Positions 1 to 64,000 of a stretch of 64,000 bases of DNA are shown piece after piece (position 1 is the first letter of the stretch; each line of letters opens with the position of its first letter). The position numbers and the translations under genes were made by a program. This DNA is from Wickerhamiella versatilis. Lineage: Eukaryota. The notes beneath the pieces were generated by a model that saw only the letters and a list, made by a program, of their open reading frames with translations, ran no database searches and was not told the DNA's origin. Where the stretch lies: positions 496,001 to 560,000 of the forward strand of contig JAQOWU010000007.1 of assembly GCA_030867685.1 (NCBI GenBank), in the 5' to 3' direction.

Positions 1-333
1 GGTGATCAAATACAGCAAATTTCTTCGATAGTCCATGAAATGGGAGATTATCTTGCTGGTATTGCTTCCAAAATCGATAATATGACGGAAACCCATTCCA
101 CGCGAAATGGTCCCTTATCTGACTATATCAACTTTGGTAGCAGATTTATGACAATGCAAGCGACGTCTTGTCGTCGATTTGAGCAAGCATGTCCGCACAG
201 CTCTCAGACTTGTGACGATGACACGCCGTTGAAGCTTCATGAAACCCTTATTGAAGAAGTCGTTAAACTTGAGCATCAACTCTCTAAAGAATTTGCAGAA
301 TCTACCGCCTCTACCACTTTCAATGCACCATAG
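1..333 (+). CDS. 3' end of a hypothetical protein, truncated by the window start
   Basis: Frame 1 is open from base 1 (GDQIQQISSIVHEMGDY...) to TAG at 331-333; no recognisable motif. Confidence 0.5.
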   Translation, partial: GDQIQQISSIVHEMGDYLAGIASKIDNMTETHSTRNGPLSDYINFGSRFMTMQATSCRRFEQACPHSSQTCDDDTPLKLHETLIEEVVKLEHQLSKEFAESTASTTFNAP

Positions 334-447
334 CATACTATCTGGGATAGGTTTAGTAGGACTTTGAGCGCTACGCCGCGTTCGTATTGTCACATCAAGG
401 ACTAAGCTAATAAGTTATTTCTGGATTTAAGATACTTAGTGACATAA

Positions 448-2148
448 CTACAAGTCACGAATATTTACCATGTCCAGATCTCCTTTCTCCTCCTTAAGAT
501 TACGGAAAAACCAACCTTCAGATGTTCCATTCCTATCATTGTACACTTGCGAACCCTCGTTCCATTCAAGAGGATCACAGGGTGCTTTCGCTCGAATTTG
601 CCTAATTCTCTCGATAATCCAACCAGAAGTCACGTCTCCATCAAAGTCTTTGTGGTATCGGTTCTGGGCCCTACCTCTCTGCACACCTTTCGTGTGTAGG
701 TCACATGACCCTACTTTGAACCTCCAGCCTAAGCATTCGTCAAGGTTTTCGCAAGCTTTGCGACAGTCTGACTTCGAGGCATGAGGCGCAAGGTCATCTC
801 GATGTTCCTTAATCGTTATATCACCTTCGCCAATATCCCAGCCAGAGCGCGACTCCATGAGGTAAGGCAGAATAAAATCCCTATACCAGTCATACTCAAG
901 AACCATACCCGGTGACATCATTTGATCCCATTCCCATAGGATTTCTACATCATGAGGGCCAAGAGAATGAAAGCTAATTAGTGGTTCACACCAGGTACTT
1001 CGATACACTTGTGTTCTGTATGGTTGATTTCCTTGAAATGGACTAAAAGGATTTTCATTCAACGGATGGAAATGAGGTAAAAGCTTCTGTTTTTCCCGGA
1101 ATTCCCCAACATCGTGAATTTCAGTATCAAGAGAATCCAACACAGTCGATGTTTCTTCATAAATTATATATCCCATCATGGCATCACCGCAACATTCATC
1201 GTAATACTTATTTAGATAGTGATCAATCATCTCGGCCTTGTCTCGGCCCGCGAACAGAGCATCAGCGAGCCCTCGACTAACAACAACGCCACTACCACCA
1301 TGGCCAAACCATAGACCTGTATCTTGGTAAAATCCTTTAGCAGGGTTTCCCAAATACAGTTTTTCCTTGGGGTCATACTGCTTCAAGAATTCCAAGAGAG
1401 AACCACCCAGCAAATAGCTGTCTGCATCCATGAAAAGGAACCATTCTGTATCATCAGACGCATGCTCGTACGCATGGGCTAGCATAGGAAAATTTTTAAA
1501 CTTATCCATGGCCCAACCTTCATTGGTATCCAGGTCAGCGACGTCCCAACCCCATGCCTCGCTCTGCATCTGCTGCACTAGCTGATGCTGTTTCAAATTC
1601 TCGCTTTTTAACAAATCTGGCGGAAGAGTAGCAAGGATATCAATTACTTCATGACCTCCGATCATTCCCGATTTATCACTATATAGAGCGAACTGAGAAA
1701 AATGAGTTAAAGTGGTCCACAAATGTATCGGTAAACGGTCCCACATAACGTTTCCGCCAGTTTTGATCATAACAAAGGTTTTTGACGCAGATTCATCAGG
1801 ATAGTCAGCCGTGATTGGCCTCGAGATCTCTCCAGGAATAGCTGGCACTCTCCACAGAGGGCCTTCTGGAAGTCTTCGTTGATCACGCCAAATCTCAGCA
1901 CTTTCGAAACGCTTTCGAGTCTCCTCATCGGGAAATGCCCTTGATATAGGAGGCAGGGGTTTTTGATGCTTTCCGTTGGCGTGGCCATCCGGTGGTGGTG
2001 GTGGAGGCCGCTGCGAGAGTCGCCAGTGATGGGGTGCCGGCCAACCTGGACCTTTATCTGGTGGACTAAACAGCCAGAAGAGCATAACAGTGAAAATACA
2101 AGTTGCACAACACGCTGTGAGAGCGCGCGAGCGTAGGATTCCGTCCAT
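448..2148 (-). CDS. Glycosyltransferase family 31 (Fringe/C1GalT-like), type II membrane protein
   Basis: N-terminal TM helix and Pro-rich stem; MIKTG, GWAMDKFKN, DxD motif (FMDADSY), LYLG, GHGGSGVVVS, CCGD; Cys-rich PAN-like C-terminus. Confidence 0.85.
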   Translation of the reverse strand: MDGILRSRALTACCATCIFTVMLFWLFSPPDKGPGWPAPHHWRLSQRPPPPPPDGHANGKHQKPLPPISRAFPDEETRKRFESAEIWRDQRRLPEGPLWRVPAIPGEISRPITADYPDESASKTFVMIKTGGNVMWDRLPIHLWTTLTHFSQFALYSDKSGMIGGHEVIDILATLPPDLLKSENLKQHQLVQQMQSEAWGWDVADLDTNEGWAMDKFKNFPMLAHAYEHASDDTEWFLFMDADSYLLGGSLLEFLKQYDPKEKLYLGNPAKGFYQDTGLWFGHGGSGVVVSRGLADALFAGRDKAEMIDHYLNKYYDECCGDAMMGYIIYEETSTVLDSLDTEIHDVGEFREKQKLLPHFHPLNENPFSPFQGNQPYRTQVYRSTWCEPLISFHSLGPHDVEILWEWDQMMSPGMVLEYDWYRDFILPYLMESRSGWDIGEGDITIKEHRDDLAPHASKSDCRKACENLDECLGWRFKVGSCDLHTKGVQRGRAQNRYHKDFDGDVTSGWIIERIRQIRAKAPCDPLEWNEGSQVYNDRNGTSEGWFFRNLKEEKGDLDMVNIRDL

Positions 2149-3016
2149 TTAGGCTATTCTTTCGATAGTCCTCACAGCCCAGCGATTATGTCTTCGATTA
2201 CTAACAGTTGAAATGAGCCTACTTCGAAGATGTTTCGGAGAACGGTATCAGATTAAACGATACAGTGCATGTGGTAACTTAACACGTAACACCTTATTTT
2301 CTTTTTCTTTTTGCTAGTTTGTAGTTTTCTATGCTTGAAGTATAATTCCTCTAAGTTGCAAAGTAATGAGATGGCGTCTTCACCGGAAATCAGGGGTGGT
2401 GCACACGTGAAAAGAGAGACGGTCAACTAATAGGCCTGCCGTCCATTTCGCCATATAATTTATCGGGAAATGATGCTACCAATTACTTAGAACACTAATA
2501 TTGAACATTCGGGTGATAGTTTAGCGCGACATATCAGATGTTCTATTTTTTATTGTACATATATCCCTTTAATGTGAGGTAAGAGGGTAAGGGAGATGAC
2601 ACTGTCTACTGTGGTCTACAATCTATGATTTTCAAAAATTATACTTCCTTTACAATCCCTGCTATTTTCACACTCTAAACAAAATAGCTTGTTCATTCCG
2701 AAAGTTCTCTGCCTCCCATGAATAGCACAGTCACCCTGCTCTAAATACAGAAACAATCAATCAGAAACTATGTTTAACTACCAATAAGATGATTTTATAA
2801 CTATTCTGAACAGGTCTGACATCTTTCTTTTCCTCAAGTTGAAAAAAGGGCTTAATAAATCAGGCAATGATATCTGCTAAAAAAGGAACACAGGAAATAG
2901 ATTTGAGCTCGCGTATCAATAATTGCTCTGCCAATAATTATGACGCATGAGCTATATCCTAAATATTGACCACTAGAGAAAGCTAAATGGGGTCTACTTT
3001 ATGTCTTCCCCTGTAT

Positions 3017-3041
3017 TCGCGTCATTATCGACGCGTCGCGT
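3017..3041. promoter_or_regulatory. Cluster of MCB/SCB-like CGCG elements
   Basis: TCGCGT (3017), ACGCGT (3031) and TCGCGT (3036), about 130 bp upstream of the cell-wall protein ATG. Confidence 0.45.
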
Positions 3042-3106
3042 CACCCACCAACCCTGGCATGGTGGCTCCCATCCCGATTTGTCATTAAGGAGATATATTC
3101 ATATTA

Positions 3107-3123
3107 ATATATATATATATATA
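3107..3123. repeat. (AT)n microsatellite / TATA-like tract
   Basis: ATATATATATATATATA about 40 bp upstream of ATG 3163. Confidence 0.8.
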
Positions 3124-3162
3124 GATGTGGGCTATTGTCATCTTCTTTATACTTGAGGGTTA

Positions 3163-3594
3163 ATGATCGTCCCCATCATTCTATCTCTGTTTTCGAGCTC
3201 CCTGGCGTCTGAGTGGAATTCCACTTCTGCTGCCGCCTCTGGACCTGCCGCTATTGTAACAAGTAACGGCACCACGGTTACTGCCGGATATACCACTTTT
3301 GTCACCTACTGCCCCTCTCCTACAACTTTCACTCATCAGTCGAAGACTTATACTGTTTCACAGCCCACCACTCTGACATTGACTGAGTGTGGCTGCACGG
3401 AGACTTCGGGAGAATCGGCACTTCCTGCGACATCAGCAGCAGAGTCCGCCGTGCCTACGTCTTCGGTGGCTGGATCAAGTAAAGGATCTAATTCATCGAT
3501 TGCACCAACTTCTGCTGCTGCTGAAGCTAATGTAGCTGCCACTAATAGTATTGCAGCTGCTGGTATTCTTGCAGCTGTCGCATATCTGTTTTAA
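3163..3594 (+). CDS. Small GPI-anchored cell-wall mannoprotein (Sed1/Ccw12/Ccg-6-like)
   Basis: Signal peptide; [13 protein letters not shown]...[16 protein letters not shown] module; Ser/Thr/Ala-rich; hydrophobic GPI-type C-terminus (EANVAA...[10 protein letters not shown]). Confidence 0.85.
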
Positions 3595-4109
3595 GTTTAC
3601 TTCCAATAATCGTTTGATTCATATTTTAATTGTGACTCTGATGAGTGTTATTAAATCCTATATTGTTATATAGAAATGATTTGACAAAATCTCTATCGTG
3701 TCGTAATAACAATGAAAGACGCATTCACTTTATTATACTTTAAATACACAGCTAATGCCGAAAAAAAGGATTGATAGGACCTATAAATGCTTTGAGTTCT
3801 TAAGTGAGGAGCCAATTACTGCCTGTCTGTCACTAAGTTTGTCTTGGCCAGAGAATCAGCACCAAAATACTATCAAATCAGGTAGAATAATTGAGCATAA
3901 TGATGGATATATGTGCTAGGTTAGACATGTGTATAAAGGGCGGCTAACATATAGTATGACAACCGCCTGTATTCTTAAACTTATCATTCGAGGTCCTCCT
4001 CAAAAATCATTAGATGTAATTGAATCTTTGGAAAAAAATACAAAGCAGCCAGTAAGCCATTGATTCATAACTGTTTGCTCATATACTGATGGCCACCAAA
4101 TTATGTTAG

Positions 4110-5060
<951 letters not shown>

Positions 5061-5131
5061 AGAGTTAATCTGCTTAAATAGAGACTAAGATAGTTCATTA
5101 GAAAGGCGTAATTTCACCACCAACCAGGGCA

Positions 5132-6625
5132 CTAGGAGGATGGCTTATTAGTCGCGAGACATGTTGCATGGAAAAATTTATTTTCCTGCTCGACACAGTT
5201 TGTCCAAACCCACTCTTCAGCATCTTCAGACCATGCCTCGGCGAAAAGTTCGTGGCATATTCCACATGCCACATCACCGTCACTCATTATTGGAACATAT
5301 TTCTTTCGCTCAGCGTCTAAATCGATGACATTGTTTTTCACATCATCATTTTCTTGACCTTGATCTTGGGCCTCAGTAATGTCGTCTTCGCGGTATTCAA
5401 CCCATTTATCCACACTTAAGAACCAGCACCTATTACGAGAATGTCCATCCCGAAGTACTTTGTTGACACGAAAGTGCATGTCAAGCTCAGCTTGCTCCTC
5501 CTCACGGCCCTTAGCATCGTCAGGAAATCGTCGCGCACAATGAGAGCACTGTAATGGCTGCTCAGCGTATAAAAGCGAGATTACTAGGTCTGAAGCAGGA
5601 GCATTATCTATAGATTCCTGATTGAGGTCGGGTATTTCTGTTTCAACAGTCTTTTGTCTTAGCTGTCCATTTATACTTGCCGCAAGCTGCGTAAAGTCAA
5701 TCTGGGGCGTCTCTGGAGGTGAAGCGGATTGAGGCTGTGCATTATCAGATACGTCTATTCTGCTCGGTTCATCTGCTTCAGGTTCAGCATGATGCTTTTG
5801 CTGAGTTGCTTGGTGCTTCGGTTTACCCAAAGGAACATTGTTGGTCCCAGTAAGCCCGCCACTTGCCCCTCCCTTTCGATTATTCTGACCTCCTCCAGTT
5901 CGCCGCTGCTTATTACCCTTCTTGTTATTAGGAACTCTCGAGGAGTAGGCTGCACGATGCTTGATCCGTTCAATCTCTCCCAGTATTTCTGGAAATGTCT
6001 TTGGGTCGACGCTTGGACCCGAGACCCGCTCCAGTAGGCGCATCAGGGCTGCAACATTTGTGTCCTGTTCTGGGTTCGGATTTTCTCCACCAACACTGCG
6101 TATCGCCCTGTTTATTTCTACCATCATGGAAGATTGGTTCATTGGCTTTGAAGCTACGGGAGGCGGTGCAGTTACAGGCACGGTGCCTACAGGAGGCGCC
6201 GCACCAGGGACTTGCTGTAATATAAAGTTATCAATATTTCGCAGAACATCATAAGGAAAAAGAGTTGAGCCCACTGGCGGCTGAGGCATAGTCCAAGTAC
6301 GAAAAAGCTCGACAAGTCTACCCTTAGTTTGGTCGCGAACCATACCGAATGTTGCAATAAAAAGACTAGCGACCCGTGGCGCAAATAGGCGTACATATGG
6401 CTCAGGCTGTCTCTTACACACTGAATCGAGCAGATATAGACATGGAAGTCGAAGCGGCGGTGGACATGTTCGTGCATGCTGGTCAATGGCATCAACAATA
6501 GCAGGAGCAAATCCTACATACTCGCTGGCAATATCCGTGAGACTGGATATAATAGGTCTCGATGCAGTCGTTAGCTCCTGTAAAGATTCCAAGTAATCCT
6601 CACGGACTTCAGTGGCTTCATCCAT
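5132..6625 (-). CDS. PCF11: mRNA 3'-end cleavage factor Pcf11
   Basis: N-terminal CID domain (LQELT..SRPIISSLT, LYLLDSVCK); C-terminal zinc fingers (QCSHCARRF..LDMHFRVN, CGICHE.F...EEWVW..C..FHATC). Confidence 0.9.
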   Translation of the reverse strand: MDEATEVREDYLESLQELTTASRPIISSLTDIASEYVGFAPAIVDAIDQHARTCPPPLRLPCLYLLDSVCKRQPEPYVRLFAPRVASLFIATFGMVRDQTKGRLVELFRTWTMPQPPVGSTLFPYDVLRNIDNFILQQVPGAAPPVGTVPVTAPPPVASKPMNQSSMMVEINRAIRSVGGENPNPEQDTNVAALMRLLERVSGPSVDPKTFPEILGEIERIKHRAAYSSRVPNNKKGNKQRRTGGGQNNRKGGASGGLTGTNNVPLGKPKHQATQQKHHAEPEADEPSRIDVSDNAQPQSASPPETPQIDFTQLAASINGQLRQKTVETEIPDLNQESIDNAPASDLVISLLYAEQPLQCSHCARRFPDDAKGREEEQAELDMHFRVNKVLRDGHSRNRCWFLSVDKWVEYREDDITEAQDQGQENDDVKNNVIDLDAERKKYVPIMSDGDVACGICHELFAEAWSEDAEEWVWTNCVEQENKFFHATCLATNKPSS

Positions 6626-7016
6626 ATAAGTATGGCTAGTCTGCTCACTAGTATGTCAGCAAGAGGAGTACTTTGCCCACACCCATAATTTAACCACTGG
6701 ACTTGTGCAAATGCTTCCAAAGTTTAGATGGACTTTTTTTTTGTCTTGAATCATTAAGGGTACGTACCGATACTGATAGGCAGCATAGATTTCTCAAAAA
6801 AAAAGGAAGAATATACTACTTTTTTCACAATTTGCATGTAAAAAAACAGCATTTGGCACTACCCAGAAATACCAGAACCTTCTCATAATCAATTTATTAG
6901 GCTATTATATTTACATTAAAGCTTGCTCTTTATTATTTACTCTAGTAGTTTCTTCCAACTTTCGTGACCTTTCACATAACTTTTGCTTATAAATATTTTT
7001 TCACTATCAAGAAAAA

Positions 7017-7922
7017 ATGGCTCCAACCCTCACGGCGGATAGCAAACAAAGTGGTAAGGCCCGTATTCTTGGGTCTGCCACTGCAGCTGTTGCTGAACTT
7101 GGTATTTTCCACCCTGTGGATACAATCTCAAAAAGGTTGATGAGCAACCATACCAGAGTGACTTCACTAAGCCAACTCAATTCTGTGATATTTAAGTCGG
7201 CTGCCGACAAGCCTCTTACCACTAGACTTCTTACGCTATTTCCAGGGCTGGGATATGCTGCTGGATACAAGGTCCTCCAACGTGTTTATAAGTACGGTGG
7301 TCAACCCGTGGCTAACGATCTGCTTACGGCAAACTTTGCACATACATATGATCAATTGTTTGGACCCCGAACTGGTAAGGCAATGCTTTCGGCGACTGCT
7401 GGATCAATGATTGGTATTGGGGAAATTGTGCTGTTGCCTTTGGACGTTCTGAAGATTAAGCGCCAGACGAACCCAGAAGCTTTCCGTGGCCGTGGTTTTA
7501 TCCGTATCATCCGTGATGAGGGCTTTGGTCTATATCGTGGCTGGGGTTGGACTGCTGCACGTAACGCACCTGGCTCCTTTAGTTTGTTTGGCGGATCAGC
7601 GTTCGCCAAAGAATACGTTTTGGGTCTTGAGGACTATTCTAAAGCAACGTGGGGTCAAAATTTTGTTGCGTCAATTTTTGGAGCATCCGCATCGCTCATT
7701 GTATCAGCTCCGCTGGATGTGATTAAGACCCGTATTCAGAATCGTAACTTCGATAATCCCGAGTCGGGTTTCAAAATCCTGAAAAATATGGCAAAGAACG
7801 AAGGAATTACATCATTCTTCAAGGGACTTATGCCAAAATTGTTGACCACAGGACCAAAACTGGTCTTTAGTTTCGCGCTGGCTCAATCTTTGATTCCTGC
7901 CTTTGACCGCTTGCTCAAATAG
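7017..7922 (+). CDS. GGC1: Mitochondrial GTP/GDP carrier
   Basis: Three carrier signatures (HPVDTISKRL, LPLDVLKIKRQ, APLDVIKTRIQ); GYKVLQRVYKYGGQP typical of Ggc1/Yhm1. Confidence 0.95.
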   Translation: MAPTLTADSKQSGKARILGSATAAVAELGIFHPVDTISKRLMSNHTRVTSLSQLNSVIFKSAADKPLTTRLLTLFPGLGYAAGYKVLQRVYKYGGQPVANDLLTANFAHTYDQLFGPRTGKAMLSATAGSMIGIGEIVLLPLDVLKIKRQTNPEAFRGRGFIRIIRDEGFGLYRGWGWTAARNAPGSFSLFGGSAFAKEYVLGLEDYSKATWGQNFVASIFGASASLIVSAPLDVIKTRIQNRNFDNPESGFKILKNMAKNEGITSFFKGLMPKLLTTGPKLVFSFALAQSLIPAFDRLLK

Positions 7923-8085
7923 GAGGCTGCTGGCTAGAAGAAGCTAAGTTCATATTTAGTAGCAGCATATAAAAGAGGGATCTTCTACTATATATATAGA
8001 TAACTACAGATTATGGAGTTATACAGGTGGTCGAATTTATATTATAATGCTGACACAAATTTTATTTCAGCGACTTACTTCTACA

Positions 8086-9342
8086 ATGGGTGCAGAAGTA
8101 GGTGAGGTCAAAAATCTCGTAGACGAGCTGAACGTTACGTCGGAAGAGGAGGATTCGGAAAAAGTTGTTGCGAATGGACATGGTAATGAGGCTGGGAGCT
8201 CTGAGAAGAAAAAGAAGAAGAAGAAGAAGAGTGGGAATAAGAAGAAGAAGCGGACTCAGACAGAGCCCCCTACCGTCGGCCTTTCAAAGATTTTTACGAG
8301 CCAAAAGTATCCTCCTGGCGAGGAATGTAACTACAACTTGAAACGTACCACTGATGAGGAACTTCGAGCTGAGCAACGTGAAAAGGAGATGGAGGGTATT
8401 GTGAATGACCTCCGTAAAGGTGCTGAGGTACACCGAGAAACTCGTTACTATGCGCAGAAGCATATCAAGCCTGGTATGAGCATGACCTCTATTGCCGAAA
8501 TGATTGAAGGTAGCGTGCAAAAGCTTGCTGAGGGTAAAACGTGGCTAGAGGCTGGCACTGGATTCCCCACAGGACTGTCAGTCAATGACTGCGCAGCTCA
8601 CTGGACTCCAAACAAAGGTGATAAAACGGTGCTAAAAGATAGCGATGTTATGAAAGTGGACTTCGGGGTACATGTAAATGGTCGCATTATTGACAGTGCC
8701 TTCACCATGACTTTTGACCAAAAGTACGACCCCTTGTTGGAAGCCGTTAGGGCCGCAACAAATACCGGTATAAAAGAAGCTGGTATAGACGCAAGACTGG
8801 GTGAAATTGGTGGAGCGATCCAGGAGGTGATGGAGTCTCATGAGATTGAGTTAGAGGGAAGAACATATCCCATTAGAGCAATTCGAAACCTGAACGGCCA
8901 TAACATTTCACAATATCAAATACATGGTGGAAAGAGTGTCCCGATTGTTGCCACCGAGGATAACACTAAGATGGAAGAGGGTGAGGTCTTCGCAATCGAA
9001 ACTTTTGGTTCCACAGGAAGAGGACTCGTATTGAACCAAGGAGAGGTATCACATTATGCAAAACTTCCAGGTACCCATCCAACGCTCCGCTTGGCATCTG
9101 CTCGTCATCTCCTAGGAAAGATTGACAAAGTATTTGGCACCCTGCCATTCTGTCGCCGATACCTCGACCAGATAGGAGAAGATAAATACTTATTAGCGCT
9201 CAACCAGCTAGTGAAAGCTGGTGCTGTGCAAGATTACCCTCCACTTATGGATACGAGAGGATGCTATACAGCACAGTATGAGCACACTCTCATCCTTAGG
9301 CCTACGGCAAAAGAAGTCTTGAGTCGTGGTGACGATTTTTAA
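8086..9342 (+). CDS. MAP2: Methionine aminopeptidase 2
   Basis: Poly-Lys N-terminus, [49 protein letters not shown] 8086 preferred over 8047. Confidence 0.96.
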
Positions 9343-9548
9343 CTTAAGATTCCTGCGATATTTGGATTTCTCGCTAGTAGTGTAATGTTTGGAGTTGATA
9401 TACTCTGAAGAGACATCTTTTGATGTATTTGAGCGCTTAGCTTATTGGCTCTATGAAATTACTAGATGTAGCAGGATACCAAACCTGTCAATAAAACATA
9501 GGTACTTAGTACAATCCGCTGCATACTGACTTATTTTTGAAAGAAAAA

Positions 9549-9881
9549 ATGTTTTCTTGTCCGTGCTCTGCTCTTAAGATATATGCAGTAAATATACCGG
9601 CAATACTTGTTTGGCTTCCGGCAATCATAGCTTGCTGGGTCACAATATCACCAGTGTGGAACTTGGTTGTCTTCGCGATATCAGCAATACTTTCGTCCGT
9701 TGTCTATCTGGTCATTGCCTCCTGGTTTCATTCAGCACATCAAGATATTACCTTGGGAAGTAATGAGAAAACATTTCCCAAAAGCATACGTAAAACAACC
9801 ACTATCGTATTCACGCTAATAAATATCATCTATACGTCTGCTATTATTCTAGTAATCATAGGTGTAGAAAAAAAACATTGA
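9549..9881 (+). CDS. Small hypothetical membrane protein (about 3 TM segments)
   Basis: 110-codon ORF from the first ATG with three long hydrophobic stretches and a basic C-terminus; no family recognised. Confidence 0.45.
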   Translation: MFSCPCSALKIYAVNIPAILVWLPAIIACWVTISPVWNLVVFAISAILSSVVYLVIASWFHSAHQDITLGSNEKTFPKSIRKTTTIVFTLINIIYTSAIILVIIGVEKKH

Positions 9882-10168
9882 ATTTTCGTTATAAATACTA
9901 TATTGAGCCTTTTGAGCAGCTGATGTACTTCATCGACTGCTTTTTTGTATCAACCGAATAATGTAACGGAACTTTCGCAAATCATTAAGGGATGCTGGAT
10001 ATATACCCTGACAAGTCAAAATACAGAGCTTTACTGGCTGGGCAAGGGGTTATAAGCATATTCTGGTGTTCGTTACAGATCCTGTTGAGAGCAACCCAGT
10101 TATGCATTGAGAGGCAAAAATCTGGAGACATTTAGAAGGAAGATACATTTTGAATTTTGATTTCACAT

Positions 10169-10870
10169 ATGGAAGTGGCATACGAAGGAGGGGCCAATAT
10201 ACTTTACCGCATGGAAAATGGTCAGTTGCTTAGAGTGTCTAAACACGGAAAACGTCCTCGAGAAATATTGAGTGAGTGGAACATGTGGAGAAATACTACA
10301 ATAGGCATGTATATTCCCGAACTCAGTATTAATGGGGATGGCGTAGTGCTTGATGAACTAAGTCCGTTAGTCGCAAGCTTTAAACCCAAGTGGCTGCTGC
10401 AAAGTCCAGATGCACCTTCGGATGCTCTTCAGTGCCGTACATGCGCGATAAGGAGTCTACGCGGCCAACCCCAATTTGGGTGTCCCCTTGATCTTTGCGA
10501 TCCAGAAACCTTACCTTTTGTTCTTGAATCCATGGGATGCGGCCCTCCAACCTACGAGGTCATCGTAAAATCACAAATTATAGCCAAAATTCAAAGTCTA
10601 CAAAGTCGCTTGGAGTGTTCTGCATTTGAGGAGCCCATATCTCCTAACCTTCTTAAATGCATGTGTCTTAGGGATTGTACCATACTCATTGAGTCTTCAG
10701 GCCGGATAGCCTTAGTTGATCTAGACTCGAAAGAGGAAGGGAAGGTTCGTAAATGGCGAGAGCTCGAACAAAACTTGCAGTCTATTTACAAGAATCCCAA
10801 CCCTGTCTGTCGGATATCAAGAAATAGATCACTGACGGTGATTGGCATTAAGGAAGAAGAGAGTAAGTGA
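10169..10870 (+). CDS. IPK1: Inositol-pentakisphosphate 2-kinase (compact)
   Basis: EGGANILY, KPKWLLQSP, CRTCA, CPLDL, LRDCTI, VDLDSK motifs; first ATG at 10169. Confidence 0.85.
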   Translation: MEVAYEGGANILYRMENGQLLRVSKHGKRPREILSEWNMWRNTTIGMYIPELSINGDGVVLDELSPLVASFKPKWLLQSPDAPSDALQCRTCAIRSLRGQPQFGCPLDLCDPETLPFVLESMGCGPPTYEVIVKSQIIAKIQSLQSRLECSAFEEPISPNLLKCMCLRDCTILIESSGRIALVDLDSKEEGKVRKWRELEQNLQSIYKNPNPVCRISRNRSLTVIGIKEEESK

Positions 10871-10952
10871 CAAACATTTTTTAGAAAGATATCATATGTT
10901 TGTAGGTAGCTTTGACGATATACGGTTTAATACCATAGAGATATGGCATATC

Positions 10953-11837
10953 TCAAAATACAGTAAGCTCACCAGTCAGAACTACATCGCCTTTATCGTT
11001 CTGTATCCACATTTGATACAAGTCCTGCGTAACTCTTGTAGCACAAAGTGTTGCCATTTGGTCAACAAATAATGGAGCAACGTTCCTGTATTCAAAGTTT
11101 TGAATATTTCTACTGGACCCTTTTAATATACATCCAGAAAACCAGCGCAGTAAAAGAGTAACCATCAAAGGGCCCTGAGCAATGGTACAAGGCAGATGCT
11201 CCTTACTTGCATAGGAGGAATCAAAATGTATTCGATGACAATTAAATGTTAACGAGCTGTATCGTAATATTAGAAGCTGTGATATGCGTAAATCCTGAGA
11301 GAAGTCTGGCTTAAACTCAGCCTTGCGATGCTTTTCTAATTGTGTTTTCAGTAACTCGGAATTCTCTTTCAGGTATAGCAAAGACCTTTGCTCGCGTACA
11401 CTCCATTCTTGCCCAATAGACCCAAGTTCACGTATTATTGAGACTATGGCATGCTTATTGCGTTGCTTCATCTGTGATATCCTTTCCACGCATTGAGCAG
11501 GCTTCCCAAGAAGAAATGGTGTGGTGGTACTGAACTCCACTGTACCTCCCAACCAACGCCTTATAGGATATCCACTAGGCGCTTGACTATTATCATAACC
11601 ATCGGCACCAAGATCATACTCGTTAAAGTAGTGATTCAAATATCCAAGAAAATATCCTGGTGGGACAACATCACCACGAGAGAAGCTTTTCACGGACATG
11701 TTTAATGGGGGAGCAATGGTAATATCTAGCTTTTGTGCATGAGTTATACTCATATCATCAAAAAGTGAAAGTGGATCACAATTTTTAAGGCTAAAATTTC
11801 GGGGTCTGTTTGGTATGATGCCGGACCGTCTCAACAT
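10953..11837 (-). CDS. HTD2: Mitochondrial 3-hydroxyacyl-thioester dehydratase (double hot-dog fold)
   Basis: LGADGYD, RRWLGG, RYSSLTFNCHRIHFD..YA, QGPL, FEYRNVAPLF; presequence-like MLRRSGIIPNRPRNFS from ATG 11837 (ORF also open from 11900). Confidence 0.85.
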   Translation of the reverse strand: MLRRSGIIPNRPRNFSLKNCDPLSLFDDMSITHAQKLDITIAPPLNMSVKSFSRGDVVPPGYFLGYLNHYFNEYDLGADGYDNSQAPSGYPIRRWLGGTVEFSTTTPFLLGKPAQCVERISQMKQRNKHAIVSIIRELGSIGQEWSVREQRSLLYLKENSELLKTQLEKHRKAEFKPDFSQDLRISQLLILRYSSLTFNCHRIHFDSSYASKEHLPCTIAQGPLMVTLLLRWFSGCILKGSSRNIQNFEYRNVAPLFVDQMATLCATRVTQDLYQMWIQNDKGDVVLTGELTVF

Positions 11838-12182
11838 GCACCGGGTGGGACGCTGAGTCAAGCAAGTAAGCACTATATTCTCGATAAATTCTCGAACCAT
11901 TTTACTACCTTATAGACATAAATTGTAAGCATCAGTCCGTTACTGCGAACACACCTCATGTATAAGTACTAGTATATATACAAAATGGGCGGAGGCGATT
12001 AGAAATATACAAAAAATCTGATTCAATAGTATCTTCCACTTTACGCTACGACACTGGGTATAATCATATACCATAAATTACTTTATTTTTATAATTTCAA
12101 ACAATGGTGCACTATAGTTAATAACTAGGTCGCAAAATCCATACGATTAATAAGTGGACCACGATCTGGCCACCGGACTTAC

Positions 12183-14969
12183 ATGCAAAACTTTATCAAG
12201 AAAGATGTGCAGGCTATCCCGCGCTTAGGTCTACAAGCTACCGAGCTTTTGCACAAAACAACTGGTATGAAGCATGTTCATGTTCAACGTGATGATGAGA
12301 ATAGGACGTTTGCGTTGGCTTTCCAAACTCGAGCTCCGGACAGAACTGGGGTCCCACATATATTAGAACACATGGCTTTATGTGGGAGCCGTAATTTTCC
12401 TGTCCGGGATCCTTTTTTCAAAATGCAGACCCGTTCTCTGGCAAATTTTATGAATGCCATGACAGGCTTTGATTATACGTATTATCCATTTGCCACCACG
12501 AACCCTCAGGATTATAAAAACTTACAACAGATATACGCAGATGCATGCTTCAGGCCCTTATTGCGAGAAGTTGATTTTTTCCAAGAAGGTTGGAGGCTCG
12601 ATCCTGGCCCCCCAGAAGCTATTAAGGGTGTTGTATTCAATGAGATGAAGGGACAGATGTCGATGCCGGCGTACCAATTTTACATGTCCTGGTATAGCAC
12701 ATTAGCTCCAGAAATGCAGTTTTCGGCTGGCGACCCTCTCTCGATTCCCGATTTAACTTGGGATCAACTAGTGAAGTACCACAGACAGCACTACCATCCC
12801 AGTAACTGTTTGGGATTCAGTTATGGTCCTGAAACACCAGAGGAGACCCTTTCGCCCATCATGGATTATCTCAATGATTATAGTGAGCCCATTGAGGCTA
12901 GTAAGGTTCCCCAGGTTAAGGATTTTCCAAGCAAAAATATAACGGTGGAGGGTCCACTGGATTCCATGTATGATGAATCTCGACAGCACAAAGCTAGCTT
13001 GACATGGAATGTAGGCTCTACAGATCTGATTCATACCCTCACATGGCGCGTTTTGTCTTTACTTCTTGCGGAAGGACACTCCTCACCTCTCTACCAGGAG
13101 CTTATTGACACTGGAATAGCACCAGAGTTTTCCGTAAATTCGGGAATCGATGAGTTGCCGACGAATCTAGTATTTACTGTGGGTCTACAAGGACTTAAGG
13201 GCGAGCAAATACCAGAATTTAAGCAGCGCACTCTGGATACGTTGCACAGACTGTCAAAGACCGGTTTCCCATCCGACCGTGTTGATGCGATCATATATCA
13301 AGCAGAGTTAGCAGATCGCCAGGTTGATGCTCACTTTGGCATGTCGCTTCTAAGTCGAGTTGTTGGTCGCGCCTTCCATCCGAGTCAGGATTTCATGAAG
13401 ACTTTAGACTCCGCGCGCCTAATTTCTGATTTCAAGTCTCAACTTGAGCAAAATCCAAACCTGTTTCAGGACGAGCTGAAAAAGATGCTTGATAACCCTA
13501 TATTTGAGTTTGTCTCAGTACCATCCTCCACATTTGAAGAGAGTCGTAATAAGGCTGAGGAAAAAGTTTTAGAGAAGAAAGTTAAAACTGCAGACATTGA
13601 GGTTCTGAAAAAAAATGCACAGCTTCTAGCAGAGGCCCAGTCAGCGGAGGAAGACCTCAACTGTCTTCCAACTGTAACCCCCAAGGATATTTCACGTGAT
13701 GCGCCCCAGTGGCCCGTAAAAGAACTTGGAAATGTGATGATCAGAGAGGTGGCCACCCAAGGCATATCATATGTTCGGATGTTGAAGTCTCTTAATGCAA
13801 TAGACCCTCAACTAATTCCTTACACCCCACTTTACGCAGACGCGCTGTTGAATGTAGGGACAACCCATCACGAGATGGCCGAGCTTGAACAGTTGCTCAT
13901 GCTCTATACAGGAGGAATAACAGCAGGGGTCTCGACAAGACCAGAATCTCTTCCTGCTCTAGAATTGAGTGTTGGTGCCAGTGCACTAGACAGCAGATTG
14001 CCAAAGATGTATGAGCTCTTAGAAGATATCTTGAAGAATGTGTCCTGGAGAAACGGTCCGAAATTGAAAGCCCTTGTTGATGGGTCTGCGGCAAACGTGA
14101 TGAATTCACTGTCTTCATCTGGACACCGCTATGCATTGTCTCGATCTGCAGCAGCATTGAATACGAGAAAAAACCTCGCTGAACATGCTTCAGGCATCTC
14201 TCACGTCAGACTTATTCAAGAACTTTCAATGCTTCCAGAGGCGGATCTTGTGGATGCGTTGGCACCGAAACTAGAGGCGATACATGCCACATCTGGAGCT
14301 GGGAGGGCTGGGTTGACTTGTGAATCTAATATTGTTGACGCACACCCAATTCAGGATGCACTCAAGCTATTTGGTGAACCATCAACCAGTGTAAAGGAAC
14401 CACAATTTCCGCTAGCATCGCAGATGACACAAATGAAATTGCCTTTGCAGATAAGCCACGTTGGTGCTGCACTAAATGGACCTGGTTATACCTCGTATGA
14501 TTCGGCTGCACTTCAGGTGCTGGCAAGTCTATTAACACATAAGCACCTTCATCCGTTAATTCGTGAACAAGGGGGTGCTTATGGAGGTGGCGCGGTATAT
14601 AATGCCGTGGATGGTCTGTTTTACTATTATTCATACCGTGATCCTTCCCCTTCCAGAACTGTGGATGTGATAACAAAAGCTGGGGAGTGGGCAGCAGATC
14701 ATTCCTGGACGAAAGGAGATGTGGAGGAAGGCCTCCTTACATTGTTTCAGAGCATTGATAGTCCACGAAGTCCAAGAACCGAAATTACTTCTCGGTTACT
14801 TCTTGGAGTATCTGATGAGATGCGCCAGAAGCACCGCCATGATTTACTTTCGGTCAATGCGGATGATCTTAAACGAGTGGCCATCCAATACCTTGTTGGT
14901 AAGTCTCCAGCAGTTTGCGTGGTTGGACCTGACAGTGCTCCTTCAGGTTGGGATGAGATTCAGCTCTAA
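12183..14969 (+). CDS. CYM1: Pitrilysin-family presequence protease (M16C)
   Basis: Inverted zincin motif HILEH, VRDPFFKM..RSLANFMNA, GVVFNEMKG, IREQGGAYG, YSYRDP; true N-terminus probably longer (see findings). Confidence 0.95.
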   Translation: MQNFIKKDVQAIPRLGLQATELLHKTTGMKHVHVQRDDENRTFALAFQTRAPDRTGVPHILEHMALCGSRNFPVRDPFFKMQTRSLANFMNAMTGFDYTYYPFATTNPQDYKNLQQIYADACFRPLLREVDFFQEGWRLDPGPPEAIKGVVFNEMKGQMSMPAYQFYMSWYSTLAPEMQFSAGDPLSIPDLTWDQLVKYHRQHYHPSNCLGFSYGPETPEETLSPIMDYLNDYSEPIEASKVPQVKDFPSKNITVEGPLDSMYDESRQHKASLTWNVGSTDLIHTLTWRVLSLLLAEGHSSPLYQELIDTGIAPEFSVNSGIDELPTNLVFTVGLQGLKGEQIPEFKQRTLDTLHRLSKTGFPSDRVDAIIYQAELADRQVDAHFGMSLLSRVVGRAFHPSQDFMKTLDSARLISDFKSQLEQNPNLFQDELKKMLDNPIFEFVSVPSSTFEESRNKAEEKVLEKKVKTADIEVLKKNAQLLAEAQSAEEDLNCLPTVTPKDISRDAPQWPVKELGNVMIREVATQGISYVRMLKSLNAIDPQLIPYTPLYADALLNVGTTHHEMAELEQLLMLYTGGITAGVSTRPESLPALELSVGASALDSRLPKMYELLEDILKNVSWRNGPKLKALVDGSAANVMNSLSSSGHRYALSRSAAALNTRKNLAEHASGISHVRLIQELSMLPEADLVDALAPKLEAIHATSGAGRAGLTCESNIVDAHPIQDALKLFGEPSTSVKEPQFPLASQMTQMKLPLQISHVGAALNGPGYTSYDSAALQVLASLLTHKHLHPLIREQGGAYGGGAVYNAVDGLFYYYSYRDPSPSRTVDVITKAGEWAADHSWTKGDVEEGLLTLFQSIDSPRSPRTEITSRLLLGVSDEMRQKHRHDLLSVNADDLKRVAIQYLVGKSPAVCVVGPDSAPSGWDEIQL

Positions 14970-15035
14970 TTGTACATAGCTAACTAATTAAGAAAATGAA
15001 TGAAGCTTATGAACTTGATGCATGGCCATTTTAGA

Positions 15036-15914
15036 TCATAGCCAGAATTTCTTTTTATCTTTATCCATACTTGCTTGGTGTTCCCAAGAGATTTCATCTC
15101 TAATACCCTTTTGGATTCTTCGAAGTCGCAAAGTGAATTGTGGTCCCAATTCCTGCAAACCCACTCTCTGTTCGTTTTTAAATAAATATCGATGTCGCCG
15201 GAAGAAAATAAAATCTCTCTGATTGTGAAGCGTCACCACCTGTCGACCCTGGAATTCTGGCTGCTGTGGAAGCAATGACTGAAACAGCCTTCCCACGGTT
15301 TTACCTAGGCGCGTACTGAAGTTATTCAGAATCAACTCTGGAACATGATCTGTAGCAGAACCATGTCCTTTCAGTCTTTGGGGCATTATCAAGCTTGATA
15401 CGGAAAAGTAAAAGGTTGGCCCATCTGGCAGATGGATAAACGTCAATCCCGTAACACGGTGTTGGTCCTCATTCACAACCACAACGTCCGTGTAATCACG
15501 CTTAGCGCAGAGTCGTGCCATATCAGGGATTTCAAACTGTGGTTTTCTTCTGAAAAACTCCGCTGTTGGAAAAATTTCGATAAGAAGCTCTGCAAATTCG
15601 TATGCCTCCTTGTGAGGGAATTTTGACGTTGTTACAAAAATCTTCGGTGCCTTGCCCTGAAAGTATGTATCAAATTCATCGTGTGATATTTCGGCTCCAA
15701 TACTTTCATCAAACCTCCGCATAGATTCGATTGTGGCGGGGACGTTTTCAGCTAATCGTTTTTCACGAAGGCTTGGATCTGCTTTTTCGGCCCTTGACCG
15801 TCTTTCCCGCTGTTCACGCTTTGTCTTATTCTCAGTATGCCTGATTGTCGCTAATAGCTTTTCTCGCCGCATTTTATTGCGTATTTTCGACACTTGGTCT
15901 TTCCTAAGAGGCAT
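15036..15914 (-). CDS. RPF1: Brix-domain 60S ribosome biogenesis factor
   Basis: HLPDGPTFYF, PELILNNFSTRLG, RQVVTLHNQRDFIFFRRHRY, LQELGPQFTL. Confidence 0.95.
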   Translation of the reverse strand: MPLRKDQVSKIRNKMRREKLLATIRHTENKTKREQRERRSRAEKADPSLREKRLAENVPATIESMRRFDESIGAEISHDEFDTYFQGKAPKIFVTTSKFPHKEAYEFAELLIEIFPTAEFFRRKPQFEIPDMARLCAKRDYTDVVVVNEDQHRVTGLTFIHLPDGPTFYFSVSSLIMPQRLKGHGSATDHVPELILNNFSTRLGKTVGRLFQSLLPQQPEFQGRQVVTLHNQRDFIFFRRHRYLFKNEQRVGLQELGPQFTLRLRRIQKGIRDEISWEHQASMDKDKKKFWL

Positions 15915-16281
15915 TGCAGAGCTTCTCTAAAATTTCACTCCACGACTTAGGTAATTTAAATTTCTCTGGGATGGGTCCGTAACTGGACTGGTTGGATCTT
16001 GCTCAGAGATTGAATGGTTCTGATATCGCCTGACAATATGTAAAACTTAGAATTATTGAAGTGATATTACAACGATCATGGCGGTCTGCTAATTGACGCC
16101 GACCCACAACTTTGACCACGTAAAAAGCTACGCTTAAGAGATTCAAAGAGGACTCTAAGATTTTCGCCTAACATACTACTTTGCTCATTTTGAGCTCCCT
16201 GCATTTGTGTAGCACCCATGTTTAATTAAAGAAATAAATATTACCTATGATGTAGCATCAACATAGCGCTTACTAACGCCC

Positions 16282-19200
16282 ATGGATCCTGGACTTTCGA
16301 GTCAGATCCGCGCGGCCTTGGATATTGAGCATTCAGCTTTAAGTTCGCAGGCGGACAGACGTGAGGCAGAGTCGTTCCTGCTACAGCTTAAGCAACGTGA
16401 TGATGCTGCATTGATTGGTTTTGCACTGGCCGCACCTCACCCTGAAGACGCGACCCTTCCAGGTAGCGCTGGACCCAGAAGACACTTTGGTTTTCAAACA
16501 CTCTTATATGCTATACAGTATCAGGCTAGCAGTTATGATTCAGAGCAGCGTCTGGCTATTCGTCGATGGATTCTTGAGCTTGCCGAGAGTCTAACCTCCT
16601 CTGACCCGCCCTACCTTAGAGAAAAGGCAGCTGTTGTCTGGTCTGAATGGGCCAAACGTACCTGGGGCGTCCTTACAGAAGAAGCTGATGGCTGGGCGTC
16701 TATGGATTCAGAACTGCTTGCGCTATGGCAATCAGGGGACGCTGGACGTGATTTCACTCTTAGTGTTTTTCGCACATTATTCGAGGACGTGTTCGTGCTT
16801 GAGGACTCAGTAGCAATCCAGCGGAGTATGCATCTTACCGCTCAAATTACGGAGGTTGTCTGCTCTGGCAAGGACATTCAGGAATCATATGATGCTAGGG
16901 CTCCTGAGCTAGAACAGCTTAGGGCAGATCCTGAACAAGGGTGGCTCCAGAGATGGTGCATCAGTTGCCAAGACCAAAATATTCATCATTTATTACGCTA
17001 CAGACTGTTAGAGACAGTTAAATGCACTTTACAATGGGTTCTCGCGTCTGCACTCATTAACACAGATATTGTGAAGTTATTCAGCTCTGCATTGTCTGAG
17101 GAGGACGTTCAGACACGGATAGTTGCAGTGGATGCTTTGCAAATTATATTCATGAGGCGATACAGTAATCCAGCTGAGTTTGAAATTCTTGTTGCCCCCG
17201 TGTTCGAAACAACAGGTATTGAGTGGCTGTATCAAATATATCACGCAGCGGCGCAGGCCACCGCGGCTGATATTGATAATGATGAGGAGTACTCCTTTTG
17301 TAAAAAGTTATCCGAGCTTTTGTGTGCATTAGGGGATTGCTACATCGGGACTGTTGTAATTGACCCACCCCCCAAATTTGGACTTCGTCGAAACAGCGTT
17401 GACTTATATGGATTCTTGTCTCTAATGGTAGATATTGCTGAGCATCCCAGTCTTGTTGTTGCAGGAATGAGTCTTCAATTCTGGTGTTCTCTACTTCGTA
17501 ATGAAAAACTTGCTAGCCAACCAGAAGTTGAGAGAATACTAGGAAGATTGCTTTCAGTTGGGAGTGAGAGGTGTGTCAATCACAGTGACTTTCCTGATGA
17601 TCACCCTACGTCTCTGTATATGGCTCAAGACTTCGATACTTCTGATGCAAGTAGCTTCTACGGCTCCTTCCGACGCTACATGGAGGACACTATCCGGCTT
17701 ATAGTGTGTAGAATCCCAGAAGCTTCGATCAGATGGCTTCATGAGCGTATGATGACATTTTTTCAAAGTGAGCTTGGCTGGCGTGCAGTGCATGAGGAGG
17801 TTAGTCTGGAAAATCATTCAGACCCAGCTTTTGTCCTCGGATGCGCCCAGATTGGCACGGTGGAAGCTGCTATTCGGGGAGTCGTCAGGTGGCAAATATG
17901 GGCTCAAGATACAGAACGCGATATGCAGCAAGCACAGATACTTGCTCTTGTGGCCGAATGGGCTCGCGAGCTGGTCACTTTAATCCCAACTGACCATCTG
18001 CTTCATCATAAGGTGATTGAGTGTCTGGTACAATTTGCACCACTTGTAAAGGATGATAATGATCTTTTGTTTTCCATTTTACAAAGAGTATTTCAGGCCA
18101 CCGTCACGCCTGGTGATCCGGCAAAAGAAAAGGAATTCGAGCGTGTTCGAGACTTGCGGACTTCTGCAGGGACAGAGCTGAACAGACTTGCATATATGGT
18201 TCCGGAAAGTCTTGCTGGTATATACGATAGGCTGGAAGCAGTTGTTAGTGATCTTCTTGCAAATGGCCAAGTACAAGAACATGAAAGTGTGAGCTTCAAG
18301 AGTTTTTTGCTAGTCGTAAGCCAACGAAGTGAGCTCCCGAATAAAGAGGCACACTTCTCTGCAATTGTTGATCCCGTGCTGCAACGTTGGAATGACCCTA
18401 CAACGATTCGTGGTCTAAATGACCTAGAATGGTTCATGGAGAACGTTGGTATCGTTCGAATAGAACAATATTTCCAACGACGTGGAATAACCGAGGCAAC
18501 TAATCTGCAGCAGACACCTATGGATGACGAGGGGCGAGCCCTTAAGCTTGAGTTGAAACAGAAGTGGCAGGCTATATTTCCGGTTCGACCTTCAAGGATA
18601 TTTGTTCAATATACGATAGAGCGTCTAAACCACAACTCGCCGGAATTCCAGCATCTGCTCTCATTGTGGTCGCCCCGAATCAAGCAAATACTTCCTTGTA
18701 TACTCCAGCTACTATCACAGATAATGGCATTCCATAACCCATCCCAGTGGACTAATCTTCCCCCACGTGTCCAAACGTTTGTGCGGCAGTCGACACGAGA
18801 ACGATTCTGGCAGGTTGGCATCTCCATGCAAACACGAGATGAATTTGAGAATGAAAGCATGGCTGCTTCTAAGACTTTGCGAGATTTCGCTGATTCCGTT
18901 GGCCATATTATTAGATACACAAGGGAATACACATTCCTAACACTCGGCTCAATTTCGCAATTAGAGGGTACGATGTATGAAATTGATGGCATGGGAATCA
19001 AACTCTATGAAGCGCTTGCAGGTTCCAATACGGAGGGAATAACGTCTCACTGTTGGAGACATATGATATCATTAGTGGTGCGTAACGTCGTCAACAATTG
19101 TCCAATAGAATATCAAGAAAGCTTCCTCGGTGATTTCCTTCCCCCTTTCCTTTCCCGTCTTACTGCAGTCCTGCGTAACATGTGGAGTTTGCAGGAGGCT

Positions 19201-19920
19201 CGTGGCTTCCAACTCGAAGAAAAAGCCCAAGAAGATGAATTGAGTGAGGAAATGATGGACGAGTATCTTTTGAGGCAATTTACGGTCGTAGTTAATCGCT
19301 TGGTAATTGATCTTGTTGGACAAGCGAGACTTAAACCGCAACAAGCATTGCCTGATCGTCGACAAGCAATTCATGAGCTCTGCCGTCAAAATCCGCGAAT
19401 TCTTGCGAGCGTGCTAGAGTTGAGTCGTACTATAATGGGATTCAGGGATAGCAGATGTTGCTATAATATATGTTTGGTGCTGCGACATTTGCTTATCAAC
19501 GGAGTTCCGTGCGAAAGAGAGATTGAACAGTATTTTGTTGAGGAAATCATGCCCGCATGTCTCCAGACATTGGGTGATCTATTTTTCATTGAAAGTAGTG
19601 GTGAAGCAGCTTCGATACTGACACTTATATATTTGCGTATGAGTAGATGCCAGCCTTCCCCGGCTGAAGTTCTTTCCCAGCTTCTGTCTATCAGTAACGA
19701 GGATTTTGCTATTTTCGATAGGCATATGCATGCCGAAACAAACCTACGTGTTCAGCGTGCGCACATGCTTGACCTTCTCAAGAGGTGCGATAAAATGTCG
19801 GATGACAGGGCCCAAGCGCGTAAACGGGCGAATAATAATGTCCCTGTAACGCGTCGCAATGTTAACAATGAGGAGGATATTGACGCCGCAGCACTCATTT
19901 CAATGTTCGGTGATAACTAG
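16282..19920 (+). CDS. MSN5: Exportin-5-type karyopherin
   Basis: 1212-aa HEAT-like protein; MD..SQI..AL start, RHFG, LFEDVF, LRTSAGTELNRLAY, ERFWQVGIS, FADSVGHIIRYTRE. Confidence 0.92.
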   Translation: MDPGLSSQIRAALDIEHSALSSQADRREAESFLLQLKQRDDAALIGFALAAPHPEDATLPGSAGPRRHFGFQTLLYAIQYQASSYDSEQRLAIRRWILELAESLTSSDPPYLREKAAVVWSEWAKRTWGVLTEEADGWASMDSELLALWQSGDAGRDFTLSVFRTLFEDVFVLEDSVAIQRSMHLTAQITEVVCSGKDIQESYDARAPELEQLRADPEQGWLQRWCISCQDQNIHHLLRYRLLETVKCTLQWVLASALINTDIVKLFSSALSEEDVQTRIVAVDALQIIFMRRYSNPAEFEILVAPVFETTGIEWLYQIYHAAAQATAADIDNDEEYSFCKKLSELLCALGDCYIGTVVIDPPPKFGLRRNSVDLYGFLSLMVDIAEHPSLVVAGMSLQFWCSLLRNEKLASQPEVERILGRLLSVGSERCVNHSDFPDDHPTSLYMAQDFDTSDASSFYGSFRRYMEDTIRLIVCRIPEASIRWLHERMMTFFQSELGWRAVHEEVSLENHSDPAFVLGCAQIGTVEAAIRGVVRWQIWAQDTERDMQQAQILALVAEWARELVTLIPTDHLLHHKVIECLVQFAPLVKDDNDLLFSILQRVFQATVTPGDPAKEKEFERVRDLRTSAGTELNRLAYMVPESLAGIYDRLEAVVSDLLANGQVQEHESVSFKSFLLVVSQRSELPNKEAHFSAIVDPVLQRWNDPTTIRGLNDLEWFMENVGIVRIEQYFQRRGITEATNLQQTPMDDEGRALKLELKQKWQAIFPVRPSRIFVQYTIERLNHNSPEFQHLLSLWSPRIKQILPCILQLLSQIMAFHNPSQWTNLPPRVQTFVRQSTRERFWQVGISMQTRDEFENESMAASKTLRDFADSVGHIIRYTREYTFLTLGSISQLEGTMYEIDGMGIKLYEALAGSNTEGITSHCWRHMISLVVRNVVNNCPIEYQESFLGDFLPPFLSRLTAVLRNMWSLQEARGFQLEEKAQEDELSEEMMDEYLLRQFTVVVNRLVIDLVGQARLKPQQALPDRRQAIHELCRQNPRILASVLELSRTIMGFRDSRCCYNICLVLRHLLINGVPCEREIEQYFVEEIMPACLQTLGDLFFIESSGEAASILTLIYLRMSRCQPSPAEVLSQLLSISNEDFAIFDRHMHAETNLRVQRAHMLDLLKRCDKMSDDRAQARKRANNNVPVTRRNVNNEEDIDAAALISMFGDN

Positions 19921-20063
19921 GCTAGTGTATATAAGTCTTTGATAAAGGAGAAGAATATGAACTTCTTTCGAAATTATTCATTAATAATCATGTCAACGGT
20001 CCCATGCAAGATGCCAGCGACTGACCGTATCTACGTAATTTGTAAGCTTGCTTACACGTGATA

Positions 20064-21719
20064 ATGAAAGGAAGCGACTTGCTCATTGCTGCATTGGAAA
20101 ACGAGGGAGTTGAAAGAATATATGGTATTCCTGGTGAGGAAAATCTGGATGTTATCGACTCCTTGCGTACCTCCACCATAGAGCTTGTCGTTGTACGACA
20201 TGAGCAGGTTGCTGCATTTATGGCCGCGACCTATGGGCGATTGACGGGGAAGCCAGGTGTCTGTTTGAGCACATTGGGCCCAGGTGCACTCAATCTTACT
20301 ACAGGTGCTGCCTATGCGCATCTAGGGGCTATGCCAATGATTATGATAACCGGGCAGAAGGGTGTCCTATCCGAACGACAGGGAAGTTTTCAGTTTGTAG
20401 ACACGGTCAGAACCATGAGTCCCCTCACTAAAAGTGCTAGGCAAATTGTGAGCCCTTCAATGATTCCTACTGCTGTACGACAGGCATTTCGGACAGCAGT
20501 CGAAGAGCGTCCCGGACCTGTGCATCTAGAGTTGCCTGAGGATATCGCACATCAGCATACTTCATCTCCACCACCCATTGTACCTGTCCATGACCTTGAT
20601 ACACAAGGTGCTAGGACACATGCGATTCAAATTGCCGCCCACCACCTTATCGAAGCAAAACGCCCACTAGTGATGTTAGGTGCAGCAGCTTCCCGTCCCC
20701 GCCTTTCTGGCTTGCTTCATGAATTTTTCCAGAGGACAAGTCTGCCCTACTTTACAACTCAGATGGGTAAAGGCAGTGTTGGTGGTTCAACCGACCTTTA
20801 CATGGGAACAGCAGCTCTAACAGAACGGGACTACGTGCACGAAGCCATAGAGCGAGCAGATGTGATTATATGTGTTGGCCACGATACAGCTGAAAAGCCA
20901 CCATTCATCATGTACGAAGGTGGACCCTTGGTAATACACTTTGGATATTTGCCTGCTCATATTGAAGCAGTCTATTTTCCGCAAGTCGAGGTTATAGGGG
21001 ACATTGGACAATCCTTAAGCCGCCTAGCTGATATTGTTCATGGAAGAATCCGACATAACCATGCACTATTACCGCTACGCGATGGGATTCTTATGCGGAT
21101 TTTAGAACACTCCAAAGAAAATCGCTGGACCCCGCAGAGGATTGTCGCTGATGTTAGGCATGTAGTCCCACAAGACGGTATTGTAACCTTGGACAATGGT
21201 ATGTACAAGATTTGGTTCGCTCGTAACTACCGTACTAGTCTTGCGAATACCCTATTGCTGGATAATGCTCTGGCTACCATGGGTGCTGGGCTTGCTTCAG
21301 CGATGTCTGCAGCACTTCTATATCCTAATCGATATGTCTTATCCGTTTCGGGAGATGGAGGCTTCATGATGAACTGCCAGGACCTGGAAACCGCAGTGAG
21401 ACTTAAGCTAAACCTTGTATCACTCGTTCTGGTCGACAATGCATTTGGCATGATCAAGTGGAAACAAGAGGCCGATAACTTCAAAAACTTTGGACTTGAT
21501 TTTGGAAATCCTGATTTCGTCAAATTAGCTGAATCCTTTGGTGCTAAAGGACAGTATGTTTATAATGTCGAAGAATTCATTCCTGCTCTTCAAAAGGCGT
21601 TTCAAGAAGGTGGCGTGCAGCTTGTGGCTGTACCAATTGATTATTCTGATAACGTAACCGTGCTCATTGACGAGCTCAAAAAACGTTTACCCGTTCTCCC
21701 TGAAGGCGTAGAGATTTAG
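20064..21719 (+). CDS. Bacterial-type acetolactate synthase large-subunit family ThDP enzyme (candidate HGT)
   Basis: MKGSDLL..ALENEGVERIYGIPGEENLD, catalytic RHEQ, LSTLGPGALN, LDNGMYKIWFARNY, LLDNALATMGAGL, ThDP motif GDGGFMMN...DNAFGMI; no mitochondrial presequence. Confidence 0.9.
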   Translation: MKGSDLLIAALENEGVERIYGIPGEENLDVIDSLRTSTIELVVVRHEQVAAFMAATYGRLTGKPGVCLSTLGPGALNLTTGAAYAHLGAMPMIMITGQKGVLSERQGSFQFVDTVRTMSPLTKSARQIVSPSMIPTAVRQAFRTAVEERPGPVHLELPEDIAHQHTSSPPPIVPVHDLDTQGARTHAIQIAAHHLIEAKRPLVMLGAAASRPRLSGLLHEFFQRTSLPYFTTQMGKGSVGGSTDLYMGTAALTERDYVHEAIERADVIICVGHDTAEKPPFIMYEGGPLVIHFGYLPAHIEAVYFPQVEVIGDIGQSLSRLADIVHGRIRHNHALLPLRDGILMRILEHSKENRWTPQRIVADVRHVVPQDGIVTLDNGMYKIWFARNYRTSLANTLLLDNALATMGAGLASAMSAALLYPNRYVLSVSGDGGFMMNCQDLETAVRLKLNLVSLVLVDNAFGMIKWKQEADNFKNFGLDFGNPDFVKLAESFGAKGQYVYNVEEFIPALQKAFQEGGVQLVAVPIDYSDNVTVLIDELKKRLPVLPEGVEI

Positions 21720-21972
21720 ATTTCAGGCTAGCTTATAAGCCACTATATAGCACACATATAGTCGCGGAATGTACCAAAAATTTTCTGCAAAAGGCATAAA
21801 ATATGGGACAATAGTCTAAATCGCGTTGTCAGGATTTCCTTAAACATATGATAGAAAGGTTGCCACATCTTTTTTAACCGTTGGTGGAATACGATAATCA
21901 AATCCTAGATTACCAATGACTTTTCGAATTAATCTCCATAGCAGACACCTCTCTTGTCATTACCGTTGTCAC

Positions 21973-23439
21973 TTATCGAGCCCAGGGACCTGAATCTGTT
22001 GAGGGAATACTATCCGTTGTAATTTGAGCAGTGCTGGAAGTCTGTGTGGGGATGAGAGATGTACTCAGTATTGAGGGTGTTGAAGTAAGTAATGAAGTGT
22101 GCATATAAGTTTTTTCAGAAAACCAGTTCGTGAAATTAAAATTATTGGTTGAGGTGGAGCTGTATAATGGCACTGAAAAAGCAGATGGAATCCCAGTACT
22201 CATTATCTCCACTTTCGATGATGTGACATTTAGTTTGGCTTGTGCAATTGCTATTTGGTAATTTTCGAGATCGTATGTAACATAGAGAGATCGCAAAAAT
22301 ACGTCGCCGAGAATATATGTGTACGAATCTGGAGCAGGGCCCATTGCAAGAACACATTGATCCTTTCCATCCAGTTGGAAGGGGGTCACATTGTCGTCTT
22401 CAAGAAGCTGTACAAGAAGATCTTCTGTTGGCACGTCGACCGTAAAGCCTGAAAAATTGAGACGGTAGTGTGTTTGTATTGGATTTGAGCAGGGACCAAA
22501 AAAGTATCCAAGATCATCTGCGTATGAATAGTTTAAAGAATTTCCAAATGCTTCCACAATTTCTGGTGGAAAGTACGCGAAACTTGTTCCTGAGTCGAGT
22601 AACATTGCAATGTTGAAATCTGCCAAAGTTTCCCATGTTCCATTAGAATGGAGTCCAGAGAAGCCATTTAGCATCACACGAAGTTGGGTAGGTTTCTGCA
22701 AATATTCGTGATAGTAGTTATATATAGGCATGACTCCCAACTGCCCCTGGTACTTCGCATGATCTATAGCTCCGAACAGGATTTCACCGTGACCTGCATC
22801 TTTATCATTGAGCCACAAACTATATGCTTTGGTGTATATTAGTCCCTGGTCCTTCATTAAGGTAGGTACATTTCTATATAGCGGATAAACACCAGATCCG
22901 TTACGATGAATTTTTGCTGTGGCCTCGTTCGCTTCGAACCCAATTCCAAAAACACAAGTTGAGGAGTTGGCAGAGTCTGCCACCGCGAAAATTGCATCGT
23001 GAATTTTTTGGCCTCCAATTCCCATCTGATCCCGAACTAAGGTACCGTTGGCTTGTGTACGATCACCGTATTCAATTTCAAAAGGTGTTGTCAAATTTTG
23101 GAACGTTTGGGACTTTGAATGGTCAAATGTGGCACCTGTACAATTCTGAACTGTTGCGTTATGACAATAGGGATTCGACGTATCGGCAACCCACAGGTCA
23201 GATGAGCCTGTATCAAGAGTAAACCATACATTTTGCGAAGGCGTTCCCAATTCCAAGGAAACTCGATAGTAATATTGATCATTATCCAAGGTAACCAATA
23301 CATTCCCTCTTTCAGGATGTTCAAGAAACCCGTTTTCTCTCACCCCTCCACCAGGATGCCGTTCCATTGGCAATGAAATTTGTGGTGACGGTACATGAGC
23401 CGACAAAGCAAGTGTGAAAAAAAATATTTCGTGAAACAT
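21973..23439 (-). CDS. Secreted aspartic protease (yapsin/SAP-like, family A1)
   Basis: Signal peptide from ATG 23439, catalytic DTGSSDLW and LLDSGTS, ILGDVFLRSLYVTYDL, Ser/Thr-rich tail. Confidence 0.92.
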   Translation of the reverse strand: MFHEIFFFTLALSAHVPSPQISLPMERHPGGGVRENGFLEHPERGNVLVTLDNDQYYYRVSLELGTPSQNVWFTLDTGSSDLWVADTSNPYCHNATVQNCTGATFDHSKSQTFQNLTTPFEIEYGDRTQANGTLVRDQMGIGGQKIHDAIFAVADSANSSTCVFGIGFEANEATAKIHRNGSGVYPLYRNVPTLMKDQGLIYTKAYSLWLNDKDAGHGEILFGAIDHAKYQGQLGVMPIYNYYHEYLQKPTQLRVMLNGFSGLHSNGTWETLADFNIAMLLDSGTSFAYFPPEIVEAFGNSLNYSYADDLGYFFGPCSNPIQTHYRLNFSGFTVDVPTEDLLVQLLEDDNVTPFQLDGKDQCVLAMGPAPDSYTYILGDVFLRSLYVTYDLENYQIAIAQAKLNVTSSKVEIMSTGIPSAFSVPLYSSTSTNNFNFTNWFSEKTYMHTSLLTSTPSILSTSLIPTQTSSTAQITTDSIPSTDSGPWAR

Positions 23440-24209
23440 ATACGAAAATATGGCATTAAAATCAAGCAACTATATATCAGGCGAACTTTATTCCTAAAGG
23501 GTAACTACAAAAGATAAAAATATAGATCTGACCGCATTGGTTGCAACCTTCTGAACCCTATATTCGCTTATGCTCAACATTAGCGGAGACACGTGAGTAT
23601 TTTACCGTCGTACGAATAGTTATTATCTTTCTAGATTTGAATAGTTCTATACAGTTTGACTATAAAGTGCTTCCATGAGCACAACAAAACATAATCAAAA
23701 GCGATTTCAGCTAACTTTGAACATCTTTGTCAGTGCTTCCATTCCCATAACCCTCCATATAGTCAGTGAGTGATGAAGTCTAGAAACTGATACTTCAGTC
23801 AGCACGGAAAGGACAGTCACTCACTAGGTATATAAAGGATAATAATAATATTTCACTTTCACTTTCACTTCCCGCAATGCATTGGTTTTCGTGGCTCACT
23901 GAACTTGTCCTTCATCAATAAGTTTGCAAATTGCTGCTGCAGCTATGACTGCTTCATCTACGTCAGATCCCTGATGCAACTTTTCAGGGTTTGTGGCACC
24001 CATTACAGCCGTCATCAATGCAAAGACATAAAATTTCATCGATTTTGGAGCTCAATGTGCCATGTATCTCCGTCTTATAACTTTGCTCTCCTCAAGGACT
24101 TGCCCTAAAGGGAAGGAGTAGTCATGATATTATAGTAAGTTCAAAATTGTTATATCCCTAGATAAAACATCTTTCAAAATAAGAGCTGGAGCTAAAAAAC
24201 CAGTTTTAG

Positions 24210-25778
24210 CTACCAGAGATCCATTTTAATCCGACCACTCTTTTTCAGCGACTTAAATTCAGCCTCAGCTCTCTTTTCGCCAAGCTTACTCGCCATTATA
24301 TGAATAAGGGTCAATCGCGACTGTAAACGGAGTTTGCGAACATCACCACACACATAAACATAAGCACCGCGGTCCAGTAGATCCCAAACAAGGTCTGAGT
24401 GTTTTTTTAATTTGTCATGGACATAACTGGCGCTTCCCCATCTGGAAAATGCTGGTATGACAGTGGTGTCAGGCCACTTTTCATGTCGGTAAAGTTGCTC
24501 TTGAGGTGTACGACAGCCATAAAAGACATACTTATCACCTTCATGAGCTTGACAAAACGCTCTAAATGGAGCTATGCCGGTTCCGGTACAAATAAGAAGA
24601 ATAGGTACTCCGCTCGGAGGCAAGTGAAAACTTGGATTAGATCGAATAGCAATGGTAAGATAATTCCCATCAGACTTACTCAAATATTTTGTTGCAACTC
24701 CTTCTGCCATTACTGTTATACTAGGTGTAGAACAAGAAGAGATACTGTAAACACGAGGTGAGAGATAAGGGAGATTTTCTAACAGATATTCTGGCACGAC
24801 AGGCCAAGGCTGTCCATCACTGAGCGACAAAAGTAATGAACCAAGAGTTTGAGGTGCACGAGAGAATTCTCGAAAGTCACTAGCCACGCGCAGAGCACGC
24901 TCTCGAGTAATGGCATTTGGGGCAAAATGGGAAAGTTGGCTTAAGAGTTCTCGCTGCATCCTGTTTCCGATACCTATGTACTGGCGTGCCAGCTCCTCAT
25001 AACTTGCACAATGATGTCCATTGATTTCAACGTAGGTGTTTCTCTTTGATTCCAGCCCTACAGCTTTTATAAATTCAGCAACCTCATCTTCTCCATTTTC
25101 AGGCCAGACGACTAAATGATCTCCAGGTTTAAACTCCGTTCGGCACTCAGGAAAGTCTATTTCATAATATTGACGATCACTTGCTGCTATTTTGTTCACG
25201 CGTGACTTACTTTCAAATAATCTGTCATTTGCTGGATTTGCGAGATGAAGTTTTTCACCCTTAGGGCTCTCAATCTCAGTCATTCTAGTATTTGGAGTGA
25301 ACGTCCATGGTTGCTGAACAATATTGAGTCTAGAGGCAAGGCGTTGAATTACAGATTCCTTCCAAGCATACCAGTGTTCATCTTGCTCAAAAGATAGTGC
25401 ATCCTGTTCCTCTCGGTGATAAAATGGCGTCGCGCCTAATTCCAAAAGACGCTTGTCAAGCTTTCTTCCTGCAGCGTTAAACGTAGGATAAGCTGTCGAG
25501 CCTCTTGCAAATACTGAAAAGTTAAAATTCAGATTATGAGGTGAGGCCTCAAGCTTTTGCCAAAACACTGAGGCATTATCTGGGAAGCTTCCCTGTCTAT
25601 ATGTGCTGGTAATAAACAATGCATATCCTGAGAAACTATATGGATTGGAAAACTCGTTCAAATTCTTGAAACATGGATCTAACTTGAGACGCCATCGCAA
25701 TTCTCCAACTAAACGTCTCGCAAACCCCTCGCAGACCCCAGAATGGGAGCCATAGAAAACACCTACCCGAGGCAGCAT
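24210..25778 (-). CDS. Divergent soluble diflavin reductase, paralogue of NADPH-cytochrome P450 reductase
   Basis: Flavodoxin domain (FYGSHSG, PDNA), GDHLVVWPEN, PRVYSISS, GTGIAPFRAF, YGCR, AFSR, YVCGD, C-terminal DLW; no N-terminal TM anchor. Confidence 0.85.
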   Translation of the reverse strand: MLPRVGVFYGSHSGVCEGFARRLVGELRWRLKLDPCFKNLNEFSNPYSFSGYALFITSTYRQGSFPDNASVFWQKLEASPHNLNFNFSVFARGSTAYPTFNAAGRKLDKRLLELGATPFYHREEQDALSFEQDEHWYAWKESVIQRLASRLNIVQQPWTFTPNTRMTEIESPKGEKLHLANPANDRLFESKSRVNKIAASDRQYYEIDFPECRTEFKPGDHLVVWPENGEDEVAEFIKAVGLESKRNTYVEINGHHCASYEELARQYIGIGNRMQRELLSQLSHFAPNAITRERALRVASDFREFSRAPQTLGSLLLSLSDGQPWPVVPEYLLENLPYLSPRVYSISSCSTPSITVMAEGVATKYLSKSDGNYLTIAIRSNPSFHLPPSGVPILLICTGTGIAPFRAFCQAHEGDKYVFYGCRTPQEQLYRHEKWPDTTVIPAFSRWGSASYVHDKLKKHSDLVWDLLDRGAYVYVCGDVRKLRLQSRLTLIHIMASKLGEKRAEAEFKSLKKSGRIKMDLW

Positions 25779-25948
25779 TCTTAGAGCCTCTCGTGCTTTG
25801 ATACTGAATTACGTCCAGTTCCACCTGAAATATTTTTATAGTAAGAGGAGCCGCTAATCAGTTGAGTGCCTCTCTCTTACACCTTCCAGGGACGTTAACA
25901 AAGTCTGACTTATCAGCTTGCTCGAAAGCTGGGGGAGGTCTTACCCAA

Positions 25949-26671
25949 ATGACGAACCCACTTTATCCAGGGCATGTTCCTCTTAATTTCTTCCAACGTG
26001 CTTTCCTTTTTGCTGGAAGTGGATTAGCTGCGTTGATCAATCCACGGAGAGCTGATCTAGTAGCCACTTTCGGAGAAATGACTGCAAGGCCATGTTCCGC
26101 AGCACGTTTACGGAATCGTATGCTACAACACCCTACAGGGCGCCGTATATTACGAGAAAAACCACGAATCACTTCGCGGTCGCTTGATATTGTTAGGCTT
26201 CGCCAGCTTCCTGCTGGCACCGTCGGTAGGGAATACTGTGAGTGGTTAGACAGGGAACATGTGTCCCCCGACACCAGACTTCCAGTAAGATTCATAGATG
26301 ATCCAGAAGAAGCATACGTCATCCAGCGATACCGAGAATGCCATGATTTCTATCACTCGATTACGGGACTGCCAGTCGTTATGGAGGGAGAGGTAGCTGT
26401 TAAAGCCTTCGAATTTGCAAACCTAGCTATTCCCATGACTGGTCTTGCAGCATTTAGTGAACCATTTAAATTATCAAATCGTGCGGCCAAGCGGTTAAGG
26501 GATATATATATACCCTGGGCTTTGGTAAATGGCTTTCGGAGCGAGTGCCTATTGAACGTTTACTGGGAGGAGGAGCTTGAGACAAGTGCCGAAGAGCTTA
26601 GGGAAAAGCTAGGCATCGAGAAACCACCCAATCTACGCGAACTTAGGTCTCATAGTGTCAAACGAAAGTAG
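25949..26671 (+). CDS. COQ4: Ubiquinone biosynthesis protein Coq4
   Basis: [43 protein letters not shown]; first in-frame ATG is 25949 (the track start is a TTG). Confidence 0.95.
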
Positions 26672-26960
26672 TTTTCGGTATAACTTCTTTTCACTTGGGC
26701 TCATTAAAAGTATATAGTATCACATGTGAATGATGGATTTTGATAGTGTAAGTGTCCCAATTGCAATTGTATCTGCAACGCTTCTTATTTTGTAGTGTGA
26801 ATGATATATTTTGCTTACTGCTGTCTTAACGTCATTTAAAATTCTAATCATCCCATACATTTAACTCTTTCTGTGAAGTTCCAGTAAATCTCTTGATGAC
26901 TACTGTTACTTACCATACAGGTAGCAAAGAAAGAAAATATAAATTCGAGAGAAGAACAAA

Positions 26961-29009
26961 TTACCAAACATCTTCTTGAAGAAGTTCTCGGTTCCTCATC
27001 TTTCGCACAATTGCCTCAGCTTCCTCTTGGGTTACCCCACGCTGTTCTTTCAAAATATCTAACAGCGTTGCATGTACATCGCGTGCCATTCTAGACGCAT
27101 CGCCACAGATATAAAAGCTTGCACCTTTAGCTAATAGGGCATTTACGAGCTGAGCATTTTCGCGAAGACGATCCTGAACATATAGTTTAGCATCCTGTTC
27201 TCGGCTGAATGCAGTTATGACTTCCAAAAAGTTAGACTCAGTGAAAGGGCCATCAATTTGACCAGCCGTTGACTGGTTGGAATAATTGGCCCACTCATCT
27301 CCGTACAGATAATCAGTGTGACGCGAACGAGAACCAAAAAATAGTAGAGCTTTACCAACTTCCTTGCCATCTCTTGCCTGTTTAGCGCGCTCATGAATAA
27401 ACCCGCGGAATGGGGCTACTCCTGTTCCGGGACCGACCATTATAATAGGCTTCTTGCTCGTGATTGGCAGTTTGAAGCTTGAATGGCGCACGTGTGCCGG
27501 CACACTCAGGGAGCCTGAAGAAGCATAGGCGCCACGAGGACCTTTCAAATCATAGGATTTCTGCGTCGATGCATTCAAAATTGCCAGCATGTTATTAGTA
27601 GCAACTCCATTTAGCTGCCAATCTCCGAAGTTCAATTGTTCGACGACACCTGTGGTGGAAATTATATCTGGAGTTTCAAGTGAGCTCGACGAGATAGAGT
27701 AATACCGGGGTTGCATTCTAGGTATACCCTCAATCAAAAGTGACGCTGGAACATTCCACGGCTTACCATTGGTTAGTGAGAGAAGAAGCGCAGACAAATT
27801 CAGGCACTTGGCTGTAATGTTCTCATGGAAAGCATCCTTGTCAGAGGCAAGCTTGCTTAACGTTTCGCGTACTTCACTGGGTGCAAAGGCAACAAACGAC
27901 CCAAGCAGTTGGCGGGATACTGGGCCGTTGATCTCCAAATAATGACGAGCGATTGCATCCCAATTAGAGGGCTGAGGGATGGGCACTTCCACGGTTGGGT
28001 CTAGTGGGGTGATGGACAGTACTGTTTTTCCCTTCAGCCCAAAAGCGTGCAGAAATCTTTCAACTTCGGAAGAATCATTCTGAGGCCAAAACGCTAAATG
28101 GTCACCAGTCTTATAGCGTATTTCAGACGCGTCGTACTCCAGGTGTACGCAGTGACGCTGTGAATCCGCAAAAAGTTCCTTGGCTTTGAGAATTTTCATA
28201 TATTTGGGATTCTGGTGTGTCCAGGGTGCCGAAGCTGTACCAGCTAGGTGTGCTGGAGTATGTTCACCATGATAAACATTTTCCAAGCCTGTAACCTCCT
28301 TCACATCTAAAGATGGCTCAAAGACATACTCGCGCTCCTTAATTCCACGCTTCTCTTTCAGGTTATCGAACAGTTTCTCCTTCCATTCCATAAAGTCTTC
28401 CTCAGTTGTACCGCGACCGTCATCAGCCTCACCATACTCCCCCGCTTCAACAGCGCCAAGACTGAGAAGCTGCTTGTTCAGTGATCGTGATATACCGTTG
28501 AATATTTCATAAGTGGAATTTCCTAAGCCAAAAACAACGAAATGGAGATTCTCCAAGGTTGTACCACCATTGCTGAAGCAAGGGCTATCCGAAATGAATG
28601 ACCAAAAGTTGGCAGCATTATCTGTTGGCTCACCTTCACCATATGAAGACATTAGAAAGATCGCAACTTTGTCTTCAGGAAATTCATCTAGATTTTCATA
28701 GTCATAATCGTCAAGATCAGCTGTCATCGCAGAGATTCCTAGCTTACTTGAAAGCTCCTTTGCCAGTTTGGAAGCATAGTCTTCAGATGTACCTGTTTGA
28801 GAGCCAAAAAAGATAACGAAGTCTTTTTGCGTAGAATCAGCTACACCCACAATGTCACGAGAATCACCAACACCGCTTGAGGCGTTACCGTAACCCCCCT
28901 TGCTGCTGTACGAGTCGATGGGCTCCTCAGCAAAATAATTTTTAAAGATGAACCATGAGACAAGAGCTGCAATAGCTAATGCAACGACTGTGTCTACTAG
29001 TGTTGGCAT
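26961..29009 (-). CDS. NCP1: NADPH-cytochrome P450 reductase (membrane anchored)
   Basis: N-terminal TM, FFGSQTGT, YGEGEPTDNA, FGLGNSTYE, PRYYSISSS, GPGTGVAPFRGF, YICGDA, QEDVW. Confidence 0.97.
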   Translation of the reverse strand: MPTLVDTVVALAIAALVSWFIFKNYFAEEPIDSYSSKGGYGNASSGVGDSRDIVGVADSTQKDFVIFFGSQTGTSEDYASKLAKELSSKLGISAMTADLDDYDYENLDEFPEDKVAIFLMSSYGEGEPTDNAANFWSFISDSPCFSNGGTTLENLHFVVFGLGNSTYEIFNGISRSLNKQLLSLGAVEAGEYGEADDGRGTTEEDFMEWKEKLFDNLKEKRGIKEREYVFEPSLDVKEVTGLENVYHGEHTPAHLAGTASAPWTHQNPKYMKILKAKELFADSQRHCVHLEYDASEIRYKTGDHLAFWPQNDSSEVERFLHAFGLKGKTVLSITPLDPTVEVPIPQPSNWDAIARHYLEINGPVSRQLLGSFVAFAPSEVRETLSKLASDKDAFHENITAKCLNLSALLLSLTNGKPWNVPASLLIEGIPRMQPRYYSISSSSLETPDIISTTGVVEQLNFGDWQLNGVATNNMLAILNASTQKSYDLKGPRGAYASSGSLSVPAHVRHSSFKLPITSKKPIIMVGPGTGVAPFRGFIHERAKQARDGKEVGKALLFFGSRSRHTDYLYGDEWANYSNQSTAGQIDGPFTESNFLEVITAFSREQDAKLYVQDRLRENAQLVNALLAKGASFYICGDASRMARDVHATLLDILKEQRGVTQEEAEAIVRKMRNRELLQEDVW

Positions 29010-29217
29010 TCCGACCAGCTTACGTGTATCGGATAGCGACGGATAAATAGTCCCAACCGTGTACCAGACGATAAACTACTGACATTATGGAGTGAAGTGA
29101 AATACACATGTGGTGACCGGATGCACTGTCAAGATATGTAATTAAAAAAAGTTATTCTATTTCAATCTATGCACTGCGATGCCACTGTCCGCAGATCAAA
29201 CAGTTATATGAGTCATC

Positions 29218-29538
29218 ATGCCAACTCGGCTAGACAACGAGGGATTCCTGAGAACACTTACTGATCTTCTCAAAAATGCCGAAACTGAGGGTTCTGTTTA
29301 CCTCGAGCAAAAAAGACTGATTCGAACAGGGTCAGATAACGTTTTGAATGCTGTTTCGCGGCCTTATCCCTTGCTCTTTCGCGCAACTGACGGGCTGAAA
29401 GACAAGAAAAAGCGCACTGCTGTTTCCACCATTGTCAGCGCTGAGCAGTTACCCAATTTCTGGAGCTCATATGCGGAAGCTCTTAAGAAAGGCATGGGTG
29501 GACTTCGTCGCAAGGAGAAGAAGCGAGGAAAAAAATAA
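29218..29538 (+). CDS. SRP14: Signal recognition particle subunit Srp14
   Basis: LDNEGFL..L..L, GSVYLEQKR, LLFRATDG, STIV, GMGGL followed by basic tail. Confidence 0.92.
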   Translation: MPTRLDNEGFLRTLTDLLKNAETEGSVYLEQKRLIRTGSDNVLNAVSRPYPLLFRATDGLKDKKKRTAVSTIVSAEQLPNFWSSYAEALKKGMGGLRRKEKKRGKK

Positions 29539-30138
29539 TGCGCGTCTTGCGGGTTGCAAAAGAGAGTGCATTGCCTAATGCAGATCTAATATTGCATGGA
29601 TAATACCAAATCATGGGATATATTGAGATAAAGATTCGTCGGTTTATGTTTGGAATTGTCGGAACATTGTAAATATGTCTGTTTTTTTTTGGCGAACATA
29701 GTGAGTTTTTTTTAAGATCATTTTCTGAAAGAAGCTAGTTTCTGTTTGGCCCAGCGCATATTCTATATCTTTTGTGCTGTATATGGCTAGTAGTATACTT
29801 CCCATTAAAGACACCTTAAGTATTCTGTATGTATATGAAGGTCTAAGACTAATTTTCTAAATATTAATAGAGCGCTTGAAGATTTATTTGACCACTTGTC
29901 TTACTAGGAGGTTGCCAAGAAGTTAAAATCAAATCTAGGTATGTCCATGTGTGACCAAATCAGGTGTTACATACTTTTGGCTGCACGGTATATTACCCAT
30001 TAATACGAAACTATATCTGCCAATAGTTATAGGATTTTGAAAAAGAAATAATTTAATCTAAACATGCTGCTTGTTGGCTTGATGACACTTTTTCATACCA
30101 TGCTGGTCGAGTGTGTCATCCCACCTCAACGACTCGGC

Positions 30139-31053
30139 ATGCAAAGAGTTCGTCATTTTGCCTCCAAGTCTCGCCCACCGGCTGGATTGAGGCGAATGGG
30201 AGAGCGCTTTGATCAGTTTTCTTACAGTGTAAATAATACAAAGTGGAAGCGGCGTCTCGCTAGCATCTGCTTTATGGGAATCTATACCGCTGCCGGACTT
30301 GCTGGCTGGCAGTATCTTCAGGACACTAAGTACAAGGCCATCGGTGCACCCAATCCATATAATAGTAGCAAGGCTGAAAAAAACGAAAATCAAACAGTTC
30401 CGGCACATGATACGACGCCAGTCTATGATAGGCTGGCAACTGACTATGACTCGAAAATTTGGATGGAAGAGCTAATGGGCTATATCTGGTGGATGCGACG
30501 TAAAGTTGCATCGAATGTCACGGGTGATGCATTGGAAGTTGCTTGTGGTACTGGAAGGAATATAGGTTGGCTGCGCCCGAAGCAAATTCATTCTATTACC
30601 TTCTTAGACTCCTCTCGCCCTATGCTCGAGCTGGCCAGGGACAAGTTCAGTAAGAAGTTCAATAAATTCGAAAATGTTCAATATGTTCAGGGGAAAGCAG
30701 AAGGGCTGGTATCGCTGACAGGGGAGTCGCACCAGCTTTTCGATACCGTCTATGAAACATTTGGACTATGTGCCCATGAAGATCCGAGTGAGGCCCTTAA
30801 CCAGATGAAGAAACTTGTACGACCTGGTGGTAAACTAGTTTTGCTAGAACACGGTCGAGGCTATTTCGATTCTATGAATCGCCGAATGGATGAACGTGCT
30901 TCTCAGAGAGCAGAGGAGTGGGGTTGTCGATGGAATCTTGATATAGATTCGATTGTTCGCGGAGCAGGACTCAGTGTTGTCGAAGAAAAGAGATATCATT
31001 TTGGCACTATATATTTCTACGTTCTAGAACAGCCTCAAAGTCAACTCAAGTAA
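30139..31053 (+). CDS. OMS1: Mitochondrial inner-membrane methyltransferase
   Basis: Presequence-like MQRVRHFAS (ORF also open from 30064), one TM, LEVACGTGRN, FDTVYETFGLC, LLEHG, WGCRWNLDI. Confidence 0.88.
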   Translation: MQRVRHFASKSRPPAGLRRMGERFDQFSYSVNNTKWKRRLASICFMGIYTAAGLAGWQYLQDTKYKAIGAPNPYNSSKAEKNENQTVPAHDTTPVYDRLATDYDSKIWMEELMGYIWWMRRKVASNVTGDALEVACGTGRNIGWLRPKQIHSITFLDSSRPMLELARDKFSKKFNKFENVQYVQGKAEGLVSLTGESHQLFDTVYETFGLCAHEDPSEALNQMKKLVRPGGKLVLLEHGRGYFDSMNRRMDERASQRAEEWGCRWNLDIDSIVRGAGLSVVEEKRYHFGTIYFYVLEQPQSQLK

Positions 31054-32252
31054 GTTTGCAAGTTTGACGGTTGTGCATTAGAAACTAGCTCGCATATATT
31101 CACGGGAATTTCATCCCAAAAGCACATGTGAAGGAACTCAATTGAGATTAATGTGCCACGAATGAGATTCACCAGTGCCTTGGCCAACTGCGTTGGTTCG
31201 CATCTGTGCGTTAACAGTTTACCACTGAGAAAATCATAAATATAAGTTTCTAGGTGCAAAAACTTTTCTTTTGGAAGCTCATTACAGATCTTCGAATGCA
31301 GCAATTCACGTAGCAACAACTGAGCCAAAGAGGTGGTTCTAAGAGCGTCCAGTTGTTCGAATGCAAGCTGGCTTGTGGATTTATGGACTACGGAGCACAT
31401 GTATCGTTCTCTCCCCAGTTGGTGATATTCATGTATTTGATCAATTTTCAAACTGTGTTTTTCGCAAAGAAAATAATATGCAGCTGTACGCCAATTTCTG
31501 CTTGGTAAATAGGGGTCTTCATCATTCACGTAAGGAAGTATTGGTAGAAACACTGCAGCGTTTTTGTGATGTCGTGCGGTGTTTACAAACTCCACGACCC
31601 TTATCACTGGATACACAGGATTCTCAACCTGCCATCCAGAATAATTCTGGGGCCGACGGAAATGACGCTGAACCAATGCCGAGTTTTGTGCCTTATCTAG
31701 ATTGTAGCTGGCAAAGGTTTTTGGCCATTCGTCACAATTTGTCAAAGGCACCACCTCGATTGTGTCTGAATTTGGTAAAATAAATGTGAGCATATCGCTG
31801 TCATTGCTGAATATAAACTTCTTACACTGACCAGTAGACTGGGCTACGGCTTTTGCAATTGCATCATCAGCCTCAATCCCAGTAATGATAGTTTTTATTT
31901 GTGGGAATGATGCTCTCAGAATACACAGACACAATTCACCTACGCATAGCGGAGTGTCGAATTCCATTTTTTTTAAGAGACTAGATTTTCGTTCAACACG
32001 CGTAGGTATTTTTTTTTCAGGAATAAATCCATCGAGATAGAAAATGACTTCTCTAGGCCGAAGACTAAGTAGAAGCATTATTTGTTCCCTGAACCTCTTA
32101 CGGAAATTTTCAGCATTCAAGCACTCAGAGTGGAGAAGCTGCAACGCAAAGTTAAAGCCGTCTATATGATATTCACCGTCAATTAGATATTCAGACCCAT
32201 GTCTTACCATATATTTCTTTTCAATCACCCTCATAAGACCAGAGACCCCCAT
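31041..32252 (-). CDS. PIN/XPG-fold protein (asteroid-like)
   Basis: MGVSGL start, IDG, FYLDG.IP..K..TR..R, EADDAIA, SNDSDML acidic motifs. Confidence 0.7.
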   Translation of the reverse strand: MGVSGLMRVIEKKYMVRHGSEYLIDGEYHIDGFNFALQLLHSECLNAENFRKRFREQIMLLLSLRPREVIFYLDGFIPEKKIPTRVERKSSLLKKMEFDTPLCVGELCLCILRASFPQIKTIITGIEADDAIAKAVAQSTGQCKKFIFSNDSDMLTFILPNSDTIEVVPLTNCDEWPKTFASYNLDKAQNSALVQRHFRRPQNYSGWQVENPVYPVIRVVEFVNTARHHKNAAVFLPILPYVNDEDPYLPSRNWRTAAYYFLCEKHSLKIDQIHEYHQLGRERYMCSVVHKSTSQLAFEQLDALRTTSLAQLLLRELLHSKICNELPKEKFLHLETYIYDFLSGKLLTHRCEPTQLAKALVNLIRGTLISIEFLHMCFWDEIPVNICELVSNAQPSNLQTYLS

Positions 32253-32355
32253 ACTCTCCTCCAAATCAATTTAAAAGTGCTAGAACTCACAGCTGCAATA
32301 GAAATGGTCAGTGAATCTAGCGTTGAAGTGACCAGGAATTGAAATTGCTGACTAC

Positions 32356-32730
32356 ATGCCTGCATTTGATTCAGAGGTGTCTGGCCAAATCCACGAGCTT
32401 TTTTTGCAACTTCAGCATTCCTTAACTGAAATAACTAAGAGATCAAATGTCGATCCTGCAGTGAAAATTGTTACTCGAAGCCTACTTAGGCAGGTGCAAC
32501 CAGCCACTATACTACTGAACCAAGGCGTCAGTTGGAATTCTAGTAGGGAAGCGGTCAAACAGATATTAATCGAACTCAGCGATGCTGAAATAGATTATGG
32601 GATTTTAGCCTGGGATCCGAAAGATGAGGATGTGCCTTCAATACCGGCATTGAGTCAAGATGAGAAGTGGGTGGACATATCAGACTTTTCAAACGATGAA
32701 GACTCTGAGTTATTATACCACAAGCCGTAA
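32356..32730 (+). CDS. Hypothetical protein, acidic C-terminus
   Basis: 124-aa ATG ORF filling the intergenic gap; no family recognised. Confidence 0.5.
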   Translation: MPAFDSEVSGQIHELFLQLQHSLTEITKRSNVDPAVKIVTRSLLRQVQPATILLNQGVSWNSSREAVKQILIELSDAEIDYGILAWDPKDEDVPSIPALSQDEKWVDISDFSNDEDSELLYHKP

Positions 32731-32973
32731 ATTCTTGCTTGGATGGCATAAGGTGGCTTTGACAGGATGACGTGACAGTAGCAGCTGCTACTGTCTTAAT
32801 GATGAAATGATTTATTGACGCATGTCGTTCATACTGAAATATGGAGAATAAGATAAGCGTAAATCGAAAATTGAATACTTTTGCATGTTGGTTATAAAGA
32901 TAGTTCTTATGGCGCAATGCATCTATTGAGAGTTATCATGTTTTAATCCGTGGTCAATGTATGATACTACATA

Positions 32974-33882
32974 TTATGCGAGTGCTGCTTCGCCCAATTG
33001 CGCCTTCACAGCTGGGTTTAAAAGATCAGCTGCATCGCTATGATTCAAGCTCATTTCATATGCGGCCTTTATTCTCTCCTCGTTAATGCCAATTCCTTGG
33101 CCAACCAGGGCCTGAATACAATTAGCATATCGAGAGATTGCCTGCCGCGTCGTCAGAGAAATAGGGTCATTCACATCCTTGTATATTTCTGAAGCATTGG
33201 ATTCTTGCTCCAATTTTGTAATCGAGACATCCATGGGGTTCGAGCCATCAGTAGTGGCCTTGCGAATCCAGATAAAACCATTAACACCAAGAATGAGCTC
33301 AACACCACCATCTAACCGATAGACTTGTGTTCTGAGACGTAAAACCAAAGAAGACGGAGCTTTAATTAGCATACCGTTTCGTAATTTTCCGTAGCGTAGC
33401 GATCTGGTATGTAGAGCCGCGGCACCGTCCTGAAATATTGATTGGACCTCAGCATTCAAAAGATCACCCTCTTTTAAAAATTGTCTCATTTGCAACTCAT
33501 CATCATCACTCTTACGTCTAAGAATTCCTCCTGGAAGATTCACAGAGCCCAGTTGTAGAACAGCCTCTTGCGAAGCACCGATGTCTACCTTCCACCTGCG
33601 ATTAGAAACCTCTGTGATCCTTCCAATAATATGATCTCCCACGACAGGAACATAGCGGCCATGTAGAGTTTGCACACTTAGGAGCTTGTTAACTCGTTTT
33701 ACTGTTCCCACGACACTCGAAAATGTCGCCTTCACATCATTAGAATAAGTGCCATGCCCGCGCATCCATATATTATCCTCTGTAATGAGTTCTCCTGGAG
33801 TCACAAGGCTATCCACGTTTACTTCAGGTAGGGCATCATTCTCAGACTCAGAGGAAGAACTTCTTTCATCCGAGCTAGACAT
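32974..33882 (-). CDS. RRP4: Exosome cap subunit Rrp4
   Basis: VTPGELIT, WMRGHGTY, SVNLPGGILRRKS, LHTRSLRYGKLRNG, LGVNGFIW. Confidence 0.96.
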   Translation of the reverse strand: MSSSDERSSSSESENDALPEVNVDSLVTPGELITEDNIWMRGHGTYSNDVKATFSSVVGTVKRVNKLLSVQTLHGRYVPVVGDHIIGRITEVSNRRWKVDIGASQEAVLQLGSVNLPGGILRRKSDDDELQMRQFLKEGDLLNAEVQSIFQDGAAALHTRSLRYGKLRNGMLIKAPSSLVLRLRTQVYRLDGGVELILGVNGFIWIRKATTDGSNPMDVSITKLEQESNASEIYKDVNDPISLTTRQAISRYANCIQALVGQGIGINEERIKAAYEMSLNHSDAADLLNPAVKAQLGEAALA

Positions 33883-33920
33883 TAGTTGTGTATTACGTAA
33901 AGGTGTTGGTTTTCAAGCGT

Positions 33921-35201
33921 ATGCTTGGTACGCTCAAGCCGCCCGTGAACTTGGGCATGACTACTCTTGATCGCTCTAAATTTACAACAAGCATACCATT
34001 ACTTGTAGCTCGCACCGAACCACGAAATATAGCCTTTGTGAATAAACGTTCCACAGATCTGCTCCATCTACGAGGGATCGCGCATGTGATAAAGACATCT
34101 GAAGATGAAAGAGGTATCCTATTGAATAAGTCTGATAAGCAGGAACTTTCTTCAGAGACTCTGAGTGCTCTTGAAGATGCGCACTCCCAACTCGAGCCGT
34201 ATGAACTAAAATTGGGGTACGACTACTGGACCGCGGAGGAAATTTTGCGAGCCGTTTTGCCAGAAAATTTGGAAGATGATGTGCCCAGTGGGTTCACAAT
34301 CGTCGGTCATATTGCCCATATGAATCTACGTGATTGTTTTCTACCCTGGAAGCATCTAATCGGCCAGGTTATCCTTGATAAGAACTCTTCGGTGAAAGTT
34401 GTCGTGAACAAGCTGCAAACTATTCATAACGTTTACAGAAATTTTGATATGGAGGTCTTGGCGAGTGAAGGTGAGCCTAATTTTTGGGTCGAGCAGCGTG
34501 AATCAGGATGTCGTTTTCAATTCGATTTCCGTCGCGTCTATTGGAATTCGCGGCTTCACGCTGAGCATGAAAGGCTTATCGAGAAATTTAGTCCGGGCGA
34601 TGCAGTTTGTGATCCATTCGCTGGTGTAGGTCCGTTTGCGATACCTGCGGCGAAGAAAGGTGTTTTGGCTTATGCAAACGATCTCAATCCTGATAGTTAT
34701 AAAGCTCTGGAGGTTAACGTGAAGCTAAACAAGGTTGGATCGTTTGTTCAGGCTTTTAATGAAGATGGTCGGCAGTTTATAAAAGATTCATTGAAGAGAC
34801 TTCAGTCACTTGGTGAAACTGTGGAGAGGCCAGCAAAAGCCCACAAGGGAGAGAAAGCCAAAACCGAGGTTATTAACGTGCCCCAGACCTTTGCACACTA
34901 TGTAATGAATCTTCCTGAATCCGCTATAGAATTTTTGGATGCTTTCCAAGGGCTATATCATGGATTGCCAGAACTTAAACTTCCCTGGATACATGTTCAT
35001 TGCTTCCACAAATGGGACTCTAACAAGGATGAACCAACGCTTGATGATGTAGCTACGGCTATAGCCAAGCGAATATCTGTCGCGTTGAATTACCCGTTAA
35101 GCGCTTCAGCGCTTAGTCTGCACGATGTACGCAAAGTGGCCCCAACCAAGGAGATGTATTGCGCATCTTTTGAGTTACCAAAAGAAGTGGCATACTCTTA
35201 A
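33921..35201 (+). CDS. TRM5: tRNA (guanine37-N1)-methyltransferase
   Basis: PPVN..M..LDRS.F N-terminus, GHIAHMNL, VYWNSRL..EH, DPFAGVGPFAIP, ANDLNP, YVMNLP; ATG 33921. Confidence 0.95.
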   Translation: MLGTLKPPVNLGMTTLDRSKFTTSIPLLVARTEPRNIAFVNKRSTDLLHLRGIAHVIKTSEDERGILLNKSDKQELSSETLSALEDAHSQLEPYELKLGYDYWTAEEILRAVLPENLEDDVPSGFTIVGHIAHMNLRDCFLPWKHLIGQVILDKNSSVKVVVNKLQTIHNVYRNFDMEVLASEGEPNFWVEQRESGCRFQFDFRRVYWNSRLHAEHERLIEKFSPGDAVCDPFAGVGPFAIPAAKKGVLAYANDLNPDSYKALEVNVKLNKVGSFVQAFNEDGRQFIKDSLKRLQSLGETVERPAKAHKGEKAKTEVINVPQTFAHYVMNLPESAIEFLDAFQGLYHGLPELKLPWIHVHCFHKWDSNKDEPTLDDVATAIAKRISVALNYPLSASALSLHDVRKVAPTKEMYCASFELPKEVAYS

Positions 35202-35358
35202 ACTTCTTTAGTGCAATTGAGCGCAGTTTTATCTTTAAATCGTCTCCATCATGCCAGTTTAATTTTTGCTGCCAGCCGAAAGGAAAATGATAAATGAAGA
35301 GAGAAAAAGAAATATAAGAATATGTATGTATATATATAGAGAGAGTGATAATTTCTAC

Positions 35359-37014
35359 TTACTTACTATTGGTCGAACTGGAGCATTTGTATTCCTCTTT
35401 CTCTTTCACGCTTACCCCATCGAATTCATCCACTTGCTTGTCATCCAAGGGATACTCGATAACAAAGAAGTTTATAAAAAAGGCAAACAGCGCAAGAGCT
35501 AGATATACGACAAAAACCATCCGCAGCGAATGGACCAGTGCAGCCTGTATGTCATCTTGAAGCGGTCCAGCTTCGAGTGAGCGTACAAAGCGCACCGTCT
35601 CCATGCCATCTGATGGTATGTCATAGTCCACAGTCTTCGATTTCTGTTTCATACAAGTTGAAAATACAGAACCTCCGACTGTTACACCCATTGCTTCCCC
35701 TAGTGCTCGAATAAACGACATAATCGCCGCTGCATCAGTCCATAGATGCTTGGGGGTGGGTGCCTGTATGATAGTTCCTAAGAGGGAATACAAACAGCCC
35801 AAGCCCAGTGCAGATGGGATGAAAATCCCGAACCAATCACCAACCTGTGAGTACTCGTCCAAAAGGAGCAACAACCCCAATCCACAAGACATGCACGCCC
35901 ACCCAGCTATAGATTGCCATTTGTAACGACCTGAAAAAGTGATAAGCCAACCACAAAAGATAGCAACAGGCAAAACACCAAACGCCAGGGGTAATAAGGC
36001 AACACCAGATATGACGGGTGAATATAGCAAAACGCCTTGGAAATAAAGAGGCAGGTAATAAGGAAGGCCCTCCATGAGTATTCCTTGGATAGCGGTGTGA
36101 ACAAAGGCTATGACTGCACTTCTATTGCTGAAGACTTTAACAGCAAACATGGGGAACTCAGGGATATAATGTTCATATATCCCAGCACCAACCAGCCCCA
36201 CAAACCCAAGAACAAGAGGAATGATCGCGTTCGGGGAGCTCCAGGGGAATGCGGTGCCTCCCAGGGTAAGACCTAAAACTAGGGAAGTGCTTGAACCAAC
36301 AACAAGAAACGCGCCCATATAATCAAACTTGGCGAGTTTCTCGCGTTTGGACCCTTCCGGGGGTGGTAACTTGATAGCAAATGGTGTGGCAAGAAGAGCT
36401 ACCCCACAAATAGGCACATGGATCCAAAATATCCATCGCCACTGGCCAATGCCACTGAATCCACCTCCCACGATAGGTCCTAAACCAGCCCCTAGAGACC
36501 ACATGGCACTAATCAACGAGAAGTACTGTCCACGGTACCTGAGCGGCACGTAGTCCGCAATGAATACCTCAGGAATTACCAAGGTTCCTGCGGCCCCGAT
36601 TCCTTTCATAGTCCTTCCACCCAGCATAGCAGCCATATTCGGGGCCGCAGCACAGCAGATATTCCCTGACATGAATAGCAAGAAACTTGCAATGGTAAGT
36701 GTCTGGTATCCAAAAATATCGCCAAGTGCAGCAATTGGAAGTTGCAATACCCCGGAGGCGAGCATGTACGCGTCGCCGATGAACTGGTGCATAGTGGTGG
36801 AACCATTCAACTCAGTAGCAAGTGTAGAGAGCGCAGTTGACGTCGACGTCGAATTAACACTCTCGAGAATGGTCATAATCATAAATATTGTCATCGCAGA
36901 ATAGAATTTCCAATCTGGTCGGAAACATATTGGTGGCTCGTCAGAGTCGTCCTCTGATAGAACTTCAGCCGTTGGCTTGGATGTCATATTGGAACGCCCA
37001 CCATTTTCTTCCAT
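35359..37014 (-). CDS. MFS drug:H+ antiporter (DHA2, 14-TM type)
   Basis: About 14 hydrophobic helices; GRTMKGIGAAG, LGPIVGG, WRWIFWIHVPI, FDYMG, YYLPLYFQGV. Confidence 0.9.
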   Translation of the reverse strand: MEENGGRSNMTSKPTAEVLSEDDSDEPPICFRPDWKFYSAMTIFMIMTILESVNSTSTSTALSTLATELNGSTTMHQFIGDAYMLASGVLQLPIAALGDIFGYQTLTIASFLLFMSGNICCAAAPNMAAMLGGRTMKGIGAAGTLVIPEVFIADYVPLRYRGQYFSLISAMWSLGAGLGPIVGGGFSGIGQWRWIFWIHVPICGVALLATPFAIKLPPPEGSKREKLAKFDYMGAFLVVGSSTSLVLGLTLGGTAFPWSSPNAIIPLVLGFVGLVGAGIYEHYIPEFPMFAVKVFSNRSAVIAFVHTAIQGILMEGLPYYLPLYFQGVLLYSPVISGVALLPLAFGVLPVAIFCGWLITFSGRYKWQSIAGWACMSCGLGLLLLLDEYSQVGDWFGIFIPSALGLGCLYSLLGTIIQAPTPKHLWTDAAAIMSFIRALGEAMGVTVGGSVFSTCMKQKSKTVDYDIPSDGMETVRFVRSLEAGPLQDDIQAALVHSLRMVFVVYLALALFAFFINFFVIEYPLDDKQVDEFDGVSVKEKEEYKCSSSTNSK

Positions 37015-37473
37015 TCGTTTGTTTATCGCGTAATAATAATTAGTACGTACACCTGTCTTTTTAATATACCATGGAGACTACTAAGATAACATAATCTGCC
37101 ACACCCCTGCCCCAATATTCCAGACATGTGAGCAGACTATACATATACATAGTAAGCAGAGATAAGAATAGCAGCGATGTTGCTACTTATGCTGTGTAGC
37201 TCCGTTCTTTACATACAATTGTGTAATCCTCAAGTAAGAATAGAAGAAATTTACTAACTTGTCAATATCTGTCCGTCTGTGCCGGATATAGTTTACTGAT
37301 AGTAGAGTTAAAGTTGGCGCACTGCATCTCGCATTTGAGCAACTACGAAAACCTTAGGAATTTATCCAAGCATGAATCGAATCGCGTAATCGCGTGTCGT
37401 GCTTTGCCGTTGAGCTCTTTCCCTTTCCCCGCGCATTGCGCCTCTTAGAGCCTCGGTAGGAGAAGTAGATCAC

Positions 37474-38334
37474 TTAGTGATGGTATGTGAGATATCCTTT
37501 AACATTCTTCCAGTATTCTTCGATATATTGTTGCTGTTGTGTTCGATCGGCTCCTCTTACAGCAAGATACACCCTATTGGTGATGGGCGGGTCCCACTCA
37601 CCGGGGTTGCCTGAGGCCACAACGCCACCAGCCTCTTCAAGGATGATCCAACCTGCACACACGTCCCATGCCCAACAGCCGCCTTCCCAGTAGCTATCCA
37701 AGAGCCCAGCAGCAACATGACATAAATTCAGAGCCGCGGAACCTGTGCTACGAAGACCATGCACAAAGGCGCCATCTTTGCGAGCCAACGACTCAAATGT
37801 CCGCAATTTCACCGCGAAGTTTTCGTTGTCACGATCGGATCCCCATTCAATCCCGCACAATGAGCCCTGCAAGCTCAACGGGCGAGACGCAGGTCTAAGC
37901 GGTAACCGTTCTCCGGCCAAGTATGCTCCCTTGTCCTTTACTGCCGTATAGAGTTGATCAATAAATGGGTTATAAACCACCCCCACAACAGGTTTCTTAT
38001 TTATTGCAAGTCCCAGGGAGATGCAAGCCTGGGGAAAGAAGTGCACAAAATTCGTGGTCCCATCGATAGGATCGACGATGAACGTCGGCGAATCAGTCAA
38101 TTCCGACTTCCCGGGCACAAAGGTCTCCTCTCCGACGAATTCGAAATCAGGATAGTGTGCTCTGAGTTTCTCGGAGACATGTGCCTCCACCGCTTTGTCG
38201 ACCTCAGTGACCAAGTCAACGGCATTTTTCTTATCGTCAAATTGAACATTCCCACTACGTTTCAGTATGGTCGCACCGGCCTCACGGGCTGTTTCAACCA
38301 GGAAATCCTTGACTGCCTCCAGATCGACCGCCAT
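37474..38334 (-). CDS. Inositol monophosphatase (INM1/INM2 family)
   Basis: DLVTEVD, GEE, IVDPIDGTTNFVH, RSTGSAAL, WDVCAG. Confidence 0.95.
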   Translation of the reverse strand: MAVDLEAVKDFLVETAREAGATILKRSGNVQFDDKKNAVDLVTEVDKAVEAHVSEKLRAHYPDFEFVGEETFVPGKSELTDSPTFIVDPIDGTTNFVHFFPQACISLGLAINKKPVVGVVYNPFIDQLYTAVKDKGAYLAGERLPLRPASRPLSLQGSLCGIEWGSDRDNENFAVKLRTFESLARKDGAFVHGLRSTGSAALNLCHVAAGLLDSYWEGGCWAWDVCAGWIILEEAGGVVASGNPGEWDPPITNRVYLAVRGADRTQQQQYIEEYWKNVKGYLTYHH

Positions 38335-38498
38335 AACGTGTGTTCTTAATAATGATACGACGAAATCCCTAAGGGTGTCAAAATTACAGTTACAATTTGT
38401 CTAAGAGGGTAATAAGTTATTCAATTTATACAGGTGATTCTACAGCAATAACCGTCATCTTAAACAGAAAAAGCCAAAGCCTATAGTATCATGGAATA

Positions 38499-39833
38499 TT
38501 ATATCATTTCTACGACTAGCGACCCATTAGGCCACACTGCCTCCTCTTCTCGCACCTCGTGGGCAGAGGGGGCCACAGGACGTCGCAATGCCGGACTCAT
38601 GAGCTCGAAGGGATACTCTTCGGGTACAAATGATACACTCTCCTCAGATTCCTCCTCCTCGTTTACAGGTTCTAAGGTCAAAAGAACAAAGTCATAAATA
38701 TCTCGTATGCACTGGGTTGATGAAAAGGTCCTTACTATTCTTTGGCCAGACGGGAATCTCATTGCGATTCTCGCTCCTTCCTTAGGTTCCACTGCGAGTT
38801 CTTTGGCCTTGCGCTGCTTGTAGCCTGCAAGCTGCCGCTTAGACCTGGCAATTCGATCTTCGGCTGCTATTCTCTGAGCCTCTCTTTCCCGATCCGCAGC
38901 CAAGCTGCGTTCATATGCAGAGTCCTGCTCTTCCCGCATTGCCCGGTCCGACTCGTTGCGAGAACGACTGAGCGAGAGCGCCATCAACTTCGGTGAATGG
39001 TTGTGCACCTGCTCCTCCAGCCGTCGAAGCAAGGTAAGCTTATCTGCCAGCCCGCCGTACCTAAATAATGTGGCCATGACGATGGTGCTCGATTGGGCGG
39101 TTTTCGGTGATGGTGCAGCCAAAGCTAAGAAAGGATAGCTGGATGCCTTAAGTGCAAGAGCAATTTGATACGGCTCACTCTGGAGGACCGAGCCTCCCCA
39201 AACGATAACATCTTCCCGCTTTAAGAAGTTCAACATCTCAGGTTCTAGCAGGAAATCATTGACATATGTTTTTTCATTCTGGTTCAGACCATCCGTAAAA
39301 AGCAATATCACCAAATGCTTCAGATCACGACGAGCGGCGTCAACCGCCTGCGTGTAGGTGCCAGAATACCAGGGTATCTCCTCATTAGAATAGCGCTTCG
39401 CAAACCGATGGGGAAAATCTGGTGCATCAATCGCTTGTGAATCATGGGGTCTTAACCATCTGAACAAGCTAGGAAAGATCCAGGAAAAAAGTGTCATCAC
39501 CCCGCGTTTCCCTAGCTTGAACGGGAACAACAACAGGGCAAGAACAGAGCCTGGTGTGAAAACAAAGGTTGACACACCAGGATAGACTCGGGGTAGAGTG
39601 TGCTCTGCATCCACTAAATCGCGATTAAGCTCCTCCATCAACGACACAGGCTGGCCGTTGGCGGCTGGCGCAGAAGGTTCGGCCGTTGCAGCACTTGGAC
39701 GATGCCCATCGAAATACAACGAAATTGCCGTCTCCAGATTCCACCCAGTCGCTTCAAGCATGGCCTCTGCAAGGTCAGGAGCGCCCGTGACCTCACTAAA
39801 TGAGGCTAGACGCTCGGCCTGTGGAGATGACAT
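38499..39833 (-). CDS. UBX3: UBA-UAS-UBX domain Cdc48 adaptor (FAF2/Ubx3-like)
   Basis: UBA-like WNLETAISLYF, hydrophobic hairpin, UAS domain, EEQDSAYERSLAADRE coiled coil, UBX (RFPSGQRIVRTF; WPNGSL); ATG 39833. Confidence 0.8.
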   Translation of the reverse strand: MSSPQAERLASFSEVTGAPDLAEAMLEATGWNLETAISLYFDGHRPSAATAEPSAPAANGQPVSLMEELNRDLVDAEHTLPRVYPGVSTFVFTPGSVLALLLFPFKLGKRGVMTLFSWIFPSLFRWLRPHDSQAIDAPDFPHRFAKRYSNEEIPWYSGTYTQAVDAARRDLKHLVILLFTDGLNQNEKTYVNDFLLEPEMLNFLKREDVIVWGGSVLQSEPYQIALALKASSYPFLALAAPSPKTAQSSTIVMATLFRYGGLADKLTLLRRLEEQVHNHSPKLMALSLSRSRNESDRAMREEQDSAYERSLAADREREAQRIAAEDRIARSKRQLAGYKQRKAKELAVEPKEGARIAMRFPSGQRIVRTFSSTQCIRDIYDFVLLTLEPVNEEEESEESVSFVPEEYPFELMSPALRRPVAPSAHEVREEEAVWPNGSLVVEMI

Positions 39834-40470
39834 GTAGTGCACTGACTCAGCCAAATTGAGCGACTTAGGCTTTCCCTCACCGAGACTCCTGAATTACCAT
39901 AGAAGCGATATTATATGCAGGAAATAGCTGCTAACACGCCTCACGAAGTTTAGAACACGTCAAGGTCACACTTTTAAACTGCAAGCTTACCAATTATGCA
40001 CGACGCCCACTATTCCATATAAGTCATCCCTTAAGCAGTTATTGCAGCAAAGCCGCTTCCTTTTCTATGTAGCTCGGTCAGTTAGCTCGGTTAAAATTGC
40101 TAAAAGAGCAAGCCGGTAAACTTTCTACGCGTGAACTTCCTTCGAAACGTGTCGGACAGGACCGAATGAGTCGGCCCTCACTTACTAACCCCGGGCTCCT
40201 CGGAGGCGAGCTGATTAGGTAATCAGGATGTTGGACCACCGATTCAGTCACCGTGCGTTTATACATAATAAAATTCTAGTTAAAACTACGATATCGCCGC
40301 CTATGTTCCCTCTCTTATTTTTGGATCTTCATTATGGATTACCCCAGTCGCAACAGGACCATAAGGATAAGCCTATCCATTTCCGGAGGAACCACCCCTT
40401 ACCCAAGCTCCCACGGTAACCGCAGGCGAGTGATTCAGTAATAAACGGCCTACCCGAATTTCATTTCCAT

Positions 40471-41214
40471 ATGACATTGAGGCGAACTTCGAGAAATTTC
40501 AGGATGGGCTCGAATGGCATGTTGCAAGTTAATATGCCTAATTCGGGTGCCCTTGACAAGCCCACGTCCGATCATTGGGATGTTCCCGGACATTGGCACT
40601 CAACGGCTACAGTGTTCATGCCAACACAGGGTGTCTGCTCGACAATAAGACCAAGGCGATGCTCATCTATCAATATACCACGCCGTGAGACGTGTGTAGA
40701 GCATCCTTTGAATAGCTATAGCGATGAAACAAGAGTATACTCATACGAGTCAAAGCTATACCGCCTTGCGCACAAAGCGATGCTTATTTTGTCAAAGAAG
40801 ATTATTTCAAAGGAACCAGACCCGGGCAGAATTAAGACTGGAGAGCCCGAGGTCAGGAAAACCCCAAGCACGGCCTGCAGGAACAAGGATCAAGCCGTTG
40901 ACCAAGAATGTAACGAATTGATGGAGAACTCAGAACTTAAGACCTTCAGAAAATCGGAAGTCTTATTATCGGATCATCGCCCGGCGCTTCCGCGGGTGAA
41001 TTCGGATTTTTATCGGATATACGCACTTGAACGAATAATGGCACGTAATGGAAAGCTCAAGTCCAGAATACCCCCTATTGCACTCCCGTCGCGCCCTCAC
41101 AGAAAGACATGTGATTCACGCTGTGGTATCCAGGCCCACATTGGTCGGCGCCGTTCGGGCCGCCAGTGGCGTGAATTGACCGCGACGGATTTTTCAGACC
41201 CCGAAGACGACTAA
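40471..41214 (+). CDS. Hypothetical basic protein
   Basis: 247-aa ATG ORF; the segment NSDFYRIYALE..M..NGKL looks like a conserved fungal motif, but I could not name the family. Confidence 0.6.
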   Translation: MTLRRTSRNFRMGSNGMLQVNMPNSGALDKPTSDHWDVPGHWHSTATVFMPTQGVCSTIRPRRCSSINIPRRETCVEHPLNSYSDETRVYSYESKLYRLAHKAMLILSKKIISKEPDPGRIKTGEPEVRKTPSTACRNKDQAVDQECNELMENSELKTFRKSEVLLSDHRPALPRVNSDFYRIYALERIMARNGKLKSRIPPIALPSRPHRKTCDSRCGIQAHIGRRRSGRQWRELTATDFSDPEDD

Positions 41215-41744
41215 AACAACATTTGCATATCATTGCATTATTTATTCTTAACTTTTGTATATACATAAATATATCTAGGCAATATATCTAGGCCTAGTTC
41301 TAATCTATAGCTTTTTAATGCTTTTCAGTTGTTGGGTGCGGTCCGAAGTATTGGGAATGCTAATTGGATCTCATAACACTTGACTGCAGTGTGACAAGTG
41401 GGTGCCCAGGGCCAATTATCTATGAAGTAAAGTGGCAAGAATTTTTAAATTTATGCACGATAGTCAATTAAGTTGAACCCTGTTTCCTTTCCAAAAGTCA
41501 AGCAGTAGATCAAACGAAAATTCAACTTCGTGACCAATAGTATCAACAGCAACGAACTATTTCCAAGAGTACTAAATTCGCGGTTTCTATAAAACAAATT
41601 AACAAAAAACCAACGCCTATTAATGCATTAAGATTACTGTCGGACTGGTATCTGGCCTCAAATGCAACTCTCGCATAAAAGGGTATTTCTCAGCCCATAA
41701 TATTTTGCGCTGCGGCATCGACATATAGCCTAAGCCAAGGCGCA

Positions 41745-42383
41745 TTAAAACTCTAGAGTGATCCATCCAGGCCACACCAGTTCTTCTCGCAGGACTCTAC
41801 GAAGCTGCTCGAGAATGAACTTTTCAACTTTACCCACATTTCGTAAAACGGCTCCATGGTTTGAGTTGTCACCGATCTCGGATTCAATGCGCATATTTTT
41901 TAGTACGTTTACCTCTGCACCTTCAGTGGCCATTTCGTCATTATCGTCCACGTCGCACAGGACACTAAACCTGACAAGCTTATCGAGACACGCTATAACG
42001 GTGAGTACGTGTATGTCGACACCAGTAATTCGTATACTGAGGGGTAGAGAAATGAATGATGGCGAGGGGTAATTCACCAACAGCACCGCACTAAGTGCCA
42101 TTTGCATGTCTCCCGTATATTTGACCTCCACCAACGTCTGAAAATCGAGCTCCCGCGGGATTAACTCGGGTGGTCCCTCGTAGAATTCCTCGAAAGGGTC
42201 AGACAGCGTCCGAAGGGTCAATTCGGGTGGACTGTGTCCCAAGTGAAGGGACGTAACCGCAAGACTCTGTATGAACGGTGGCAATGGAATATTCTGAAAT
42301 TGATCATGTAGGAAATCCCTTATCCTGGTCTCCATGTACCCGGCATCTTCCACCAGCTTGGCCCAGTCGAATTGGATGCTCAT
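41745..42383 (-). CDS. MDM12: ERMES subunit Mdm12 (SMP domain)
   Basis: MSIQFDW, DPFEEFYE, LLVNYPSPSFISLP, ESEIG, VLRNVGKVEKF, ELVWPGW. Confidence 0.94.
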   Translation of the reverse strand: MSIQFDWAKLVEDAGYMETRIRDFLHDQFQNIPLPPFIQSLAVTSLHLGHSPPELTLRTLSDPFEEFYEGPPELIPRELDFQTLVEVKYTGDMQMALSAVLLVNYPSPSFISLPLSIRITGVDIHVLTVIACLDKLVRFSVLCDVDDNDEMATEGAEVNVLKNMRIESEIGDNSNHGAVLRNVGKVEKFILEQLRRVLREELVWPGWITLEF

Positions 42384-42501
42384 AGCATCATGGAAGCAAT
42401 GGCTTAGTCACTGAGCAGTGACATATGAAATTAGCTTCAAAGAACTGGTTCAAATTATAATATTATTTAATAAACCAGTGAGGGCTATTTGTAAATCTAT
42501 A

Positions 42502-42603
42502 TTAGGGTCGCGTTGCGAGATACAGTTTAGGAAACTTTAGCACGTGGTGCGGTAGGAGACGTGGCAGCGCTAGCGAGATATTGATTACTAAGATATATTA
42601 GGG
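42502..42603. promoter_or_regulatory. Tbf1/telobox (TTAGGG x2) plus Cbf1 E-box (CACGTG) in the EFB1 promoter
   Basis: TTAGGG at 42502 and 42598 flank CACGTG at 42541, 50-150 bp upstream of the EFB1 ATG. Confidence 0.5.
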
Positions 42604-42654
42604 TTTTTAAAAGTATTCTCCCAGCGGGAACTTTTTTCACACGAATCTATCAAC

Positions 42655-43269
42655 ATGAGCTTTGGTGACCTTAAGACCGCTACTGGCTTGGAAAAGCTGA
42701 ACGAGTACCTGCTCAACAACTCATTTGTATCTGGTACTGAGCAGTCCAAGGCTGACGTCGAGACTGCCGAGCAGCTCAGCGGTGCTCCTGACGCTGCTAA
42801 GTACCCAAACATTGCCCGTTGGTACAAGACTGTCGCTGCTAACGCTGACTTGAAGCAGGACGGTGGTGACGATGACGAGGTTGACCTCTTTGGCTCTGAT
42901 GAGGATGATGTTGATGAGGAGGCCGAGAAGGTCAAGCAGCAGCGCCTTGAGGAGTACAAGGAGCGCAAGGCTGAGAAGGAGGCCAAGAAGGGTAAGACCA
43001 TCGCCAAGTCTGCCGTCACCCTTGATGTCAAGGGTTGGGACGATGAGACTGATATGGAGGAGCTCACCCGTAACGTCCTCAATGTTAACCTTGACGGACT
43101 TACCTGGGGTGGCCACAAGTACGTCCCTGTTGGCTTTGGTATCAACAAGCTTCAAATCAACTGCATTGTTGAGGACGACAAGGTTCTTATGGATGATTTG
43201 GCCGAGGCCATCGAGGCCGACGAGGATCACGTGCAGAGCGTTGATGTTGCTGCCATGCAAAAGCTTTAG
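42655..43269 (+). CDS. EFB1: Translation elongation factor 1-beta (eEF1B-alpha)
   Basis: YPNIARWY, DDDEVDLFGSD, AKSAVTLDVKGWDDET, VPVGFGI, VQSVDVAAMQKL; strong codon bias; uninterrupted ORF. Confidence 0.97.
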   Translation: MSFGDLKTATGLEKLNEYLLNNSFVSGTEQSKADVETAEQLSGAPDAAKYPNIARWYKTVAANADLKQDGGDDDEVDLFGSDEDDVDEEAEKVKQQRLEEYKERKAEKEAKKGKTIAKSAVTLDVKGWDDETDMEELTRNVLNVNLDGLTWGGHKYVPVGFGINKLQINCIVEDDKVLMDDLAEAIEADEDHVQSVDVAAMQKL

Positions 43270-43567
43270 ATTCGCTAGATAAAAATATGAATTTTTTTGT
43301 AGTTCTGGGTTCTATTGCTCTCCGTGTGCCCTGTGTCTATGCGCAGCTCACAATCATTTAGCTGCTTTTTACTCTACAGGGGTGCTGGATTTGGATTTCA
43401 AGCACACAAATGTGATTAGATCTTACTGTATTTTGCATTTATATTAACGAATAAATTAGGTGTACCACAATGAGTTCTCGCCACTCCTTTATTATTTATT
43501 CCCGGCATCGAAAAACTTCAGGCCTTGTCTTCAATAAAAACGAATTTCTTGTTGATGAGTAATCACC

Positions 43568-44626
43568 ATGGGTCTTTTCGACAATGTTCAAGCAGATGAG
43601 AATTTCTCCAAGGTGTTCCAAAAAACTGAAAACAGGAATTCAGCAGTGAATGCAAAGGATAGCTCGACAGAGGCTAGCCCAATGAAGGCAAATGCCAACT
43701 CAGAGTCACCTAATTCCTCTGATCTTGGTGACATCGAAGCCAATGCGGCCAGTGAAGGTTCGAAGTCTGAATTGGCAAATTCTTCCAAGGTAATTGACAA
43801 AGAAAATGAATCCCAGCAGGATAAGTCTAAGGATGAACGAACTATTTTCGTTGGAAATGTGAATAATAAGGTGATAACCGACAAACAGGCATATAAAGAG
43901 TTCAAGGATACATTTTCCAGTGTCGGTCCGGTTGAAAGCATACGCTTCCGCAGTATAGCATTCAGTGAAATACTGCCACGTAAAGCCGCATACATTCAGC
44001 AGAAACTCCACCCAAGTCGTGATGCCGTTAACGCCTATATTGTCTACAAGGAAAAGGATTCGGTAAGTAAAGCACTGGGCCTAAATGCAGAAGTTGTTCA
44101 GGACCACCATCTCCGGGTGGACAGTGTAAAGGAACCGGCAGAGCAGGATTCTAAGCGGTCTGTATTCATTGGGAATCTGAACTTTGAGGCCACAGAGGAA
44201 GCTCTATGGACATTTTTTGAAGGATGTGGATCTATCGAAAGTGTGAGGATCGTGCGTGACCCAAAAACAAATCTGGGAAAAGGTTTTGCATTTGTACAGT
44301 TTGTGGACCCTTCCTCAACCCAAGTGGCACTGATGAAGAACGATACTGAGTTGCAGGGCCGTCAATTACGGGTGGTGAGAACATCCTCGAAACGTGCACA
44401 CAACCCCGCTGCACGTAGATTGCGCACAAAGGACCGGCGCCAGCCAAAAACTACTGAGAAACGGTCCGAGAAAAAACCCAAGCATTCCCCCGGGAAGGTG
44501 CTGGAGGGTCAGAGAGCTCAGGAGGGCGTGAAAGCTAGCCTCGGGCGCAAAAGAAAATCCAGAACATCGTCAGGCCGTGTGGCTAAACGCTCGCGGAAAC
44601 ATGCTACATCAGGCGGTCCAAATTAA
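43568..44626 (+). CDS. NOP12: Nucleolar two-RRM protein Nop12
   Basis: [55 protein letters not shown], basic tail. Confidence 0.9.
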
Positions 44627-44810
44627 TATCCTGCCAGACGGGCTTCCGTTTTGCTCTCTCCATTGATGGCTTCTCGGGTAAAATATCATCGTCGGGTAAT
44701 GGGGGTGCAGCAATTATGTCGTCATAAGGAAGCTTTTCCGCCCTTAAATCCCTTAGTTTCCACAAAACCCGTCCCGAAGGTCGATAGGCCGTCCCCAGTT
44801 CGGAGTCCAT
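44604..44810 (-). CDS. APC13: Anaphase-promoting complex subunit Apc13/Swm1-like, 68 aa
   Basis: From ATG 44810: MDSE...GRVL...EKLPYDD...WQDINL, matching the Apc13 pattern MDSE..GR.L..D.LPYED..W.D..L as I recall it. Confidence 0.72.
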
Positions 44811-45027
44811 TACTAATGGCAATGTTTTGGGCAAGACCACCTCTATACATATTTACTCGTAGTGGTATACAATATTCTGAATAATAGATAGAAGCAGTAA
44901 TACTTTCTCTAGTAGCGTAAACGGCAAAATTTGCACTAGTAAACCAGGTAGCATGATATAATGGTGGGACTGGCTGTGGCTGGTCTGATAACAAGAATCC
45001 GAGCACCACTCGTTACTAAGCACAGCA

Positions 45028-46452
45028 ATGTCAAGTATCGTGCGTTCAATTAAGAACGTTACAAGCGGCTATTCATCTAGCCAGGTGAAGGTTAGGAATG
45101 CGACGAAGAACGATGAGGAGCAACCCTCCCGGTCGCAGATGCAGGAGATAGCGGACTTAACCTACACGGATCATGAGATGTTCCTTATTATGGACATGTT
45201 AGACAAGCGCCTCAATGATAAAGGAAAGAATTGGCGGCATGTAATGAAGAGTTTGGCCCTTCTTGACTATCTTGTGCGGTACGGCAGTGATAATGTTATC
45301 ATCTGGTGCCGTGAAAATCTATATATTGTGAAGACACTCCGGGAGTTCCATCACCGGGATGATTCGGGACACGATGTTGGCGCTCCCATTCGTGATCGTG
45401 CGAGAGAGTTAACTTCTCTTCTGATGGATCTGGAGAGACTAAGACTGGAGCGAAGTGGCCACGCACGACACCAGAGACGGCGGCCAGCTAGATACCGTCG
45501 GTCTCGGAGTGAGTCACCACCAGCCCGTAGTGATGCCAATCCTGAGGATGATGACATGGCAATGGCTCTGGCACTATCCCGTCAGACTGCAGAGGAGGAC
45601 GAAGAACGAAGAAGAATGGCAGGAATGAATGGGTCGGCTCCCATGGCTCAAGCTCAGGCGCAAACAGCAGCAAATGCCACAGATTTATTCGGCGGTAACA
45701 TGATTGATACTTCCGCAGCCTACCAACCTGCCCAGGTCACTGGTTACCCCCAAGGTACTGGTGTCGGGGCTAATATGTTCAGCGACTATGATATGCAACA
45801 GTATTATCTTGCCCAGCAACAGTTCCAACAGCAGCAAGCGGAGCTTGCCAGACAGCAGGCATTGTATGACCAACAACAGGCAGAATTGGCTCGTGAACAG
45901 GCAGCGCTCGAGGCTCAGCAGACGGCGTATCAGCAACAACTTCAGAATGAGCAGGCCCAACAGGCCCAACAGGCCCAGCAAGCCCAGCAAGCCCAGCAGG
46001 CCCAGGCGCAACTACAACCACTCAAAACTGGTTCTAACAATCCATTTGCAGCGTTCAACCAACAGCAGCAGCAACAACAAAGTTCTACACAGCAGACAGG
46101 GGCAAGACCCTCTCTTGGGCGCCGTCGGTCCACAGCCAACTTTGATCAAAAACATGTTGACCAACTAGACCAAATTCTAAGTCTCGAAGCACCTGCCGAT
46201 ACTTTCGGAAATACTGGCCAAGCTCGAATCCCCGCTCAGCACACTTCTTCCACCTATATCAATTCGGCTGGTCAAGGCATAAGCGAATACCAAACAGGAG
46301 GGGGCACGCAGACCTCTAACAATAATCCATTTTTAGGACAGCATTACACAGGTATTGCTTCGACTCAAATGACACCAGCTCACACAGGATATGGCTTTGG
46401 AAATGCAAATTCAAATTCCAATCGATCTTCGACGAACCTGATTGATCTATAG
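45028..46452 (+). CDS. Epsin (Ent1/Ent2 family)
   Basis: ENTH domain (KVRNAT.ND, DKRLNDKGKNWRHV, ENLYIVKTLREF), UIM (DDDMAMALALS), Gln-rich region, NPF motifs, clathrin box NLIDL. Confidence 0.95.
   Translation: MSSIVRSIKNVTSGYSSSQVKVRNATKNDEEQPSRSQMQEIADLTYTDHEMFLIMDMLDKRLNDKGKNWRHVMKSLALLDYLVRYGSDNVIIWCRENLYIVKTLREFHHRDDSGHDVGAPIRDRARELTSLLMDLERLRLERSGHARHQRRRPARYRRSRSESPPARSDANPEDDDMAMALALSRQTAEEDEERRRMAGMNGSAPMAQAQAQTAANATDLFGGNMIDTSAAYQPAQVTGYPQGTGVGANMFSDYDMQQYYLAQQQFQQQQAELARQQALYDQQQAELAREQAALEAQQTAYQQQLQNEQAQQAQQAQQAQQAQQAQAQLQPLKTGSNNPFAAFNQQQQQQQSSTQQTGARPSLGRRRSTANFDQKHVDQLDQILSLEAPADTFGNTGQARIPAQHTSSTYINSAGQGISEYQTGGGTQTSNNNPFLGQHYTGIASTQMTPAHTGYGFGNANSNSNRSSTNLIDL
45952..46005 (+). 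repeat. Coding 9-bp minisatellite CARGCCCAR x6 (QAQ repeat) in epsin
   Basis: CAGGCCCAA CAGGCCCAA CAGGCCCAG CAAGCCCAG CAAGCCCAG CAGGCCCAG. Confidence 0.9.
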
Positions 46453-46609
46453 TTGTCACGAATTTATGGTAGAATTCCACGCTACTTAAAAGGAATTTGT
46501 GTATTATTTTGCGACTCCCTAAAATCGACTAAAAACTCTTTACTTATTATAGATATAGGGCGATATAAATAAGATCATTAATGAAATAAATAGAATAGTG
46601 GTGTTCATT

Positions 46610-47503
46610 TCATTCGAAACCGCTATTGTTACTGGAGCTGTTTTTCACAATGACGCTTCCAACGGTACTCACGAGCGACATGATTTCTGAATGATTTGAT
46701 TGCACACGCCTTAGAGCCTCAGCCGGCAATCTGAGAGCCTTGTAAACGTTCATTAGTGACAACATAATGTCAACAAGGCTACCTTCCGAGATAGGCCGCC
46801 CAGAATAACGAGCCTTTTCGTACATATCCGTAAAATCAGCAATATCAAAAGTGGCGTCCTCGGCCATTATACCATCCGCTACTGAAATTGCTAGATATTG
46901 ACGCAGGCTCTGCGATGGAGGCCGATACCTCTGCGGATCAACCTCAAGAATAGCTTCTTCGAGAAAACGAGGTACCATCTGGATAATTTCGGCAAAAGGT
47001 GCCTCAAGCTTGATGGAGTCACTCTGGGATTGAGGGTTCTGCAGACCAGGATGCTTTACTGCCGAAAAATCGCATTGGGAGAAGAATATTTGATTGCAGC
47101 GTTCGCGCTCCTTCAATATCCGATTCCACATACTCTTGGTCATGTCTTTTTGGGTTAGCTGGTAACCACGGGGAATACGGTTCAGGGAGCGGCTAACGTC
47201 AATCCTACGCACAAGGCTCAGAAAAATGGTCCAGACAACTATTAGGCCTATAGCAACGGCAACGATAATGCTATTCCAGAACTGGCCACTTTGGAAGGAT
47301 TGGGGAAGAATATCAACTGGATTGAGAACAAAAAACCCGACGACCAGGAACCGTAAGATCAAATTCGATGTTGTCGATATAACTTGACGTTTGGTCCAAT
47401 TTTTTCTTTTTTCCCCATACATGTTCCACATCTTGCGACCCGCATGAGGAATAAAACCCACTGGGCGTGAGACCCAATTGTATGCTCTGCGAGATATCCT
47501 CAT
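46610..47503 (-). CDS. DLT1: Dlt1-like membrane protein (defect at low temperature)
   Basis: Two TMs with P.D.I.QS, RRI..SRSL.RIP..Y, HPG, SLRQYL, YEKARYSG pattern. Confidence 0.7.
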   Translation of the reverse strand: MRISRRAYNWVSRPVGFIPHAGRKMWNMYGEKRKNWTKRQVISTTSNLILRFLVVGFFVLNPVDILPQSFQSGQFWNSIIVAVAIGLIVVWTIFLSLVRRIDVSRSLNRIPRGYQLTQKDMTKSMWNRILKERERCNQIFFSQCDFSAVKHPGLQNPQSQSDSIKLEAPFAEIIQMVPRFLEEAILEVDPQRYRPPSQSLRQYLAISVADGIMAEDATFDIADFTDMYEKARYSGRPISEGSLVDIMLSLMNVYKALRLPAEALRRVQSNHSEIMSLVSTVGSVIVKNSSSNNSGFE

Positions 47504-47707
47504 ACACGGATGAGTCAGTGTTTACTTCCATGTATATACAATGAAACAGTAGACAGAAGCCTGAAACTAAGCTTAGGACAATATTGAACGGAATTTTTTT
47601 ACTCTACAAAAAAAAAGATAAAAAAACCTATGTCTAAGAAATCATTAAGAGTGTCGGCAACAATGCTACAGTAAATTGAACAACGTCAAGTAGCGGTTAT
47701 CTTCTTC

Positions 47708-48892
47708 TTACTGAGTGGCGTTTTTCAAAGAAAAGTTCTCAGAGGGAATACGTCCCCGGAACAACTCAGGCTCAGTTCCAGGAACATAGACGTCAGTGTA
47801 AAATGATGTAGGACTGACTTCAGGGAAGGGTGCCTTTTCAGCAATTTCGACTTCCTTCTCCACGAAAGCACGGGCTTCCTTTTCGATCTTCTTGAGTTCA
47901 TCCTCGGTTCCTGCCTCGAGTTCAAGGATACGAAGCTTGAGACCAGTGATGGAATCGTGGTGTGATCTCATGTTCTGGATTTCCTCACGGGTACGGTACG
48001 TAGTGCCTGGATCAGACATCGAATGACCACCGTAACGATAAGTCTCGAACTCAACGACAAGAGGACCCTTTCCAGAAATGCACCATTCGCGTGCGAACCT
48101 AGATCCCTCGTAGCAAGCCAGGACATCCATACCGTTGATCTTCAGACCAGGGATGTATTGACCACGCTTGTAGTACTCAGTAAGTGCAGAAGAACGGGAA
48201 GCCGAGGTACCCATACCATATTTATTGTTCTCGCAAGCGAAAATGACGGGTACCTTCCAGAGTTTGGCCATGTTAAAGGATTCGAAAACCTGGCCCTGGT
48301 TGGCGGCACCATCACCATAGAGCGTAAAGCAAGCGTTCTTTTCCTTACGGTATTGGTGTGCAAAACCAAGACCCAAGCCCATAGGGACCTGAGCACCTAC
48401 GATACCATTACCACCGAAAAAGTTTTTGGCAAACATATGCATCGAGCCACCCTTGCCTTTTGAGACACCATTAGCCTTTCCCATGAGCTCGCCAATAATG
48501 GAGCTGATAGATGCACCACGCGTATAGCAGAAACCGTGGCAGCGGTAACTGGTAATGATAGCGTCATTTCTATCCGTTGCTTCCTCAATACCTACAGCAA
48601 CCGCTTCCTGACCAGTTGACAAGTGGCAGAAACCACGGATCTCCTTGGCCTTGTACAGACGGTCAGCCTCCATCTCCATACGACGGATGATTACCATCTC
48701 CCTGTACATCTCTAGAAGCTTATCACGCGATGTGTGTACTTCTTTGTTCGGGAACTCGTCGAGTTCATAGTACTCGAAGGAATTATCTGGAAGGGTAACA
48801 GTATACTCCTTGTTTTCAGTTGCGAAAGTACGCAATGAAGATGCGACTCGGCTCGCAACAGGCTTCGACACGCGAGTATAGGCACGAAGCAT
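47708..48892 (-). CDS. PDA1: Pyruvate dehydrogenase E1 alpha
   Basis: Presequence, IRGFCHL, GKGGSMH, YGDGAANQGQ, TYRYGGHSMSDPG. Confidence 0.98.
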   Translation of the reverse strand: MLRAYTRVSKPVASRVASSLRTFATENKEYTVTLPDNSFEYYELDEFPNKEVHTSRDKLLEMYREMVIIRRMEMEADRLYKAKEIRGFCHLSTGQEAVAVGIEEATDRNDAIITSYRCHGFCYTRGASISSIIGELMGKANGVSKGKGGSMHMFAKNFFGGNGIVGAQVPMGLGLGFAHQYRKEKNACFTLYGDGAANQGQVFESFNMAKLWKVPVIFACENNKYGMGTSASRSSALTEYYKRGQYIPGLKINGMDVLACYEGSRFAREWCISGKGPLVVEFETYRYGGHSMSDPGTTYRTREEIQNMRSHHDSITGLKLRILELEAGTEDELKKIEKEARAFVEKEVEIAEKAPFPEVSPTSFYTDVYVPGTEPELFRGRIPSENFSLKNATQ

Positions 48893-49140
48893 ACTTGTTA
48901 ACTAGTTGGTTGGTTGGGGGGGACAGAGCTGAGGTAATTCGGTAGTTTCGTGGTTAGGGGGCTTACAATCCAGGATTTGAGTGTAGGCAAATGTTGAGAG
49001 CCAAAGTAGTAGCCAAGAAGTTTTAATGGCTAGAATTAATTATTATAGATTGTTTTTTTTACTGAGGTTTTCTTAAAGATTTTCATGAGAGCTTGTTCTT
49101 AGACAAGGGAATGGAAGCTTTCGTAAAATAAACTAACACG

Positions 49141-49232
49141 GTAATTTATATTACAACTGGGAATATATTTCCTTTATCGGACAAGTTTATGCCTGCAGTT
49201 TACTGCAAGATACTAACGTATCTTTGGAACAG
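49141..49232 (+). other. Candidate spliceosomal intron upstream of the SDR gene
   Basis: G|GTAATT donor at 49141, perfect TACTAAC branch site at 49211-49217, AACAG|G acceptor at 49232. Confidence 0.45.
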
Positions 49233-49353
49233 GTGCAGGCTTGTGGAATTAATTTCCCAGTTGGGAAGAGTACCCACCCTATGTGGAAACTACCTGATTC
49301 TCAAGAATAATAAGTTAAAAAAAGCTAGAATTCTTCACTCTATTGCTACCTGA

Positions 49354-50343
49354 ATGACCAAAACTTGGTTTGAGCCCAGTGACGTGTGTGTAGTGACAGG
49401 CGGTGCCCAAGGGTTGGGTGCTGCTATAGTAAAGTCACTCCACGAAACTCAAGACGTCAAAGTCGTTTCGCTCGATGTAACTGATCCATTAAACTTCATT
49501 GATGGCGTTCATTACCTTTATTGTGATGTGCGCGATGAGCAAAACATCGTTGACGCTCGCGAAGCTATTATCAAAGAAATTGGCAAGCCAACAGTACTAG
49601 TTAACAACGCGGCAATCCGAAAGGGCTGGTGCGGACTTGCAGATGCAAATTACAGCGACATTGATGATATACTTCGAGTGAACCTAGGCGGGGCAATGAG
49701 AACTACCCGCGCGTTCCTGCCAGATATGTTGGAGGCTAACCGAGGGTACATTGTAACAATTGCCAGTGCTTTAGCCATGGTCTCTCCTGCAGGACTTTGT
49801 GCCTATGGTGCGTCGAAAGCAGGGCTTCTAGGGTTTCATGAAAGCCTATCCCATGAAATAAAAGAGTCCAAGGTGAAAACCATGCTGGTATGTCCCGGCC
49901 AGCTTGATACAAAAATGTTTAGCGATATTAACGTCAGTTCATCTGTACTGGCTCCAGTGGTGTCACAGTTAAAGCTGGGAGAAAAGGTGGTGAAAAAAAT
50001 TAGCAAAGGAAAGTCGAGCACAGTGTATTCTCCAGCCTATGTTCGCTACTTGCCCATTATGCGAGCATTGCCAACACCTATCGCAGAAGTCGCTCGAAAA
50101 TGGGCTGGTGTAGATGTGTTTTACGAGCAGCCACCCTTATCGGAAAGCGAGGAGATACCTGGATCGCCCCCAACCGAGCATGAGCTAAACCCAGACCATC
50201 AAAGTGAAAAGAATAAAGATAGCACCAATCTCAATCCTGAAACAGACGAGAAACTGTCGAGCTCACCAAATAAGTCTGGTAGTCCTGGCCATAGCACTCT
50301 AATTGCCGAGGACCAGGAGGAGACAAGTGCATGGCAGAAATAA
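49354..50343 (+). CDS. Short-chain dehydrogenase/reductase (Tda5/retinol-dehydrogenase-like)
   Basis: VVTGGAQGLG, CDV, LVNNAA, YGASK catalytic motif, CPGQL.T.MF; low-complexity C-tail. Confidence 0.9.
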   Translation: MTKTWFEPSDVCVVTGGAQGLGAAIVKSLHETQDVKVVSLDVTDPLNFIDGVHYLYCDVRDEQNIVDAREAIIKEIGKPTVLVNNAAIRKGWCGLADANYSDIDDILRVNLGGAMRTTRAFLPDMLEANRGYIVTIASALAMVSPAGLCAYGASKAGLLGFHESLSHEIKESKVKTMLVCPGQLDTKMFSDINVSSSVLAPVVSQLKLGEKVVKKISKGKSSTVYSPAYVRYLPIMRALPTPIAEVARKWAGVDVFYEQPPLSESEEIPGSPPTEHELNPDHQSEKNKDSTNLNPETDEKLSSSPNKSGSPGHSTLIAEDQEETSAWQK

Positions 50344-50429
50344 AAGTGGTTTAACCAAAGGTATGCAATGGCCAAAATTAAAACAAGTTAATTAATTAAT
50401 CTATATCTATTAATGCTCTGCTCTAGGGT

Positions 50430-52529
50430 TCAGATTACGTTTGTTTCTAAGTCCTCAAAAAAAGTTCGTTCAATATCTGTGCGTCCAGTGACTGCAAAAC
50501 CAGTACGAAGGACGAACAAGGCCTGTAACCTGTCCTCTAAGGGTGCATCAATGATTCCAGGAAGGCAATTAGCTAACGTTCTAGCCTTCTCCAGGTAGTA
50601 ATAATCCTCTTCCGTCTCTCCGGACAACTTCGAAAGATATTGAGCAATAGACACCAAATCGAAACCTTTTTGTCCCTCCAAAACGGAAATTGTCATCTGT
50701 ATAACTTTGAAAAGCAAAATCTTAGCATTGAAGTTGGAGAAATCAGGATCCGCTCTCGTGTGATATTTCACGGGACACTCCGTAGATGCGTTTATTGACG
50801 AAGCTGTAATTTCAAGTCTTCCTGTAGTGTTAACAAAGATTGATTTAGCCGATCCAGCCCGCAGGCTTCCAACATTGACCGAACATATATTTTTCGATGT
50901 TCTCTGGATCGAAGAATAAAAACCTTTAACACTGTTAATCGGGCGTGAGGACTTAATGGTCACCACCACATTATGGTGCGTATATGATTTTTCTGCTGCT
51001 GCAATGCCCTCTAGCACTTGTGTGAGATTGTTGCCTGTTGTGAAACTACCCCCTGATTGAATGGCCATCTTGGCGAGCACCGGGGATTCTGGTGAATCAA
51101 GAACAACTGAATGAATGCGGGGTCCTTCGATCTGAGGACATTCAGGTGAGCCATCGTCCACCAGAATACAACAAGAAGCAGTTGATACCAGGTCATCTAT
51201 GCCACCATAGTACTTATCCACCTCGAAACCTGCCACAACGTCCTTCCAACCATGCCAGTCAGGGCTATGAAAACCAGTACACCAATTCAGGGCATAGGTA
51301 GCGACAGAAACTCTATCCACAAACTCTAAACGACTGATTATTCCGGAAAGTGCACTGATTGAGCGAGCTGGAAGGCAGACCAACATTTTTACAGGCGGTC
51401 TGGTAACGAAACCATCTGGAAGCGGAGGTATGCTCTTCAAAGAGTGGAGTAAGGATGCCTGCCATTGCCATACAACATCCTGTGAAAACTGCAGAAAAAA
51501 TGCACCATGCGTGTTCGACTGCACGCATAGGCCCACATTGCCGTCCGGAAAGAGTTTCACGCTTGACTCAAAACCAACCCCAACAAGCTGGGCCACGAAA
51601 ATCAAGCGGTTTTCTCTGCATAGAACTATAGCATTTGAGAATAAAAATGCTTTTGCATCGAAAAGATCATCAGTTGACCATCCAGCCTTGCATTGGTTAG
51701 CTAGCCGTAAGCTACCGCTTTTGAATGTATCGAAATTCAGGCCGCTTCTTTTAGCAGCTTCAAATGCTGGCTCACCAAGTTGCTGTGAAATTTCAGGCGC
51801 TTCAGGAATTTTGAATGCATCAATTGGAGGCAGGAGTGTTACCAAGTATGACTTGGAGCTCTCACCATCAACATTTATATTCAAAGGCGCTGCTTTTCGT
51901 GGTGCATCAATGAGCAGCGACTCATCATAAATAGATGAAGCTACTGTGGAGGCACGGCTGGATAAACTGGGAACATTATTGAAGTGCATATCAGAGCGCA
52001 ACAAGTCGAGCTGGCTTTGATTGTAAAACTCATTGGGGTATACTGAATCGAGTTTGTGATGTCTTGTGGGTGGAAAAATCTTCTCGTCTGAGATTTCGTG
52101 AGCATCATCATTGTAATCATCATCTTCGGCAAGTGGATTGCAAAAACTGCATTCTTCATCTTGCAATGATACAATACACTGAGCGTGAGCGAAATGTGAA
52201 CAACTCAGTTCGGTATCTGCATTGTCATAACCACAATAACCACAGACTATAGGAACGGGCCTACGCATAATATAACTCCCGCGAGAGGGAGGAATACTAG
52301 TCTTCACTCCACTTGTTCTCGCTGTGTGCATATAAGGAGAGTCAGTGGACTCAGGTGTCCAGCTATCACGCAAGAAGCTCATATGTCCCAGCATACTTTC
52401 ACGCATATCTAGGGGTGAGGATAATATATGTGCCATGGTCTTGTGGCTGGCACCGGTATCATGATTTCCATATAAGGCCTGCTCACTCAGCGGTACCACC
52501 AATCTAGGGCGAGGCAAGGGTAATGTCAT
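50430..52529 (-). CDS. RING-PH-vWA scaffold (Far1/Ste5 family)
   Basis: RING-H2 (CGYC...CSHFAHAQC...CSFC), PH-like region (GSLRL...FLFSNAIVL...QWQASL), vWA-like region (DRVSVATY, LAKMAIQSGGSF). Confidence 0.65.
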   Translation of the reverse strand: MTLPLPRPRLVVPLSEQALYGNHDTGASHKTMAHILSSPLDMRESMLGHMSFLRDSWTPESTDSPYMHTARTSGVKTSIPPSRGSYIMRRPVPIVCGYCGYDNADTELSCSHFAHAQCIVSLQDEECSFCNPLAEDDDYNDDAHEISDEKIFPPTRHHKLDSVYPNEFYNQSQLDLLRSDMHFNNVPSLSSRASTVASSIYDESLLIDAPRKAAPLNINVDGESSKSYLVTLLPPIDAFKIPEAPEISQQLGEPAFEAAKRSGLNFDTFKSGSLRLANQCKAGWSTDDLFDAKAFLFSNAIVLCRENRLIFVAQLVGVGFESSVKLFPDGNVGLCVQSNTHGAFFLQFSQDVVWQWQASLLHSLKSIPPLPDGFVTRPPVKMLVCLPARSISALSGIISRLEFVDRVSVATYALNWCTGFHSPDWHGWKDVVAGFEVDKYYGGIDDLVSTASCCILVDDGSPECPQIEGPRIHSVVLDSPESPVLAKMAIQSGGSFTTGNNLTQVLEGIAAAEKSYTHHNVVVTIKSSRPINSVKGFYSSIQRTSKNICSVNVGSLRAGSAKSIFVNTTGRLEITASSINASTECPVKYHTRADPDFSNFNAKILLFKVIQMTISVLEGQKGFDLVSIAQYLSKLSGETEEDYYYLEKARTLANCLPGIIDAPLEDRLQALFVLRTGFAVTGRTDIERTFFEDLETNVI

Positions 52530-53016
52530 TCGTCAGTGTTAGAACAAAGAGCAAGATCTCGAAACTAATGCTAAAGCAGGGGTAGATGTAAATCTAAGAA
52601 AATTGAATGCTAGGACTGCTTTGGCAGCTTATCGCCTGCTTCATTCATTCTCAATGTAAGGCGAGTTAGATTGACTGCTGATGTGAACATGCATGAATAT
52701 AGTAGACGCACTAGAGGCACTCAGATATCTGATAGTTGATCAGTGTTGAGTTACTAGAAAATGGGGGAATAAGCAATTAGCCTCTGGTTTATAACCTATA
52801 TGAGAAAGAATAGGAACATTATCGTCTCATAATGCTGTTCTGCGTTTTATCAGGGTAAGGTCCAGGGGTACATTTTAACCTCAGGGATGTAAAATGAATA
52901 AGTATTTTAAACTATCATTGCTCTTATATGCTATTTTCTTCCATTCTTTTTTTTGTTATCATATATTCAAGACCTGGATACTTCGAAATGAGGAATGGTG
53001 GTTAATATGACTCATC

Positions 53017-53445
53017 ATGAGTGCCTTTCTACCGCACTTACGCACTGGTTGGCATGTGGACCAAGCTATACTCAGTGAGGAGGAAAGGCTAGTCATAATT
53101 CGATTTGGAGATGAACTACATCCGGATGTGATGCGTATGGACGAAACGCTATACAGTGTGGCCGAGCGTGTGCGGAATTTTGCCGTTATATACGTTACCG
53201 ATGTCCATGACTTTGACGAACTCTACGAACTTTACGATGATGTGACTGTCATGTTTTTTTGGAGGAACAGACATATGATGTGTGATTTTGGAACTGGAGA
53301 TAACAATAAATTAAATTTTCCTGTGGATGACCCTCAAGATATGATCGATATTATAGAAACGATTTTCCGAGGTGCTCGAAAGGGTAAAGGTCTCGTTGTT
53401 TCGCCTGTGGACTTCACAAATGAGAAAGTCAAAAGCGTTGTTTGA
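53017..53445 (+). CDS. DIB1: U5 snRNP thioredoxin-like protein Dib1
   Basis: LPHL..GWHVDQAILSEEERLVIIRFG, FFWRNRHMMCDFGTG.NNK, RGARKGKGLVVSP. Confidence 0.97.
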   Translation: MSAFLPHLRTGWHVDQAILSEEERLVIIRFGDELHPDVMRMDETLYSVAERVRNFAVIYVTDVHDFDELYELYDDVTVMFFWRNRHMMCDFGTGDNNKLNFPVDDPQDMIDIIETIFRGARKGKGLVVSPVDFTNEKVKSVV

Positions 53446-53710
53446 ATGACATTATTTCGAGGAAATCTCTGGCCTAATGCCTACGAGCAATATCTCATCA
53501 TTCATTAGTCACAAGATACTATTCATTATTGGCACATGCATTTAAAGATATTATAATCTAATTAATGAGTTGACAACTTTTCCATACAATTTTGTTTTAT
53601 CCCCATCCGCGTCTCTTAAGCCCTTTCTATGAATAATGTAACGCGACGTTCTGTCGTTTGGAATACTTGCTGACAAGATTACACACTTCTGACAGACGGG
53701 AGACGGGTGT

Positions 53711-54997
53711 ATGGCGACCGAGGGAGAAGACCAACGAAAGAAGAGTGAACAAGATAGCATTGTGCATCAGAAGCCCTCGAGCTCTCTGCTGAGCCGTCAA
53801 ATTCGTGCCATAGGAGCCGATGCGCCGTCAACTAAGATGCTTGACATGTCAGGGTTCAAGAATCTGTTAATTTTAGTCCTAATTGTGGGAAATCTTCGAA
53901 TTCTATGGATCGACTCGAACAGATATGGATTTTTAGCAACATTAAAGGCATTGGGACTGACAATGACGGACTTTAAGCGAATGATGGGTATCATTATTGG
54001 CAACCTTCTATATATGCCTGTGACGCTTGCCATTGAACTATTTATTTCATCTCCAAGGATCGCTTTGGCAATGCAATTCATTCTAGCCCTTGCAGGACTG
54101 CTTATATCCAGCTGGCTTGTGTACACCAAAGTGTCATACCATCCTATCTTGGGCACAGTTGGTGAACTGAACACTATAGTTACTTTTCTTAAAATTTGGA
54201 GTTTTGGATGGGAAAACAGTGCATTACGAATAAATCCGAGGATTTATCGAGAAATATCATATCCGCAAAATTTGACTTTGAAAAACTTGGTCTACTTTTG
54301 GTTTGCACCGACCCTTATATATCAGCCCATATATCCTAGGAACCCGTACCGACGGTGGAATAAGGTGGCTGCTCTCCTTGTTGAGACTTCGATGGGAATA
54401 AGTGGGTTGTGGATCATGGGAACACATGTAGCAGTTCCGATCCTCGAAGACCTTTTGCGGAATTGGCATTGGCATAATTGGCCCAAGGTGGCTGAAAGTT
54501 ATTTGAGTCTTATGACAGCTGGTCTTGTTATTTGGCTTCTGATATTCTTTACATTGTTCCAGTCCTCTTTAAACTTAATCGCAGAGATAACACTATTTGC
54601 TGATCGCTGTTTCTACCTGGACTGGTGGAATGCAAGCTCAGTTGGTACTTTTTGGCGAGATTGGAACAAGCCTGTCTCAAACATGATGCGGCGAAATGTT
54701 TATCAGCCTCTCCGTGAACGAGGATGGGGTCGGAATGTCTCGGCATACGTGGTTTTTTTTGTATCAGCAATTTTGCATGAAATGTGGCTGGGAATTGCCA
54801 CTCGAAATTTCAATGGTGTTGCATTTTTGTGCATGATGGTCCAGCCGGTGCTTATGCTTCTTACAAGGTCACTAGAAAAGCGTCGTGGGCCTCACTCAAC
54901 ACTGGGTAATTGTGTAATGTGGATTACCATTATATTCGGCCAACCACTTGCTGTTATTATCTACTACCTGCAGTGGCAGTTACTCCACAATAGCTAA
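53711..54997 (+). CDS. MBOAT acyltransferase, DGAT1 type (Yarrowia Dga2-like)
   Basis: SGFKNL..LVLIVGNLR, YPQNL...YFWFAPTLIYQP.YPR, FYLDWWN, WNKPV, SAILHE, GNCVMW..IFGQP. Confidence 0.85.
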   Translation: MATEGEDQRKKSEQDSIVHQKPSSSLLSRQIRAIGADAPSTKMLDMSGFKNLLILVLIVGNLRILWIDSNRYGFLATLKALGLTMTDFKRMMGIIIGNLLYMPVTLAIELFISSPRIALAMQFILALAGLLISSWLVYTKVSYHPILGTVGELNTIVTFLKIWSFGWENSALRINPRIYREISYPQNLTLKNLVYFWFAPTLIYQPIYPRNPYRRWNKVAALLVETSMGISGLWIMGTHVAVPILEDLLRNWHWHNWPKVAESYLSLMTAGLVIWLLIFFTLFQSSLNLIAEITLFADRCFYLDWWNASSVGTFWRDWNKPVSNMMRRNVYQPLRERGWGRNVSAYVVFFVSAILHEMWLGIATRNFNGVAFLCMMVQPVLMLLTRSLEKRRGPHSTLGNCVMWITIIFGQPLAVIIYYLQWQLLHNS

Positions 54998-55544
54998 TGT
55001 CTATATTTTGATATGCGGCTATTTCGGCATAAATTCCATCACGGAATGATAAAACTGTTAAGGATTCAATGTTCATGCTATATAACAACAGCGAGGAGTT
55101 TTACTGTATCAATTTCTTGATTGAAGAGGGAAATCGAATATATAGTGACTCTCACCGGAAACGCAGGACAGTTCTTGATAGAGACGGAAAGGTCAGGATA
55201 AATACGGTACAACTCTGCAACCCGTCCCTGAGGTGGGAATTCTCTCCATAGTAAGAAGAATATAATGATATATCATAAAGATTATGCTTAATCTACCTGG
55301 TGGTAAAAGATTCCTCGGATTGAATTGCATACGACAAATATTCTTAGCTCGAGTCAAAAAACATTAAATCGATGTTCTAAGACTTCTGGATAAACAAATA
55401 TATAGAGGTTTATGATTTACGAGCGACATAACTCAATATATTAATGCTTCATAAACGCATTTACTTCTGATAACAAGTTTCCGCAGCACTACATAGTACC
55501 TGAACCGGCAGGGTGCGGGTTATATAATCTGAAAAAGGACGGGG

Positions 55545-56000
55545 ATGTTCAGATTCGGGTCTTTTGTAGACCTAGCGCCTCGCCAGTGCTTTCAGAGTTT
55601 TCAACAGGTTCGTACTAAAACTTTTATTCCCCGAGGTGGAAAAAGTCTTGTACCTCGGAGGGTTCCCAGGAAGCTTCGCGTAGGTGACGTTCGGCCAGCG
55701 ATCTACCACAAATTCGAGCACGTTGTTGAGCTCAGCGATGGCTCCACAATTAAAAGAAAGTCACAGTTTTCAAGGTTGGAATGGAAATACCTCGCTGACC
55801 AGCGCAACACGCCCCTTTGGAACCCAAGTCTTCCTGACCTGCAAGCTCAAGAACTTGATGAGGCTGGAAGGCTTGCTAAATTCCGCAAGCGTTTTGGCAA
55901 CTTGGATGATGATGGTGGACTTGATGACCTGTTGAATGAGGGTGCAGAGCAGATCACTACAGGAAAACTTGCCACTGCGCCTAAGAAAAAGAAGAAATAA
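55545..56000 (+). CDS. MRPL36: Mitochondrial ribosomal protein bL31m
   Basis: Presequence, RPAIYH.F..VELSDGS, DQRNTPLWNP, GRLAKF..RF. Confidence 0.88.
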   Translation: MFRFGSFVDLAPRQCFQSFQQVRTKTFIPRGGKSLVPRRVPRKLRVGDVRPAIYHKFEHVVELSDGSTIKRKSQFSRLEWKYLADQRNTPLWNPSLPDLQAQELDEAGRLAKFRKRFGNLDDDGGLDDLLNEGAEQITTGKLATAPKKKKK

Positions 56001-56189
56001 ATGCTCAAGTTTTGGCTTGCTTCTTCAGCCTTATTGGCTAACCAATATTGTAAATATTTTATACATTTGTCTTTTTATGGTTCACCCAAGTCGTAGTCGT
56101 TGGACATATGAACCTTAATGAAGAAAGAGGCATAGATATATATAGATATGTTAGGCAGAGTATCACTAACAGTCATGGAAAAATGTTCA

Positions 56190-58583
56190 CTATCTAAGAA
56201 CATCCAAGAGATCCAAAATTTCTGGTACACCAGGAAGGTGCCATTTCGCACTGGTGAGCTTGGAATGTGGACCAACCAGGCAGGAAAAAATACCTTTCTG
56301 TAATGAACGCTCGTTGACTACACGGAACATATCTTCATCTGTGGTATCATCTCCAAGACATAAAACGAAATCTGGAGAGACTTTTGCATCCCTAAAAATC
56401 GAACGCACGATCTCGCCCTTATTGAACAATTTCGGCCGGATTTCGATATTGGCTTTTCCGCTCATTACCACAACAGGGTATCTCTCACCGATTGTTATCT
56501 CCAGATACGGACGCAGATGACTGGCCTGAAAAGCCCCGAATATAGGATCAGACCGTCGGTAGTGCCAAGTTATGGCAACTCTCTTGCGTTCAATCCAAGA
56601 ACCCTCTGTGCGCTCTGTGTAAGATTGCAAAACCTCTAGTACCACTTTTTGCCATCCAGGATCAACAGTTGCAGCCAAATCGGTCCACTCGGAATCGCCA
56701 GCATACTTCACAAAGCATCCGTGCTCAGCACTCATGTTGATTGGAAACTCTCCGAGGTGCTTATCTAGAAAAGCCGAATCCCGACCAGAGATTATCCAAA
56801 CTGAGTTACGTTTATCCGCACTAAGGCGTCGCAATATTTTTTTCAGTTTCTCGGATGGAACTGCAGCCGCAGGGTCAGTCACTATCTGTGTGAGGGTTCC
56901 ATCGTAGTCAAATAAGAATAGACGCTTGCTAGCAGCAGAATATGCTTTCTGGAGCTCCTTTACATTAGCCTCTGGTGTAGAGTGTTGAGACTCATGTGTC
57001 ATTCCATGTAACAGCAATCGTGATATAAATGACGTGACGAAGTCTGGAATATTAAATCTGGCGGCCTGGTCATAAAGATCGGACCTTTTTTCGGCTGGTA
57101 AACATAGTGCCTCGTCAAGCGCAGCAGCGACAGCAGAGGGATCATAGGGGTTCACGGCGAAACCACCTTTGAAAGTGCTGGTAAGACCAAGAAACTCACT
57201 CAAGACTATAGGAGCTCTCTGATATCGCTGGCAAGTGATATATTCGAGAGCAGCATGGCAAGTAGCCTCGCGAGTGGGAACAAAATATCCTACAGATGCA
57301 ACTTCCATAAGTGCAAAATACTCGTCCTGGTCAATATGTCTAGCAAAATGCAAAATTGGCGTGTAGTCTATTGTGCCAAAACGTGCATTAATATGGGATA
57401 TTACTTGGGCCAACATCTTTTCATCCTTGTGATTGTGCTGCCATGGTAAGGTCGTTACTTGAATAAGAACAACACGACCACGCCAGCGTGGATGCTTTTC
57501 GAGAAGAATTTCATATGCTCTTAGCTTTTGCAGTATTGAATAAACAGAGTCCAATTTGTCACGCCCCATAATCAATAGTTTATTTTCATATATTCCTTGG
57601 ATTTCCTGGACCATCTGTCTCACTTTTGCACTGCTGGTACGTTCGACGACATGAAACACATCAATCCCCAAAGGCAATGCCATGACTTGCACATATCGAC
57701 CATCTACAAGGAGCTTTTCACCGTCGTGCTCCAACCCTGAAAGACGGGCACAGGTTGATATAAAATGCCGTACGTAGTGCTGCGATTGAAATCCACAAAG
57801 ACTTGCACCTTGCAAACCCTTTAGGAGCTCAGAGCGTTGTGGCAGGCAGCGAATAAACTCAGAAGATGGAAATGGCTCATGAATATATACACCAATAATT
57901 GCTTCTGAGCCTAGCTTTTCACGCAGTAATTGTGGCAAAAGCATAAAATAAGTGTCATGTATCCAGATTATATCGCCAGGCTTATACTGTTCCAGTATAG
58001 CTTCAGCAAATTTGTGATTTAGTTCCTTGTAGGCACTCCACCCTTCTGTAGATTGCTCGATTAATTTATCATCCACGGACTCAACATAATGGAATTTGGG
58101 CCAAATCACACTCTCTGCGTATTCGCGCCAGCGCGCATAGGGCGCATCCAGCCAAACTGGTTTACATGAGTCGCGACCATATTTCTCGCAGAGAAGGCTG
58201 GTGAATCGATCCCTTTCGATCTCATCGAGATTTTGGTTGTCTTCAAAAGTGGTATCCACTTCTCCAGGCCACGCGACATGCAATAATTGCCAATCTGAAT
58301 TAAAAGCCGTGTGATCTATCGTACTTGTGAGTGAAGAGAGCCCTTTTCGAGCTCTCATACTCAAGTATCCGTTCCTATCACGCATAGGCACACGTGTAAA
58401 GTTAGTCGTGACCATAATAATCCGCCCCGAAATGTGTGCTCCTCGACGATGGGCAACCATCGGCGACAAACCGAGGGAGTCATCAGTATAGGCCACAGGA
58501 TGGCTAGGTGGCTTTAATGACGGCAAGACTTCCTCAGGGTCCAGTAAAGGCCCCAAGAAAGGTGTCTTGTGGAGGTACGTCAT
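56190..58583 (-). CDS. TPS2: Trehalose-6-phosphate phosphatase subunit (GT20 plus HAD domains)
   Basis: IWIHD, HEPFPSSE, LIQV, HAD motif LFDYDGTL, IISGRD, SAEHG, GDDTTDEDMF; start 58583 preferred, ORF open from 58694. Confidence 0.92.
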   Translation of the reverse strand: MTYLHKTPFLGPLLDPEEVLPSLKPPSHPVAYTDDSLGLSPMVAHRRGAHISGRIIMVTTNFTRVPMRDRNGYLSMRARKGLSSLTSTIDHTAFNSDWQLLHVAWPGEVDTTFEDNQNLDEIERDRFTSLLCEKYGRDSCKPVWLDAPYARWREYAESVIWPKFHYVESVDDKLIEQSTEGWSAYKELNHKFAEAILEQYKPGDIIWIHDTYFMLLPQLLREKLGSEAIIGVYIHEPFPSSEFIRCLPQRSELLKGLQGASLCGFQSQHYVRHFISTCARLSGLEHDGEKLLVDGRYVQVMALPLGIDVFHVVERTSSAKVRQMVQEIQGIYENKLLIMGRDKLDSVYSILQKLRAYEILLEKHPRWRGRVVLIQVTTLPWQHNHKDEKMLAQVISHINARFGTIDYTPILHFARHIDQDEYFALMEVASVGYFVPTREATCHAALEYITCQRYQRAPIVLSEFLGLTSTFKGGFAVNPYDPSAVAAALDEALCLPAEKRSDLYDQAARFNIPDFVTSFISRLLLHGMTHESQHSTPEANVKELQKAYSAASKRLFLFDYDGTLTQIVTDPAAAVPSEKLKKILRRLSADKRNSVWIISGRDSAFLDKHLGEFPINMSAEHGCFVKYAGDSEWTDLAATVDPGWQKVVLEVLQSYTERTEGSWIERKRVAITWHYRRSDPIFGAFQASHLRPYLEITIGERYPVVVMSGKANIEIRPKLFNKGEIVRSIFRDAKVSPDFVLCLGDDTTDEDMFRVVNERSLQKGIFSCLVGPHSKLTSAKWHLPGVPEILDLLDVLR

Positions 58584-58808
58584 GCACGTCGGATTGATTA
58601 CGCACGAATTGTCGACGCTAGCACTTCTTGCTATATACGAAGATACTAAATGCAGAAAAAGACTAATTTCTCTAGAAATGTTTAGGTTAAGCATGGAATA
58701 AATAATGGTCTCCTTGGCAATAATAAGACTTCACCTTACAGAGATGGATCGATCCCAGACGTTTTCTTTTACGGGAGTCATAAGCTCGGGAAGCTCCTAT
58801 ACAACTGG

Positions 58809-59048
58809 TTATCCACCTGATACTGGTGGAATGAGAGCCAATTCATCACTATTCTTCAACATGGTGGCAGAATCAGTAACATAATCTAGATTCACTGCGA
58901 TAGCACATGTCTTCAGTAAGGTAGAGGCTTCTGGGTGCTTATCAGAGATCAGGTTGACAACTTGATGAACAGTTAATCCTTCAGGAACCTCTAGTACGCT
59001 CTCTGGACCAAACGAATCCTTAAGAGGACCAAAGAACAGCAATTTCAT
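58809..59048 (-). CDS. Molybdopterin synthase sulfur-carrier subunit (MoaD/MOCS2A/CnxG)
   Basis: 79-aa beta-grasp protein: KLLFFG, AVNLDYV, DELALIPPVSGG with terminal diglycine. Confidence 0.9.
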   Translation of the reverse strand: MKLLFFGPLKDSFGPESVLEVPEGLTVHQVVNLISDKHPEASTLLKTCAIAVNLDYVTDSATMLKNSDELALIPPVSGG

Positions 59049-59431
59049 GAAATTAAGACTCGTCTTACGTTAGCGAGTCTCCCGCGGCGGCTCTTGTGAG
59101 ACAGGTACATGTCAACAACCATGTATAGAGTGAAAAGATCCAGCATTAAGGACATAAATATAAATGAATAAATATGAAAGAGTGTTGTAGGCAAGGATCT
59201 TATACCTCTGCAAACAATAAGTCACTATAAAACGTATTCTATACTTTTGACAATTTGTTGCAGCTGCAAAATTAAATATGGTAATGTATAGCTGCTAATA
59301 AATTTGCTGGTTGTCTATTTAGTCGAAATAAAATTACGTGTACAACCATTTTCTTCATGTGCCGACGGAGTTAGTGGGCTAGGGTCTGACAGCTTATCAA
59401 CTCAGCCTGGGGGCCTGGCAATCTTGTCAAA

Positions 59432-62400
59432 ATGACACTTGGTTGGACAGTAGACGAATGGCATTCTGCCCAAGTAGCTGGTAGTGGAAGACAACGTTTG
59501 TTGGATCTTGTGTCAAAGTTTGATAGTGAGAATTCAAAAACGCATATTTGGATCCACGTTGCGACAGCATCTGAAATCAATGCACAATGGGATGAACTTG
59601 AAAGGCTCAATAAAGACTTACCGCTCTGGGGTGTGCCTTTTGCTGTCAAGGATAATATAGATGTGAAGGGTATGCCAACAACAGCCGCTTGCCCCGCATT
59701 TGAATATGATCCAACGGAGAACGCATTTATTGTTGAAAAACTCCGAAATGCTGGTGCTATTGTAGTTGGTAAGACAAACCTGGATCAGTTTGCCACGGGC
59801 CTCGTAGGTGTGCGTTCCCCATATGGGATTGCAACCAACAGTTTTAGCGCTGATCGTGTGCCGGGAGGCTCAAGTTCTGGTAGTGCTGCAATAGTTGGGC
59901 TGGGAGGTGTTCCATTCTCATTAGGCACTGATACAGCAGGATCAGGTCGTGTTCCAGCAGCCCTAAATAACTTGATTGGTGTGAAACCAACTCTAGGCTT
60001 GTGGTCGACCCGAGGCGTAGTGCCGGCATGTAAATCTCTTGACACTGCCACTGTTTTCACTCTGGGTCTTCACGATGCCCAGCTCGTACTTTCCATAGCT
60101 TCAGGATATGACCCAAAATGTGGTTATTCCAGAAAAGCACCTGAAACCGTACCGCAATCATTACCTTATCGACCGCTCATAGGTGTGCCAGCAACCACTC
60201 AATTTTTTGGTGATGATCAGAACCAGTCACTATATAAAAATGCCATCACTCATCTGAGCCAGTTTGCTGACGTCCAGGAGGTAGATTGTACCTCTCTGTA
60301 CAAACTTGCTAAGTTGCTTTACGAAGGACCATGGGTAGTAGAGCGCTATCATGCAGTGCAAGATTATATTTCTCATCCTGAATTAATGGATCCTACAGTC
60401 TACAAGGTAATCAAGCAGGCTGAGAATTACAGTGCTGTGGATGTTTACGATAAGGAGTATCTACGACAGGAGATCCAGCGACAGGCAGGGGAACTATTCA
60501 AACAAGTAGACTTGCTGTGCTTCCCCACATGTCCCCTGAATCCTACTGTCGCAAGTGTACTAGCAGAGCCAGTAAAGGTTAACTCACAACAAGGTGAATA
60601 TACCAACTTTGTCAACCTGGCAGATCTGGCGGCTCTTGCAGTTCCTTCAGGTTTCAGGAAAGATGGTTTACCACAAGGAATTACTTTTATGGGGCCTGCA
60701 TGGTCAGACTACAAGCTATTTAACATAGCAAAGCGCTTTTTGCCTGAAGCAAGGCCCGTAGGTGCTCTTAGTGGAGAAAGACAACTTGACAGTTTGTATG
60801 GGCCAAGGGAGCTAGGCTTAATCCCTGAGACAATACCGCTTGCTGTGGCAGGCGCGCATCTATCGGGAATGCCTCTGAATTGGCAACTAAGAAAGGTGCA
60901 TGCTACTCTTAGTTTCAAGACTAAGACTGCACCTAAGTATTCAGTCTTGGCACTGGATACTACCCCACCGAAGCCTGGTGTGGTTGCTGGCCACTCAAGT
61001 ATAGATGTGGAAGTATGGAATGTGCCTGCAGGATTTTTGGGTGAGTTTTTGACGTGGATTCCTTCACCGCTTGCTCTGGGTCAAATAGAACTAGCTGATG
61101 GTTCGAAAGTTACAGGGTTTGTATGCACCACGAGCGATGGCAAGGATATAACGAATATCGGATGGCGCTCTTACGTCGCGTCAAAGGGTGGCAAGCCATT
61201 TACCAAGGTACTTGTAGCAAACAGGGGTGAAATTGCGGTGAGACTTATTCGCACCCTCAAGACTCTGGGTATAAAATCTGTTGCGATATATTCTGAATCT
61301 GATCGCTATGCCCAGCATGTCAAGGATGCTGATGAAGCGGTAGATCTTCATGGAGTGAAACCAGCAACTACTTATCTGAGTTTCCGCAAAATCATCGATG
61401 CTTGTAAAGCCACAGGTGCCGAGGCAATTCTTCCCGGCTATGGTTTCCTCAGTGAGAATCCCGATTTCGCCGACTTATGTGAAAAGGAGGGAATAATATT
61501 CGTGGGTCCATCCGGAGCCGCTATGCGTGCTCTTGGATTAAAACACAGTGCACGAAAGATTGCTCGAGAGGCTGGTGTTCCGCTTGTTCCAGGATCTGAT
61601 CTAGTTAATTCCACGGAAGAGGCGCTGGCTGAGGCGAAGAAAATCGGATACCCCGTTATGTTAAAATCAACAGCAGGAGGTGGTGGAATCGGTTTACAGA
61701 AGGTAGAAACAGAGGCGGAACTACCCAATGCCTTCAGCACGGTGAAACATCAAGCACAGCAGTACTTTGGTGATGCTGGTGTTTTTGTTGAAGCGTTTGT
61801 TTCCAATGCGCGACATGTCGAGGTTCAAGTACTCGGCGACGGCAAGGGTGGTGCAGCGTCCCTTGGCCAGAGAGATTGCTCACTTCAGAGAAGAAATCAA
61901 AAAATAATCGAAGAGACACCGGCGCCTGGGATTCGCCCTGAGTTAGCGCAATCTATGGAAGCAGCATCCAGATCTCTGGTATCGATGTTAAAGTACAAGT
62001 GTGCAGGGACAGTTGAATATATATATGATGCAAAGCGAGAGGCATTCTACTTCCTTGAGGTCAATGCCCGTTTGCAAGTAGAGCACCCAATTACGGAGGA
62101 GGTATTTGGTGTTGACTTGGTAGAGCTTATGCTTCGTTTGGCGGCTGATCAAAACATATTTCCTCTAAATCTTGAGCCCAAAGGCTGGGCCATGGAGGCA
62201 CGATTGTATGCGGAGAATCCTGTGCGTGGGTTCTTGCCTTCCCCAGGTCAGATTTCAGGTATAACCTGGCCCAAAGACTCCCGGATTGATGGCTGGGTGT
62301 CTAAGGGAACTATAGTTAGTTCTGAGTATGATCCAACTCTGGCGAAACTAATTGTTAAGGCCCCAACACGGGAGCAATGCCTCAAGAAACTTGAGAAGTC

Positions 62401-64000
62401 ACTAGATGAAACCCGTATTGAAGGTATCATAACTAATATTGACTATATCCGTCAAATTGTTTCATCTTCGATGTTTGTTGATGCTAGTATGCACACCAAG
62501 ATTTTGGATACTTGGTCGTATACTCCGCATGCTATCGAAGTCTTGCAGCCTGGTGGTTTATCCTCTATACAGGATTGGCCTGGCCGTCTGGGTCTTTGGC
62601 ACGTCGGAGTACCTCCCAGTGGACCCATGGATGATTTTGCTCATAGAGCAGCAAATTATGCAGTAGGAAATGACCCGCGAGCACCAGCAATCGAGTGCAC
62701 GCTCACCGGACCTACTCTCAAATTCCTAGCTCCGGCTACTGTTGCTATTACCGGCGGAGAAGCCCCTGCTACCTTGGATGCCAAAAATGTTGAGCTTTGG
62801 AAGCCTTTCACCGTTTCCCCCAACTCAACTTTGACTATAGGTAAACTCTCCAAAGGATGCCGTGTTTATATTGCCGTCCGAGGTGGAATCGATGTACCAG
62901 AGTATCTTGGATCTCGATCTACATTTGCGATGGGGCTTATTGGTGGATACAATGGCCGTACCCTGAAATTCGGCGATGTTCTCAATATTGCGCAGTCGGA
63001 GGTGCCTACATGCCAAATTCCGCCGCCTATTCGTGATCCATCTCCATTCGTTAATCCCCCAAGCTATGAATCAAAATGGGAAGTCGCAGCAGTCTGTGGT
63101 CCTCATGGGGAAGGATTCTTTACTCCTGAATACCTTCAGGAGTTTTTTTCCGCTGACTGGAAGGTCCATTACAACTCTAACCGGTTCGGTGTGCGATTAG
63201 TAGGTCCATCACCGACTTGGGCACGCGTTGATGGTGGTGAGGCAGGACTTCATCCTAGCAATGCGCATGACTATGTTTACTCTATGGGTGCAGTAAATTT
63301 CACTGGAGATGAGCCAGTGGTTCTAACATGCGATGGCCCGTCGTTAGGGGGATTTTTATGTGCTGCAGTCGTTGTATCTTCTGAGCTTTGGAAGTTTGGA
63401 CAAATGCGACCTGGCGATACAGTAAAGCTTGTTCCCGTTTCTTTCGACCAAGCTCATCGGTTGAATCATGCTGTAGAATCCATTTTGCAAGGGGAATCGC
63501 ACGAGCACCTGCCCAAAACTAGAGAGATGACGGACCCAATTCTGTATCAGGATGATCGGGTGTGTTTCCGTCAAGCCGGTGACAAGTATGTTCTTGTTGA
63601 GTTTGGAGAAAATGTTCTTGACATCGATGTCAGGTATCAAATTCACCGCCTGATTGAGATCCTCTCTGGCGAGTCACAAGTTGTGGAGCAGAGTCCAGGT
63701 GTCCGCTCTGTTCTGGTTGAATTCCGGGGCTCGCAATCATCCTTGGTTGAGAAGCTAAAATCTGCAGAGAGTCGTATTTCAACGACACATGACTGGAAGG
63801 TTTCTTCGAGAGTTATCCGCCTGCCTCTGGCTTTTGAAGACTCGAAGACCCTTAGCGCTGTTACGCGCTATTCAGAAACTGTTCGCTCAGAAGCTCCGTG
63901 GCTTCCTAATAATGTTGACTTCATTGCTAGAATAAATGGGGTACCTCGCCAGGTTGTCAGGAACGTGTTATATTCAGGTAAGTTCCTGGTGCTCGGCTTG
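59432..64000 (+). CDS. DUR1,2: Urea amidolyase (allophanate hydrolase plus urea carboxylase), 3'-truncated by the window end
   Basis: Read manually from ATG 59432: MTLGW, GVPFAVKDNID, GKTNLDQFATGLVG.RSPYG, GGSSSGS, LGTDTAGSGRVPA, LAVAGAHLSG, VLVANRGEIA, PGYGFLSEN, RDCSLQRRNQK, EVNARLQVEH, GLHPSNAHD; still in frame at base 64000 (FLVLGL). Confidence 0.96.
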   Translation, partial: MTLGWTVDEWHSAQVAGSGRQRLLDLVSKFDSENSKTHIWIHVATASEINAQWDELERLNKDLPLWGVPFAVKDNIDVKGMPTTAACPAFEYDPTENAFIVEKLRNAGAIVVGKTNLDQFATGLVGVRSPYGIATNSFSADRVPGGSSSGSAAIVGLGGVPFSLGTDTAGSGRVPAALNNLIGVKPTLGLWSTRGVVPACKSLDTATVFTLGLHDAQLVLSIASGYDPKCGYSRKAPETVPQSLPYRPLIGVPATTQFFGDDQNQSLYKNAITHLSQFADVQEVDCTSLYKLAKLLYEGPWVVERYHAVQDYISHPELMDPTVYKVIKQAENYSAVDVYDKEYLRQEIQRQAGELFKQVDLLCFPTCPLNPTVASVLAEPVKVNSQQGEYTNFVNLADLAALAVPSGFRKDGLPQGITFMGPAWSDYKLFNIAKRFLPEARPVGALSGERQLDSLYGPRELGLIPETIPLAVAGAHLSGMPLNWQLRKVHATLSFKTKTAPKYSVLALDTTPPKPGVVAGHSSIDVEVWNVPAGFLGEFLTWIPSPLALGQIELADGSKVTGFVCTTSDGKDITNIGWRSYVASKGGKPFTKVLVANRGEIAVRLIRTLKTLGIKSVAIYSESDRYAQHVKDADEAVDLHGVKPATTYLSFRKIIDACKATGAEAILPGYGFLSENPDFADLCEKEGIIFVGPSGAAMRALGLKHSARKIAREAGVPLVPGSDLVNSTEEALAEAKKIGYPVMLKSTAGGGGIGLQKVETEAELPNAFSTVKHQAQQYFGDAGVFVEAFVSNARHVEVQVLGDGKGGAASLGQRDCSLQRRNQKIIEETPAPGIRPELAQSMEAASRSLVSMLKYKCAGTVEYIYDAKREAFYFLEVNARLQVEHPITEEVFGVDLVELMLRLAADQNIFPLNLEPKGWAMEARLYAENPVRGFLPSPGQISGITWPKDSRIDGWVSKGTIVSSEYDPTLAKLIVKAPTREQCLKKLEKSLDETRIEGIITNIDYIRQIVSSSMFVDASMHTKILDTWSYTPHAIEVLQPGGLSSIQDWPGRLGLWHVGVPPSGPMDDFAHRAANYAVGNDPRAPAIECTLTGPTLKFLAPATVAITGGEAPATLDAKNVELWKPFTVSPNSTLTIGKLSKGCRVYIAVRGGIDVPEYLGSRSTFAMGLIGGYNGRTLKFGDVLNIAQSEVPTCQIPPPIRDPSPFVNPPSYESKWEVAAVCGPHGEGFFTPEYLQEFFSADWKVHYNSNRFGVRLVGPSPTWARVDGGEAGLHPSNAHDYVYSMGAVNFTGDEPVVLTCDGPSLGGFLCAAVVVSSELWKFGQMRPGDTVKLVPVSFDQAHRLNHAVESILQGESHEHLPKTREMTDPILYQDDRVCFRQAGDKYVLVEFGENVLDIDVRYQIHRLIEILSGESQVVEQSPGVRSVLVEFRGSQSSLVEKLKSAESRISTTHDWKVSSRVIRLPLAFEDSKTLSAVTRYSETVRSEAPWLPNNVDFIARINGVPRQVVRNVLYSGKFLVLGL

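Follow-up and report, generated by a model that had tools for sequence, protein, structure and literature searches.

A ThDP-dependent enzyme gene of bacterial origin in the chromosome of a Wickerhamiella yeast, predicted to encode a cytosolic 2-oxoacid decarboxylase

Relation to Known Systems

The Wickerhamiella/Starmerella clade is the best-studied case among eukaryotes of a central carbon metabolism rebuilt with bacterial genes. Alcoholic fermentation was lost in the clade and, as shown in earlier studies, came back by way of ADH genes from bacteria and the recruitment of a decarboxylase. According to the accessible parts of the sources, the acquisitions include ADH1 and SUC2 from Acetobacteraceae and a bacterial PDC in W. 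versatilis, the latter retrieved with Pdc1/Aro10 profiles (PMC5897096, PMC11140947). The gene described here is a further bacterial metabolic gene in a lineage already known for such acquisitions, and the kind of event is therefore not new. Compared with the transfers reported in those parts, it shares the kind of recipient, the donor family (Acetobacteraceae) and the encoding of a central carbon or 2-oxoacid enzyme, but it belongs to a different gene family. The word "acetolactate" has 0 occurrences in the main text of both papers, and no published account of this transfer was found in the literature searched. Decarboxylases of the same clade in PMC13003428 were considered as members of the same family and set aside; in the accessible part of that source they derive from an Aro10 query or from the literature, and they were taken as Aro10/PDC-type.

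At the protein level, the closest described relatives are the members of NCBIfam family NF006187 (PRK08322) in Gluconacetobacter and other Proteobacteria, with which the yeast protein shares length, domain order, 73–74% identity and 200 of 208 invariant residues. In contrast to these, the yeast gene lies in a eukaryotic chromosome, where its start site and codon usage are those of a yeast; it has lost the aldehyde dehydrogenase (ALDH) or FMN enzyme partner and carries seven yeast-specific substitutions at otherwise invariant sites. The catabolic acetolactate synthases AlsS/BudB (structures 1OZF and 4RJJ) belong to the same three-domain ThDP fold family; both groups keep the RHE catalytic-Glu motif, and GDGGF aligns with AlsS of Klebsiella pneumoniae. 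However, where AlsS reads GIPGAKID, the yeast protein reads GIPGEENL, the Glu pair E25-E26 being invariant in PRK08322 at the place of Ala-Lys in K. pneumoniae AlsS, and PRK08322 carriers pair the gene with an ALDH and have AlsD in none of five genomes. The biosynthetic Ilv2 is of the same superfamily, with a far weaker match (yeast 1n0h, E 6e-52, from chain residue 87); unlike in Ilv2, a presequence is impossible in the yeast protein, a TAA lying 21 nt and the putative transcription start 20 nt before the ATG.

Organization of the Locus

The window, that is, the whole stretch of 64,000 nucleotides analyzed, comes from contig JAQOWU010000007.1 of W. versatilis. The features around the ThDP gene are the following.

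16282..19920, + strand: exportin-5 family (MSN5-type) gene, the resident eukaryotic left flank (PF19273, E 4.1e-133)
143-bp spacer between the exportin stop codon (19918-19920) and the ThDP ATG, holding the candidate TATA box
19929..19936, + strand: TATATAAG, candidate TATA box from reading the sequence, about 110 nt before the putative transcription start
20044..20063, + strand: short 5′ UTR of the ThDP gene with a putative transcription start at about 20044, placed by tagged RNA 5′ ends
20064..21719, + strand: intact ThDP-enzyme coding sequence of 551 codons (ATG-to-stop ORF; Pfam and NCBIfam matches), of proteobacterial origin according to similarity and trees
21720..21972, + strand: 253-bp spacer with the ThDP 3′ UTR, from the ThDP stop to the convergent protease stop
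21973..23439, − strand: aspartyl protease gene, the resident eukaryotic right flank, convergent with the ThDP gene (PF00026, E 1e-61)

The first-pass annotation had described an intact 551-codon ThDP gene between MSN5 and an aspartic protease, intronless and starting directly at the fold. The ORF, its three Pfam domains and the Pfam matches of the flanks bear this out. In detail, the ORF aligns with bacterial proteins from end to end, the sole gap being a one-residue N-terminal deletion, and therefore no intron is needed; its N-terminus coincides with the bacterial ones, and an extension at this end is ruled out by a TAA that lies in frame at 20043-20045, 21 nt before the ATG. The motifs quoted in that annotation are also present, namely GIPGEENL at residue 21, LDNGMY at 376 and ATMGAG at 404. 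RHEQ (45-48) and GDGGF (430-434), the latter followed by the invariant D458, are conserved in six of six aligned family members; RHEQ and GDG...N are presumably the catalytic glutamate and the ThDP/Mg motif.

The element TATATAAG at 19929..19936 may act in the promoter of the gene. On the other side, the 253-bp spacer is too short to leave room for a remnant of a bacterial downstream gene. The surroundings are those of a yeast chromosome: in a scan of 30 further large ORFs, 25 match a Pfam family, many of them typically eukaryotic, such as Pcf11, Brix, Rrp4, eEF1-beta, ENTH, trehalose-phosphate synthase/phosphatase and urea amidolyase. A second ORF of 551 aa (35359..37014, − strand) was considered as a ThDP paralogue and rejected, as it encodes an MFS transporter. 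A weak Peptidase_M55 match in the scan of the gene and its flanks was dismissed, as its 19.5 bits do not reach the cutoff of 25.

Family Membership of the Protein

Three domains score above the Pfam gathering score, that is, TPP_enzyme_N at residues 1-113 (E 1.4e-36, 125.3 bits), TPP_enzyme_M at 188-321 (E 2.7e-23, 82.6 bits) and TPP_enzyme_C at 377-523 (E 2.7e-36, 125.1 bits), and their order N-M-C is the three-domain architecture of POX/ALS-type ThDP enzymes. Over residues 1-541 of 551, the protein matches NF006187 with 762.6 bits against an equivalog cutoff of 509, which is far beyond chance. NCBIfam names this family "acetolactate synthase large subunit". The two models of catabolic AlsS follow as second- and third-best NCBIfam matches, but both stay below their cutoffs (NF006378, 428.1 vs 510; TIGR02418, 393.8 vs 551.1), as does the biosynthetic model TIGR00118 for IlvB/Ilv2 (329.2 vs 538.35). 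A PDC/IPDC model is absent among the best 25 of the 51 NCBIfam families matching the protein.

The nearest solved structures are 13bb_A, deposited as "acetolactate synthase" (E 8e-126), 1ozf of K. pneumoniae (4e-100) and 4rjj of Bacillus subtilis (1e-88). An assayed member of PRK08322 was not found in the literature searched, and the family is best regarded as a biochemically uncharacterized sister group of the catabolic acetolactate synthases. Acetobacter pasteurianus AlsS2, annotated as an acetolactate synthase and with benzoylformate decarboxylase activity, was considered as a member and rejected because, in the accessible part of the source, it is only 22–32% identical to true acetolactate synthases (PMC8148554).

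Phylogeny and Bacterial Origin

The similarity search scored 8000 proteins from a database with annotated fungal proteomes, and the best 120 were listed. Two sequences are closer (99% and 87% identity), and the other 118 lie at 68–73%, with all organism names among them bacterial. No fungal name appears among the best 120 of the 8000, though proteins of Wickerhamiella sorbophila are in the database; most of the yeast genomes in this clade carry no annotation. The search of species-representative prokaryote genomes gave 571 confirmed relatives, from which 80 loci were kept; the best five are all from Gluconacetobacter (72–74%) and the other 75 lie at 66–71%. As a benchmark, the best named match of the host yeast's Pda1, from W. 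sorbophila, reaches only 69% identity, and the ThDP protein is closer to Gluconacetobacter (73–74%) than Pda1 is to any named yeast. This Pda1 match also agrees with the yeast clade suggested in the first-pass annotation. PRK08322 relatives also occur in metagenome contigs (576) and in plasmid records (157). A metagenome scan for yeast-type copies with their flanks returned bacterial-type loci only (66–70%), and the neighbor clusters in the Atlas are all 100% Bacteria.

The careful maximum likelihood tree of 52 rows joins the window protein and the 87%-identical sequence with support of 100/100. This yeast pair is nested inside Proteobacteria, within a clade of 11 rows that also holds six Gluconacetobacter and three Carnimonas-group sequences (100/100), and the quick tree of 93 rows is concordant (support 99). 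The stem branch of the pair is long (0.75 in the 52-row tree). The partner sequence, P0003, is probably of yeast origin as well. Both trees were built from sets without fungal ThDP sequences, and hence the absence of a fungal clade among the nearest relatives is read from the similarity rankings and not from a topology test.

The transfer of the ThDP gene from a bacterium to a yeast is very well supported by the nesting within Proteobacteria, together with the linkage, GC3, RNA and conserved residues described below. The horizontal acquisition of a bacterial-type gene, as proposed in the first-pass annotation, thus finds agreement in similarity, phylogeny, linkage, amelioration and expression.

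Chromosomal Linkage and Composition

The exact protein is found on six contigs, the longest of 873,793 bp, and the stretch with both junctions is present in 20 runs from 11 studies, several of which are food-fermentation metagenomes. One contig of an isolate (X6, record 2) spans 16275-22662 with zero differences and bridges both junctions, carrying the exportin gene, the ThDP gene and the 3′ part of the protease gene. Its depth is 211.6, and the contigs on either side have depths of 212.7 and 254.7. Another contig, of 103 kb (X9), covers the whole stretch. Independent assemblies therefore join the gene to both yeast flanks. Of the two findings that the first-pass annotation had named as refuting the transfer, neither was made: the linkage holds, and the nearest relatives include no fungal clade.

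The GC3 of the gene is 0.406, compared with 0.440 ± 0.060 for 31 resident ORFs and 0.84–0.87 for Gluconacetobacter genes. Similarly, it reaches an RSCU correlation of 0.644, which places it at rank 18 of 32; the value for locus L003 of Gluconacetobacter is −0.431. Base composition and codon usage are fully adapted to the yeast host, and this complete amelioration indicates a long residence without decay.

Transcription

The strain behind the RNA runs differs from the window by 1–5%. The depth over the ThDP ORF is about 2.6 times that of the exportin gene in the polyA RNA run X24 and about 2.4 times in X21. In X24, a tag that is not genomic (consensus agreement 1.0) directly precedes position 20044 in 12 reads of + orientation, and an identical tag is located at the 5′ sides of two neighboring genes (25907-25915 and 15943-15952). 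We take this tag to be a template-switch oligo. With both read directions summed, the depth drops from 143–182 in the bin 21239-21605 to 10–18 in the bin 21606-21972. As the libraries show similar depth in both read directions, the strand of the RNA is given by the tagged 5′ ends only. The ThDP gene is transcribed into polyadenylated mRNA.

Sequence Constraint

Of 208 columns without any variation among 82 bacterial orthologues, 200 are kept in both yeast proteins. At nearly invariant columns, 296 of 317 are kept, just under the 300 and 302 of the lowest bacterial rows. Seven substitutions at invariant columns are common to the two yeast sequences (T44V, P411A, S438C, E440D, R465K, D475N/S and Y488L). 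The two copies are 87% identical over their full length, and neither shows damage to the frame. Judged from these alignments, the yeast gene is under strong purifying selection.

Bacterial Gene Partners and Likely Chemistry

Across the 80 bacterial loci, an ALDH gene is the sole neighbor that recurs in different lineages. In 20 loci from several families it follows the ThDP gene on the same strand at a distance of 0–25 bp, and on an annotated Rhizobium plasmid the two genes are 1 bp apart. Two of the representative relatives are ThDP-ALDH fusions, one of full length (P0123) and one without the N-terminal ThDP domain (P0150). A gene for an FMN 2-hydroxyacid dehydrogenase, similar to L-lactate dehydrogenase, is located downstream in three of the five Gluconacetobacter loci, which are the only such cases among the 80. 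Neither partner is found within 600 bp in 57 loci. Both score below every specific NCBIfam cutoff and thereby give no hint of the substrate. The other neighbors examined in two Gluconacetobacter loci, a LysR regulator and an OYE-type flavin oxidoreductase, give no hint of a pathway.

The mandelate module MdlB-MdlC-MdlD consists of an FMN 2-hydroxyacid dehydrogenase, a ThDP-dependent benzoylformate decarboxylase and an aldehyde dehydrogenase. The same three enzyme types are met around the PRK08322 relatives (FMN enzyme in 3 of 80 loci, ALDH in 20 of 80 or fused), but no locus among the 80 has both partners together, and the ThDP enzyme is of another subfamily.

The acetolactate decarboxylase AlsD (PF03306), with which AlsS works and usually shares an operon, is absent from all five bacterial carrier genomes searched, while the controls B. 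subtilis, Lactococcus lactis and Methanosarcina acetivorans were positive. A true AlsS is equally absent from the five, and a separate IlvB scores above its cutoff in four of them. In Legionella longbeachae, the ThDP-ALDH pair is retained and no IlvB passes the cutoff. In the window, an AAL_decarboxy domain is absent among the 34 scanned ORFs of at least 180 aa, and the yeast carries the ThDP gene alone, without the bacterial ALDH or FMN partner.

These associations suggest that the enzyme is more likely a 2-oxoacid decarboxylase with an aldehyde as its product than a true acetolactate synthase, and that the PRK08322 family is probably misannotated as acetolactate synthase. The first-pass annotation had left the choice between carboligase and decarboxylase open, and in this hedged form its statement stands. 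The acetolactate/acetoin route that it had suggested has become less likely, in view of the failed AlsS models, the missing AlsD and an ALDH as the only recurrent partner.

Alternative Explanations

Regarding the origin and state of the gene, contamination by a bacterium or a chimeric assembly might be suspected, as several of the data sets with the junction-bearing stretch are metagenomes of food fermentations, where acetic acid bacteria could occur. However, composition and codon usage are yeast-like, the identity to any bacterium is about 73% and not about 100%, an isolate contig crosses both junctions at single-copy depth, the junction-bearing stretch recurs in 11 studies and yeast polyA RNA covers the gene; this explanation is effectively refuted. 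A vertically inherited old fungal ThDP family, or a transfer from fungus to bacteria, is hardly credible. The trees were without fungal homologues, and the first-pass annotation had remarked that filamentous fungi might have ALS-like paralogues. Against this, the yeast pair is nested in a family with 571 prokaryote, 576 metagenome and 157 plasmid members, no fungal name appears in the best 120 of 8000 although annotated fungal proteomes were included, and the identity to Gluconacetobacter exceeds that of the host Pda1 to a named yeast. An expressed but decaying or neutral passenger with no present enzymatic role would fit the seven shared substitutions listed above and the long stem branch of the yeast pair, but it is very improbable, considering the intact ORF with nearly all conserved columns kept, the two undamaged full-length copies, a transcript depth above that of the housekeeping neighbor and the complete amelioration.

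The competing reading of the chemistry also accepts a bacterial transfer, but holds that the product is a genuine catabolic-type acetolactate synthase or carboligase, converting cytosolic pyruvate with a second pyruvate or an aldehyde to an overflow of acetolactate, diacetyl or acetoin. The nearest characterized and solved relatives are indeed catabolic carboligases (13bb_A, 1ozf and 4rjj), the AlsS models rank directly behind the best NCBIfam match, and the NCBIfam family name agrees. The Gluconacetobacter neighbor resembles L-lactate dehydrogenase, and a conversion of lactate to acetoin in acetic acid bacteria is reported in the accessible part of PMC8148554; moreover, 57 of the 80 loci are without ALDH or FMN dehydrogenase within 600 bp. 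On the contrary, both AlsS cutoffs are missed, AlsD is found in no carrier genome while the expected control genomes are positive, fusion or translational coupling with an ALDH makes no sense for an acetolactate product, and the Ala-Lys of AlsS is replaced by an invariant Glu-Glu. We consider the acetolactate synthase possible but rather doubtful. The domesticated proteobacterial transfer encoding a cytosolic, predicted aldehyde-releasing 2-oxoacid decarboxylase is, as a whole, the reading that we hold with modest confidence to be the probable one.

Proposed History and Role of the Gene

In the history proposed here, a single ORF came from a proteobacterium related to the present Gluconacetobacter (Acetobacteraceae) and to a Carnimonas group, and settled between the genes for exportin-5 and the aspartic protease in an ancestor of this Dipodascales (Wickerhamiella/Starmerella-like) yeast. 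It would then have acquired a promoter of yeast type along with a short 5′ UTR, and its composition became adapted to the host. Having no presequence, the enzyme should act in the cytosol, where it may bind ThDP and Mg and decarboxylate a small 2-oxoacid, that is, pyruvate or a close analogue, with release of the aldehyde. Bacteria would oxidize this product with their dedicated aldehyde dehydrogenase, a step that may have passed to resident aldehyde or alcohol dehydrogenases in the yeast.

A more specific scenario, speculative and in our judgment unlikely in its entirety, is that PRK08322 is misnamed and represents the ThDP half of a compact, CoA-independent module of two enzymes, a 2-oxoacid decarboxylase and an ALDH, in circulation on alphaproteobacterial megaplasmids. 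After the loss of its native pyruvate decarboxylase, the yeast lineage would have taken the decarboxylase part of the module from a donor similar to Acetobacteraceae, and the protein would now be a cytosolic decarboxylase of pyruvate (or of hydroxypyruvate/2-oxobutyrate) that feeds alcohol and aldehyde dehydrogenases, some of them bacterial in origin.

Acquired from an Acetobacteraceae-like donor, well expressed and with a product predicted to act on 2-oxoacids, the gene is a concrete candidate for an unrecognized step at the pyruvate branch point. It may also affect flavor compounds in food fermentations with the host yeast. The probable misannotation concerns a large bacterial family, with hundreds of members that are often plasmid-borne.

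Chromosomal Setting of the ThDP Gene

The genes that frame the argument are as follows.

20064..21719, + strand: ThDP enzyme CDS, 551 codons, ATG to TAG, with three ThDP-enzyme domains in canonical order
16282..19920, + strand: Exportin-5 family gene, left neighbor of the ThDP gene
21973..23439, - strand: eukaryotic aspartyl protease gene, right neighbor of the ThDP gene

The first-pass annotation had described an intact 551-codon ORF between MSN5 and an aspartic protease gene, and this description holds: the coordinates are exact, the domains and all quoted motifs are present, and the Exportin-5 family gene and the eukaryotic aspartyl protease gene adjoin the ORF. Apart from these genes, the window is a compact stretch of yeast chromosome. 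A Pfam scan of 30 further large ORFs gave matches for 25, and many are typically eukaryotic (e.g., Pcf11, Brix, Rrp4, eEF1-beta, ENTH, trehalose-phosphate synthase/phosphatase, and urea amidolyase). A second ORF of 551 aa, considered as a ThDP paralog, was ruled out, being an MFS transporter.

Two further features of the window were recorded. Two cytochrome-P450-reductase-like genes (24210-25778 and 26961-29009, both on the - strand) flank COQ4 and are separated by 1.2 kb; they carry flavodoxin, FAD-binding, and NAD-binding domains, the former copy being shorter (522 aa vs. 682 aa). At 37474-43269, five successive ORFs, including eEF1-beta, have raised GC3 (0.51-0.64), and their codon usage correlates less well with the remaining window than that of any other ORF (0.20-0.34), which is probably due to expression-linked codon bias or a regional shift in composition.

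Bacterial Origin

The product of the ThDP gene (P0001) scored 762.6 bits, against a cutoff of 509, on the NF006187 model (PRK08322, which bears the name "acetolactate synthase large subunit") and fell below the cutoff of every other NCBIfam model among the best 25 of 51 families matched. A similarity search covered 5.8 billion proteins and scored 8000 candidates. Among the top 120 of these, just two sequences, P0002 (99%) and P0003 (87%), both unnamed, were nearer to P0001 than the bacterial proteins. The other 118 showed 68-73% identity and, where organism names are given, all are bacterial, the top named match being a Gluconacetobacter MAG (73%). The first-pass annotation had asked whether the protein groups with a fungal clade; annotated proteomes of the same yeast group are in the searched database, and neither these nor any fungal name appeared among the best 120 of the 8000 scored. 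As a yardstick, Pda1 of the window has its best named match in Wickerhamiella sorbophila at merely 69%, followed by Trichomonascus (67%), and the yeast accordingly belongs to the Dipodascales, either within the Wickerhamiella/Starmerella clade or close to it. The Atlas neighbors of the ThDP protein are 100% bacterial. Relatives are encoded in 571 stretches of species-representative prokaryote genomes. Of these loci, 80 were retained; the top five (72-74%) all come from Gluconacetobacter species, and the remaining 75 range from 66% to 71%.

Two ML trees were constructed. In the quick tree of 93 rows (80 genome loci, three yeast-type rows, two named proteins, and eight distant representatives), the yeast rows (support 100) join Carnimonas and six Gluconacetobacter rows in a clade of 10 rows (99). 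The careful tree of 52 rows (two yeast-type rows, homologs P0004-P0030, 21 of the 80 loci, and two outgroups) was built after removal of the near-identical sequences P0002 and P0272 and of six representatives on very long branches. Here, the pair of P0001 and P0003 is supported at 100/100, and so is an 11-row clade uniting this pair with Gluconacetobacter (six rows) and the Carnimonas group (three rows). Since the bacteria within this clade cluster together at 94/85, the donor was related to these lineages and not a member of crown Gluconacetobacter. P0003 is presumably also of yeast origin, because its long stem, N-terminal deletion, and C-terminus are common to both proteins. Because the yeast pair is nested in a family whose bacterial members number in the hundreds, the transfer ran from bacteria to yeast. 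Similarity ranking and both trees thus agree with the bacterial transfer proposed earlier, and the gene was almost certainly gained horizontally.

This transfer is a further case of a published type of event: as far as the main texts of PMC5897096 and PMC11140947 go, ADH1 and SUC2 moved from Acetobacteraceae into this yeast clade, and W. versatilis has a bacterial PDC. The latter, as described there, was defined with Pdc1/Aro10 profiles and therefore belongs to a family other than that of the ThDP gene. The word "acetolactate" is absent from both main texts, and no report of the transfer of the ThDP gene was found in the literature, though the supplementary gene lists of these papers may include it. 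The lineage is reported to have lost its native pyruvate decarboxylase, and the 2-oxoacid branch point is where the acquired enzyme would act.

Linkage and Age of the Insertion

Six contigs, of up to 873,793 bp, encode exactly the P0001 protein, and a 3.3-kb stretch with both junctions is present in 20 runs from 11 studies, comprising isolates of one organism and food, food-fermentation, and sediment metagenomes. The linkage across the junctions, which the first-pass annotation wished to see confirmed, is provided by a contig of isolate run X6 that spans 16275-22662 with zero differences and joins the gene to both yeast flanks (depth 211.6; flanking contigs 212.7 and 254.7). The entire stretch also lies on a 103-kb metagenome contig, which is possibly the window's own source.

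The GC3 of the ThDP gene is 0.406 vs. 0.440 +/- 0.060 for 31 resident ORFs and 0.84-0.87 for Gluconacetobacter orthologs. Its codon-usage correlation with the window pool is 0.644 (rank 18 of 32), the value for the Gluconacetobacter gene of locus L003 being -0.431. The spacers around the ORF measure 143 bp and 253 bp, and the ORF alone is retained from the donor. The gene is not a contamination, and it is old.

Constraint and Expression

Each yeast-type protein keeps 200 of the 208 columns invariant in 82 bacterial orthologs. At the 317 columns with conservation of 95% or more, P0001 keeps 296 and P0003 298, the lowest bacterial rows keeping 300 and 302. Seven changes at invariant columns are common to both (T44V, P411A, S438C, E440D, R465K, D475N/S, and Y488L).

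RNA-seq reads came from two runs of the same organism, X24 (polyA-selected) and X21 (random-primed), both libraries without strand bias. Most reads are merely 95-99% like the window and hence derive from another strain. Depth, with both read directions summed, was about 114 (X24) and 229 (X21) in four bins inside the ThDP ORF, and about 43 and 97 over the exportin gene (ratios of about 2.6-fold and 2.4-fold). An identical non-genomic tag directly precedes 20044 in + orientation in 12 X24 reads; we take it to be the template-switch oligo, a marker of capped 5′ ends, which would place a putative start site 20 nt before the ATG. The sequence reads TATATAAG about 110 nt upstream of this site. With an in-frame TAA at 20043-20045, the protein cannot start further upstream. 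The gene is very likely expressed and functional, and its product is probably cytosolic.

The same tag occurs at 15943-15952 (5′ side of the Brix-domain gene, - strand) and at 25907-25915 (5′ side of COQ4), likely the transcription start sites of these genes. At 25868, just upstream of the COQ4 ORF, a 3-bp insertion (CCT) in 12/19 and 33/69 reads of the two runs is a strain or allele difference. RNA depth over the aspartic protease gene (21973-23440) is near zero in both runs (about 1-4 summed vs. 40-230 for its neighbors), and 22677-23362 is represented in X6 by short contigs alone (depth 6.7-7.9 vs. about 212 around). Either the gene is silent or the region is too divergent between strains for the 95% filter; the region looks hypervariable.

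Bacterial Gene Context and Enzyme Activity

No enzyme assay of a PRK08322 member was found in the literature, and bacterial gene context offers the best clue to function. In 20 of the 80 loci retained from the 571, a same-strand ALDH gene lies downstream and either overlaps the ThDP gene or is 0-25 bp away (hosts include Rhizobium, Phyllobacterium, Rhodanobacteraceae, Legionella, Aliidongia, and Roseococcus), one further locus being interrupted by a contig end. In three of the five Gluconacetobacter loci, an FMN-dependent 2-hydroxyacid dehydrogenase takes its place; 57 of the 80 loci have neither within 600 bp. When all 1646 neighbor ORFs were clustered, ALDH was the sole neighbor recurring across lineages. 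Two representative relatives are ThDP-ALDH fusions: in P0123, the ThDP part is 54% identical, and P0150 (46%) lacks the N-terminal ThDP domain. On an annotated Rhizobium plasmid, 1 bp separates the two genes, and their surroundings contain no further pathway genes. Neither partner scored above the cutoff of any specific NCBIfam model; the closest were lactaldehyde, sulfoacetaldehyde, and phosphonoacetaldehyde dehydrogenases for the ALDH and L-lactate dehydrogenase for the FMN enzyme.

An AlsS-type carboligase retains substantial weight, as the nearest characterized relatives are carboligases. The best solved-structure match of P0001 is 13bb_A, deposited as "acetolactate synthase" (E 8e-126), followed by catabolic AlsS of K. 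pneumoniae (4e-100) and B. subtilis (1e-88), whereas yeast mitochondrial Ilv2 matches much more weakly (6e-52). On the other side, P0001 fails both AlsS models (428.1 vs. cutoff 510; 393.8 vs. 551.1) and the biosynthetic ALS model (329.2 vs. 538.35). In the five carrier genomes searched, neither AlsD (control genomes positive) nor true AlsS was found. A separate IlvB exceeds the cutoff in four of them; Legionella longbeachae (locus L044, genome G004) has none above the cutoff, yet keeps the ThDP-ALDH pair. Where the family has an invariant Glu-Glu (GIPGEENL), K. pneumoniae AlsS has Ala-Lys, and pyruvate decarboxylases have a catalytic Asp in G.PGD.NL. Taken together, the ALDH/FMN partners, the absence of AlsD and AlsS, and the Glu-Glu motif suggest that the enzyme may well be an aldehyde-releasing 2-oxoacid decarboxylase rather than an AlsS-type acetolactate synthase. 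From the earlier proposal of a carboligase or decarboxylase, the decarboxylase half is thus favored by context and motif, and the acetolactate half finds no backing in the AlsS models or the AlsD search. The bacterial family looks misnamed.

There are two other fusions of related ThDP enzymes (P0144 and P0226), one with a C-terminal cyclic-nucleotide-binding domain (677 aa) and one with an N-terminal NAD-dependent epimerase/SDR domain (907 aa). The family is present in 157 plasmid records, and 83 of these plasmids are predicted to be conjugative. On Rhizobium plasmid pRle248e (L161, 5889-6691), the ThDP-ALDH pair is immediately preceded by a DUF1778 gene and a small, overlapping hypothetical gene, an arrangement that resembles toxin-antitoxin loci and would suit an accessory, mobile setting.
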